Below are positions 1 through 27,740 of a DNA stretch of 27,740 nucleotides, piece by piece. This stretch comes from an uncultured Myxococcales bacterium (lineage in GTDB: Bacteria; Myxococcota_A; UBA9042). The notes below the pieces were generated by a model. That model did no database searches. It saw only the letters and a list, made by a program, of their open reading frames with translations, and was not told the origin of the DNA. The stretch is taken from the NCBI GenBank assembly GCA_903917305.1, contig CAIXAA010000264.1, positions 1-27,740 of the forward strand. Reading direction: 5' to 3'. The position numbers and the translations under genes were made by a program. How positions within the stretch are numbered: the stretch's first letter is position 1; each line of letters starts with the position of its first letter.

Positions 1-1
1 C

Positions 2-496
2 ACGCAGCCGGATTCGAGCCACCTGTGGCTGCTGCAAGTGCGCGTCGACCCGAGCGCGTCCAAGAAGGTGTGGGAGGAGCGCAAGAAGCTCGCGACCGAC
101 CTTCGCGACCAGATTGCCAACAAGCACGGTGACTTCGCGGCGCTGGCCAAGCAGTACTCGGGCCACGAGAGCAAGGCGCAGGGCGGCGATCTCGGTTGGC
201 TGCACGGCGGCACGCTGGCGGACGATCTGGACAAGCCGGCGGCGCTGCTCAAGGTCGGCGAGGTCTCCGGTCTGATCGAGAACATCTATGGCTTCAACAT
301 CATGAAGCTTGTCGAGAAGAGGGCGGCGCGCCAGCTGAGCTACGACGAGATCGACAAGGCGTTCTGGAAGGCGGAGCTCGAAGCCTCCTGGACGCGCGAG
401 CGGCGCGAGGCCGGCGAGGCCCGGCTGCGCAAGGGCGCGAAGATCCAGCACTTGGACACGGCCGTCGAGAAGTGCCGCCACGCGCGCTGGAACTAG
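2..496 (+). CDS. PpiC/parvulin-type peptidyl-prolyl isomerase (SurA/PrsA-like), 5'-truncated by the window edge
   Basis: Parvulin signature FAALAKQYS..ESKAQGGDLGW...GEVSGLIENIYGFNIMKL. The frame is open from base 2 (TQPDSSHLWLLQVRVDP...), so the true start lies upstream of the window. Confidence 0.85.
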   Translation, partial: TQPDSSHLWLLQVRVDPSASKKVWEERKKLATDLRDQIANKHGDFAALAKQYSGHESKAQGGDLGWLHGGTLADDLDKPAALLKVGEVSGLIENIYGFNIMKLVEKRAARQLSYDEIDKAFWKAELEASWTRERREAGEARLRKGAKIQHLDTAVEKCRHARWN

Positions 497-511
497 GCTC
501 TTCCTCAGCCG

Positions 512-1864
512 TCAGTGGCACTTGTTGGCGGGATCCGAAGACGAGCAGGAACGGCGGCTCTGGTACGGGAATTCCCGAATGTTCAACCAAGGATAGAGCA
601 GGGCGCCGCGCCGCACGCCGAGCGGGCCCTGGCTGCCGTGCGCGTCGTGGCAGTAGCTGCAGCCGATCTTGTCGCCCTTCATCCAGGACGTGTGGCTGAA
701 GTGCAAGTTCGTGGCCTTCAAGGCGAACTCGCTGGCGCGGATGCCCGGGTTGCGCACCTCGGCGAGGATGTTCGTCGCACCCGGCCAGCTGCCGTCGTGG
801 CACAGCAGGCAGTAGGTCGGGGAGCTTTGCGCGGCCGGCTCCGGCAACACCATGACATTGTACGGTGTATCGTCGGAGTTGATGAGGTTGGGCACGACCG
901 TCGTGTCGCGCGGGTCCGTCAGAATGCGGCGGTCATAGGCCACCGCGGCGCGCACGACGTGCGGGTCGTGGCAGGTGCTGCAGGTCATCCGGCGCGTCTC
1001 CGTGCGGCCCAGCGGCGAGGAACTGCCGTGGCGCGAGACCGCTGTCGCCATCGCGGTGAACTGCGCCTTGTGGCACGGACCGCAGGTCAGCGGCTCCCGG
1101 TCGCGCAGCAGCGCGGTGCCTGGGGCGGCGTTGTGCGACGTGTGGCACGTCGCGCAGCCTAGGGATTGGCCGAACACCTTGCCGGGCGCATGCGCCGAGA
1201 GCGGAAACTCCCGCATGTTATGGCAAGTGCGGCACAAAATGTCGTCCTTGGCCGTGATCACCAGGAACTTGCCGAGGCCGTTGCTGTGCGCGTCGTGGCA
1301 GGACGTGCACTGCAATTTACCATTGCGATCGAGGAGATCCGCGGCGATCGAGCCGCCCAGGCCGCTCGGCGCCGTGGCGGCCGGCACGAGGCCTGCCCGC
1401 GTCGCGGAGACGCCGGCGCCGTACACCACCGACACCGGGTGATCATTGGATAAGTCCGGGCCCAGCGCCTGGCCCGTCGGCGGTCGCATCGACGCACCCG
1501 CGGCCGCATCGTTGGCCACGCGGCGCAGGGTCGGCGCGACCTGCCCGTCATGACACGACAAACACAGCTTGGAGCTGCCGTCCGGCTGCCCCGCCGCCAG
1601 CTCGCCGCGCTGGCTCTCGTACGTGCGGTACGCGAGGTCCGGCGTCACGATGTTCCACAGCGGCCCTTCGCCGCCTGCGAAGTGCGGGGTGTGGCAAAAG
1701 GCGCAGGAGTCGCCCGGCGCACCCGCCTGCGCGCCTTGCTGCGTCAAGTCGTGCGGCCCGCCGCGAATGCCGACGGTCACGCCGCGGTCGCGCGCCAAGG
1801 CAGGCATCGAGCAGAGCGTGATTGCCAGGCAGATGAAAATGCTGCGAATTCCGTTTCCATGCAT
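512..1864 (-). CDS. Secreted multiheme c-type cytochrome: 9 CXXCH plus a C-terminal CX8CH; N-terminal four-heme domain is OmcE-like
   Basis: Start reassigned to ATG 1864 (GGAG-CATGCC-ATG, just after the beta-barrel stop at 1882). Signal peptide MHGNGIRSIFICLAITLCSMPALA. Motifs: CAFCH, CLSCH, CTSCH, CRTCH, CATCH, CGPCH, CSTCH, CLLCH, CSYCH, CSSSDPANKCH. Confidence 0.9.
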   Translation of the reverse strand: MHGNGIRSIFICLAITLCSMPALARDRGVTVGIRGGPHDLTQQGAQAGAPGDSCAFCHTPHFAGGEGPLWNIVTPDLAYRTYESQRGELAAGQPDGSSKLCLSCHDGQVAPTLRRVANDAAAGASMRPPTGQALGPDLSNDHPVSVVYGAGVSATRAGLVPAATAPSGLGGSIAADLLDRNGKLQCTSCHDAHSNGLGKFLVITAKDDILCRTCHNMREFPLSAHAPGKVFGQSLGCATCHTSHNAAPGTALLRDREPLTCGPCHKAQFTAMATAVSRHGSSSPLGRTETRRMTCSTCHDPHVVRAAVAYDRRILTDPRDTTVVPNLINSDDTPYNVMVLPEPAAQSSPTYCLLCHDGSWPGATNILAEVRNPGIRASEFALKATNLHFSHTSWMKGDKIGCSYCHDAHGSQGPLGVRRGALLYPWLNIREFPYQSRRSCSSSDPANKCH

Positions 1865-1881
1865 GGCATGCTCCGTTTCCG

Positions 1882-3843
1882 TCACAGCGGACGACCGACA
1901 CTGAGGAAGACGCGGTGGTTCTGGTACTGCTGATCCGGCGTCAACCGCATCTGCAAACGATAGTCCAACCGCAGCGTGATCGCCCGCATTCGCCAGAGCA
2001 GCGTTGTTTCGCCGTCCAGCGACTTGTTGCTGATGCTCGGACTCTCCTGGTCGAGGACGCGCCAGCGCCACTCCAGCGCCGCCGGGCTGCTCGCGCTGAT
2101 GTTGCCCTCGGTGAAGGCCTCGTAGTTCTTGCGCAATTCTGTCGGCAAGTCCTGGATGATGGCGCGCACGCCGAAGGACGGTCGCACCGGTCCGATGATG
2201 CCGCGCACCGCCAAAGAGCCGTTGTATTCCGTGGTTGTTACGCCCAGGGTGCGGTAGCGCCGCGTCTCTGCCGTCGCGGAGAGCGAGCCGACGCTGGCGG
2301 ACATGCCGCCGCCCAGCGTCTCGTAGCGGTCGTGCAAGACCGCTTCGCCATCGGTGCGGCGCTGGCTCCAGCGTTCGGACAGCTCCGCGAACATCGTGAT
2401 ATTGTGGAAGTAGGACGAGAAGATGCGCGCGGAGTAGCGGTGATCGACGGCGGTGCGGCCCTGGGAGGTCTGCGTCGTGTACTGGTAGTTGACGTAGACG
2501 CTGTCGCCGTCGGGGATCTCGGTGGCGACAAGTCTGCGAATGTACGTTTGATCTCCGGCCGTGCCCACCTCGTAGTCGATGCCGAGCCGGTACTTCTTGT
2601 TGGTCGTCTGCGACAGCACCACAACGGTCAACACGCTGACATTCAAGTGCATCAGCACCGTCGGCTGCATGCCGTTGAGCGTCTGCACTTCGTTGACCGC
2701 CGACTGCGTGCCGCCCGGCAGACCGCCGTTCTCGCGCGTGCCAAGGAACTGATAGTTGTGCGACATCACAGCGAAAGAGGAGAGCCGCTTGCGGTACATC
2801 ACGTCTTCGCCCAGGGAGCCCAGCAGCTGCGAGCCGCCCGGCACCTGCTGGCCGCCGCCCTGCACCATCGTGCCGAAAAACAGGCTTTGATACAGGCGGT
2901 AGCGCGTGTCGATGCGGCCCAGCTGCTGCAGCGACGACGTCGTCTCGTCGCGCTTGGCGTTGAGCTGGTAGTCGAGGCGCGACTCCAGCTCCGGCAGCCA
3001 ACGCGCGGTGCCGAGCACCGTGAAGTACCCGTCATCACGCCGCATGTCCGAATCGCGCCGAATCCAGCGCAGCCGCGTGTCGATGCGAAAACGCCGCAGT
3101 GTCACATCGCCCGGATAGAGCACGTGGAACAGCGCCAGGTCGTGGCTCAAGTAGTTGAGATCCGTCATCTTGACGTTGTCGTACTTGTAGAAGCGGTACT
3201 CCATCGTCGCGTTCTGCCGCTCGCCGTCGTAGCGCACGTCGCCGGAGCCTTGCATGAACGTGTCGTTGCCGAAGTCCGTGCCGCCCGTGCCGAAGTCGTT
3301 GGCCATCCTCGAGAAGGCCGCGCGGACGGGGAACAGGTTGTTGCGCCAGTTCCAATCGACACCCTCGGTGGTCTTGGTCACGTCGTAATTGTTCACGAAG
3401 TCGCGGCGCACGATGTCCGTGTACTGCCGCGCGAACAGGTGCAGCGGAAAGGCCCGCGATTTCAGAATGGATGTGTCGGCGCGGTACTCGACCTTGGTGG
3501 AGTTGAACGGCACCGTCCGCGTCGTGTCATCGCTCTTCTGCTGCATGAACAGGACCGTGCCGCCCAGCTCCCACGACCAGAACTGCGGGGCCAGGATGCT
3601 GCCGCGCGCCAGGGCGCCAATGCGCTCGCCCACCAGCGCGGAGTAGCTGTGCGAGCTGTCCTTGGCGTCCTTGAACAGGTCGTAACCGCGGTACTGGTAG
3701 CCGGACACCAGCTCGTACGCGCCGCGGATGTCGTCGAAGTGCAGCCACTGCAGCTTCTTTTTCGCGGCCAGCGCCTGCGACGGGCACAGAAGCACCGCGG
3801 CGATCGCCGCCAGGAGCAGCAGCCGCGCGCGCGCCGGCTTCAT
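1882..3843 (-). CDS. Large outer-membrane beta-barrel protein of porin-cytochrome type (653 aa)
   Basis: ATG 3843 overlaps the upstream cytochrome stop (ATGA). Signal peptide MKPARARLLLLAAIAAVLLCPSQALA. Many alternating hydrophobic/polar beta-strands rich in Tyr/Trp/Arg, C-terminal strand RVFLSVGRPL, no heme motifs, and flanked by cytochrome genes. Confidence 0.75.
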   Translation of the reverse strand: MKPARARLLLLAAIAAVLLCPSQALAAKKKLQWLHFDDIRGAYELVSGYQYRGYDLFKDAKDSSHSYSALVGERIGALARGSILAPQFWSWELGGTVLFMQQKSDDTTRTVPFNSTKVEYRADTSILKSRAFPLHLFARQYTDIVRRDFVNNYDVTKTTEGVDWNWRNNLFPVRAAFSRMANDFGTGGTDFGNDTFMQGSGDVRYDGERQNATMEYRFYKYDNVKMTDLNYLSHDLALFHVLYPGDVTLRRFRIDTRLRWIRRDSDMRRDDGYFTVLGTARWLPELESRLDYQLNAKRDETTSSLQQLGRIDTRYRLYQSLFFGTMVQGGGQQVPGGSQLLGSLGEDVMYRKRLSSFAVMSHNYQFLGTRENGGLPGGTQSAVNEVQTLNGMQPTVLMHLNVSVLTVVVLSQTTNKKYRLGIDYEVGTAGDQTYIRRLVATEIPDGDSVYVNYQYTTQTSQGRTAVDHRYSARIFSSYFHNITMFAELSERWSQRRTDGEAVLHDRYETLGGGMSASVGSLSATAETRRYRTLGVTTTEYNGSLAVRGIIGPVRPSFGVRAIIQDLPTELRKNYEAFTEGNISASSPAALEWRWRVLDQESPSISNKSLDGETTLLWRMRAITLRLDYRLQMRLTPDQQYQNHRVFLSVGRPL

Positions 3844-4769
3844 CGGGCGCCTCCGGCCTTGGGCACCTTGCGCGGCGCGCTCTTGGGATCCGGCCGCAGC
3901 ATGTAGCGCTTGCCGGAGCCGTGCGGATCGTGGCACTTCGTGCAGCCCTTCAAGTCTCCGTTTTCATGCGGGGAGCGGCTGCGCAGGTCGGCTTCCAGGT
4001 GGCAGTGGTTGCAGAGGGCGTCGCCGCGGATCTTGAGCAGCGACTTCTCCTTGCCGCCGTGGCCGCCGTGGCACAGCGTGCACATGCCGGCCGCCACCGG
4101 GCCGTGCAGGGGCGCGCGTTTGCGCATATCGTTGAAATGGCAGCGACCGCACACCTGCAGGCCGGTCTTCAAGAACGACGGGCCCTTGCCGCCGTGGCCG
4201 TCGTGGCAGTCGGTGCAGTTGCGGTCTGTTCCCAAGGGCTTGTGGCGCGTGGCGAAGCGCGTCTCTTTGTAGTCGTGGCAGTGGGCGCAGAGCTTCTCGG
4301 GCGTCTCGCGCAGAAGCTTTTGCCATTCGCTTTGATGCGGCTCATGGCAGACGAGGCAGGAGCCATCGCCGACCGGAGCGTGCGCCGGCACCAGGATGAC
4401 CTTCTCCTTCTTGTGGCACGTCAGGCACAGATCCGAAGCGCGCACCAGCGGTCCGCGATCGATGATGTCGTGGCAGGCGCGGCACTGCCGGTTCAGCCAG
4501 GGCGGATGCTCGCTGTGCTGCGGAAAGATGGCGCTTTCGCCGGCATCGCCGGTCAGCGTGTCGGTCTGCACCGTGTCGCGCATGCTCTCCGGCGGCGGCA
4601 CGCCGTCGAAGAAGAACGACAGCACTTCATGGCGTTGTTCTGGCGTGTGGCAGCCCGTCGCCAGCAGCGCGACGATCAGCAGCAAGCAACGGACGGCCGT
4701 GCAGCCTGCGCGGCCTGGGACCGGTGCAGCGCAAGCTGGAGGCTCGTCCGGAGGGTTCGCCACGGCCAC
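3840..4769 (-). CDS. Nonaheme c-type cytochrome lipoprotein (paired CXXCH...H type)
   Basis: Probable GTG start at 4769 with GAGG 6 nt upstream; exact start uncertain. Lipobox LLATG-C. Motifs: CRACH, CLTCH, CLVCH, CAHCH, CTDCH, CGRCH, CTLCH, CNHCH, CTKCH. Confidence 0.88.
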   Translation of the reverse strand: MAVANPPDEPPACAAPVPGRAGCTAVRCLLLIVALLATGCHTPEQRHEVLSFFFDGVPPPESMRDTVQTDTLTGDAGESAIFPQHSEHPPWLNRQCRACHDIIDRGPLVRASDLCLTCHKKEKVILVPAHAPVGDGSCLVCHEPHQSEWQKLLRETPEKLCAHCHDYKETRFATRHKPLGTDRNCTDCHDGHGGKGPSFLKTGLQVCGRCHFNDMRKRAPLHGPVAAGMCTLCHGGHGGKEKSLLKIRGDALCNHCHLEADLRSRSPHENGDLKGCTKCHDPHGSGKRYMLRPDPKSAPRKVPKAGGAR

Positions 4770-4785
4770 ACAACGCCTCGCCGGA

Positions 4786-6015
4786 TCAGGGCGCCTTGGG
4801 CGTCGTAGCCGGCTCGGGGAGATCTTCGACGTCGCCCAAGCCCTTGGGAGTCGTCGGTGCGGCCGTGCCTGATGGCACTGCTGCCTTGGCAGGCGCCGGC
4901 AGGTCCTTCTCCGGTCCCAGCCAATCGCCGAATCCGTAGACATTCACGCGGCGTGCGCCGTACTGGCTGACCACGAGGATGACATGGCGCACCTTGAGCC
5001 GCACATCGGCCAGCTTCTGGAAGCGCTCGATGCCCCGCGCCGAGATGTCGATGCCCGCCGGCAGCACCAGGTTGCCCGGATCGTTGCCCGGGCCGCCAAA
5101 GAACAGCAGCAGTTGTCCATCCTTGTCGAAGATCTGCACGTTCTCGAACGCGGCGTCGACGGCATACAGCCGCCCATCCGGGTCGATCGCCACGCCCTTG
5201 GGCCGCGAGAAGCCGCCAGGACCGTCGCCCAGGCCGCCGTACATGCGCACGTGGGTGCCGTCCGGGTGCAGGCGCTGCACGCGGAAGTTGCCGGTCTCCG
5301 AGACGTAGAGGTCGCCGTCGGGCCCGACCGCGACGTTGGTCGGGATGTAGAACTTGCCCGGATCCTTGCCGCCGCCGCCGATGCGGCGCTTGACGGCGCC
5401 GGTCAGCCGGTCGAACACGATGATGTCGTTGTTCTTGAGGTTGCAGACGTAGACCTCGTCGTCCTTCACCGCGACGCCGGCGGCCTTCATCAAGCCTTCG
5501 GTGCCGTAGGCGCGCAGGAACGACTCGTCGGGGCCGTAGGCGAGCACCTGGTTGCGGGTGCCGTCCGCGACGTAGATGGTGCCGTCGGGCGTCGAGGTGA
5601 CCTGCATCGGTTGGCGCGCGCGGCCGCCGCCGGTGTTGCCCTTGAGCGGGCGGAACTCGTGGGCGGCCAGATCGAGAACGAAGATCTCGTGCGCACTTGC
5701 GTCCGACACGACGACGCGATCGCCGACGAGTGAGGCGCTGTACGGCTTGCCCAGCCCGCCCTTGGACGCGTCGTCCTTGCCGACGACGAACTCCGACAGG
5801 GCGCTGGTTTGCTCGATGTCCTCGGCCGACGTGTAGGACGTGAGGAACTGGATGCGCGGCCGGTTGGGCAGGGGCGGGTAGAAGACGGCGCTGCCCTTGC
5901 CGTTGTCGGTCGCGCCGCTGCACGCGGACAGCAGGGCGATCAGCGCACAAACGGCCCAGGATCCGAGGCGGGTCACTGGATGGTCAGACTTGGGATGGGG
6001 ATGAGGACCGGGCAT
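4786..6015 (-). CDS. NHL-repeat 6-bladed beta-propeller lipoprotein
   Basis: ATG 6015 with AGGA 7 nt upstream. Lipobox LLSA-C. N-terminal FYPPLPNRPRIQFL. Repeated NHL blades: PTNVAVGPDGDLYVSETGNFRVQ, RPKGVAIDPDGRLYAVDAAFENVQIF, QPMQVTSTPDGTIYVADGTRNQV. Confidence 0.9.
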   Translation of the reverse strand: MPGPHPHPKSDHPVTRLGSWAVCALIALLSACSGATDNGKGSAVFYPPLPNRPRIQFLTSYTSAEDIEQTSALSEFVVGKDDASKGGLGKPYSASLVGDRVVVSDASAHEIFVLDLAAHEFRPLKGNTGGGRARQPMQVTSTPDGTIYVADGTRNQVLAYGPDESFLRAYGTEGLMKAAGVAVKDDEVYVCNLKNNDIIVFDRLTGAVKRRIGGGGKDPGKFYIPTNVAVGPDGDLYVSETGNFRVQRLHPDGTHVRMYGGLGDGPGGFSRPKGVAIDPDGRLYAVDAAFENVQIFDKDGQLLLFFGGPGNDPGNLVLPAGIDISARGIERFQKLADVRLKVRHVILVVSQYGARRVNVYGFGDWLGPEKDLPAPAKAAVPSGTAAPTTPKGLGDVEDLPEPATTPKAP

Positions 6016-6257
6016 GACGGCATCCTTGTCGGCGGCCGGACGCTGTTGGCGGCCGGGGTCTGCAGCCGGGTCCGGAAGTCCCTGGCCGAGGCAGGGCGGA
6101 GCGCAGTGCAGCGTTGGCGGCGTCCGGACTTGCGACCGCAATGCACAGGATGTGCACGGTGCTGCTCACTAGCAGAAGGCACTGAGGTGGTCAACGCGAC
6201 GGAGCGCCCAGCCGGCCGCGTTCCCTTCCTCGCCTGGCGCACGGGCCAGGCACCGCC

Positions 6258-6281
6258 CCCCGCCGCCCGAAGACGACGGGG
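6258..6281 (-). other. Stable RNA hairpin with a C(UUCG)G tetraloop 3' of the omcE-like gene (mRNA stabiliser or partial terminator); second hairpin at 6232-6251
   Basis: Minus strand reads CCCCGTCGTC-TTCG-GGCGGCGGGG (10-bp stem, 2 G-U pairs), followed by GCCTGGC-N6-GCCAGGC. No U-tract follows. Confidence 0.6.
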
Positions 6282-6297
6282 AGCAGCACCGCAACAA

Positions 6298-6933
6298 TTA
6301 CTTGTTGTGGCAGGACAGGCACAGCGCGCTGCCGTTGTTCAGCATGCGCAGGAACTTGCCCTTGGAGTTGTCATGGACGCTATGGCACGTGGCGCACTGC
6401 ATCTGGGCTCCGAAGAGCGGCAGAATGCTGGCTGCGTCGACGTACTTGTCGCTGACCGGGCTCTTGAGGCCACCGTCCGACGTGGCCAGGGCCGCGTCGT
6501 ACGTGAACGAAATCGGGTGATCATTGGTCAGATCAGTCCCGAGCTTCGCGCCACCCGGATCCATGAAGTGCGTACCAGCGTTGCCGCCGTACGAGTCCAG
6601 CGCGACGGTACCGTCGTGGCAGGACAGGCACAGCTTGGACGTACCCGTCGGCTGACCGACGACTGCGTTCAAGGTAGCGCTGGTGTAAGCACTAAAGGTC
6701 GCAACAGTCACAGCGTGGTTCCACAGCGGGGCGCCCGGGACGGCCTGAGCGTTGTGTGGCGTGTGACAGAAAATGCAGATCTGGGTTGTACCCCAGCCCT
6801 GCGCGGAAAGGTCGTGGGCCGTACCAGCGATGCCAGCTTGCGCATCACGGGCCGGAGCCAGAACCACAAGCAACAGACCGGTCAGCACCATTGCTGCCGT
6901 CGTCAAGAAAGGAAACCGGCTAAGAGATCTCAT
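6298..6933 (-). CDS. omcE: OmcE-like tetraheme c-type cytochrome, candidate cytochrome-nanowire subunit (211 aa, ~178 aa mature)
   Basis: ATG 6933 with GGGAGG 7 nt upstream. Sec signal ending AQA. Motif order matches Geobacter OmcE as recalled: HDLS, CIFCHTPHNAQ, PLWN, SKLCLSCHDG, LGTDLTNDHP, CATCHSVHDN, FLR, GSALCLSCH at the extreme C-terminus. Confidence 0.8.
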   Translation of the reverse strand: MRSLSRFPFLTTAAMVLTGLLLVVLAPARDAQAGIAGTAHDLSAQGWGTTQICIFCHTPHNAQAVPGAPLWNHAVTVATFSAYTSATLNAVVGQPTGTSKLCLSCHDGTVALDSYGGNAGTHFMDPGGAKLGTDLTNDHPISFTYDAALATSDGGLKSPVSDKYVDAASILPLFGAQMQCATCHSVHDNSKGKFLRMLNNGSALCLSCHNK

Positions 6934-6956
6934 TACCATTCCTCCCAATGTGGGTC

Positions 6957-7005
6957 GACGACCCGTCTTGCTGCGCATGCAGCGGAACGAGTAGACGACC
7001 CGTCT
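6957..7005. repeat. 12-bp direct repeat GACGACCCGTCT (6957-6968 and 6994-7005), each copy self-complementary (GACG-N3-CGTC), in the omcE-like 5' UTR
   Basis: Two exact copies read directly, 37 nt apart, between the sigma54 motif and the RBS. Confidence 0.7.
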
Positions 7006-7017
7006 GCGAGGCTGTGG

Positions 7018-7033
7018 TGCACACGGCGTGCCA
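7018..7033 (-). promoter_or_regulatory. sigma54 (-24/-12) promoter for the omcE-like operon
   Basis: Minus strand TGGCACG-CCGT-GTGCA with exact GG-N10-GC spacing, ~85 nt upstream of ATG 6933 and next to a sigma54 activator gene. Confidence 0.75.
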
Positions 7034-7142
7034 AACAGGACCGCAAGCTGCAAGCCGCTGAGAGTAAAGGGTTGTGTGGGTATTGCCGCGATCGTGTAGC
7101 CGGTCTGCGGCTGCGTCATCCGACGCAGTGCGCCGCCACGCG

Positions 7143-8621
7143 CTACTTGAGCAGGCCGAACTTGCGCAGCCGGTAGCGCAGGAGGTCGCGGCTCACGCCG
7201 AGCAGGTTCGCCGCCTGCACCTGGTTGCCACCGCAGCGCAACATGGCCTGGCGCAAGATCTCTTGTTCGAGGTCGTGCAGGCCGATGGTGCCGTCGAGCT
7301 TGAGTTGCAGGACGACCTCTTCGCCTTCCGCCACCGGCGACTCCGCCGCGTGCGCGGTCGGATGCGGCAGCGGGGGCGGCGGGGGCGCAGCCCCGGCAGG
7401 CAGCTCCGGCGGAAGAGGCAACGCCGTCCGCAGCCTCTGGATCTCGTCGGGCAGCACATCGATGCGCACGAGCGGATCGCGGTCGGACAGCACGATCGCC
7501 GCCTCGATCACGTGGCGCAGCTCGCGCACGTTGCCCGGCCAGGCGAAGGCACGCAGCACGGCGCGCGCCTCCGGCGAGAAGCCGGTGACCTGCGAACCCA
7601 TCTCGCGTGCGAAGATGCCGAGGAAGTGATCCGCCAGAAGATCAATGTCTTGCACACGGTCGCGCAGCGGCGGCAGGTTCAGCGTGAGGACCTTCAAGCG
7701 GTAGTACAGGTCCTCGCGGAACTTGCCGGTCGCCACCAGATCGCGCAGGTCGCGGTGCGTCGCCGTCACGATGCGCACGTCCGCCTGGACCTCGCGCGTG
7801 CTGCCCAGGCGTCGGTAACTGCGCGTTTCGATGAAGTGCAGCAGCTTGGCCTGCATCTCCACCGGCATGTCGCCGATCTCGTCGAGCAGCAGCGTGCCGC
7901 CGTTGGCCTCTTCGAGCAGACCGCGCTTGGCGACGCGCGCATCGGTGAAGGCGCCACGCTCGTGACCCATCAGCTCGCTCTCGATCAGCGTCTGCGGCAC
8001 CGCCGCGCAGTTGATCTCGACGAACGGCGAATGCTTGCGGTCACTCAGCTCGTGCAGCGCGCGAGCGAACACGCTCTTGCCCACGCCCGTCTCGCCCAGC
8101 ATCAGCACGGTGCTGCGCGGCGTGTGCGCGAAGCGGCGCAGTCGGTCGAGCAGCAGCCCCATCGACGGGTGGGCGCTGTAGATGCCGAGCCGCGCCAGAT
8201 CCTCGGTCGAGGGCAGTTCCGCCGGCGCGGGCGCATTGACCGCTTGGATGCGCGCCAGCGCGTCGAACAGGTTGTCCGCTTCGAACGGCTTGGAGAGGTA
8301 GTCGTTGGCGCCCAGGCGCATCGCCTCGACCACCGTCGGCACATCGCCAAAAGCGCTGGTCACGATGACCTTGGGGCGGTCGCTCGGCGACAGCTCCTGC
8401 AGCAGATCGAGGCCGCGGCCGTCCGGCAGACGGATGTCCAGCAGGATCACGTGGGGCTGCGATCGCGCCAGCACTTCGCGCGCCTCAGCGAGCGTGGCGG
8501 CAGCCGTTGGGATATAACCCCAGCGTTTCAAGTCTTTGCACGTGGACCAGGACAGCAGCTTCTCGTCCTCGATGACCAGGACGTGCGTTCCGGGTTCTAC
8601 GCGACCAGCAGCGATGGGCAT
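7143..8621 (-). CDS. NtrC-family sigma54-dependent response regulator (REC - AAA+ - Fis-type HTH)
   Basis: REC: VLVIEDE...[10 protein letters not shown]...YLSKPF. Walker [15 protein letters not shown] loop, Walker [35 protein letters not shown]: [20 protein letters not shown]. Start taken at ATG 8621 (AAGGT upstream). Confidence 0.95.
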
Positions 8622-8764
8622 CGGATGAACCTTGCACCGGCATGTCTGCGCGGCGCCCTTCGAGGGCCGGGACGTTACCACACCCTCGCGTGCGTAGCCA
8701 TGATCCATGCAGGTTGCGCGCTGACTGTGTGTGGAGCGTTTCACTTTGATGCGACTTCGTGACT

Positions 8765-8780
8765 TGGCACGAATCCAGCA
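8765..8780 (+). promoter_or_regulatory. Putative sigma54 promoter for the kinase-cytochrome gene
   Basis: TGGCACG-AATC-CAGCA with GG-N10-GC spacing. The -24 box is perfect, the -12 box is degenerate (CAGC rather than TTGC). 64 nt upstream of ATG 8845. Confidence 0.5.
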
Positions 8781-8844
8781 GTACCTTCCTGCGCGATCTT
8801 CGGGCAGTCATGCGGCCGCCCTCTCCCAGACAAGGCAAACGTAG

Positions 8845-11800
8845 ATGTGCGCCGCACCTCACAATCCGCGGTCTGGAGTCTGGCGTGCCGCCGGCCCGTG
8901 GCGTTGGATCGTGTGGGTCGACTCGCTCGTCTCGACCGTGCCTGGCCGCGTGTTCCTCGCGACCCTGGCCGTGCTCGTCGTCACCAGTTACGTGTTGATG
9001 AACGTGCTGTTCCAGGAGGACCGCTTCCACGCGCTGACCGAGCCGCAGCGCCAGGCGGACACGGAGGCGGCGCAGCGCACGCTGGAACTCTCTCTGCTCA
9101 AACAGGATCCACGGCAGGTGGACGCGGACCTCGTCGCGATCAGCCGCCGCCTGCCGAGCATCGTGCGCATCGACGTGGCAGGTCCGGATGATCTTGTGCG
9201 CTATTCGACGTTGCCGCAGGCGCTGGGGCGGCCGCCGACCCTGCTCGACGCAGCGACGGCGCGGATGGCGGCAGCGCACGGCGTTTCCATCGAACGCTCC
9301 GGCGATCCGGGGCGCCACGTCCTGGTGCGCCCGGTGCTGCTGCCGCCCACGTGCGCCAATTGCCACCGCGGTTCGTTCGACCCTGATCTCGGGCGCATGT
9401 ACGTGGTCACGGACAACGTCGCGGCGATCCAGGCGCTGCGGGGTACGACGCTGTCCGTGCTGCGCCTGCTGGCCGTGATCGTGCTGGTCCTCGCGATCGT
9501 GCTGGGCATCTACGTGCACCTGAGCTTCATCGTCCCCGCGCGGCGTTTTGCCGATCACCTGCGCCAATTGGGCGATGGTCCGGCGCCGGGGATGGTCGAT
9601 GTGGCCACGCTGCCGGCCGAACTGCGCCAGATCGCGCACGCCTTCAACCGCGGCGTCGAGAGCCTCATCGCCGCGCGCCAGGAGGTCGAGCGCCTGCAGC
9701 AGGAGCGCCTCGCGCACGTCGAGCGGCTGGTCAGCATCGGCCGCTTGTCCGCGATGCTGGCGCACGAGATTCGCAACCCGTTGGCCGGCATCTCGAGCGC
9801 CGTGCGGATCCTGGCCGAGGAACTGCCGATCAAGGAAGAACATCAGGAGATCGTGGATGAATTGCAGCGGCAGGTGAAGCGCTTGTCGCGCACCTTGACC
9901 GAGTTGCTGTCCTCCTCGCGGCCCCACGACCCGGTGCCCGGTCGCCTGTGCCCGCAGGAGGCGGTGGCGCGCGCGGCGCACATCGTGCAGCCGGCGTTCG
10001 AGCGGCGCGGTCTGCACTTCGTCGTGAGCATGGAGCCCGACACGCCGGCGGTGTACGCGGACGAGGAGTGCCTCGTGCAGGTGCTGCTCAACCTGCTGGT
10101 CAATGCCGAGCAGGCGGTGGCCGGCGCGGGGCTGGTGCGCGTCGACGTGCACCGCTCGTCGGACAACGACGGGATGGTGGCGATCACGGTGGCGGACAAT
10201 GGTCCGGGCATGCCGCCGGAGGTGCTGGCGCGCGTCGGCCAGCCGTTCTTCACGACCAAGAAGGAAGGCACGGGCTTGGGGCTGGCGATCAGCCGCGAGA
10301 TGGTGGAGCGCATGGGCGGCCGGCTGCTGGTCGCCTCGCCGCCGGGGCAGGGCGCGAGCGTGACGGTGATGCTGCCGGCCTTTGCCGACCAGGCGGCGCC
10401 GCAGAACCCGGAGCTGGACGTGGAGCCGAACGCGACGGTCGGGCTCATGCCGCGCCGCCACTGGAAGACGCCTGGGACCGGGACGGAGCTGGGCATCGGC
10501 CTGCTGGCGCTGCTGGGTGCGCTGTGGCTGCTGCCGGCGCCGGCGCTGGCGGCGCCGCGCAAGGTGCCGGTGGCGGCCAAGCCGCTGCCCAAGCCGGGGC
10601 CTTCGTGCGTGACGTCGGCGTGCCACAAGTCGGTGCTCAAGAAGCCGGATCGGCATGCGATGTTGCGGCCTTCGACCTGCTCCTTGTGCCACCAGCCGAT
10701 GCGGCGGCCGGGCGTGGTTCCGCGCGAAGGTGCGCCGGAGCCGTTCGGCACGGAGCTTGCCCTGCAGAACAGCAAGTCGCACCCGGCGGGTGGTTTCCAG
10801 CCCGTGCGCGAGCGGTTGCGGGCGCGCATGGGGCCGCCGCTGCCGACCAGCGGGCCGATCGGCGGCGTGGGCGGTTCACCGGAGGCGGGGCCGCACAGTC
10901 GCGCAGCACGCGGCAATTGCACGCTTTGTCATGATCCGCACGCGGCGGCCAAGGACCACCTGCTGCGCAAGCCGGTGCCGGGGCTGTGCATGATGTGCCA
11001 CCAGAAGACCTGGCCGCGCACGAAGTTCACCCACGCGCCGGCGGCGATGGGCGATTGCCTGGACTGCCACGTGCCGCACGCCGGCCGGATCCGGCCCAAC
11101 CTGCGCACCACCCAGCCGGAGCTGTGCTTCGATTGCCACACGGAGATGAAGGAGCGCCTGTCCAAGGTGCGCCTGCATCCGCCCGTCGCGGAGCGCTGCA
11201 GCCTGTGCCACGGCCCCCACGGCGGCAACCACCGCATGTTCTTCAAGGAGGAGGGCAATGCGCTGTGCCTGTCCTGCCACAAGGCGATCGAGCAGCACGC
11301 CAAGACCGCGCCGTTCAAGCACAAAGCCCTGACCAAGGCGTGCACGTCCTGCCACGATCCGCACGGCACGCCGGAGCCGCGCCTGCTGCGCCAGCCCATG
11401 GTTGCGCTGTGCACGTCCTGCCACGAGAAGGTCGGCAGCGAGGTCGGCGCGGCGCATTTCCTGCACGGCGCCCTCGACCGCGGCAGCTGCACCGGCTGCC
11501 ACGATCCGCACGGCGGCAGCTTCCAGGCGCTGCTGCGCGGCCCGTTCCCGGTCAAGAAGCCGTACCAGGCGTTCGAGGGCGATCCGTACGGCCTGTGCTT
11601 TCTCTGCCACGAGCGGATGCTGCTCGAGAGCGGCAAGCCGCCGCGCACCGGCTTTCGCAACGGCGACAAGAACTTGCACCATGTTCACGTGGCGCGCGGC
11701 GAGAAGGGGCGCTCCTGCATGCTGTGCCACTCCCCGCATGGCGCCGACCAGCCGCACATCCTGCGCGAGGAGATGCCGTTCGGCTCGGCGAAACTGCCCA

Positions 11801-11931
11801 TGGAGTTCACGGCTTCACCTGATGGTGGCAGCTGCAAGTCGGCGTGCCACGAGGTGCGCAAGTACGCGCGCCGCGACATCGTGAAGGTGGCGCCGTTGCC
11901 CGCCGCGCCGACGCCGACCACCAAGAAGTAA
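8845..11931 (+). CDS. Sensor histidine kinase (TM - heme-c periplasmic sensor - TM - HAMP - HisKA - HATPase_c) fused in frame to a signal-like segment and a 12(+2)-heme cytochrome c
   Basis: Periplasmic PPTCANCH; H-box LAHEIRNPL; N-box QVLLNLLVNA; G1 DNGPGM; FFTTK-EGTGLGL. Then LGIGLLALLGALWLLPAPALA, CVTSACH, 12 CXXCH and CKSACH. No stop codon between the kinase and cytochrome parts. Confidence 0.88.
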   Translation: MCAAPHNPRSGVWRAAGPWRWIVWVDSLVSTVPGRVFLATLAVLVVTSYVLMNVLFQEDRFHALTEPQRQADTEAAQRTLELSLLKQDPRQVDADLVAISRRLPSIVRIDVAGPDDLVRYSTLPQALGRPPTLLDAATARMAAAHGVSIERSGDPGRHVLVRPVLLPPTCANCHRGSFDPDLGRMYVVTDNVAAIQALRGTTLSVLRLLAVIVLVLAIVLGIYVHLSFIVPARRFADHLRQLGDGPAPGMVDVATLPAELRQIAHAFNRGVESLIAARQEVERLQQERLAHVERLVSIGRLSAMLAHEIRNPLAGISSAVRILAEELPIKEEHQEIVDELQRQVKRLSRTLTELLSSSRPHDPVPGRLCPQEAVARAAHIVQPAFERRGLHFVVSMEPDTPAVYADEECLVQVLLNLLVNAEQAVAGAGLVRVDVHRSSDNDGMVAITVADNGPGMPPEVLARVGQPFFTTKKEGTGLGLAISREMVERMGGRLLVASPPGQGASVTVMLPAFADQAAPQNPELDVEPNATVGLMPRRHWKTPGTGTELGIGLLALLGALWLLPAPALAAPRKVPVAAKPLPKPGPSCVTSACHKSVLKKPDRHAMLRPSTCSLCHQPMRRPGVVPREGAPEPFGTELALQNSKSHPAGGFQPVRERLRARMGPPLPTSGPIGGVGGSPEAGPHSRAARGNCTLCHDPHAAAKDHLLRKPVPGLCMMCHQKTWPRTKFTHAPAAMGDCLDCHVPHAGRIRPNLRTTQPELCFDCHTEMKERLSKVRLHPPVAERCSLCHGPHGGNHRMFFKEEGNALCLSCHKAIEQHAKTAPFKHKALTKACTSCHDPHGTPEPRLLRQPMVALCTSCHEKVGSEVGAAHFLHGALDRGSCTGCHDPHGGSFQALLRGPFPVKKPYQAFEGDPYGLCFLCHERMLLESGKPPRTGFRNGDKNLHHVHVARGEKGRSCMLCHSPHGADQPHILREEMPFGSAKLPMEFTASPDGGSCKSACHEVRKYARRDIVKVAPLPAAPTPTTKK

Positions 11932-11943
11932 GGGATTCGGCAG

Positions 11944-12774
11944 CTACTTCTTCAGCTTGTCCACGCAAGCCTGCTTGCCCGCGAGCGCTTCCGCGTGGGC
12001 CGCATCCAATGCCAGCGCCTTGTCGAACGCGACGATGGCGTCCTTGCACTTGTCTTGCGCCGACAGGATGTTGCCGTGCAGCGCGTGTGCCGGCGCCTGG
12101 GCGGCATCGATCTCCAGGCTCTTCTGCACGGCCTCCAGCGCCTTCTCCAAGTTGCCGGACTTGAAGAGCATTCCCGCGAGCTTGAAGTAGCGCCGCGCCG
12201 CCGTCAGATCGACGCCGACCTTGGACGCCGGCGGACTCAGCACGTCAGCCAGCTGTTTCTCCGTGATCTCACCCAACTGGAACAGCACGCGCGCCTTGAC
12301 CGTCTCGCAGAAGTTGATCTTCATGAACGGCACGAAGGCGATCAGCTTGTGCGCGCCGTCCGCAATGACCACGAACGGCAGCTGCGCCGCTTCCAGCGCG
12401 CCGTACACCGCGTCGCCGGCATCGAGCAGCACCGGCATGGCCACGCCAGCTTCCCCAATCGCCGTCTTGACTTCCGCGGGCGTGAAGCGGTCCGAGACGA
12501 TGCCCGTCCAGCGCAGCGGCTTGCCGGAGAGCTCGCGCTCGCACAGCGCCATCTGCTTCATCACGTCGCGCGAGTGGTCCTGATCCGGCCGAAAGAAGAA
12601 CAGGATCTGCGCGCCCTCTTTGCCCAGCAGGTGGCGCTTGCCGCCCTGCACGGTAGCCAACTCCGCATCGGCAATCACGGTTCCGTTGGACGCGTGCGCC
12701 GTGGCAAACGGGCTGTGCAGGCCCGCCCAGAGCACCGCGCAAGCCATCAGCAGCGAGCGGTGCGCCACTGTCAT
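11944..12774 (-). CDS. Exported thioredoxin-fold (TlpA/redoxin-like, lacking CXXC) plus TPR protein
   Basis: ATG 12774 overlaps the cytochrome stop (ATGA). N-terminal signal. Redoxin fold FFFRPDQDHS...PVLLDAGDAVYGALEAAQLPFVVIAD. C-terminal TPRs: LEKALEAVQKSLEID; AHALHGNILSAQDKCKDAIVAFDKALALD. Confidence 0.75.
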   Translation of the reverse strand: MTVAHRSLLMACAVLWAGLHSPFATAHASNGTVIADAELATVQGGKRHLLGKEGAQILFFFRPDQDHSRDVMKQMALCERELSGKPLRWTGIVSDRFTPAEVKTAIGEAGVAMPVLLDAGDAVYGALEAAQLPFVVIADGAHKLIAFVPFMKINFCETVKARVLFQLGEITEKQLADVLSPPASKVGVDLTAARRYFKLAGMLFKSGNLEKALEAVQKSLEIDAAQAPAHALHGNILSAQDKCKDAIVAFDKALALDAAHAEALAGKQACVDKLKK

Positions 12775-13976
12775 GGCGCCGCCTGCGCGTTGCCGGCGGT
12801 CTTGACGACGTTCACGTAGGTCTTGGCCGTGTGGCAGGTCTTGTCGCAGGTGCCGCCATCGGCGTTCTTCTTGTAATTGACCTGCAACAACCAGCCCTTG
12901 GAGCCGAACGGCACGCTGTCGCGCACCTGGAACGCCTGCTTGGAGGCGTGGACCTCGTGGCACGCCCGGCAGGTGCGGCCGCGGTCCGGCTTGTTCACGT
13001 GGACGAAGTGCAAGTTCCGGTTGCCATTGCGAAAGCGCGTCGCCGTCGTCGTCTCCTTGGTGCTGATCATCTTGGAGTCGTGGCACTCGAAGCACAGCGC
13101 GTAGTTCTCCGGGTTGAAGGGGGCGTAGAAGCGCGCCGGGTAGACCTCGCCCAACAGCCGGAAGTTGTCGCCGCCGTGCGGCTGGTGGCACGCGCTGCAG
13201 TCCTTGTCCGCCACAGGCGCGTGGTGCACCGGGTTGTCGTCGAGCAAGGTCTTGAAGTTCACCAGCTTCTTGCCGTCGCCGTCCGTGATGTCGTCCTTGC
13301 TGTGGCAATTCACACACAGGTCAAAAGGCAGCGCAATTAGAAGCTTTTCGATGTTCGATGCATGCGGATTGTGGCAATTGACGCAGGACGCGCCCTGGGT
13401 CAGCGCGCCGTGCTGCACCCGCGCCTCCATCTTGCTCTTGATCTTGGTGTGGCAGCCGACGCACAGGGCGGGCGGCCGCGACACCAGCAAATGCGGCTGC
13501 TTGGAGTTGTGCGGGTTGTGGCAGTTCGTGCAGTTCTCTTCGGCGACGATGTGGCGCGCCTTGCGGCTGGCGAAGAGGTCGGTGAACTCGTCGTGGCAGC
13601 TGAAACACACCTTGTTCACGGGCTTTTGCGCGGGGCCCGGGTCCTTCGGGTCGTTCTTGGCGTGGCAGATGCTGCAGTCGCCGCTGGCGTAGGGACCGTG
13701 CGCCGACACCGCCTCCTTGTTGTCGCAAGGCGAGACATTCACGGGCTTTCGCTGCGGCGCGGAGATGTCTTTGTAGTTCGCGCCCGCCCCCTGCTCGACT
13801 GGCGCGCCCGCCGCGGGCTTGTCCGATGGCTTGCCGGGCGCCGCGGGGGCAGCGGGAGCCTTCTTGTCCGGCTTCTTGCCCTTGGCTGCCAGCGCCGGCG
13901 CCGCCGAAAGCGTCAAGGACAGCGCGACGAGCGCGGCCAGGATGGGAAAAAGTGTAGCCGAAATGCGTGCTTTCAT
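12771..13976 (-). CDS. Periplasmic multiheme cytochrome c, 9 CXXCH plus a C-terminal CX3CH (probably decaheme)
   Basis: ATG 13976 with GAGG RBS. Signal MKARISATLFPILAALVALSLTLSAAPALA. Motifs: CSICH, CFSCH, CTNCH, CVGCH, CVNCH, CVNCH, CSACH, CFECH, CRACH, CDKTCH. Confidence 0.92.
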   Translation of the reverse strand: MKARISATLFPILAALVALSLTLSAAPALAAKGKKPDKKAPAAPAAPGKPSDKPAAGAPVEQGAGANYKDISAPQRKPVNVSPCDNKEAVSAHGPYASGDCSICHAKNDPKDPGPAQKPVNKVCFSCHDEFTDLFASRKARHIVAEENCTNCHNPHNSKQPHLLVSRPPALCVGCHTKIKSKMEARVQHGALTQGASCVNCHNPHASNIEKLLIALPFDLCVNCHSKDDITDGDGKKLVNFKTLLDDNPVHHAPVADKDCSACHQPHGGDNFRLLGEVYPARFYAPFNPENYALCFECHDSKMISTKETTTATRFRNGNRNLHFVHVNKPDRGRTCRACHEVHASKQAFQVRDSVPFGSKGWLLQVNYKKNADGGTCDKTCHTAKTYVNVVKTAGNAQAAP

Positions 13977-14043
13977 GGAGTCCTCGGAAGGGGCTGTCGC
14001 CTGTTGCGCGCCACCATCGCAGGCCGCGCGCGCCGTGAGGGCC

Positions 14044-14059
14044 TGCAAGAACCGCACCA
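14044..14059 (-). promoter_or_regulatory. sigma54 promoter for the decaheme cytochrome / redoxin-TPR operon
   Basis: Minus strand (C)TGGTGCG-GTTC-TTGCA with GG-N10-GC spacing and a perfect -12 TTGCA, 67 nt upstream of ATG 13976. Confidence 0.65.
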
Positions 14060-14142
14060 GGGCAGGGCGCGTCCGCCGGATTGCCGTCTGCCGTCCGCCG
14101 TGGCACAACCGCGCCAGCCGCCGTGGCGGCGCAGGAGGAAGC

Positions 14143-15513
14143 ATGACCGCGAAAAGCAAAGCGATGACCTCGGATGCGCGCGCCGACGACTACATCGCCT
14201 GGTTGACGGGCGCCGTCACGCCGCCGCACGCCGTTCTCGCCTGCACGGAACGCTTGCTGCGTGCGGGGTTCCAGCCGCTGACGCTCGCCGCGCCGTTGCA
14301 GCCGGCGGTCGGCGATCGCCGCTTCGTCGTGCATCCTGACGGCAAGTCGGTGATCGCGTTCGTGGTTGGCGAGCGCTCCCCGGTGGCGACCGGCTTCGCG
14401 CTCGTCGGCGCGCACACGGACAGTCCGGATTTGCGCTTGCGCCTCAACCCGATGGCCGCGGCGGCGGGCACGGTGCAGTTGACGACGCAGTTGCACGGCG
14501 GCCTCATCCGCCGCTCCTGGCTCGACCGCCCGCTGGCGCTGGCTGGCACCGTGTTCGAGGTGCTGCGCGGCCGCGGTGGCAAGCCCGTGTTCCACAAGCT
14601 GACCGGGCAGCCCGTGCTGAACCGTCACCTCGTGCACATCGATGAACCCGTTGCCATCATTCCGGATCTCGCCATCCACATGGATCGCGAGAAGAACGAC
14701 AAGGGCGCCATCAACCCGCAGACGCAACTGAACGCGGTCCTGGCGAGCGGCGACTGGGATGCGGAGCGCGTGATGCGCGAGCTCTCGCAGCGCACCGGCG
14801 TGCAGCTGGATCGCGTCGACGGCTTCGATCTGCACCTCGTGCCGTGGCACAAACCGATGCGCGCCGGCCTGGATCGTTCGCTTGTGCTGGGGCCGCGCCA
14901 TGACGATCTGGCGATGGTCTACTGCGGGCTGGAGGCGCTGATCGCCTCGGTGGTGCGCGACCCGACGCCGGTGCGCACGCGGGTGGCGGCGTTCTTCGAT
15001 GCGGAGGAGACCGGCTCGCAGACGGCTTCGGGCGCGGCGTCGGCCTTCCTGCGCGACGTGCTCGTGCGCCTGACGCGCCGGCACCCGGACACGGACAGCG
15101 CGGCGGACCCGGAGCAGGCGTTTGCCGAGACGATCTGCCTGAGTGCGGACATGGCCCACGCGCTGCATCCGAACTACATGGAAGTCCACGACAAGCAGCA
15201 CGCGCCGACCATCAACGGCGGCCCGGTCTTGAAGGCCAACACGAACGATCGCTATGCGACGACGGGTGAAACGGCTGCGATCTTCGCGGGTCTATGCGAA
15301 GCGGCGGGCGTGAAGGTGCAGGACTTCGTGATGCGCCAGGACATGGCGTGCGGCACGACCATCGGGCCGATCACGGCGGCGTCGCTGGCGGCGCGCACGG
15401 TCGACATCGGCTGCCCGATGTGGGGCATGCACTCGAGCTGCGAGACGCTGGGTGCCCACGATCTGGCGGCGATGACCGACGTGATGCGCGTGTTCTTCGT
15501 CGGCGGCGCGTAG
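14143..15513 (+). CDS. M18 family (aspartyl) aminopeptidase
   Basis: AGGAGG RBS before ATG 14143. Metal-ligand motifs GAHTDSP, RHDDL, FDAEETGS, SADMAHALHPNY, GPVLKANTNDRYAT, CGTTIGP, DIGCPMWGMHS. Confidence 0.93.
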   Translation: MTAKSKAMTSDARADDYIAWLTGAVTPPHAVLACTERLLRAGFQPLTLAAPLQPAVGDRRFVVHPDGKSVIAFVVGERSPVATGFALVGAHTDSPDLRLRLNPMAAAAGTVQLTTQLHGGLIRRSWLDRPLALAGTVFEVLRGRGGKPVFHKLTGQPVLNRHLVHIDEPVAIIPDLAIHMDREKNDKGAINPQTQLNAVLASGDWDAERVMRELSQRTGVQLDRVDGFDLHLVPWHKPMRAGLDRSLVLGPRHDDLAMVYCGLEALIASVVRDPTPVRTRVAAFFDAEETGSQTASGAASAFLRDVLVRLTRRHPDTDSAADPEQAFAETICLSADMAHALHPNYMEVHDKQHAPTINGGPVLKANTNDRYATTGETAAIFAGLCEAAGVKVQDFVMRQDMACGTTIGPITAASLAARTVDIGCPMWGMHSSCETLGAHDLAAMTDVMRVFFVGGA

Positions 15514-15624
15514 CTGGGGACCTAAGCCCCCACCCGCCATTGCCAGCTTGCCCGTGCGCCTCCGCTTCCGCTAGTCTCGACGCCGATGGGGCCGCTGCGC
15601 CTCACGATGCCAGGGAGCCACGCC

Positions 15625-16476
15625 ATGCCCGGTTTGCAGCCTTCGATGATGAAGCAGCTCGCGAAGTTGGCGTTCAAGGCGCACGCGATCCAGCTGCCGG
15701 TGAACTGGAAGCAGCCGTCGGCGGATCCCGACAAGAAGCAGTACCCGGATGCGTTCAAGCCCAGCGAGCGCGCTACCGTGCCGGATCCGTCCAAGCTCTT
15801 CCTGCCGGCGACCGTGAACAAGTACCACACGGATTCGGTCAAGACGGTCAGCGGCAACTTCGAGAAGTACATCGACGGCATCACGGCGGCCATCTGCAGC
15901 GGCATCGACATGTGGCGCCTGCAGGCGAAGTTCAAGGATCTCAAGATCATGGCGGTGTCGGCGATTGGCGCGCCGGGCTGCCTCGACGGACCGGAGTTGA
16001 AGTCGCTGATCCTGATGAGCGCGCCGATGTCCACGGCGCAAGAACAGAAGTATTCCAAGGCCATCGCCAGTCATGTCAGCGAAGCCTGGAAGAAGTGGCA
16101 GGACAAGGTCACTGTGCCCGGCCTGCCGTGGTATCCGGCCTTCGCGGCGTTTCCTTCCCCGCAAGCCCCGCCCATGCCGAACGTGCCGACGCCGCTCATC
16201 GCCTGCCCATCGCCGATGATGAGCGAGATGACGCCGGAACAATTGAAGAAAGGCATGATCGACAAGCTCGGCGAGAGCGATGCGCAGCACCACAAGGAAC
16301 TGTTCGACAGCATTGCGAAAGCCGTCGGCGCGTTGTTCCTGGCGTGGCTGCCGCAGCAGCAGGTCATGCTGGTGATGGGCAAGGGGCCGATCCCGACCTT
16401 TGCGCCGCCCTACGTGCCCGTGGGGCCGGTCGTCGGCGGCGACAACATCGCCGTGCCGGGACACCTGGCCGCCTAG
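15625..16476 (+). CDS. Pro-rich conserved hypothetical protein (resembles myxobacterial hypotheticals, by recall)
   Basis: GGGAG RBS 7 nt before ATG 15625, strong GC3 codon bias, C-terminal PIPTFAPPYVPVGPVVGG. No recognised catalytic motif. Confidence 0.75.
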   Translation: MPGLQPSMMKQLAKLAFKAHAIQLPVNWKQPSADPDKKQYPDAFKPSERATVPDPSKLFLPATVNKYHTDSVKTVSGNFEKYIDGITAAICSGIDMWRLQAKFKDLKIMAVSAIGAPGCLDGPELKSLILMSAPMSTAQEQKYSKAIASHVSEAWKKWQDKVTVPGLPWYPAFAAFPSPQAPPMPNVPTPLIACPSPMMSEMTPEQLKKGMIDKLGESDAQHHKELFDSIAKAVGALFLAWLPQQQVMLVMGKGPIPTFAPPYVPVGPVVGGDNIAVPGHLAA

Positions 16477-16596
16477 AGCGGCGATCAACAACCGTTGATC
16501 GGCGCTCCCAGGAGCCGGTGCGTCCGCATCGGCGCACTCGGCGACCCAACAACACTGCCGAGCACCGAATCAGAAGCGGGTTTCTGATTCGTGCTC
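16476..16596. other. Cluster of inverted repeats between convergent genes (bidirectional terminator or REP-like element)
   Basis: GAGCGGCGATCAAC-AACC-GTTGATCGGCGCTC (16476-16507); CCGGTGCG-TC-CGCATCGG (~16516-16533); GAGCACCGAATCAGAA-N6-TTCTGATTCGTGCTC (16560-16596). Confidence 0.55.
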
Positions 16597-16605
16597 TAAA
16601 CCCCG

Positions 16606-18867
16606 CTACTTCTTGGGCTTCTTGGCATCCGGTGGCGGCACCGGCTTGCCTTCCTGCGCGGCCTTGGCGATCTCCGCGCGGCGCTCCGCCTCTTTCTTTT
16701 CCTTGGCTTCCAGGGCCTTGAGCGCGTCGGTCTTCTCCTTGACGTACGCTTCCTCTTCCTTCTTGCGCTTGGCCTCCGCCGCCTCGTCGACCGTGCCGTC
16801 GGACGCCTTGGTCACCCAGCCGTCGTCGTCGACCTGCCGGTAGGTGCCCATCTTCTCGAGTTCGAGCGCCTGCTGATCCGCGTCCAGCTCCGGCGTTTTC
16901 GCTTCCAGATACGCCTCTTGCGCGAACATCTCGCGGATGTCCAGCACCTGCGTGCCATCGCCCTGCGCGCGCCGCGCCGCTTCCGCCCAGTCGCGCTCCT
17001 TGCGTTCGCCCACGTCGAGATCGAGCACCCAGCCGACCATGTGCGGATAGTCCTCGATCTCCTTGAAGCTTTGCACCGGGAAATGCGCGCGCCAGATCAG
17101 CGTCAGTTGCCGTGCATCCGGCTCGATGACCAGCGTGTCCAGCTTCAAGTCCCGGCGCTCCACCCCGCGGCCGCGATCCAGCTCCGCCTCCAACACCTTG
17201 CCCGGCAAGCGGAAATGCAGCGTGCCGTCCTTGGTCAGGTGCGTCAGCGTGACCTCTTCGTCGCCCGTCAGCGCGCCCCACTGCATCGTCGGCGCCGCGG
17301 CGTTCCAGTAGCCCGGCTTCATGACGTCCGGCTTGGAGCGCTTGTCCAGCTCCCGCAGCAGCGCCACGTCCTCCTCCTTCTTGAGATCCAACGCTTTTTT
17401 CTGTTCTTCGAGCTTGCGTTCCCAGCCCTTCAGGTCGCTCGGATAAGGCCCGGCCAGATCGATGCGCGGCCGCGCCTGGCGCGGATAGGTCGAAAAGCCG
17501 ACAGGAAGCGGCACCTTCTCCAGCGCCAGCCAATCCTGCAGCAGATCGCGCGGCGTCAGCGGCGCTTGCGGATCCTCGATCAGCGGCAGCTCCAGCCGCG
17601 AGAGGATCGCCTCGTGCGGCGAAACGGCAAAACCCTTGCCATACGGGTTGGTCGGGCAGGGCAGCTCGGGAAACTCGGCCAGCTTCTCGTCCTCCGCCTT
17701 CTTGCGTTCCTCGATGCGCTTCTTGCGCGCCTTGAGCTCCGCCTCGTCCGTCGTCACGAAGCCGGCGCGCAGCGTCTTCTCCCATTCGTCCTGGATCTGC
17801 GGGCTTGCGCCCTCCAGCAACAGTGCCTTGTCGAGCACCAGTGCGCCGTCGAACGACTCGACCTTCTCGCCCAGCCGCGCCGCCGAAGCCGCCGCCAGCG
17901 CCTTGGCCGCCTCGTCCTGATCCGCCTTCGATTTCGCGAGTTCCACCGCCAGCAGCTCATCGGTCAGGATCTCGACGCCCTCATCGACCTCCAGCACTTC
18001 GCCAGCGGCCGTCTGCCGCCGCTTGGGCTTCACTTCTGTTGGTGTTTCAACAGGCTGCGCGTCCTTGGCCTTTTGCTTCTCCAGGTCGCCATCGCGCAGG
18101 ATCGCCACGCCCGACTTCGACGCCGCGCGACCGGCGATGCGCACGCCCTCGAAGTCGTAGCCTTCCTTGCCGTCGCTGCGCGCCACGTCCTCGTCGGGCT
18201 GCGCCCCGGAGCCGAGGCTGTCGAACAGCTCCTTCTCCTTGGCTTCCTTCGCCTTTTTCTCCGCCGCCGCCTTCGCGCCTGCCTGCGCGGCTTCCTGCTT
18301 CTTGTCCGCCTCCGCCTTCTCCGCGGCCATGACGGAGAGCACCTGGCGCTGGATGCGCAGCGTCTCGTCGTCGGGAATCACGCGCGTTTTGCCGCCATAG
18401 GCGTTCGAGAACGACAGCAACACGTCCGCCACCGGCTCCGGCTCCGAGAAGCGCGGCGGCTGCGGCACCAGCTTGCCTTCCTGCTTGCGCGGCTGTGTAT
18501 ACAGGCACTTGCGCGGACCGATGATGCGCAGCCGCTGCTGGCGCGCGCCCACGCGGATGCCGCACTCGAACTCCGGCAGCGGCTTGCCGCCGGGCGCATA
18601 CGCCTTGCCGACCACGATCACGTCGACGCGCGCCTTCTCCGCCACCAGCTCGCCTTCCAGCGTCGGCGGCGCGACCATGACATCGCCTTCGTCGCAGCGA
18701 TCTTCGATCGAGAACGGCGGCTGGTCCTCGTCCGGCAGTGGCTGCGCGGTGGGATTGTCGATGGGAATCGCGTAGGTGCGCCGCGCAATCAAGGCAATGG
18801 CCAGCTCGCCCGTCGTGCGCTCGCACGGCAGCAAGGCGACCCAGTAGCCTTTGCGCAGATCAGGCAT
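16606..18867 (-). CDS. DUF2169-family (T6SS accessory/chaperone-like) protein with a large charged insertion and C-terminal tail
   Basis: DUF2169 hallmarks: KARVDVIVVGKAYAPGG, VGARQQRLRIIGPR, SFSNAYGG, TNPYGKGF, LPLIEDP, YWNAAAP, LTGDEEVTLTHL, LHFRLP, LDTLVIEPDARQLTLIWR. Start taken at ATG 18867. Confidence 0.8.
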   Translation of the reverse strand: MPDLRKGYWVALLPCERTTGELAIALIARRTYAIPIDNPTAQPLPDEDQPPFSIEDRCDEGDVMVAPPTLEGELVAEKARVDVIVVGKAYAPGGKPLPEFECGIRVGARQQRLRIIGPRKCLYTQPRKQEGKLVPQPPRFSEPEPVADVLLSFSNAYGGKTRVIPDDETLRIQRQVLSVMAAEKAEADKKQEAAQAGAKAAAEKKAKEAKEKELFDSLGSGAQPDEDVARSDGKEGYDFEGVRIAGRAASKSGVAILRDGDLEKQKAKDAQPVETPTEVKPKRRQTAAGEVLEVDEGVEILTDELLAVELAKSKADQDEAAKALAAASAARLGEKVESFDGALVLDKALLLEGASPQIQDEWEKTLRAGFVTTDEAELKARKKRIEERKKAEDEKLAEFPELPCPTNPYGKGFAVSPHEAILSRLELPLIEDPQAPLTPRDLLQDWLALEKVPLPVGFSTYPRQARPRIDLAGPYPSDLKGWERKLEEQKKALDLKKEEDVALLRELDKRSKPDVMKPGYWNAAAPTMQWGALTGDEEVTLTHLTKDGTLHFRLPGKVLEAELDRGRGVERRDLKLDTLVIEPDARQLTLIWRAHFPVQSFKEIEDYPHMVGWVLDLDVGERKERDWAEAARRAQGDGTQVLDIREMFAQEAYLEAKTPELDADQQALELEKMGTYRQVDDDGWVTKASDGTVDEAAEAKRKKEEEAYVKEKTDALKALEAKEKKEAERRAEIAKAAQEGKPVPPPDAKKPKK

Positions 18868-19004
18868 CGTCCGGTTCCGCGGCCTCCTGGCCGGCACCGG
18901 CAGCGTAGTCGCAGCGTGGATGGGGAGCAACTGCCGCGCTTGCCGCTTGACCCAAGCCGCGGAACGCGCAAGATCCGCGCGCCGCGGGCTCCCTCCCGCG
19001 TCAG

Positions 19005-20966
19005 ATGGGTGTCATCATGCCGCAAACGCCGGAACTTTCGGGCTTGACCCGCGCGCGCCGCTGGCTTCTGGGCAAGCCGCGCGATCTTGCGGATCGCTCG
19101 ATTTTCCATCAGCTTTCGCTCGTGCCCTTTCTGGCCTGGGTGGGGCTCGGCGCGGACGGACTGTCCTCGTCCGCCTATGGTCCGCCGGAGGCCTTCGCCG
19201 CCTTGGGCGAGCACCGCTGGCTCGCCGTCGCGATGGCCGCCATGACGGCCATGACGGTGTTCATCATCGCATTCGCCTACACCCGCATCATTGCTGCCTT
19301 TCCCAACGGCGGCGGCGGCTACGTCGTGGCGACGCGCCTGCTGGGGCCCGTCCCAGGCCTCGTCTCGGGCTCCGCGCTGCTCGTGGACTACGTGCTGACG
19401 GTCACGGTGTCGATCGCCGCTGCCTGCGACGCGCTCTTCAGCTTCCTGCCGCCTGGCGCGCAAGAGGGCAAGCTCATTTGTGAAGTCGCGATCGTGCTGG
19501 GCATGACCGTGCTCAACCTGCGCGGCGTGCGCGAGGCGATCCTGCCGCTGGTCCCGGTGTTCCTGCTGTTCCTCCTCACCCACGTCGTGCTCATCGCCGC
19601 GGGCCTGATGGTCCCGGAGCAGCACGTGCCGCTGGTGCAGCAGGTCCAGGACGGCTGGCATGCCAGCCACGCCAAGCTCGGGCTCCTGGGCGTGCTGATG
19701 CTGTTTGCCCGCGCCTGGTCGCTCGGCGGCGGCACCTACACAGGCATCGAGGCGGTCTCCAACGGCTTGCCGATCTTGCGCGAACCGAGGGCCAAGACCG
19801 CGCGCACCACCATGGCCTACATGGCGATCTCGCTGGCGCTGACGGCCGCCGGCCTGCTCGTCAGCTACTTGCTGGCCAACGTCCATCCGATCGAAGGCCA
19901 GACGCTCAACGCCGTGCTGGCGCAGAAGCTGACCGGCGATTGGCCCGGCGGCGCGACCTTTGCCGTCGTGACGCTCGTGGCGGAAGGCGCGCTGCTCGTC
20001 GTCGGCGCGCAGGCGGGCTTTCTCGACGGCCCGCGCGTGCTCGCCAACATGGCGCTCGATGGCTGGGCGCCGCGCCGTTTCGCGGCCTTGTCGGAGCAGT
20101 TGACGACGCAGAACGGCATCGCGCTGATGGGCGTGGCCTCCTTGGGCGCGCTGCTCTACACCAAAGGCGACGTGAGCCACCTCGTCGTCATGTACTCGAT
20201 CAACGTGTTCCTGACGTTCTCGCTGTCGATGCTCGGCATGCTGCGCAAAGCGTGGCGCGAGAAGCACTGGGGTGACCTGCCGCTCTTCACCGTCGGCTTC
20301 TTCCTGTGCGCCGCGATCCTGTGCGTCACGGCCAGCGAGAAGTTCCTGGAAGGCGGCTGGATGACGCTGTTCGTCACCGCCGGCCTCGTCAGCCTGTTCG
20401 CGGTCATCCGCAAGCATTACCAGATTGTGAGTGGGCAGTTGGCGCGCCTCGACATCGACACGCCGCAAGTCGAGCTGACCGGCGTGGAGCCGGCGCCGCT
20501 GCACCCCGAGGACCCGACCGCCGTCGTGCTGGTCGGTGGCTACAACGGCGTCGGGCACCAGACCCTGACGGCAGCGTTGCGAGCGTTTCCAGGGCACTAC
20601 AAGAATGCGGTGTTCGTCGCGGTCGGCAACGTGGACTCGGCGGCGCTCAAGGACGAGGCGGAGCTGGCCCGCATCCGCGAGGGCGTCAAGCACACGCTGG
20701 ACAAGTACGTCGTGCTGGCGGAGTCGCTCGGGCTGCGCGCCAAGGGCCTGCAAGGGCTCGGCACCGACGTCGTCGCGGAGCTGGAGTCGTTGTGCCTCGT
20801 GGCCGCGGAAGAGTGCAAGGACGTGACGTTTTTCGCCGGCCAGTTGATGTTCGGCAAGGAGCGCTGGTGGCACGGCATCCTGCACAACCAGACCGCCTTC
20901 GCGCTGCAAAAGCGCTTGCAGTGGGATGGGTTCACGATGGTGATCCTGCCCGTCCGGCTGCGCTGA
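19005..20966 (+). CDS. APC-superfamily permease, YdaO/KimA-like (possible K+ uptake)
   Basis: LLGKPRDL...LGADGLSSSAYGPPEA, NGGGGYVVATRLLG, ALLVDYVLTVTVS, TGIEAVSNG, about 11-12 TM segments and a soluble C-terminal domain. Start could be ATG 19017. Confidence 0.8.
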   Translation: MGVIMPQTPELSGLTRARRWLLGKPRDLADRSIFHQLSLVPFLAWVGLGADGLSSSAYGPPEAFAALGEHRWLAVAMAAMTAMTVFIIAFAYTRIIAAFPNGGGGYVVATRLLGPVPGLVSGSALLVDYVLTVTVSIAAACDALFSFLPPGAQEGKLICEVAIVLGMTVLNLRGVREAILPLVPVFLLFLLTHVVLIAAGLMVPEQHVPLVQQVQDGWHASHAKLGLLGVLMLFARAWSLGGGTYTGIEAVSNGLPILREPRAKTARTTMAYMAISLALTAAGLLVSYLLANVHPIEGQTLNAVLAQKLTGDWPGGATFAVVTLVAEGALLVVGAQAGFLDGPRVLANMALDGWAPRRFAALSEQLTTQNGIALMGVASLGALLYTKGDVSHLVVMYSINVFLTFSLSMLGMLRKAWREKHWGDLPLFTVGFFLCAAILCVTASEKFLEGGWMTLFVTAGLVSLFAVIRKHYQIVSGQLARLDIDTPQVELTGVEPAPLHPEDPTAVVLVGGYNGVGHQTLTAALRAFPGHYKNAVFVAVGNVDSAALKDEAELARIREGVKHTLDKYVVLAESLGLRAKGLQGLGTDVVAELESLCLVAAEECKDVTFFAGQLMFGKERWWHGILHNQTAFALQKRLQWDGFTMVILPVRLR

Positions 20967-20977
20967 CAGGAGTCAAC

Positions 20978-22810
<1,833 letters not shown>

Positions 22811-22902
22811 CGGCACCCAGCTTCCAGGCCTACGCTCCCGCCACACAGGCCGCCGCTGGCTGCGTGGCGCGCTTCCCCTCATGAGGCGCAGGGTCGGGAC
22901 CC

Positions 22903-24111
22903 ATGAACGCCGCACCTCCACCCCAGCCTGCTGCGGACGCGCCGGGACCCTTTCGACGTTTGAAGTACGCCACGGCGATTGCGCTGGCGGGCATCGCGAT
23001 CGGCGCTCTCGCTTGGGCGCAAGCCGGAGACAAGGTGCCCGTTGCTGGCCCGAAGGCAGAAGTCGCCAAGCCCACCGACGCTGCCAAGGATGGCGCGAAG
23101 CCTGCGGCAGCCGCCGCGCCGGACAAAGCGCATGTGGCGGCCAAGCCGGCGACGCCTCCGAGCGGCATCGTCAAGGGCGGCAACGTCTCCGCGTGGAACA
23201 TCACGGATACCGCGAAGGTTTTTGCCGACGCCAAGCGCCTCGGGCTGGACACCATCACCGTGCCGGTGCGCGTCGACATGGCCGCCGCCAACGCGTCGGA
23301 AGTGACGCTCGATGCGGCAAGCCTTGAATTCGCCAAGAAGATCGTCGAGAGCAACCCTTCCTACAACTACATCATCGAACCGTACCCCTGGATCGACAAC
23401 GGCAATGTGCCGGAGACCGACCTGGACCCGGCCGACAAGGCGGCGTGGTTCGTCTCCTACCAGGGCGCGCTCGTGTCGCTGGCCAAGCATTTCCCAACGG
23501 CTTGGGGCCTCTACGTCGCCTCGAACCTCGTCAAGATCGAGGATCAGTCGGCCAGCTGGATCGCGCTGGTCAAGGGCGTTCGCGCGGCATTTCCCGGCAA
23601 GATCATCTACCGCACGCAATGGTGGGCCACCGCCGCGTGGGAACCGAGCACGGTCAAGGCCTACCAGGCCAAGTTGAACAATCCGCTGTTTGGCGCGGTC
23701 GACGTCATCGCCATCGCCTCCTACTTCGAGCTCAGCGAGACCGCGGCACCGACGACGGCGGACATCAAGGCCGCGCTGCGGTCGACCACGGTCTTCGCCC
23801 GCAAACAGGACGTGTATGCCGAGGTCATGGCGCTTGGGGCCAAGTGGCAAAAGCCGATCTTCCTTGGGGAACTCAGCTGCCCATCGGTGGATTTCGGCGC
23901 GCAGAACCCGTGGGATCCGGCCGCGAGCGAGACGCCGAACGCCGACATCCAACGCAACTACCTGACCGCGTACCTCGAGACCTTCGCTCGAGATCCCGCG
24001 AAGTTCATGGGTTTTTCGTTGTTCACCATCGGCCATCCGACCGTTACGCCCTACGAATTGGCCCCGTCGGCGGCGGAGTACGTGCGCAGCTTCAAGTTGC
24101 CGCACCGCTAG
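22903..24111 (+). CDS. Exported GH113-like TIM-barrel glycoside hydrolase homolog
   Basis: Hydrophobic signal segment and Ala/Pro/Lys linker. Then IIEPYPWI, WFVSYQGAL, WIALVKGVRAAFPGKIIY, VDVIAIASYFEL, KPIFLGELSCPS (nucleophile-Glu motif like GH113 F-F-x-E-x-G-C-P-S), QRNYL. Confidence 0.65.
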   Translation: MNAAPPPQPAADAPGPFRRLKYATAIALAGIAIGALAWAQAGDKVPVAGPKAEVAKPTDAAKDGAKPAAAAAPDKAHVAAKPATPPSGIVKGGNVSAWNITDTAKVFADAKRLGLDTITVPVRVDMAAANASEVTLDAASLEFAKKIVESNPSYNYIIEPYPWIDNGNVPETDLDPADKAAWFVSYQGALVSLAKHFPTAWGLYVASNLVKIEDQSASWIALVKGVRAAFPGKIIYRTQWWATAAWEPSTVKAYQAKLNNPLFGAVDVIAIASYFELSETAAPTTADIKAALRSTTVFARKQDVYAEVMALGAKWQKPIFLGELSCPSVDFGAQNPWDPAASETPNADIQRNYLTAYLETFARDPAKFMGFSLFTIGHPTVTPYELAPSAAEYVRSFKLPHR

Positions 24112-24139
24112 GCGTCCAGCCCCATTTGGAGACACCGAA

Positions 24140-25342
24140 GTGAGCAACCGCCGTCCGCGAATCGCAGTCATTCTCGGCACTCGCCCGGAGTACCTCAAGC
24201 TGGCGCCCGTCATCGCGGAGCTGCGGAGGTTTCGCTCCTACGCGCACACCCAGGCCATCTTCACCGGCCAACACCGTGAGATGCTGGCGGGTCTCGACGA
24301 GTTGTTCGACCTCGAGCAGCACATCCCCCTGGCCGTCAACAACGCGCGGCCCAACCTGCCGGGCTTGACGGCAGCGCTGATTGCCGCGCTGGATGGCGAG
24401 TTCTGCCGCGACAAGTTCGATGCCGTTGTCGTGCAAGGGGATACGACGACAGCGTTTTGCGCGACCTTGACCGCCTTCTATCACCGCATTCCGGTGGCGC
24501 ATGTGGAGGCCGGGCTGCGCACGGGAAACCTGTGCGAGCCGTTCCCCGAGGAGTTGAACCGCCAGCTCGTGGCGCGCATGGCGCGCTGGCACTTCGCGCC
24601 GACGGCGGAGGCGCAGCAGAACCTGCTGCGCGAGGGCGTGGCGCAGCAAGCCATCGAAGTGACGGGCAATACCATCATCGACACGCTGCACTTCGTGCGG
24701 GATCGCAAGATCCCACCCGACTACGAAACGGATCTGCTGCGCGAAGAGGCGCCGGAGCTCGCCGAGGCGCTGGCCGTGGTGCGCGCGCGTCATGGCAAGA
24801 CCTTGGCGCTGCTCACGATTCACCGCCGCGAGAACCACGGGGACAAGCTCGATGCCTTCTTCCGCATGATTCGCTCCTTGGCGGCGGCGCATCCGGACCA
24901 TCACCTCGTCTACCCCTACCACCTGAACCCGGAAGTGCGCCTCAAGGCCTTCCAGTTCCTCTCGGAAATCCCCAACGTCCACCTCGTGGCGCCGTTGTCC
25001 TACCGGCCGTTCCTCTACCTCATGGGGCAGGTCGACTTCGCGCTGAGCGACTCCGGCGGCCTGCAGGAGGAGTTCCCCTGCTTCGCCAAGCCGCTGCTCG
25101 TGCTGCGCGACGTGACGGAGCGGCCCGAGGTCATCGAAGCCCAGATGGGCAAGCTGGTCGGCGTCGAGCCGAATGTCGTGTATCCGGCCGCGGTTGACCT
25201 GATCGCCTGTGCCGAGGCGGGGCGCGCGCCGAGCTGGTTCGTGCCGGGTCCGAATCCGTTTGGCGATGGCCGCGCGTCGGAGCGCATCGTGGCGCGGATC
25301 TTGCGCGACATTGGCCAGACGTCCGACAGCTACGTCATCTAG
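24140..25342 (+). CDS. wecB: Non-hydrolysing UDP-N-acetylglucosamine 2-epimerase
   Basis: GTRPEYLK, TGQH, VQGDTTTAF, HVEAGLR, PFPEELNR, TGNTIID, TIHRREN, DSGGLQEE, NPFGDGRASERI. GTG start with GGAGA RBS. Confidence 0.95.
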   Translation: MSNRRPRIAVILGTRPEYLKLAPVIAELRRFRSYAHTQAIFTGQHREMLAGLDELFDLEQHIPLAVNNARPNLPGLTAALIAALDGEFCRDKFDAVVVQGDTTTAFCATLTAFYHRIPVAHVEAGLRTGNLCEPFPEELNRQLVARMARWHFAPTAEAQQNLLREGVAQQAIEVTGNTIIDTLHFVRDRKIPPDYETDLLREEAPELAEALAVVRARHGKTLALLTIHRRENHGDKLDAFFRMIRSLAAAHPDHHLVYPYHLNPEVRLKAFQFLSEIPNVHLVAPLSYRPFLYLMGQVDFALSDSGGLQEEFPCFAKPLLVLRDVTERPEVIEAQMGKLVGVEPNVVYPAAVDLIACAEAGRAPSWFVPGPNPFGDGRASERIVARILRDIGQTSDSYVI

Positions 25343-25406
25343 CCGCGACGAACGAGGCAAAGCGAAAGCGAAAGCGCTTACCCCGAGCCGTGTTCCGGGT
25401 CCTGCG

Positions 25407-26705
25407 TCAGTCGAACTCCAGCTCGTCGACAAACGTCCACGACCCTGGCGTCACGAAGCTGATCTTGACGAACTTTGCGGTCTGCAAGGGAAATGCCAGA
25501 TCGATGTCGCCGCGCTTGCCATCCGCGATGGCCGGTTCACTGCCGTCCGCGAGCTTGAACGGCAGGGCCGTGGTCCACTTGATCCCGTCCATGCTGAAAC
25601 CCAAATCGATCTCAGGAGGTTGCGAGACTGCGCCATCTTTGCGGTTGTTGAGGCCGAGGCGCACGAACGTCAGGTTGCGCGGTTTGGCGAACTGCACGAA
25701 CACGATTGGCGTCAAGGACGTCCACGCCACCCACTCGTAGCCGGGGCCGTTGCCCAGATCGCCGCTCCAGTCATCGCCGCCCTTGGCGCCGTCGAGCAAC
25801 TGCCCCGTGGCGTAGGTGCCGAATCCTGAGGGATCGCTCGCCTTGCCGCTGACGGCGATGTCGTGCGGTTCGTCGTAGTAGCAGACTGCGCCGCAATCGG
25901 GCTTGACGTTGAAGCGGTACAGCGTGGCGCCGCAGGTGCTCTGCTCGTTGATCTTGCCGTCGCAGTTGTCGTCAAAAGGCGTGTCGCAGTCGTCCTTGGC
26001 TGGCAAGACCTGGCCCAACTGCAGCGCGCAGGCGCAGTCGACCACGCCAGCGCACACGTTGGCCGCGCAGACGTCGTCGTGCGTGCACGGATTGCCGTCG
26101 TCGCACGTGTGGGTGTTGAGGCTGTGGGCGCACGCGCCGGTTGCCGGTACGCAAGCGTCGTTCGTGCATGGATTCTGGTCGTCGCAGGACATGGTCGCGC
26201 CGCTGGGCAAGCACGCGCCGCCGAAGCACGCGTCGCCAAAGGTGCACGGGTTGCCATCGTTGCAGAGCGCGGTGTTGGGTTCGTGCACGCAGCCCTTGAC
26301 GGTATCGCAGGAGTCCGCGGTGCAGCCGTTGCCGTCCTCGCAGACGGTCGCCTGCGTGGCCAGGTGCACGCATCCCGTCGATTTGTCGCAGGAGTCGACG
26401 GTGCAGGGGAATCCGTCGTTGCAGTCGAACACGACGCCGGTGCAGACGCTTCCCACGCAATGATCGCCCGTCGTGCAGGCGTTGCCGTCCTGGCAGTCGC
26501 CGGTGCGCACCGCGTGCTTGCAGTCGCCGGTGCTGGAACAACTCTCGGTCGTGCAAGGGTTTCCGTCGTCACACTGGCCGACGTAGCAGGGGCCGAAGAC
26601 CACGGCGTCGGGCCCGGTGGAGCAGGATGCCAGGAGCAGCGCGAAGCAGGCAACAACGCTCGCCGCCAAGGCTTTCGTGCACCGAAGAGAAGTCCGTGTC
26701 ACCAT
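25407..26705 (-). CDS. Lipoprotein with 7 Cys-rich CxDGNxCT repeats, a DDNCDGKINE acidic motif and a C-terminal discoidin/F5-8-like beta-sandwich
   Basis: ATG 26705 with GGGAG RBS. Lipobox LLAS-C. Repeats: CDDGNPCT, CQDGNACT, CNDGFPCT, CEDGNGCT, CNDGNPCT, CDDQNPCT, CDDGNPCT. C-terminal GQLLDG...GYEWVAW...FSMDGIKW...WTFVDELEF. Confidence 0.85.
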   Translation of the reverse strand: MVTRTSLRCTKALAASVVACFALLLASCSTGPDAVVFGPCYVGQCDDGNPCTTESCSSTGDCKHAVRTGDCQDGNACTTGDHCVGSVCTGVVFDCNDGFPCTVDSCDKSTGCVHLATQATVCEDGNGCTADSCDTVKGCVHEPNTALCNDGNPCTFGDACFGGACLPSGATMSCDDQNPCTNDACVPATGACAHSLNTHTCDDGNPCTHDDVCAANVCAGVVDCACALQLGQVLPAKDDCDTPFDDNCDGKINEQSTCGATLYRFNVKPDCGAVCYYDEPHDIAVSGKASDPSGFGTYATGQLLDGAKGGDDWSGDLGNGPGYEWVAWTSLTPIVFVQFAKPRNLTFVRLGLNNRKDGAVSQPPEIDLGFSMDGIKWTTALPFKLADGSEPAIADGKRGDIDLAFPLQTAKFVKISFVTPGSWTFVDELEFD

Positions 26706-26778
26706 CGATCTCCCGCCCGCGGCCCAACCGAGTATGTCGACTTCGCCTGGCCCGGTCAACGCGAACGCGGGGTTGCGG

Positions 26779-27738
26779 CTAGTAGGAGAGCGTCGCCCGC
26801 AGCGCCGGACCGCGCGCCCGCTCCGCATCGGCAAAGCGGTACGTGGCGTTGATCTCCAGCCAACCTGGCGGCGCGCGGTAGCGATCCTCGCCAAACCACA
26901 AGCGCATGCTCAGCCCGGGCCCCACTGCGTCGATCAGCTCGTCGATGGCCTTGCTGTCGTACTCGACCGCGACAAACGCATGGGGAAACAAGGTCATGCG
27001 TGTGAAGTTCGGCACCGGCCACGTGACGCCGTAGCGGACCTCCGTGCCGACCAGCATCTGCCCGGCGTTCAGGTAGTACGCCGCTTCGCCGTAGACCTGC
27101 CAGCTCGCCCAGTTCGTGCGATCCAGGCGCTGATCCCCGCCGGCGCCGGTCGAATAGCCGATGCGAAACAGCCAGTCGTTGACCGAGCTTTGCCCGACCG
27201 CGAACAGCCTCTCGGCGGTGAAGACGATGTTCTGGCTTTCCAACGGCTTGTAGCGCACGCCGGCCGTCTCCTGCAGCGTCTTCCAGCCGGTCGGACCGCT
27301 GATGCCGTTGCGGAAGTTCTCGTAGGCGCGCGCAAAGAGTTGCAGCGTCTGGCCATTTCGATAGCCGATGACCGGCGGTTGCCAGTACAGCTCGACGCCG
27401 CCCTGCCAGACATCGAGGGCGCCCGCGTGGTAGGGCGAGCCAAGCATGACGCCCCAGGTCCGCTCCATTGTCTCGATTTCACGCCGAAAACCGTAGGTGC
27501 GCTGCGGGCTGAACGATTGCTCGAGGCCGTCGAGGTCCAGGCTGAAACGAAAGAGGGCAATCGCGGTCGCATTGTCTCCCAGGCGCTTGGCGGCATAGGC
27601 GGCGTCGGCGTAGTGGAACGCCTTGCCGGAGCCCAGTGCAAAGCCGCGCTGGAACGACGCGAGCCCGTTGGCGTCGTCATGCTGGCGCAAGTATGCGTAA
27701 CCAATGTTGAGTTGCTTGTCGCCGCGCGGGTCGCTGCC
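26779..27738 (-). CDS. nfrA: NfrA-family outer-membrane protein (TPR region plus C-terminal barrel; phage N4 receptor/glycan export pore), 5'-truncated
   Basis: Frame is open to the window edge. TPR-like LNIGYAYLR...YADAAYAAKRLGDNATAIALFR. NfrA_C-like motifs GVRYKPL...FTAER, DWLFRIGYS, WQVYGEAAYY, GPGLSMRLWFGEDRYRAPP. Confidence 0.75.
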   Translation of the reverse strand, partial: GSDPRGDKQLNIGYAYLRQHDDANGLASFQRGFALGSGKAFHYADAAYAAKRLGDNATAIALFRFSLDLDGLEQSFSPQRTYGFRREIETMERTWGVMLGSPYHAGALDVWQGGVELYWQPPVIGYRNGQTLQLFARAYENFRNGISGPTGWKTLQETAGVRYKPLESQNIVFTAERLFAVGQSSVNDWLFRIGYSTGAGGDQRLDRTNWASWQVYGEAAYYLNAGQMLVGTEVRYGVTWPVPNFTRMTLFPHAFVAVEYDSKAIDELIDAVGPGLSMRLWFGEDRYRAPPGWLEINATYRFADAERARGPALRATLSY

Positions 27739-27740
27739 GG

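Follow-up and report, generated by a model that had tools for sequence, protein, structure and literature searches.

A putative OmcE-type cytochrome filament operon with an MtrAB-like outer-membrane conduit in an uncultured lake-water Myxococcota

How cytochrome nanowires exit the cell, attach to it and are supplied with electrons is an open question raised in earlier work (PMC12307469, PMC13712944). The window analyzed here, a stretch of DNA of 27,740 nucleotides, brings this question to a single operon, in which a gene for an OmcE-family tetraheme cytochrome is accompanied by genes for a propeller lipoprotein, two further multiheme cytochromes and a large β-barrel. Does such an operon encode a filament together with an outer-membrane conduit to which it could be joined? 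We hypothesize, with a probability of roughly 60%, that it is an OmcE-type cytochrome filament (‘nanowire’) operon with an MtrAB-like outer-membrane conduit in an uncultured lake-water Myxococcota. Homology and synteny partly support the nanowire reading, and from them we infer secretion, anchoring and polymerization. The operon leaves the question of exit, attachment and charging unanswered, and adds a compact myxobacterial example, regulated by sigma-54 as far as can be predicted, to a very widespread cluster.

An OmcE homologue at the head of the operon

The initial annotation had described five co-oriented genes, most of them tightly packed. All five (g1 to g5) are present on the minus strand, with lengths of 211, 409, 309, 653 and 450 amino acids that are reproduced by gene calls on the public contig. 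The spacing also agrees with that description: g1 and g2 are separated by 282 nt, g2 and g3 by 16 nt, and g4 and g5 by 17 nt, and g3 overlaps g4 at an ATGA through which, judging from the sequence, it is translationally coupled to the barrel gene.

The first gene, g1 (6298..6933, minus strand), encodes a putative filament subunit of 211 residues with four CxxCH motifs and a Sec signal (AQA/G). It matches the G. sulfurreducens OmcE filament (PDB identifier 7TFS) with an E-value of 7.7e-32 over residues 15-211, and D. soudanensis OmcE (PDB identifier 9YUQ) with an E-value of 1.8e-24. The motifs beginning at C53, C102, C180 and C205, and the histidines His40, His60, His139 and His187, which sit in HDLS, TPH, DHP and VH, align with the same residues of 7TFS, and in an alignment with 16 homologues these four motifs and four histidines are invariant. 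The protein described earlier as an OmcE-like tetraheme is thus a true OmcE homologue, in which all four CxxCH motifs and four distal histidines are kept. The nanowire-competence filter of Petersen et al. looks for nearby genes for a large barrel and a propeller lipoprotein, and g4 and g2 provide these in the same operon. Contigs about 99% identical to g1 occur in two metatranscriptomes, and peat and wetland RNA libraries, which are strandless and may include DNA, contain contigs that match g1, g2 and g4 at 97-99% identity.

An alternative that we regard as unlikely is that the locus encodes an ordinary Mtr/Pcc-like porin-cytochrome conduit without a filament, in which g3, g4 and g5 would form a trans-outer-membrane complex and g1 would be a monomeric tetraheme shuttle or a periplasmic partner. 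OmcE-like tetrahemes are widespread and not all of them need form wires (Petersen et al., PMC13712944), filament evidence is limited to Desulfuromonadia members, and the g3 and g4 proteins described below are MtrA-like and structurally MtrB-like, respectively, with genes that overlap as in mtrA/mtrB-type pairs. However, g1 retains every heme ligand of the filament-forming OmcE proteins, and is nearer to G. sulfurreducens OmcE than are the four subunits examined from Desulfobacterota clusters, whose matches to that protein are weaker (E-values of 5.5e-22 to 6.8e-10). Its promoter-proximal position, set off from the following genes by a hairpin, is as would be expected of a gene for a major subunit, and the host genome holds four OmcE paralogues (g1 and three elsewhere) but only one barrel. 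In the filament reading, which we prefer, g1 would be exported and would polymerize into a heme wire through inter-subunit histidine-heme ligation.

The second gene, g2 (4786..6015, minus strand), encodes an NHL β-propeller lipoprotein of 409 residues, as had been proposed, with a lipobox (LLSAC) and a Pfam NHL match (E-value of 1.1e-21); it also matches NHL propellers in the PDB with E-values down to 3e-41. Nearly all related loci have an NHL gene after that for OmcE, and the lipoprotein may help with assembly on the inner side of the outer membrane.

The barrel and its candidate cytochrome partners

The gene before the barrel, g3 (3840..4769, minus strand), has a GTG start and encodes an MtrA/DmsE-like cytochrome of 309 residues, whose lipobox (ATGC) and nine CxxCH motifs bear out the earlier description of a nine-heme lipoprotein. 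It matches MtrA of the Mtr complex (PDB identifier 6R2Q, chain A) with an E-value of 1.9e-13, and scores 108 bits against the NCBIfam DmsE model, for which the cut-off is 192, with nine hemes rather than ten. The cytochrome directly upstream of the barrel is a g3 homologue in 45 of 46 related loci, and the heme count of these homologues is five in 38 loci and nine in six.

The barrel gene, g4 (1882..3843, minus strand), encodes a protein of 653 residues with a signal peptide (ALA/A). It has no sequence match in Pfam, NCBIfam or the PDB, the MtrB and PioB families included. The AF2 model (pLDDT 87.7) is all-β with about 30 strands, and its top structural match in the PDB is MtrB (6R2Q_B; Foldseek E-value of 6.7e-9), which VIA-align superimposes over residues 38-651 with a Z-score of 20.2 as the sole full-length structural match. 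On the evidence of AF2, Foldseek and VIA-align, g4 therefore models as a very large outer-membrane barrel, in agreement with the β-barrel claimed for it. A small β domain inserted at about residues 376-461 is conserved and absent from MtrB. An exhaustive search recovered 325 representatives of the g4 family at an E-value of at most 1e-3, whereas a word-indexed search with g4 returned one relative only.

The top Foldseek neighbors of g4 also include the FimD/PapC ushers and LptD, and because of these neighbors and the lack of a sequence match to MtrB or PioB, a secretion-pore role for g4 is equally plausible. That the barrel is mainly an usher-like pore for the secretion or assembly of g1, aided by the NHL lipoprotein, while g3 and g5 donate electrons without passing through it, is in our view improbable: a porin-like secretion or anchoring role is favored for the big barrels of omcE and omcS regions by Petersen et al. 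(PMC13712944) and by Shen et al. 2025, as cited there, and the inserted domain would suit such a role, but MtrB alone matches the structure over its full length, an MtrAB-type arrangement and not a pure usher accounts for the pairing of an MtrA-like gene with that of the barrel in 45 of 46 loci, and secretion and conduit roles are not mutually exclusive. In the conduit that we favor, g3 would lie inside the g4 lumen and pass electrons across the outer membrane.

The last gene, g5 (512..1864, minus strand), encodes a cytochrome of 450 residues that begins with an OmcE module (about residues 22-216, four hemes), followed by five CxxCH motifs and a terminal CX8CH. It matches 9YUQ with an E-value of 9.5e-24 and 7TFS with an E-value of 2.2e-17, and an OmcE model scores 8e-45 over residues 18-216. 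The claim of an OmcE-domain adaptor cytochrome with 9(+1) hemes agrees with this layout, in which the OmcE module is complete and nine CxxCH motifs are followed by the CX8CH. The protein is collinear with 38 eleven-heme homologues, and in the alignment all nine CxxCH motifs are invariant, as is an extra histidine, His225, located 10 residues past the OmcE module. It ends at the tenth heme site, which is CX8CH and not CxxCH, and so has neither eleven CxxCH motifs nor the C-terminal region of about 110 residues. The short form and its CX8CH end are common to the related loci L007, L009 and L112-L114, and on this sequence evidence g5 is a shortened lineage variant, orthologous to the conserved 11-heme OmcE-headed cytochrome. 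We rejected the 11-heme protein as a tandem of OmcE modules, as one full module scores and the rest amounts to weak partial repeats. For g5, an AF2 model from an alignment of 41 sequences was unusable (pLDDT 43.8).

The OmcE head of g5 could attach, in the manner of a further subunit, to the filament end nearest the cell, and its extra hemes could extend the chain towards g3 and g4. If the hemes of g5 continue the chain to g3 and g4, the wire would therefore be both anchored and charged, with electrons flowing either outward (to Fe/Mn oxides or humics) or inward. More specifically, and as a tentative proposal that we consider doubtful, the OmcE-headed cytochrome (g5 here, the 11-heme form elsewhere) may be the cell-proximal end-piece of OmcE nanowires, where the head acts as the last subunit, His225 closes the heme otherwise left free for an incoming subunit, and the remaining hemes plug into the MtrAB-like g3/g4 conduit. 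Petersen et al. (PMC13712944) saw no OmcE-like end-piece candidate in their OmcE operons. If true, this proposal would explain how such wires are anchored and charged in the phyla, about a dozen, in which the cluster occurs. The five-gene unit of subunit, propeller, MtrA-like cytochrome, barrel and OmcE-headed cytochrome is expressible as one piece for testing the anchor and conduit idea.

Predicted sigma-54 control and an intergenic hairpin

Upstream of g1 lies a -24/-12 element of the sigma-54 type (7019..7033, minus strand; TGGCACGccgtGTGCA, TGGCACG-N4-GTGCA, GG-N10-GC), 86 nt from the ATG. It is the only exact TGGCAC-N6-TGC in the window, where the number of matches equals the chance expectation once one mismatch is allowed. 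The element is kept upstream of the OmcE gene in loci L007 and L008, where OmcE is 87% identical, and also at 65% OmcE identity, as TGGCACC..GTGCAA in L114 and TGGCATC..GTGCAA in L113. We predict that this GG-N10-GC element is the sigma-54-dependent promoter of the operon, and the earlier proposal of such a promoter is strengthened by its being the sole exact match, by its conservation in relatives and by the adjacent activator gene. A motif scan found no sigma-70-type promoter. The spacer between g1 and g2 holds another motif resembling a sigma-54 element (GTGCAC-N5-GTGCA), which was rejected as a second promoter because it does not contain the GG and is not conserved in relatives.

The next gene upstream of the operon (7143..8744, minus strand; start codon uncertain) encodes a sigma-54-dependent response regulator with receiver, AAA+ and Fis HTH domains (Pfam Response_reg, Sigma54_activat with an E-value of 1.5e-64, and HTH_8), and occupies the same position in L007 and L008. 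It is likely the activator of the operon, a regulatory link that we infer from its domains and position. Divergent from it lies a gene (8845..11931, plus strand) for a histidine kinase fused to a multiheme cytochrome, with HisKA, HATPase_c and Paired_CXXCH Pfam matches within one ORF of 1028 residues, and a 1030-residue orthologue is found at the matching place in L007 and L008. This heme-bearing kinase is likely the sensor partner of the response regulator, and the two-component system may activate the operon in a redox-dependent manner.

The g1-g2 spacer contains two GC-rich hairpins (6232..6287, minus strand) that begin 10 nt past the g1 stop codon, the first with a 16-bp stem and a UUCG loop and the second with a 7-bp stem. 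Their folding energy of -47.1 kcal/mol (z=-4.1) was equalled by none of 200 shuffled sequences, and the first hairpin is retained in L007 and L008 with a compensatory C-G to U-A change. No U-tract follows the hairpins; in a motif scan, T-run terminator-like sites did not exceed their frequency in shuffled sequence and none occurred after g1, and no Rfam family was found in positions 1-9000. The hairpins, placed between g1 and the genes of the machinery, possibly act as an attenuator or an mRNA stabilizer, and could thereby increase the ratio of subunit to machinery.

Relationship to known clusters, host and neighboring genes

Petersen et al. (mBio 2026, PMC13712944) defined the omcE cluster and found it in five phyla; in its minimal form it consists of OmcE, a large β-barrel, two multiheme cytochromes and two β-propeller lipoproteins. 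Compared by published content, the present operon resembles the Desulfuromonadia omcE cluster (PMC13712944; PDB identifiers 7TFS and 9YUQ) in its co-oriented genes for an OmcE subunit with all ligands, a barrel, a propeller lipoprotein and two multiheme cytochromes. It differs in its predicted sigma-54 control with an adjacent pair of heme-kinase and activator, in having a single propeller within the operon, in the absence of glycosylation genes among the annotated genes of the window, and in its host, Myxococcota not being among the five phyla listed. The host looks like a Myxococcota, an uncultured lake-water bacterium, judging from its RecA, which is closest to named Myxococcales and ‘Deltaproteobacteria’ MAGs and accords with the Myxococcota-like host first suggested.

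OmcE homologues occur in at least 592 species genomes, and the g4 barrel family lies on the same strand in 67 of the 80 best OmcE-homologue loci, which carry about a dozen phylum-level labels and include Verrucomicrobiota and Acidobacteriota. The recurring order is OmcE, NHL, a small MtrA-like cytochrome and the barrel, then NHL and an OmcE-headed 11-heme cytochrome, and it is also seen in a Desulfobacterota sample of 301 genomes, whose loci include none from G. sulfurreducens or D. soudanensis. The compact five-gene form is present in three of the 60 host relatives searched, these being the three with the barrel, so the gene order is kept in the relatives that have it. The occurrence outside Geobacter, pointed out in the initial annotation, is not unusual: the omcE cluster type, published in 2026, is found in many phyla, and the operon is one more example of it. 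It stands out as a compact variant, with one propeller in the operon, a barrel partner of nine hemes where most related loci have five, and an OmcE-headed cytochrome shortened to nine CxxCH motifs and a conserved CX8CH. The cluster is very widely distributed among bacteria of sediments, lakes and wetlands, and the present example points to an ability of uncultured Myxococcota at lake redoxclines to exchange electrons with partners that are solid or polymeric.

The operon also resembles Shewanella MtrCAB (PDB identifier 6R2Q), in that g3 is an MtrA homologue, the best structural match of g4 is MtrB and the barrel gene comes immediately after the cytochrome gene. Unlike MtrB, however, g4 has about 30 strands rather than 26, carries the inserted domain and shows no sequence similarity, and an MtrC-like decaheme lipoprotein is lacking, with no operon protein reaching the MtrC/OmcA family thresholds of Pfam or NCBIfam; the outer partner would instead be the OmcE-headed g5 with the filament. 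By description, the osc cluster of OmcS (Shen et al. 2025, Cell Chem Biol; cited in PMC13712944 and PMC13194489) follows the same logic, its subunit gene being accompanied by further cytochromes, by factors proposed to act in folding and secretion and by a porin-like component, although the subunit family there, OmcS, is hexaheme. Likewise by description, the clusters of peat Acidobacteriota and Verrucomicrobiota (bioRxiv 10.64898/2026.05.27.727921) join a porin and cytochromes in conserved synteny and include ‘OmcE-like’ and ‘MtrA-like’ models. These porin-multiheme-cytochrome clusters are transcribed in situ in wetlands, and the authors treat their four cluster types as sequence-divergent conduits and do not discuss nanowires.

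The locus had further been called complete and self-contained, which goes too far: compared with the two propellers of the published minimal cluster the operon has one, and a second NHL gene and a 13-heme cytochrome lie outside the window, past a convergent peptidyl-prolyl isomerase (PPIase) gene, the NHL gene being seen beyond it on the public contigs L007 and L011. The 3' part of this SurA-like PPIase gene (2..496, plus strand; Pfam Rotamase, E-value of 4.6e-18) converges with g5. On public contigs its place is held by a full gene of 368-370 residues with SurA_N and Rotamase domains, and the product is possibly a periplasmic chaperone encoded next to the operon.

Organization of the operon and its probable regulatory flank

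The operon consists of five co-oriented genes on the minus strand (window 512-6933), designated g1 to g5, whose products are 211, 409, 309, 653 and 450 amino acids long, respectively. The first gene, g1 (6298-6933, minus strand), encodes an OmcE homologue with a Sec signal peptide and four CxxCH motifs, and is followed by g2 (4786-6015, minus strand), a lipoprotein with the lipobox LLSAC and NHL repeats (Pfam E=1.1e-21), and by g3 (3840-4769, minus strand), a lipoprotein with a lipobox and nine CxxCH motifs. The product of g4 (1882-3843, minus strand) carries a signal peptide and could not be assigned to any family in a scan against Pfam and NCBIfam, and that of g5 (512-1864, minus strand) contains nine CxxCH motifs and a C-terminal C-X8-CH. 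A gap of 282 nt separates g1 from g2, 16 nt lie between g2 and g3, g3 and g4 share an ATGA overlap, and g4 and g5 are 17 nt apart. The initial annotation had described this arrangement of five genes correctly, with coordinates and spacings that are exact and lengths that agree with the gene calls of a public contig with the same DNA.

A -24/-12 element of the sigma-54 type, TGGCACGccgtGTGCA (7019-7033, minus strand), is the sole exact match to this pattern in the window, and such an element is also found 5' of the OmcE gene in relatives with OmcE proteins 87% and 65% identical. The operon adjoins the gene of a response-regulator-type sigma-54 activator. Oriented divergently to this gene is a 1028-aa open reading frame (8845-11931, plus strand) that combines HisKA/HATPase_c histidine kinase domains and a multihaem cytochrome rich in paired CxxCH motifs. 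This fusion is not an assembly artefact, because a 1030-aa orthologue occupies the same position in a metagenomic relative that is 82% identical (L007). We also note a second cytochrome unit (11944-14159, minus strand), comprising a 9-CxxCH cytochrome (Paired_CXXCH E=1.5e-48, with weak similarity to the MtrC domain) and then a TPR protein; it adjoins the kinase gene in L007 too. Further along, 16606-18930 (minus strand) encodes a DUF2169-domain protein of 774 aa (E=3.4e-46) that has no relation to the cytochrome operon.

The putative OmcE-like subunit and the OmcE-headed cytochrome

The g1 protein is similar to both OmcE proteins for which filament structures have been solved, those of G. sulfurreducens (PDB identifier 7TFS; E=7.7e-32) and D. 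soudanensis (PDB identifier 9YUQ; E=1.8e-24). It aligns with both at all four haem motifs and at the histidines of HDLS, TPH, DHP and VH, and none of these residues varies across 16 aligned homologues. The host metagenome-assembled genome (MAG) encodes one barrel, one OmcE-headed gene and, on other contigs, three more OmcE paralogues (C412:4202-4828, C235:7814-8473 and C946:3485-4297), which are 90%, 70% and ~55% identical to g1, respectively. The barrel and the OmcE-headed gene are absent from these three contigs, which are short, and a single machine may serve several filament subunits in this host.

Starting 10 nt past the stop codon of g1 is a hairpin with a 16-bp stem and a UUCG loop, which is followed by a second hairpin, the two having a joint dG of -47 kcal/mol (z=-4.1). 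The first is retained in a relative with a compensatory change of C-G to U-A. This layout, we infer, is as expected if the subunit transcript exceeds that of the machinery. Beyond the hairpins, the g1-g2 spacer (6016-6230, minus strand) harbors two non-coding blocks that are near-identical in the 82% relative, where the flanking sequence is diverged or deleted; an Rfam search found no family matching these blocks. In one peat and one wetland metatranscriptome, g1 is matched by contigs at 97-99% identity, as are g2 and g4 at lower depth; these contigs carry no strand information and could include DNA.

The N-terminus of g5 is a complete OmcE module (9YUQ E=9.5e-24; profile match over residues 18-216), after which further haems follow. 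The protein is collinear with 38 eleven-haem proteins, with all nine of its CxxCH motifs invariant, and it ends at the tenth haem site of that family, where CX8CH stands in place of CxxCH (515-547, minus strand; the last 11 codons). This C-X8-CH, with a stop directly or 7 codons after the CH, is conserved in all five myxobacterial-type relatives and is possibly a non-canonical site of haem attachment, for which a dedicated lyase might be required. The question of what anchors or caps the filament was raised by Petersen et al. (mBio 2026, PMC13712944), who saw no OmcE-like candidate for this in OmcE operons. An invariant histidine of g5, His225, located 10 residues past the OmcE module, fits the 'ninth histidine' they expected of an anchor, or may just as well be the distal ligand for the haem that follows.

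The MtrA-like cytochrome, the barrel and the proposed mechanism

The g3 cytochrome is similar to MtrA of the Mtr complex (PDB identifier 6R2Q_A; E=1.9e-13), with a score below the curated cut-off of the DmsE family. The g4 model (pLDDT 87.7) is all-beta, with ~30 long strands and a small inserted beta domain, and its best match among solved structures, the sole one to span the whole model, is MtrB (Foldseek E=6.7e-9; VIA-align Z=20.2 over residues 38-651). In view of the alignment of g1 to the filament-forming OmcE proteins, we consider it unlikely that g1 is monomeric and the operon a plain conduit of the Mtr type, a reading with which the likeness of g3 and g4 to MtrA and MtrB would be consistent. 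Partial structural matches to ushers, LptD and TonB-dependent receptors follow that of MtrB, and a porin-like secretion or anchoring model has been discussed (PMC13712944); that the barrel is chiefly a secretion pore appears somewhat less probable still.

That the operon is an OmcE-type nanowire cluster is the well-supported reading. The analysis shows homology, fold, synteny and the promoter, and beyond these we infer a mechanism in which g1 would polymerize outside the cell and g3 would lie inside g4, by analogy with MtrA in MtrB. The OmcE head of g5 may dock on the cell-proximal end of the filament, its haem chain continuing to g3, with g2 perhaps aiding assembly and the kinase-activator pair probably setting expression of the operon.

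Conservation within the barrel family is highest in the small beta domain inserted between strands (g4 residues ~376-461; window 2461-2718, minus strand). This domain bears a weak resemblance to the small beta domain found in tail-tube and sheath proteins of phages (NCBIfam tail_tube_6XGR E=0.0014; Atlas structural TM 0.67-0.75), and Desulfobacterota genomes also encode it in open frames of ~260-380 aa that stand alone.

Distribution of the cluster and its occurrence in the host lineage

The OmcE family is very large, with 7475 of 8000 scored candidates at E<=1e-5 and relatives in at least 592 genomes when each species was represented by a single genome. Among the best 80 loci with an OmcE relative, 67 contain a barrel gene of the g4 family in the same orientation; the labels include Verrucomicrobiota, Kiritimatiellia, Planctomycetota, Bacteroidota, Ignavibacteria, Chlorobiota, Calditrichota, Gemmatimonadota, Acidobacteriota, Deferribacteres, Sumerlaeota, Desulfobacterota and several proteobacterial classes. 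The recurring order, also found in an evenly drawn Desulfobacterota sample, is OmcE, NHL propeller, small MtrA-like cytochrome and barrel, with a second NHL propeller and a ~560-aa, 11-haem cytochrome, the first 200 residues of which are an OmcE module, past the barrel or nearby. A g3 homologue directly precedes the barrel in 45 of 46 loci, with five haems in 38 loci and nine in six.

The Desulfuromonadia omcE cluster comprises OmcE, a large barrel, two propeller lipoproteins and two multihaem cytochromes, and OmcE homologues with a barrel and propeller are reported from five phyla (PMC13712944). For Acidobacteriota and Verrucomicrobiota of peat, a 2026 preprint (bioRxiv 10.64898/2026.05.27.727921) reports porin-cytochrome clusters that are transcribed and include models termed 'OmcE-like' and 'MtrA-like'. 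The present operon is a compact variant of this already described kind of cluster and not a categorically new system. The initial annotation had pointed to its apparent occurrence outside Geobacter, which is not remarkable given the many phyla spanned by the best 80 loci and the five reported by Petersen et al. A full cluster is also seen in a cultured Flavobacteriaceae isolate, Aestuariivivens marinum MT3-5-12 (NZ_JAKMCR010000002.1, 6001-15800), in the order NHL, OmcE-headed 11-haem cytochrome, OmcE, NHL, 9-haem cytochrome, barrel and 10-haem cytochrome.

Within the host lineage the cluster is patchy, since the barrel was found in only three of 60 relatives searched (two among the 36 that belong to the same family, one in another family of the class). 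The conservation of gene order, one of the points on which the initial annotation had staked its proposal, is borne out, as all three barrel-bearing relatives share with the 82%-identical metagenomic ones the compact order of OmcE, NHL, 9- to 11-haem cytochrome, barrel and a short OmcE-headed cytochrome ending in CX8CH. The host MAG, from lake water, comprises 998 contigs and is 90.7% complete. Its RecA is nearest to that of named 'Deltaproteobacteria' and Myxococcales MAGs (79-84% identity; Anaeromyxobacteraceae, 71%). Two recA genes score above the family cut-off (C349:4621-5589 and C587:1462-2403), which reflects either a genuine duplication or the 3% contamination of the MAG; Myxococcus has two recA genes.

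Follow-up and report, generated by a model that had tools for sequence, protein, structure and literature searches.

How cytochrome nanowires start, attach to the cell, receive electrons and end is a question touched by one gene of the window (the whole stretch of DNA analysed here, 27,740 nucleotides long), whose product, P0001, begins with a domain resembling the subunit of OmcE wires and then continues well beyond it. An earlier note on this DNA had described P0001 as a chimeric paralogue of the small OmcE-like subunit encoded nearby, and had suggested that it docks onto one end of a filament. Our best explanation, held with somewhat less than even confidence, is that P0001 is a minor subunit at the end of the filament, and most likely the nucleator or anchor at its cell-proximal end.

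Domain layout of P0001

Read from its sequence, P0001 appears to be a secreted cytochrome with ten haem sites, the tenth (a CX8CH) being putative, and its layout reads as an OmcE-like domain A, a dihaem bridge and an OmcE-like domain B. The gene has the following features.

512 to 1864, minus strand: coding sequence of P0001, 450 amino acids, with nine CXXCH motifs and a CX8CH; stop codon included, start backed by GGAG-N6-ATG
1871 to 1874, minus strand: Shine-Dalgarno-like GGAG, 6 nucleotides ahead of the P0001 ATG, as read from the sequence
1793 to 1864, minus strand: signal peptide, residues 1-24, of the SPase-I type and without a lipobox; cleavage after ALA
1217 to 1783, minus strand: domain A, OmcE-like tetrahaem domain, residues 28-216, haems 1-4, distal His61, His142 and His193; from sequence and fold matches
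1751 to 1753, minus strand: codon of His38, the N-terminal 'arm' histidine of an HDL motif, nearly invariant among 120 family members
1040 to 1216, minus strand: dihaem bridge of the paired-CXXCH kind, residues 217-275, His225, haems 5-6, His244; Pfam Paired_CXXCH_1 and Cytochrome_C7
515 to 1039, minus strand: domain B, divergent OmcE-like domain, residues 276-450, haems 7-10; from hhalign
515 to 547, minus strand: C440-X8-C449-H450, possible tenth haem site, invariant in P0001 and its 17 close orthologues

The coding sequence runs along the minus strand from an ATG at 1864 to a last codon at 515 and a stop at 514-512, and the stop codon of the barrel gene lies 17 nucleotides upstream of the ATG. 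The leader is of the Sec/SPase-I type and ends in ALA, with RD following the cut; a lipobox is missing in 75 of the 80 P0001 family members, and in P0001 likewise. CXXCH motifs start at residues 54, 101, 186, 211, 237, 261, 295, 352 and 402, and the C-terminal end is C440-X8-C449-H450, in the position where small subunits, at their extreme C-terminus, have the fourth CXXCH. These positions bear out the five further CXXCH motifs and the CX8CH that had been noted to follow the head.

Domain A (residues 27-216 in the alignment) aligns with P0002, the small subunit encoded at 6933-6301, at 40% identity over 193 columns (pairwise alignment, E 4e-36), a score well outside what chance would give, and every pair of motifs that the earlier note had listed as parallel between the head and the small subunit is seen in this alignment. 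It also matches the solved OmcE filament subunits (9yuq, E 9.5e-24; 7tfs, E 2.2e-17), and 7tfs is the sole significant PDB match of the AlphaFold2 model of P0001 (Foldseek E 7e-5, TM 0.58 on target). The OmcE pattern is present in domain A as the motifs at C54, C101, C186 and C211 together with His38, His61, His142 and His193; the arm histidine and all haem ligands of the OmcE fold are kept in this N-terminal domain. His38 aligns with the HDL/HDF histidine of the small subunits, 7tfs and 9yuq, and we propose that it could donate a ligand to the haem of a neighbouring subunit. In 57 of 57 small subunits examined the chain stops 1-2 residues past the fourth CXXCH; in P0001 it runs 235 residues beyond the fourth haem motif of domain A. 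Because the chain continues past this motif, P0001 carries OmcE-like domains but is not an OmcE-type subunit itself.

Within the extension, all Cys and His residues of the bridge are invariant in an alignment of 120 family sequences, and the bridge gives a partial MtrA/DmsE-like match. Domain B has an arm-like His279, followed by His302, His388, His391 and His409. Profile-profile comparison of small subunits with extensions reveals its homology (hhalign, 97.4%, E 1.6e-11), a repeat with the single sequence agrees, and haem 9 of P0001 aligns with haem 3 of the small subunits (hhalign, 87.8%). The extension profile also matches 7tfs (E 8.5e-10) and 9yuq (E 2.2e-9). Since domain B ends as a subunit does, a further subunit might be able to add at its far face. 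The AlphaFold2 model of P0001 is poor past residue 310, with pLDDT below 50 at residues 378-450; Foldseek returned no match for the extension in this model, and the ESM Atlas returned generic multihaem clusters only. A C-terminal module common to P0001 and two other cytochromes of the window was rejected, as pairwise BLAST gave only E 1e-3 to 1e-4 and these matches are mostly motif-driven.

Family and descent

P0001 is a shorter variant, of the 9+1-haem kind, within a very large family whose members are homologous over their whole length, with an OmcE-like head and a conserved extension ending in CXnCH. P0001 and 17 close orthologues have nine CXXCH motifs and a CX8CH, while 99 other members have 11 CXXCH motifs and, at the same position in the alignment, a CX3CH in place of the CX8CH. 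All CXXCH motifs and the CX8CH of P0001 are invariant in the 17 orthologues (40-53% identity). Across the 120-sequence family alignment, the first eight CXXCH motifs and eight further histidines are invariant, and C449/H450 nearly so.

In a tree of 141 rows, one single split parts the head domains from the small subunits. The head-domain family and the small subunits have therefore long been kept side by side, and P0001 is an ancient paralogue of the wire subunit, in a separate clade. Homology and tree thus uphold the paralogy proposed in the earlier note; the word 'chimeric' is misleading, because the three-module architecture is ancient and conserved and is not a recent fusion. The source genome has one P0001-type gene and four small-subunit paralogues.

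Members of the P0001 subfamily have 21 invariant histidines for 10 haem sites, which is one above their own need (2n+1), and domain B alone has nine histidines for its four haem sites. This arithmetic recalls, in a way that is suggestive only, the 'ideal anchor' of OmcE wires, for which a criterion was set by histidine count (PMC13712944). The '2n+1' argument is inexact, since the relatives with 11 CXXCH motifs have 26 histidines for 12 haem sites (2n+2).

Operon and co-occurrence with the small subunit

By gene order, the P0001 gene is the conserved last gene of omcE/uet-type clusters. Upstream of it, the window has the following genes.

1882 to 3843, minus strand: outer-membrane beta-barrel gene, directly upstream of P0001; AlphaFold2 pLDDT 84.8, about 30 long strands
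3840 to 4721, minus strand: lipoprotein cytochrome with nine CXXCH motifs and lipobox LATGC, start codon uncertain; its stop overlaps the ATG of the barrel gene (ATGA)
4786 to 6015, minus strand: NHL beta-propeller lipoprotein, lipobox LSAC
6298 to 6933, minus strand: P0002, small OmcE-like tetrahaem subunit and proposed partner of P0001; 7tfs E 7.7e-32, 9yuq E 1.8e-24

The barrel has no match in Pfam or NCBIfam, and its best PDB match in a structure search is MtrB (6r2q_B, E 5.3e-8). Across 80 loci from at least 10 phyla, the gene order is near-universal: small subunit, NHL protein, lipoprotein cytochrome, MtrB-like barrel, a second NHL protein in many cases, and the P0001-type gene. This second NHL gene is missing in the window and in its two nearest relatives (L007 and L008). 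When we surveyed whether OmcE-domain fusions occur together with omcE-like genes, as had been proposed, a small subunit was encoded near the P0001-type gene in 55 of 58 evaluable loci, and elsewhere in the same genome in the remaining three. In RNA contigs from two metatranscriptomes of other habitats, the P0002 gene is covered far more than the P0001 gene, although depth taken from assembler contigs is a poor measure of expression. In Geobacter sulfurreducens, GSU0615 and GSU0616 are cytochromes adjoining omcE.

Predicted docking on the small subunit

We co-folded residues 26-450 of P0001 with two copies of P0002, haem-free and alongside three controls. The ipSAE values were 0.57, 0.59 and 0.63, against 0.09 for the best of the three controls, which the tool grades as weak support; its calibration lets through 58 of 80 solved complexes and 2 of 110 mismatches at that mark, though of these 80 only 7 passed with 0.60 or less. 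The P0001 side of the interface is the arm/haem-1 face (residues 32-34, 41, 50-69, 179-180 and 193), and the P0002 side consists of the haem-3 and haem-4 motifs and the last residue, which places the C-terminus in the interface (the numbering of the subunit chain, 1-182, is our own reading of the rows). The prediction lends weak support to head-to-tail docking of domain A on the haem-4/C-terminal face of the subunit, and the earlier idea of docking on one filament end is narrowed by it to one specific subunit end (ipSAE 0.59), but the pass may stem from the model having learned the solved OmcE filament. No confident contact was predicted between domain B and the second copy of the subunit. When the two faces of domain A in the fusions were compared with those of the small subunits, the expected pattern of asymmetric conservation did not emerge, with mean cross-scores of 1.06 for the predicted N-terminal face, 1.79 for the haem-4 face and 1.35 for the rest.

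A proposed filament-end subunit and its alternatives

To the homology of both domains, the conservation of ligands, the synteny, the co-occurrence and the ancient paralogy, all of which are observed, our best explanation adds the docking of P0001 and its polarity, which we infer, and a cell-proximal rather than distal placement, which is drawn from analogy. The arm of P0001, with His38, and the haem-1 face would dock on the haem-4/C-terminal face of an OmcE-like subunit, and the arm would give the axial histidine that is missing from the last subunit of the polymer. The bridge would fill the haem-4 face of domain A in cis, so that in this proposal no further subunit adds there, and the six additional haems of P0001 would pass electrons onward. 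At the cell-proximal end, P0001 could be nucleator and anchor, a part much like that of CsgB in curli, and could connect the filament electrically to the products of the two genes just upstream, the MtrB-like barrel and the lipoprotein cytochrome. A bolder version, which we regard as conceivable but doubtful, is that the family as a whole is the missing nucleator/anchor of OmcE wires: a covalent pseudo-dimer sitting in or on the MtrB-like barrel, whose arm histidine, bound by the first subunit at its open haem, seeds polymerisation and which couples the wire electrically to the periplasm, in at least 10 phyla including Geobacteraceae, and which in uet-type clusters serves electron uptake.

The filament-end reading has a serious rival, which we consider possible, though on balance improbable: that P0001 is a free-standing conduit cytochrome, namely an extracellular or barrel-inserted haem wire (MtrC/OmcB or MtrA-like, as proposed for UetJ) of OmcE ancestry that does not dock on filaments, the small subunit polymerising or acting independently. 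The neighbours of the P0001 gene encode an MtrB-like barrel and a multihaem cytochrome that is a lipoprotein, P0001 has partial MtrA/DmsE-like matches, papers on uet picture UetJ as a 'haem wire' outside the cell, and three loci have no small subunit nearby. Furthermore, conservation extends to both faces of domain A, as would also be expected from a purely internal structural role. However, such a conduit leaves unexplained why nearly all members retain an arm histidine, 6-12 residues into the mature chain, why every evaluable genome has a small subunit, and why the co-fold (haem-free and graded as weak support) reproducibly yields a head-to-tail interface. As an MtrA/DmsE decahaem cytochrome (TIGR03508), P0001 scores 61.3 bits, far under the cut-off of 192.2, with residues 181-300 alone matching. 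An assignment to the MtrC/OmcB-type surface lipoproteins was likewise rejected: P0001 is without a lipoprotein signal, unlike MtrC and OmcB, PF22113 is absent among its Pfam matches, and no MtrC-type domain lies above threshold.

It is unlikely, in our estimate, that P0001 instead marks the distal tip, being the first unit assembled and remaining farthest from the cell, with six extra and more exposed haems that would touch minerals, electrodes or partner cells. The docking polarity would be identical to that of the cell-proximal anchor, and P0001 has no membrane anchor. In chaperone-usher operons, moreover, the tip adhesin is often encoded by the last gene, which counts for a tip. On the other hand, a filament with P0001 at its tip would still want an encoded link to the barrel, and the likeness of the bridge and tail is to wire modules of the periplasmic or barrel-inserted kind, not to surface domains of the MtrC type. 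Least probable of all is an in-line or self-polymerising unit, which with an OmcE-like domain at each end would form its own polymer, or be an insert or joint in OmcE-like filaments, giving a thicker or 'leaky' wire: domain B does stop right after its last haem motif, like small subunits, and five-haem OmcE-like proteins have been suggested in the literature as a new nanowire family, but the co-fold gave domain B no confident partner, an extra conserved histidine there (HxxH, His388/His391) could close the open haem in cis, a single P0001-type copy faces four small-subunit genes genome-wide, and the apparent RNA signal of the P0001 gene is low.

The filament-end reading bears on a gap that has been pointed out for OmcE wires. 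The 2026 paper on the Desulfuromonas OmcE bundle calls for an OmcE-like protein to serve as 'anchor' or 'tip' and states that omcE operons encode no candidate for it; the OmcE-like head of the P0001-type gene was apparently not considered there (PMC13712944). Members of the P0001-type family are encoded in omcE operons, and of their two OmcE-like domains one is clear and the other degenerate; among encoded candidates, we regard the family as the best for the part that initiates, anchors or caps such wires. If this is true, wire assembly and the electrical link from the wire to the outer-membrane conduit would gain a concrete component; the gene could also serve as a genomic marker by which whole wire systems are told apart from stray OmcE-like genes, and as a tool for engineering anchored wires in other hosts. 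Otherwise, the family is nonetheless an unstudied cytochrome of the outer surface, and a very widespread one.

Comparison with known systems

The closest likeness is to OmcE itself, from Geobacter sulfurreducens (7TFS) and the Desulfuromonas soudanensis bundle (9YUQ, PMC13712944). Domain A shares the spacing of the four CXXCH motifs and the same four extra histidines, including that of the N-terminal HDL, and the pattern recurs in degenerate form in domain B. The OmcE subunit, however, is a single domain of about 200 amino acids in which the fourth haem motif is the C-terminus, whereas P0001 continues past that motif to 450 amino acids, with two OmcE-like domains, a bridge and ten haem sites. 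The omcE cluster of Geomonas paludis has a full-length P0001 homologue at its end (L084:9962-11638), in the same operon position. In such omcE clusters the last gene has 11 CXXCH motifs and a CX3CH, in contrast to nine and a CX8CH in P0001, and the operon of the window has no second propeller.

UetJ of 'Candidatus Tenderia electrophaga' is an undecahaem protein and the last cytochrome of the uet cluster, in the same place as P0001 (bioRxiv 10.1101/2022.05.06.490989); with 11-12 haem motifs, a signal peptide and a predicted extracellular location, it resembles P0001, a likeness that rests on gene order and on the haem count given in papers. UetJ is also found in Gallionella (PMC10734462). Its cluster further encodes the tetrahaem UetA, the barrel UetC, the NHL proteins UetH/I and the PPIase UetB, together with trihaem c7 proteins and a cupredoxin, the last two being absent from the window. 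The authors of the preprint raise the possibility of an interaction between UetJ and UetA, and the proposed role of Uet is electron uptake and not export (bioRxiv 10.1101/2022.05.06.490989).

MtrCAB and Pcc conduits (6R2Q) have, like the window, a large MtrB-type barrel flanked by multihaem cytochromes, and modules of MtrA resemble the bridge region of P0001, but the Mtr system has no polymerising subunit. By analogy only, P0001 can be compared with CsgB of curli and with the terminator and anchor pilins of chaperone-usher systems, since in each case the major subunit has a minor paralogue in its own operon that might template or terminate polymerisation at the cell surface. Their folds and chemistry are unrelated to those of P0001, whose bond to the filament would include ligation of haem iron by histidine and which would itself conduct electrons.

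Domain architecture of P0001

P0001, a cytochrome with ten haem sites, is encoded in an operon whose genes all lie, closely packed, on the minus strand:

6933-6298, minus: small OmcE-like tetrahaem subunit (P0002)
6015-4786, minus: NHL beta-propeller lipoprotein
about 4721-3840, minus: lipoprotein cytochrome with nine CXXCH motifs
3843-1882, minus: barrel of 653 aa, whose ATG overlaps the stop of the preceding gene
six bases before the P0001 ATG, minus: GGAG, read from the sequence
1864-512, minus: P0001, 450 aa (ATG at 1864, codon 450 at 515-517, stop at 514-512)

P0001 follows the barrel stop by 17 bases and begins with a Sec-type leader that ends in ALA, directly before RD; no lipobox was found in this leader. 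CXXCH motifs start at residues 54, 101, 186, 211, 237, 261, 295, 352 and 402, and the protein ends in C440-X8-C449-H450, so the five CXXCH and one CX8CH that an earlier note had placed after an OmcE-like head are indeed there. Residues 27-216 are 40% identical to P0002 (6933-6301; E 4e-36), and every motif pair quoted in that note as parallel between the two proteins is present in their alignment. The same stretch matches the OmcE filament subunits of Desulfuromonas soudanensis (9yuq, E 9.5e-24) and G. sulfurreducens (7tfs, E 2.2e-17), to both of which P0002 is matched more strongly. The AlphaFold2 model of P0001 has a mean pLDDT of 64.8, with residues 130-300 good and those beyond 310 poor, and its sole match in a PDB search was the 7tfs OmcE filament (E 7e-5, TM 0.58 on target).

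The extension, that is, everything after this head, was also compared with OmcE. A profile-profile comparison of 54 small subunits with 58 extensions (97.4% probability, E 1.6e-11) aligned the N-terminal HDL or 'arm' histidine of the subunits with P0001 His279, their first CXXCH-xx-H with C295-H299-H302 and their second CXXCH-DG with C352-H356-DG, a result reproduced by the single P0001 sequence. Haem 9 (C402-H406-H409) aligns with the third haem motif of the subunits (87.8%), and the final CX8CH, at the extreme C-terminus, takes the place of their fourth CXXCH. Searched alone against the PDB, the extension profile found 7tfs (8.5e-10) and 9yuq (2.2e-9), and also MtrA (1.3e-12) and OmcS (6.6e-8). 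These profile matches and the motif alignment indicate that P0001, as judged from its sequence, is made up of three modules: first an OmcE-like domain A (28-216), then a dihaem bridge of paired CXXCH (217-275), and last a second, divergent OmcE-like domain B (276-450). The AlphaFold2 model represents domain B poorly.

The barrel and expression of the operon

The barrel matched no Pfam or NCBIfam model, and its family is conserved across phyla, yet lacks a model in either database. The structural model is confident (pLDDT 84.8), with about 30 long strands. In the PDB it resembles MtrB from the Mtr complex most closely (6r2q_B, E 5.3e-8); TonB-dependent receptors, ushers and LptD rank lower. At residues about 396-438 of the model, a run of four short strands with a short helix lies between long strands and may be a plug or loop domain set into the barrel. 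The barrel start shares an ATGA (3840-3843) with the stop of the gene for the lipoprotein cytochrome, an overlap that suggests translational coupling of the two components. A gene for a PpiC-type peptidyl-prolyl isomerase (2-496, plus; Pfam Rotamase, E 4e-18) is convergent to P0001.

Contigs from RNA libraries (metatranscriptomes of peat and wetland) match the small-subunit gene (6360-6994) at about 98-99% identity and with a word depth of 6-11; elsewhere in the operon their coverage is patchy, and P0001 is hardly covered. This coverage fits a major/minor ratio of subunit to P0001, as weak evidence. Close relatives of the subunit gene of this lake-water organism seem to be present, and are probably expressed, in other habitats.

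Distribution and gene order of the family

A word-seeded search found 3,445 P0001 relatives among 8,000 candidates scored. Seventeen, at 40-53% identity, share the length of P0001 and its nine CXXCH and CX8CH, with all haem cysteines and histidines and eleven further histidines invariant. About 100 more (30-39% identity, 540-600 aa) carry 11 CXXCH and a C-terminal CX3CH and can be aligned from end to end; all 120 sequences keep the first eight CXXCH and a further eight histidines. At least 593 genomes, one per species, encode a relative (593 of 600 among the pattern matches listed). The best 80 loci span Myxococcota, Planctomycetota, Verrucomicrobiota, Kiritimatiellota, Calditrichota, Ignavibacteria/Bacteroidota, Thermodesulfobacteriota, Pseudomonadota and Nitrospirota, and include Deferribacter abyssi and Geomonas paludis. 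P0001, which had been called chimeric, therefore belongs to a family alignable at full length across many phyla and is not a local chimera.

The gene order is constant: small OmcE-like gene, NHL propeller, cytochrome (five-haem, sometimes larger), barrel, second NHL propeller, P0001-family gene. The second propeller is absent from the window and from the two relatives nearest to it (L007, L008). The earlier note had proposed a survey of whether such fusions co-occur with omcE-like genes: of the 58 loci whose upstream sequence reaches 7 kb or more, 55 have the small OmcE-like gene and 39 the full upstream order, and in the three exceptions small OmcE-like open frames occur elsewhere in the genome. 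A further and far larger class of OmcE-headed cytochrome, with 17 to 24 CXXCH when the stop-to-stop frame is counted from the head on, was seen at L018:16221-19502, L042:17235-19589 and L071:12475-14841, each directly 3′ of another NHL propeller gene and within a few kb of the canonical cluster.

When 141 OmcE-like domains (81 P0001-family heads, 57 small subunits, 3 others) were placed in a maximum-likelihood tree, a single change was enough to split heads from small subunits, and P0002 grouped with paralogues from its own genome rather than with P0001. The P0001 head is therefore an ancient paralogue kept beside the subunit rather than a recent duplicate. The window's genome (5.6 Mb in 998 contigs, from lake-water metagenomes) has one P0001-family gene and four small-subunit genes, the further three being:

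G000:C412:4205-4813, minus: small OmcE-like tetrahaem gene, 90% identical to P0002
G000:C235:7877-8470, plus: small OmcE-like tetrahaem gene, 70% identical
G000:C946:3479-4294, plus: small OmcE-like tetrahaem gene, about 46-56% identical

No barrel, lipoprotein cytochrome or P0001-like gene lies beside these on their short contigs. One end piece may be common to several filament subunits. The cluster subunits have a ninth conserved histidine, in the motif LWNH (His73 of P0002, 6298-6933), found in at least 90% of 54 small subunits; G. sulfurreducens and D. soudanensis OmcE carry Arg instead, and histidine is absent from this position in the P0001 family.

A possible role at the filament end

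In OmcE filaments, one haem per subunit is completed by a histidine that the neighbouring subunit supplies as sixth ligand (PMC9473688; PMC12954529), so that a haem is left short of a ligand at one filament end and a histidine is left over at the other. According to Petersen et al., an ideal anchor would be OmcE-like with nine histidines for four haems, and omcE operons encode no anchor or tip candidate (PMC13712944). P0001 has 21 invariant histidines for ten haem sites, one beyond its own need; domain B alone has nine for four. The 11-CXXCH relatives, with 26 for 12, depart from this count of one to spare. In domain A, as throughout the family, a few residues separate the arm histidine (His38) from the mature N-terminus. 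Small subunits always stop just past the fourth haem motif, whereas domain A runs on into the bridge. The simplest reading of this anatomy suggests that the bridge would fill, in cis, the next-subunit place on domain A, and that His38 and the haem-1 face would remain available for docking on a subunit at its open haem-4 end.

Mature P0001 was co-folded, haem-free, with two copies of P0002. The ipSAE values were 0.57, 0.59 and 0.63, against 0.00, 0.00 and 0.09 for three controls, which the tool rates as 'weak support': solved complexes pass its mark in 58 of 80 cases and mismatched pairs in 2 of 110, passes at or below 0.60 comprise only 7 of the 80 together with both mismatched pairs, and a pass may stem from a solved relative that the model has already learned. 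The interface joins the arm and haem-1 face of P0001 (residues 32-34, 41, 50-69, 179-180, 193) to the DHP histidine region, second Cys of haem 3, haem-4 motif and last residue of P0002 (182-residue numbering), in the head-to-tail polarity predicted from the anatomy. The second P0002 copy made no confident contact with P0001. Compared between heads and subunits, the N-terminal face proved no more conserved than the haem-4 face.

What had been observed in P0001 is accordingly confirmed and extended, and its interpretation partly supported. We tentatively regard P0001 as a minor end-of-filament subunit that would cap the haem-4 end of an OmcE-like polymer and continue the haem chain. If so, by analogy it would most probably be the cell-proximal nucleator or anchor, connected with both the MtrB-like barrel and the lipoprotein cytochrome. 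A serious but somewhat less likely alternative is a free-standing conduit cytochrome that shares no more than ancestry with OmcE. That P0001 forms the distal tip of the filament is improbable, and an in-line or self-polymerising unit more so.

Comparison with known systems

Among the papers covered by our literature search, none gives the P0001 family a filament-end role. The family does appear in published work as a cluster cytochrome without a name, being one of the two cytochromes in the published account of omcE clusters, and a peat preprint applies the label 'OmcE-like' to large cytochromes from verrucomicrobial gene clusters. The genes of the window cluster and their order parallel those of the Tenderiales uet cluster, which encodes tetrahaem UetA, the PPIase UetB, barrel UetC, NHL proteins UetH/I and, last, undecahaem UetJ (bioRxiv 10.1101/2022.05.06.490989; PMC10734462); a UetJ-UetA interaction was suggested as possible (bioRxiv 10.1101/2022.05.06.490989). 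The PPIase UetB likewise recalls the PpiC-type gene of the window. Likened by gene content and order rather than by the sequence of UetJ, the P0001 family is probably the UetJ family.

Follow-up and report, generated by a model that had tools for sequence, protein, structure and literature searches.

The gene at positions 6298-6933 (minus strand) of the window, the whole 27,740-nt stretch of DNA analysed here, encodes what sequence comparison identifies as an ordinary member of the known OmcE family. Its product is a Sec-exported c-type tetrahaem cytochrome that most likely serves as the main building block of an "insulated" cytochrome filament outside the cell, which would be assembled via the genes downstream of it. 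We assign this reading a probability of roughly 0.7. Polymerisation is inferred from homology and gene context, while haem loading and the extracellular location of the protein are presumed. The host, probably a Myxococcota-like bacterium of lake and peat, thereby joins the organisms that possess the OmcE nanowire kit; a 2026 survey names five phyla, and Myxococcota is none of them (mBio 2026, PMC13712944). The finding leaves our knowledge of how such filaments work unchanged.

An open frame on the minus strand spans 7119 to 6298. The preferred start is the ATG at 6933, which lies 7 nt downstream of a GGGAGG at 6946-6941; an alternative ATG two codons further upstream is only 1 nt from this element. 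The resulting precursor has 211 residues (stop codon 6298-6300), and both closest homologues are likewise 211 residues long. The N-terminus, MRSLSR followed by a hydrophobic stretch, reads as a Sec-type signal peptide of 33 residues (6835-6933, minus strand) with predicted cleavage between AQA and G, leaving a mature protein of about 178 residues. Family conservation begins at I35/G37/H40, directly past the signal peptide. The GC3 of the coding sequence is 0.76, in a metagenome-assembled genome (MAG) of 998 contigs and 5.57 Mb with 68% GC whose longest contig is the window. For Mfd, encoded on another contig of this bin, the best named matches are in MAGs labelled Myxococcales or Deltaproteobacteria (62-70% identity), with only 43% identity to Anaeromyxobacter; by bin membership, an uncultured Myxococcota lineage is thus the probable host.

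Haem sites and relationship to solved filaments

A phmmer search against all PDB chains returned two significant matches, namely 7TFS (E 7.7e-32, query residues 15-211 versus chain residues 9-232) and 9YUQ (E 1.8e-24), the remaining matches being insignificant. The first is the cryo-EM filament of Geobacter sulfurreducens OmcE (GSU0618; Wang et al. 2022, Nat Microbiol), and the second is the OmcE homologue DSOUD_2954 of Desulfuromonas soudanensis WTL, which forms bundled filaments (mBio 2026, PMC13712944). The likeness to OmcE proposed in the first-pass annotation of this DNA thus extends over the full length of the protein. By hand count, identity to 7TFS is about 45%, with ca. 95 identities over the 197 query residues in the alignment. 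At 41% identity, the two solved filament formers are no closer to one another, which places our protein within the divergence range where filament formation is known to be kept.

All four CXXCH motifs noted earlier are present and are found on the minus strand as CIFCH (site 1, C53-H57, 6763-6777), CLSCH (site 2, C102-H106, 6616-6630), CATCH (site 3, C180-H184, 6382-6396) and CLSCH (site 4, C205-H209, 6307-6321). As had been stated, the last of these sits at the extreme C-terminus, two residues from the end (CLSCHNK followed by the stop codon). A two-residue tail past site 4 is seen in at least 95% of relatives and in both 7TFS and 9YUQ. The additional histidines that had been proposed as axial ligands are also all found and align with both solved OmcEs: H40 in HDLS (6814-6816), seven residues into the mature protein, H60 in CHTPH directly after site 1 (6754-6756), H139 in NDHP (6517-6519) and H187 in CHSVH directly after site 3 (6373-6375). 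H40 and H139 are distal-ligand candidates. Across the 120 nearest relatives, each of which carries exactly four CXXCH motifs, all motif cysteines and histidines as well as these four histidines are invariant. Four CXXCH motifs and four further haem-ligating histidines are reported to be conserved across OmcE homologues, and the eight conserved positions found here are the eight haem-ligand positions named in that work (mBio 2026, PMC13712944). Three sources agree that in OmcE one interfacial haem is completed by a histidine of the adjacent subunit. The first-pass annotation had singled out absence of this bridging histidine as the observation that would speak against its proposal; since all four non-motif ligand histidines are present and invariant, the bridging residue is not missing.

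A ninth conserved histidine, H73 in PLWNH (6715-6717, minus strand), did not appear in the earlier list. It is clade-specific: 99% of the 120 nearest relatives have it, as do 71 of 150 diverse representatives, while both solved OmcEs and one paralogue of the same genome carry an arginine at this position. A contact of H73 with a haem propionate is purely a guess.

Paired_CXXCH_1 (PF09699; 44.1 bits, cut-off 20.6), which is a generic haem-pair module and not a functional family, and TIGR01905 (39.2 bits, cut-off 25.2) both match residues 177-211. Cytochrome_C7 (28 bits) and Cytochrom_c3_2 (22 bits, below cut-off) are likewise confined to the C-terminal 35 residues and neither has a stretch that is significant by itself. 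As the Pfam matches extend over the last haem pair only, we rejected assignment as a c3/c7 periplasmic carrier.

Gene cluster and filament assembly

The subunit gene is the first of a co-oriented block on the minus strand. The next gene downstream encodes an NHL-repeat beta-propeller lipoprotein (4786-6015; lipobox LLSAC) and is followed by those for a DmsE/MtrA-like lipoprotein cytochrome with nine CXXCH motifs that is presumably periplasmic (3840-4769), a 653-residue haem-less outer-membrane beta-barrel (1882-3843) and a 450-residue UetJ-like cytochrome with nine CXXCH motifs (9(+1) haem; 512-1864). A PPIase gene is located at 2-496. Directly upstream, on the same strand, lies a gene for a sigma-54-dependent response regulator (7143-8744, start codon uncertain). 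It is adjoined on the plus strand by an open reading frame for a 1028-residue sensor kinase and multihaem fusion (8845-11931), with complete HAMP/HisKA/HATPase domains and a C-terminal multihaem domain comprising six Paired_CXXCH_1 stretches. Similar kinase-cytochrome matches adjoin the regulator in many related loci.

Searching for barrel homologues by word matching yielded just two proteins, and homologues for structure prediction were taken from syntenic loci. Using 30 of these, AF2 produced a model (pLDDT 82) that contains more than 30 antiparallel strands of considerable length. Foldseek placed MtrB of the Mtr porin-cytochrome complex (6R2Q_B) at the top of the PDB matches, followed by LptD and pilus ushers. 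The number of strands and the top match together indicate that the 1882-3843 product, as modelled, is a very large MtrB-like outer-membrane barrel.

The N-terminal half of the 512-1864 cytochrome is a complete OmcE-like module, as its first ca. 215 residues match the subunit at E 4.5e-34. Its motifs run HDL, CAFCHTPH, PLWN, CLSCHDG, NDHP, CTSCHDAH and CRTCH, and are followed by five further haem sites. Desulfuromonadia operons encode no OmcE-like candidate for a filament tip or anchor (mBio 2026, PMC13712944). By virtue of its OmcE-like module, the 512-1864 cytochrome is such a candidate and might form the base or the tip of the filament.

Relatives of the subunit gene were scanned in one genome per species, giving at least 597 loci, and synteny was counted in the best 80. 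The MAGs that contribute these 80 loci bear the labels Verrucomicrobia, Bacteroidota, Ignavibacteria, Calditrichota, Gemmatimonadota, Acidobacteriota, Planctomycetes, beta- and gamma-proteobacteria and others. Among them, a propeller gene on the same strand follows within 1.5 kb downstream in 66 of 73 cases and a periplasmic cytochrome in 52 of 68, while a barrel homologue occupies the expected position in 45 loci. Further, a cytochrome of ca. 560-600 residues with 11 haems and an OmcE-like N-terminal module is found in about 40 of the 43 loci with full flanks. Judging by this synteny across phyla, the cluster itself, and not the gene alone, is an old and mobile unit. The protein search at 50% identity, for its part, gave some relatives, among them P0124 (1400 residues), P0125 (965) and P0126 (459), in which the complete query is matched between two and four times within a single polypeptide. 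Such multi-match relatives include proteins with 12, 16 and 20 CXXCH motifs and look like tandem OmcE modules covalently joined, similar to a short piece of filament in one chain.

Cluster content is in good agreement with known systems. Barrel, propeller lipoprotein and multihaem cytochromes are the companions used to recognise nanowire-competent OmcE homologues (mBio 2026, PMC13712944), and the OmcE locus of G. sulfurreducens likewise combines them with a secreted subunit that carries four CXXCH motifs, four distal histidines and a CXXCH-x-K C-terminus. Unlike that locus, the cluster described here has no glycosylation gene block beside it within the window, its regulation seems to rely locally on sigma-54 and a two-component system, and it belongs to a Myxococcota-like MAG instead of a member of the Desulfuromonadia. 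DSOUD_2954 is likewise of a compact, apparently unglycosylated type, and its locus follows the same "smallest cluster" pattern of cytochromes, propeller, OmcE and barrel. Published minimal clusters contain two propeller genes, whereas one is present here. The uetABCDEFGHIJ cluster of 'Ca. Tenderia electrophaga' and other Tenderiales (bioRxiv 10.1101/2022.05.06.490989) comprises the tetrahaem UetA, a PPIase, a barrel, NHL proteins and the undecahaem UetJ. Judged by its parts list, it resembles the present cluster, in which the 512-1864 gene supplies the counterpart of the large extracellular cytochrome with ca. 11 haems. It additionally contains three trihaem c7 proteins and a cupredoxin, none of which is found in this window. 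A further parallel is OmcS of G. sulfurreducens with its osc operon, reported to comprise an insulated filament with inter-subunit His ligation and companion genes for folding and porin-type secretion (Shen et al. 2025). OmcS, however, is a hexahaem protein with no recognisable sequence similarity to OmcE and is absent from the phmmer PDB matches of our protein.

If the protein polymerises as OmcE does, the subunits would be stacked in head-to-tail fashion and the four bis-His haems of each would join into one continuous chain, with one haem per interface completed by a histidine of the neighbouring subunit. Export and assembly would proceed via the downstream genes, the subunit passing through or mounting on the barrel. 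The haem-rich periplasmic lipoprotein would sit inside the large MtrB-like barrel, the NHL propeller lipoprotein would act as a helper, and the 512-1864 cytochrome with its 9-10 haems could serve as base or tip. The physiological role of OmcE filaments is disputed. Electrons are proposed to move outward in Geobacter, and inward flow, i.e. electron uptake instead of export, has been proposed for the uet clusters of Tenderiales (bioRxiv 10.1101/2022.05.06.490989).

The main alternative is that the protein remains a monomer or small oligomer and serves as a surface or periplasmic electron shuttle, or as a terminal reductase at the mouth of a porin-cytochrome conduit, without forming long filaments. 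We consider this unlikely. ESMFold2 runs with two copies and four of the eight haems needed (pLDDT ca. 91) reached scores of 0.10 and 0.04, below the mark of 0.32, a result that speaks neither for nor against a dimer. An AF2 monomer model without haems, based on a 35-sequence alignment, reached a pLDDT of 43, which is expected for a coil-rich protein that is shaped by its haems. In favour of the alternative, databases label the relatives only as "cytochrome c3 family", and the proposal for UetA is that it partners the undecahaem cytochrome outside the cell, its polymerisation being considered no more than possible (bioRxiv 10.1101/2022.05.06.490989). Two paralogues in the same genome (90% and 70% identical) have no helper genes nearby, and such orphans suggest that some OmcE-family members may have other roles. 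Against this stands the fact that both experimentally studied members form filaments despite their mutual divergence. In addition, the invariance of the four distal histidines includes whichever is donated to the neighbour, and the conserved two-residue tail past haem 4 fits a conserved end-to-end contact. A filament subunit thus remains the preferred reading.

Phage-borne copies and subunit length

Orphan OmcE-like genes were also found in several jumbo phages. The IMG/VR record UViG_3300009031_000221 (536,053 bp, CheckV 100% complete, GC 53%) contains an orphan OmcE-like gene (P0004, 205 residues; 10001-10618, plus strand, in extract L088/L089). The mature part of its product is 82% identical to our protein without gaps and retains all ligand histidines. 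A Baseplate_J gene is present on the record and Terminase_6N was not detected. The copy is surrounded by genes for HNH endonucleases, RtcB and an Apyc1-like hydrolase, along with numerous small ORFs without assignment. Propeller, barrel and partner cytochrome genes are absent within 10 kb on either side. Four further IMG/VR contigs of 11-304 kb contain lone copies with 42-51% identity; one of them has a tail sheath gene and one has terminal repeats. In our literature search we came across no published account of phage-borne nanowire cytochromes.

A more speculative proposal is that the compact PLWNH clade may be a distinct and very widespread nanowire type with its own cytochrome of 9-11 haems built on an OmcE module, which could form the filament base or tip, and that its subunit gene has been captured by jumbo phages. 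The operon of this clade does contain its own OmcE-module cytochrome, which the Geobacter and Desulfuromonas loci, as described, do not. We nevertheless regard the proposal as improbable. If true, phages might add to, cap or remodel the conductive filaments of their hosts during infection.

The first-pass annotation had further suggested a minimal, streamlined filament former that is shorter than OmcE. We compared cores, defined as the stretch from the first distal histidine to the last CXXCH. Intervals from the first distal histidine to site 1 and between successive sites are 13/49/78/25 residues here (core 170) and 20/52/98/25 in G. sulfurreducens OmcE (core 200); the D. soudanensis OmcE core has 190 residues, both reference values being hand counts from the phmmer alignment. 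Of the "OmcE spacing" that had been claimed, the collinear order of motifs therefore stands, while only the last interval is identical to that of G. sulfurreducens OmcE. Relative to the latter, 20 residues fewer lie between sites 2 and 3, 7 before site 1 and 3 between sites 1 and 2. The residues missing with respect to the solved OmcEs are loop residues, most of them from the stretch that separates haem sites 2 and 3.

Although the protein is shorter than both solved OmcEs, by 30 and 20 core residues, this size is the norm of its clade. For the nearest 120 relatives (54-99% identical), the core has a median length of 169 residues (range 161-179) and the precursor one of 204. In the best 150 cluster representatives at 50% identity, cores range from 156 to 208 residues with a median of 179, and 21% have 172 residues or fewer, which puts our protein in the lower quartile and above the minimum. 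Precursors of 190-220 residues predominate in a family that comprises at least 7,475 clusters at 90% identity (E 1e-5) and 5,313 at 50% identity (E 1e-3). Judging from these sequences, the long Geobacter OmcE is the outlier and a core of about 170 residues the common state. On account of this length distribution we rejected a uniquely minimal subunit, and an exceptional, streamlined protein distinct from ordinary OmcE seems very improbable to us. The lengths collected for the family are useful when picking a small subunit for expression or engineering.

Expression, paralogues and remaining loci

The stretch is present in lake-water metagenomes, and near-identical subunit transcripts occur in peat and sediment RNA libraries. 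RNA contigs with ca. 99% identity cover 6360-6995, i.e. most of the coding sequence and a leader of about 60 nt, in three peat and one freshwater-sediment metatranscriptomes. RNA depth on the flanking propeller gene and regulator is zero or nearly so, which argues against DNA carry-over and fits an abundant subunit transcript. Given the intact frame, Shine-Dalgarno element, signal peptide, GC3, thousands of homologues and RNA contigs, we rejected a pseudogene or mis-called ORF with chance or decayed motifs, in favour of which nothing was found, as practically out of the question.

The RNA contigs end at 6988-6995. In one run, adapter sequence, which we take to be Illumina adapter, follows directly after 6995 and marks a fragment end. 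A sigma-54-like -24/-12 element, TGGCAC-N5-GTGC, lies at 7019-7033 (minus strand), 86 nt upstream of the ATG. This motif occurs six times in the window versus 3.2 expected, which is not above chance, so that only its position counts; it would set a sigma-54 start a few bases upstream of the RNA end at 6995, which is suggestive. A pattern scan called neither a canonical terminator nor a sigma-70 promoter around the gene. Downstream, 8 nt past the stop codon and between the subunit gene and the helper genes, we found a perfect 19-bp GC-rich hairpin with a UUCG loop and without a U-tract (6249-6290, minus strand). The corresponding 96-nt stretch has an MFE of -56.4 kcal/mol (z -2.9). A long stem also follows the stop codon of the phage copy (z -3.6). 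As paralogues in the same genome are inconsistent in this respect, no conserved RNA element is claimed. Together, RNA pattern and hairpin fit a structural subunit transcript made in excess over those of the helpers, without proving it.

The MAG encodes three paralogues. The 90% identical copy (contig C412, 4205-4828, minus strand) adjoins a T4 gp19-like tail-tube gene, while two SurA/PpiC-type PPIase genes and lexA come after the 70% identical copy (contig C235, 7814-8470, plus strand). The third (contig C946, 3485-4294, plus strand) is longer and of the PLWNR type; an NHL gene follows it at the contig end, and this copy may belong to a second cluster. At the far end of the window, 22903-27740 encodes a GH113-like enzyme, a UDP-GlcNAc 2-epimerase, a protein with Dictyostelium CTDC repeats and a discoidin-like domain, and a protein with an NfrA C-terminal domain. 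This part is a probable surface-glycan locus that has no connection with the cytochromes.

Follow-up and report, generated by a model that had tools for sequence, protein, structure and literature searches.

To our knowledge, it is largely unknown how electroactive bacteria perceive whether their extracellular electron outlet works, and how cytochrome nanowire genes are turned on. A locus of an uncultured Myxococcales bacterium raises the question whether a sensor histidine kinase may accomplish this with a multihaem cytochrome of its own. In the analysed stretch of 27,740 nucleotides (contig CAIXAA010000264.1; hereafter the window), positions 8845-11931 of the forward strand form a single ORF, running from an ATG through 1028 codons to a stop without any internal stop codon, as the initial annotation had stated. 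The encoded protein (P0001, 1028 aa) is a fusion of a sensor histidine kinase and a 14-haem cytochrome, and the same fused frame is present in the loci L013, L014 and L027. With a probability of roughly 0.6, P0001 represents a maintained fusion of a haem-c Cache kinase with a dedicated MtrA-like cytochrome, which would act as a redox-sensing two-component switch with a cytochrome antenna, steering a sigma-54-dependent regulator and an OmcE-type operon. The fusion of a kinase to its own multihaem cytochrome is not described in the literature searched: searches for a described kinase-multihaem fusion returned nothing relevant, and a characterised example, of which the initial annotation knew none, was also absent from 1.84 billion cluster representatives.

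P0001 consists of TM1, a Cache-type sensor with a CANCH motif, TM2, HAMP, HisKA, HATPase_c, a 22-aa linker, a signal-peptide-like segment and the MtrA-like cytochrome, in this order. The N-terminus is basic and therefore predicted to be cytoplasmic; it is followed by TM1 (aa ~33-57; 8941-9015, forward strand), as judged from hydropathy, charge count and a helix in the AF2 model, while TM2 (aa ~200/201-230) and a HAMP-like helical linker (HAMP at aa 228-269, a weak Pfam match) occupy positions 9445-9699 (forward strand; Pfam, hydropathy, AF2 model). The loop between these helices (9016-9444, forward strand) is predicted to form a periplasmic single-Cache/PDC sensor (AF2 pLDDT 82, Foldseek) with one c-haem site, the CANCH motif at aa 170 (nt 9352-9366). 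Foldseek matches of the modelled sensor domain are WalK (5is1, TM 0.66 by target), CitA, DcuS and the haem-c sensor GSU0935 (3b42_B). Searching the sensor for Pfam PF21563 and PF11845 gave no match at E ≤ 0.1, and the sole link was a language-model lead from the sensor to clusters carrying PF21563 or sCache_4. C170, C173 and H174 are invariant across the five sequences of alignment A1, and the sensor CXXCH is also found in P0122 and P0124. The layout resembles that of the haem-c periplasmic PAS/Cache sensors, such as GSU0582 and GSU0935 of Geobacter (PDB 3B47/3B42; sCache_haem/DUF3365; Deshpande et al., 2026, preprint, PMC12889525), further examples of which are available from Anaeromyxobacter (PMC3831638): these likewise contain a TM-bounded PDC/Cache domain with one CXXCH, followed by HAMP and transmitter. 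However, the best structural matches of the P0001 sensor are non-haem domains of the WalK/CitA type, and the known haem-c periplasmic sensors lack the coupling to a multihaem partner that is seen in P0001. The catalytic core (9739-10380, forward strand; Pfam, alignment) is complete to the last "...VMLP" strand. It comprises HisKA (aa 299-360; PF00512, E 2.3e-13) with an AHEIRNPL H-box and the invariant phospho-acceptor His307 (nt 9763-9765), and HATPase_c (aa 406-512; PF02518, E 1.6e-26) with conserved N, G1, F and G2 boxes (NLLVNA, DNGPGM, PFFTTK and GTGLGL). As judged from these signatures, the kinase half is a class I (HisKA-type) two-component sensor histidine kinase, and it is complete, as had been claimed.

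The C-terminal part (10558-11928, forward strand) was assigned as an MtrA/DmsE-like multihaem cytochrome domain by Pfam (six Paired_CXXCH_1 stretches and c7/c3 matches at aa ~690-1000) and by sequence and fold searches. The haem motifs listed in the initial annotation were all located, namely a CX4CH (aa 588), 12 CXXCH (aa 612-958) and a CX3CH (aa 997); these 14 motifs contain 28 of the 28 Cys residues of this part, and 21 other His residues represent possible distal ligands. In P0004, a canonical CXXCH stands at the position of the CX4CH, and the CX3CH is shared by all relatives. The domain starts with two haems, followed by a Pro/Gly-rich linker, 12 haems and a small C-terminal beta domain bearing the CX3CH site. 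Its only significant solved relative is MtrA (6r2q_A), which was recovered by sequence (E 2.4e-17) and by fold (E 4.6e-7; 244 columns, 27% identity, TM 0.56 by target), the latter being the only significant PDB match, and the model indicates that the cytochrome half carries an MtrA-like haem-wire fold. The repeated paired-CXXCH wire is common to P0001 and the MtrA/DmsE decahaem cytochromes (6R2Q chain A), but P0001 differs by its 14 instead of ten haem sites, by the internal linker and the C-terminal beta domain, and by being fused to a kinase instead of being coupled to an MtrB porin gene. With 117 bits, it also scores under the cut-off of NCBIfam TIGR03508 (192), and its 14 haem sites place it outside this ten-haem family. 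A complex prediction for the Cache domain (aa 56-201) and the cytochrome domain gave a score of 0.06 against a mark of 0.32, a value which counts neither for nor against binding.

A fused frame may also arise from a stop codon or frameshift lost in sequencing or assembly, or from a very recent mutation, and exactly such a frameshift is seen in one database relative, P0005 (L015). In this case a split gene pair is thrown out of frame by a poly-G run; the +1 frame contains the true kinase C-terminus together with a TGA/ATG overlap, and the cytochrome keeps its own Shine-Dalgarno sequence and ATG. P0005 was consequently rejected as a fourth fused lineage. The junction of the window, in contrast, contains neither a homopolymer of six or more bases nor an alternative-frame kinase end. 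The initial annotation had asked for the reads across 10370-10450 and for a comparison of fused and split relatives. Independent per-run contigs from three lake-water samples bridge this interval without a stop: two of them (X1 record 3 and X3 record 20) show 0 differences from the window across the junction, and the third (X2 record 13) represents a strain variant with nine substitutions and a 3-nt insertion (CGC) after position 10396, which is again in frame. The runs used here were DNA runs, the only RNA run containing 5% of the sequence words. The fusion is equally present in a second project, represented by the fully syntenic L013 homologue (82% identity), and the frame has stayed open over a dS of 0.78 between window and L013, where dN/dS amounts to 0.07 in the kinase core, to 0.12 in haems 3-14, to 0.16 in TM3 and to 0.43 in the linker. 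Two more distant relatives, P0004 (46%) and P0122 (39%; translated from GTDB genome G238), are fused as well, with complete kinase domains and free of homopolymer or alternative-frame artefacts. An artefactual or very recent origin appears extremely improbable in view of these data, and at the level of the available sequences the fusion is confirmed as real and kept by selection, being neither a lost stop nor an assembly error.

In sister lineages, the same kinase and cytochrome are encoded by two genes with an ATGA stop/start overlap. The kinase P0124 is followed by the cytochrome P0154, which has its own signal peptide and whose ATG overlaps the TGA of the kinase gene, and P0131 shows the same arrangement with a cytochrome of 519 aa. 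The occurrence of both fused and split versions in nature is a classic sign that kinase and cytochrome work together. All seven kinase-linked cytochromes form one clade (SH-aLRT 95), apart from the paralogue of the nearby OmcE-type cluster and from 29 homologues classed as free by their length only, and the kinases, too, group in a supported clade (98/100). The family appears to be tiny: the 150 top scores out of 1.84 billion cluster representatives include about eight of its kinase clusters, of which three are fused. Its comparative power is therefore low. A haem-to-haem relay is not universal among its members, since the sensor CXXCH is absent in P0131, P0141 and G022, and G022 has no adjacent partner cytochrome either; a strict link between sensor haem and partner cytochrome already fails with P0131, which has the adjacent cytochrome without the sensor motif. 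A contig profile search with the fused alignment recovered only ordinary kinases, its patterns being derived from the generic kinase core, and L081, a contig match spanning both halves, was rejected as a fusion because it consists of separate genes.

The two halves of P0001 are connected by a variable 22-aa linker (10381-10446, forward strand), in which the in-frame CGC of the strain variant is located, and by the third hydrophobic segment (aa ~547-571; nt ~10483-10557) already recognized in the initial annotation. The latter is part of a region (10447-10557, forward strand) homologous to the N-terminal signal peptide of P0154, with an n-region MPRRHWK, an h-region LGIGLLALLGALWLL and a c-region PAPALA↓AP containing a signal-peptidase-I-like site. 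By inspection, it shows a basic n-region, an h-region of 13-15 residues, a Pro in the c-region and a small-X-Ala sequence ahead of the junction. Similar junctions were seen in every fused member (ALA↓AP, SWA↓AP, VWA↓AP and SASA↓SP, by inspection), all of them with n/h/c regions and small residues at -3/-1, and the split cytochromes carry homologous signal peptides at their N-termini. These features indicate that the third hydrophobic segment is the cytochrome's own Sec signal peptide, which has been retained. A topology with the N-terminus inside and three TM segments is supported by the predictions, and would locate haem sensor and cytochrome alike on the periplasmic side, as proposed in the initial annotation.

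In the window as well as in L013, the retained signal peptide opens with an in-frame ATG (10447 of the window), and a GTG at 10420 is preceded by GGAG at a distance of 6 nt, so ribosomes might also start at one of these codons and yield two products from the one ORF, a cytochrome mostly made alone and a minor read-through fusion. However, the 18 nt before ATG 10447 are devoid of a Shine-Dalgarno sequence in both window and L013, in contrast to the strong ones of split relatives (GGAGGAG in L015, AGGGAG in L025), and the GGAG/GTG of 10420 is not conserved in L013. Moreover, neither P0004 nor P0122 offers a start codon before the hydrophobic core of the h-region (in P0122, TTG/ATG occur only inside the core), and the cytochrome should therefore be exportable there only within the fusion. 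Internal initiation is regarded as quite improbable. The fate of TM3 after translation of the full ORF is more evenly balanced: because it is a retained signal peptide and relatives secrete the same cytochrome separately, cleavage by signal peptidase I should be at least as likely as a tether. A cut freeing the cytochrome beside the sensor appears slightly favoured, and a permanent tether is given somewhat less than an even chance. A comparable case may be FbcH, the cytochrome b-c1 precursor of Bradyrhizobium japonicum, which, in the work of Thony-Meyer et al. of about 1989-1991, is reportedly cut into two proteins. It likewise comprises a membrane protein followed by a c-type cytochrome in one ORF, with an internal signal peptide directing export, but it joins two subunits of one respiratory enzyme, whereas P0001 joins a signalling protein and a cytochrome.

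The gene divergent from the kinase gene (7143-8621, reverse strand) codes for a sigma-54-dependent response regulator, as judged from matches to REC, AAA+ (GETGVGK and GAFTDA) and HTH_8. The adjacent sigma-54 activator claimed before is thus real; its Sigma54_activat domain matches PF00158 with E 1.5e-64, its GAFTGA loop reading GAFTDA, and rpoN is present in the genome (G000:C763). The divergent regulator/kinase pairing is repeated in L013, L027 and L025/L026, and a REC regulator adjoins the kinase in four loci. The following operon starts with a homologue of OmcE (6298-6933, reverse strand), a member of the tetrahaem nanowire-subunit family (phmmer E 7.7e-32 with 7tfs_A and 1.8e-24 with 9yuq_N), copies of which (64-87% identical) are located beside the regulator and kinase genes in L013, L027 and L016, making four loci with the window. 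The rest of the cluster (512-6141, reverse strand), as recognized by domain and structure matches, encodes an NHL beta-propeller (ORF 4786-6141, start uncertain), a 9-haem MtrA-like cytochrome (3840-~4940, start uncertain), a large beta-barrel (1882-3843, from its barrel-like predicted structure) and a further 9-haem cytochrome (512-1885, from its haem motif count). This fits the minimal omcE cluster, which consists of an OmcE homologue, a beta-propeller, two multihaem cytochromes and a large beta-barrel (PMC13712944), and by its gene content the operon next to the regulator is assigned as an OmcE-type cytochrome nanowire cluster. Compared to the known OmcE nanowire system (PDB 7TFS), this putative nanowire cluster differs by its pairing with a dedicated sigma-54 two-component system, its occurrence in an uncultured high-GC lineage and the one propeller gene seen in the stretch. 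Convergent to the kinase gene (11944-13976, reverse strand), domain matches identify genes for a TPR protein (11944-~12750) and a paralogous cytochrome with nine CXXCH motifs (12771-13976).

Three candidate -24/-12 promoters accompany these genes. The element TTGGCACGCCGTGTGCAC (7017-7034, reverse strand) precedes the OmcE-like gene by about 100 nt, and its consensus TGG[CT]A[CT]-N5-GTGCA recurs at positions -95 to -102 relative to the ATG of that gene in each of the four loci. The nanowire operon predicted earlier hence opens with a true OmcE homologue behind a positionally conserved element. A second element, TGGCACGAATCCAGCA (8765-8780, forward strand), lies in a block conserved in L013, some 65 nt ahead of the kinase ATG, and is found in the window and L013 only; a third, TGGTGCGGTTCTTGCA (14044-14059, reverse strand), precedes the cytochrome gene starting at 13976 by about 65 nt and is also conserved in L013. 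The case for these promoters is built on position and conservation (four loci for the OmcE operon, two for each of the others), because matches to the pattern as such are no more frequent in the window than expected (35 versus 39). A comparison of the three promoter regions for a common upstream activator site revealed no shared 8- or 9-mers. A palindrome at 7111-7128 represents a candidate binding site for the response regulator.

Architecture and synteny suggest redox sensing and a wiring from kinase to regulator to operon. The join in P0001 passes through the cytochrome's Sec signal peptide, which would now serve as the third membrane-spanning segment. TM1 and TM2 of a precursor with a cytoplasmic N-terminus would expose the haem-Cache sensor to the periplasm, leaving HAMP, HisKA and HATPase on the cytoplasmic side, and the signal-like TM3 would re-export the C-terminal 457 residues, which would then gain 14 haems. 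The cytochrome may equilibrate with the periplasmic/extracellular electron-transfer chain and serve as redox antenna or co-sensor of the kinase, probably by exchanging electrons with the haem-Cache domain or by contacting it. The kinase would then set the phosphorylation state of the divergently encoded response regulator, which may drive the -24/-12 promoters in front of the OmcE-type nanowire/porin-cytochrome operon and, as it seems, also those of the kinase gene itself and of the paralogous cytochrome-TPR pair. A further role to be considered for the cytochrome is that of a merely co-expressed conduit part. From the interpretation given in the initial annotation, the genuine fusion, the topology and the sigma-54 and OmcE neighbours have been borne out; the tether, redox sensing and control of the operon remain proposals.

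The retention of cleavable-signal-peptide features at the junction of every fused member would also fit a polyprotein of convenience, in which translationally coupled neighbours happened to be fused, with signal peptidase I cutting behind ALA (aa 571). The freed cytochrome would then be an ordinary periplasmic carrier of the OmcE/porin system, a regulatory target without sensory input, as might be expected from its separate secretion in split relatives, from the resemblance of its MtrA-like wire to the other cytochromes of the cluster and from the precedent of internal signal peptide cleavage reported for FbcH. Yet the kinase-linked cytochromes represent a distinct clade which is bound to the kinase family through fused and split states and not to conduit genes, and the cluster already holds cytochrome paralogues of its own. 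Since most kinases of the family bear a periplasmic haem, a redox partner would also make sense of that haem. We therefore consider a mere polyprotein rather unlikely and prefer the dedicated cytochrome as antenna of the kinase. The logic proposed for this antenna, a periplasmic protein or a redox pool setting the state of a kinase, is the same as in TorS-TorT and LuxQ-LuxP, where kinases sense through a periplasmic partner protein, and in the redox-pool-sensing kinases ArcB and RegB. The partner of P0001 differs from these in being a multihaem cytochrome, which in some lineages forms one polypeptide with the kinase. In its uncleaved form, the kinase might even be covalently tethered to a 14-haem wire reaching the outer-membrane OmcE/porin conduit, read the electron flux directly and autoregulate nanowire output, a tentative extension that we would not expect to hold. 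If true, it would constitute a built-in voltmeter for the extracellular electron-transfer chain and the first multihaem cytochrome shown as input module of a two-component kinase.

The locus appears as a compact module in which a single kinase and its dedicated multihaem partner are combined with a single sigma-54 regulator and an OmcE-type operon whose promoter can be recognised, and it is a good candidate for the means by which a bacterium may monitor its extracellular electron-transfer chain. The fused and split natural versions represent ready-made experimental constructs. If the proposed function is true, it may provide a handle for engineering redox-responsive gene circuits, and a multihaem cytochrome acting as signalling antenna would be a new type of input for two-component systems.

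The fused gene is one uninterrupted ORF of 1028 aa at 8845-11931 on the plus strand of the window, which has a G+C content of 67%. Matches to Pfam and NCBIfam models assign to its product, P0001, a weak HAMP region (aa 228-269), a HisKA domain (aa 299-360), and a HATPase_c domain (aa 406-512), as well as six Paired_CXXCH_1 repeats and partial DmsE/GSU2203 decahaem matches at aa ~690-1000. A hydropathy scan places TM1 at aa ~33-57, TM2 at aa ~200-230, and a third hydrophobic segment (TM3) at aa ~547-571, and a motif scan detects a CANCH haem motif at aa 170 (TM1-TM2 loop), a CX4CH at aa 588, 12 CXXCH at aa 612-958, and a CX3CH at aa 997. These values agree with each count of the initial annotation, which had described a single ORF with a kinase, a third hydrophobic segment, and 12 CXXCH plus a CX4CH and a CX3CH motif, and which is therefore right in every countable respect. 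All 28 cysteines in the C-terminal 457 residues lie inside the 14 haem motifs, and 21 additional histidines in this part are usable as distal ligands. In the alignment, the CX4CH position is occupied by a plain CXXCH in the fused relative P0004, and the CX3CH is retained by all relatives.

A lost stop codon or an indel across 10370-10450 had been feared, but no stop was found there when per-run contigs from four lake-water metagenomes containing the stretch were placed on 8800-12000. The junction is bridged stop-free in three samples: record 3 of run X1 shows 0 differences over 10353-10468, record 20 of run X3 shows 0 over 10109-10473, and record 13 of run X2 represents a strain variant, which is matched by the database protein P0002 (1029 aa, 99% identical) with its extra codon. 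The differences of this co-occurring strain, nine substitutions and one in-frame insertion of CGC after 10396, fall inside 56 nt (10383-10438) of the kinase-cytochrome linker between nearly identical flanks, so this linker forms a local hotspot of variation. Fused relatives were recovered at 99, 82, 43, and 35% BLASTP identity when 5.8 billion proteins were searched with a word index (100, 82, 46, and 39% for the same four in a MAFFT alignment), and a full profile search with HMMER across 1.84 billion cluster representatives yielded a further fused member, P0122, annotated at NCBI as "hypothetical protein [Deltaproteobacteria bacterium]", whose fused ORF is also present in a GTDB genome of a different family in the same class (G238). 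In the window and at the loci L013 (P0003), L014 (P0004), and L027 (P0122), the junctions contain no homopolymer of at least 6 bases, the kinase domains are complete, and a search for an alternative-frame kinase end at these junctions revealed none. Moreover, the frame is still intact between the window and L013 at a synonymous divergence of 0.78 per site, with dN/dS values of 0.07 for the kinase core, 0.12 for haems 3-14, 0.16 for TM3, and 0.43 for the 22-aa linker. The fusion in the window should thus almost certainly be regarded as a real, maintained gene, and an origin as an artefact is barely credible.

The feared type of artefact, absent from the window, does occur in P0005, the apparent fusion at L015:1578-4298, which was rejected as a true fusion. 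Close to the 3' end of the kinase, the frame is shifted by eight consecutive G; the true C-terminus of the kinase is encoded in the +1 frame (…LELESAE…HLP…EELP, then a stop), the kinase TGA overlaps the cytochrome ATG, and the cytochrome keeps a GGAGGAG ribosome-binding site. Public gene calls for the kinase-cytochrome family can therefore show false fusions.

A comparison of orthologous loci gave a divided picture, with fused genes at L013, L014, and L027 and split ones in two other pairs besides that of P0005. The kinase closest to P0005 is P0124, which has 530 aa and contains the sensor CXXCH; its TGA stop overlaps the ATG of the 354-aa cytochrome P0154, and the kinase P0131 similarly overlaps a 519-aa cytochrome by 4 nt. 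P0154 starts with an ordinary signal peptide, MTHRTRSFALLVAAGTALGLVASPEARA/AGPD (slash, putative cleavage site), and its mature form begins with the same CX4CH (CQTSACH) that starts the cytochrome domain of the window. The third hydrophobic segment of P0001 is therefore the cytochrome's own signal peptide (MPRRHWK, LGIGLLALLGALWLL, PAPALA/AP). All fused members share a short h-region (13-15 residues), a Pro in the c-region, and a small-X-Ala motif followed by Ala/Ser-Pro, with the junction sites ALA/AP, SWA/AP, VWA/AP, and SASA/SP. The genuine signal peptides of split cytochromes show this pattern too, and its retention in the fused members counts in favor of cleavage; the uncharged stretch of 23 residues in the window is long enough for a membrane span and counts in favor of a permanent tether. 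A cleaved polyprotein, whose cytochrome would merely be a co-expressed part of the conduit, is the main rival to a signaling role of the cytochrome, and we regard it as unlikely. Internal initiation, a separate start of translation within the fused gene, appears very improbable: as a main route it is disfavored by the loss of the Shine-Dalgarno sequence before the ATG at 10447 in the window and L013, and in P0004 and P0122 no start codon precedes the hydrophobic core of the h-region.

The kinase tree, whose base is unresolved, shows the family as a supported clade (98/100) with P0005 paired with P0124 (100/100) and P0004 with P0122 (89/95). In the cytochrome tree, a branch with an SH-aLRT value of 95 separates all seven kinase-linked cytochromes, whether fused or split, from the cluster's own paralogue and 29 free-standing homologues, which had been selected by their scores with a profile built from the fused proteins and judged as free by length only. 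Because fused and split members are intermingled, fusion or fission occurred at least twice, and kinase and cytochrome thus moved together as a dedicated pair; by the classic Rosetta-stone argument, this suggests that they act together.

The AlphaFold2 model of the N-terminal half (8-sequence alignment, pLDDT 82) begins with TM1 and two helices, continues with a 4-5-stranded sheet, and ends with TM2 and a HAMP region that is long and helical, with the sensor CXXCH placed in a short helix. Its Foldseek matches are single-Cache/PDC sensor domains of kinases, such as WalK (5is1, TM 0.66 by target), CitA, and DcuS, with the haem-c sensor of GSU0935 (3b42) at rank 7. A Pfam scan of P0001 indicated no membership in the described haem-Cache families, and the sensor is therefore graded from its model as one that appears to work like the haem-c Cache sensors, not as a member of them. 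The only solved relative of the C-terminal half is chain A of 6R2Q (sequence E 2.4e-17, fold E 4.6e-7, TM 0.56 by target), which we take to be MtrA; the entry is titled "Structure of the Mtr complex", against which the sequence file labels the chain "Cystathionine beta-synthase". The cytochrome domain scores under the DmsE-family cut-off and carries two extras: haem 2 is followed by a Pro/Gly linker of low confidence, and the CX3CH lies in a small beta domain at the C-terminus. In the window's clade, a Pro/Gly-rich, low-confidence linker at aa 621-690 of P0001 (10705-10914) takes the place of a haem site that is almost invariant across the wider cytochrome family, being present in P0004, P0005, and the majority of free homologues.

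The adjacent sigma-54 activator proposed in the initial annotation is indeed present at 7143-8621 (minus strand), divergent from the kinase gene, and codes for REC, AAA+ (GETGVGK, GAFTDA), and HTH_8 domains; the genome contains rpoN. The signature loop of the regulator reads GAFTDA rather than the canonical GAFTGA. Downstream of it, a gene for an OmcE homologue (6298-6933, minus strand; E 7.7e-32 to 7tfs_A and 1.8e-24 to 9yuq_N) is the first of an OmcE-type nanowire cluster (512-7034, minus strand), followed by genes for an NHL beta-propeller, a 9-haem MtrA-like cytochrome, a 653-aa protein with a predicted structure like large outer-membrane barrels including the MtrB/PioB type, and a 9-haem cytochrome. 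This operon agrees with the pattern of the minimal omcE cluster (PMC13712944).

The OmcE-like gene is 64-87% identical across four loci (window, L013, L027/G238, and L016/G022), adjoins the regulator/kinase in each of them, and is preceded in all four by TGG[CT]A[CT]-N5-GTGCA at -95 to -102 from its ATG. The four loci with this -24/-12 element belong to an uncultured high-GC "Deltaproteobacteria" lineage. In genome G022, the orthologous kinase is unfused, does not contain the sensor haem, and immediately precedes the OmcE-like operon. Two further candidate -24/-12-like elements, within islands that are conserved in both the window and L013, precede the kinase gene (8765-8780) and the paralogous cytochrome/TPR pair (14044-14059). 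The bare pattern is not enriched window-wide (35 matches vs. 39 expected), and the case for these putative promoters rests on positional conservation, not on counts. A perfect 7-4-7 palindrome, CTGCGTCGGATGACGCAG, is located at 7111-7128, 15 nt past the regulator stop, with the -24 element ~77 nt downstream of it. Its conservation in L013 is partial, and it could be a terminator stem or the enhancer-binding site. At 11944-13976 (minus strand), a TPR protein gene abuts the paralogous 9-CXXCH cytochrome gene, and P0052, P0074, P0078, P0087, and P0108 combine TPR with the same cytochrome type within one protein; as judged from these sequences, the two genes represent a second fused/split pair at the kinase locus. 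The GH113-like, WecB, Dicty_CTDC-repeat, and NfrA_C-domain genes at 22903-27740 look unrelated to the kinase locus.

The anatomy of the fused gene, its conservation, the equivalence of fused and split forms, and the synteny are directly established. We read them, with a probability of roughly 0.6, as a kinase informed by its cytochrome and acting via the sigma-54 regulator on the OmcE-type operon. The exported cytochrome would equilibrate with the periplasmic or extracellular electron-transfer chain and report to the haem-Cache sensor, the kinase would set the phosphorylation of the regulator, and the latter would activate the OmcE-type operon and, in the window's lineage, also the kinase gene and the cytochrome-TPR pair.

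Haem-c Cache/PAS sensors, MtrA-type wires, sigma-54 two-component systems, and omcE clusters are each already known, and TorS-TorT and LuxQ-LuxP are examples of kinases sensing via a periplasmic partner protein. The literature searched contains no description of a multihaem cytochrome as dedicated partner or covalent part of a sensor kinase. Of 1.84 billion cluster representatives, the 150 with the best scores include only three fused clusters of this kinase-cytochrome family; this set covers the family, and fusions from other kinase or cytochrome families would come further down the ranking. Within the limits set by an uncultured host and a small family, the kinase-cytochrome locus provides a solid, testable lead to the sensing and switching of nanowire and extracellular-electron-transfer genes.
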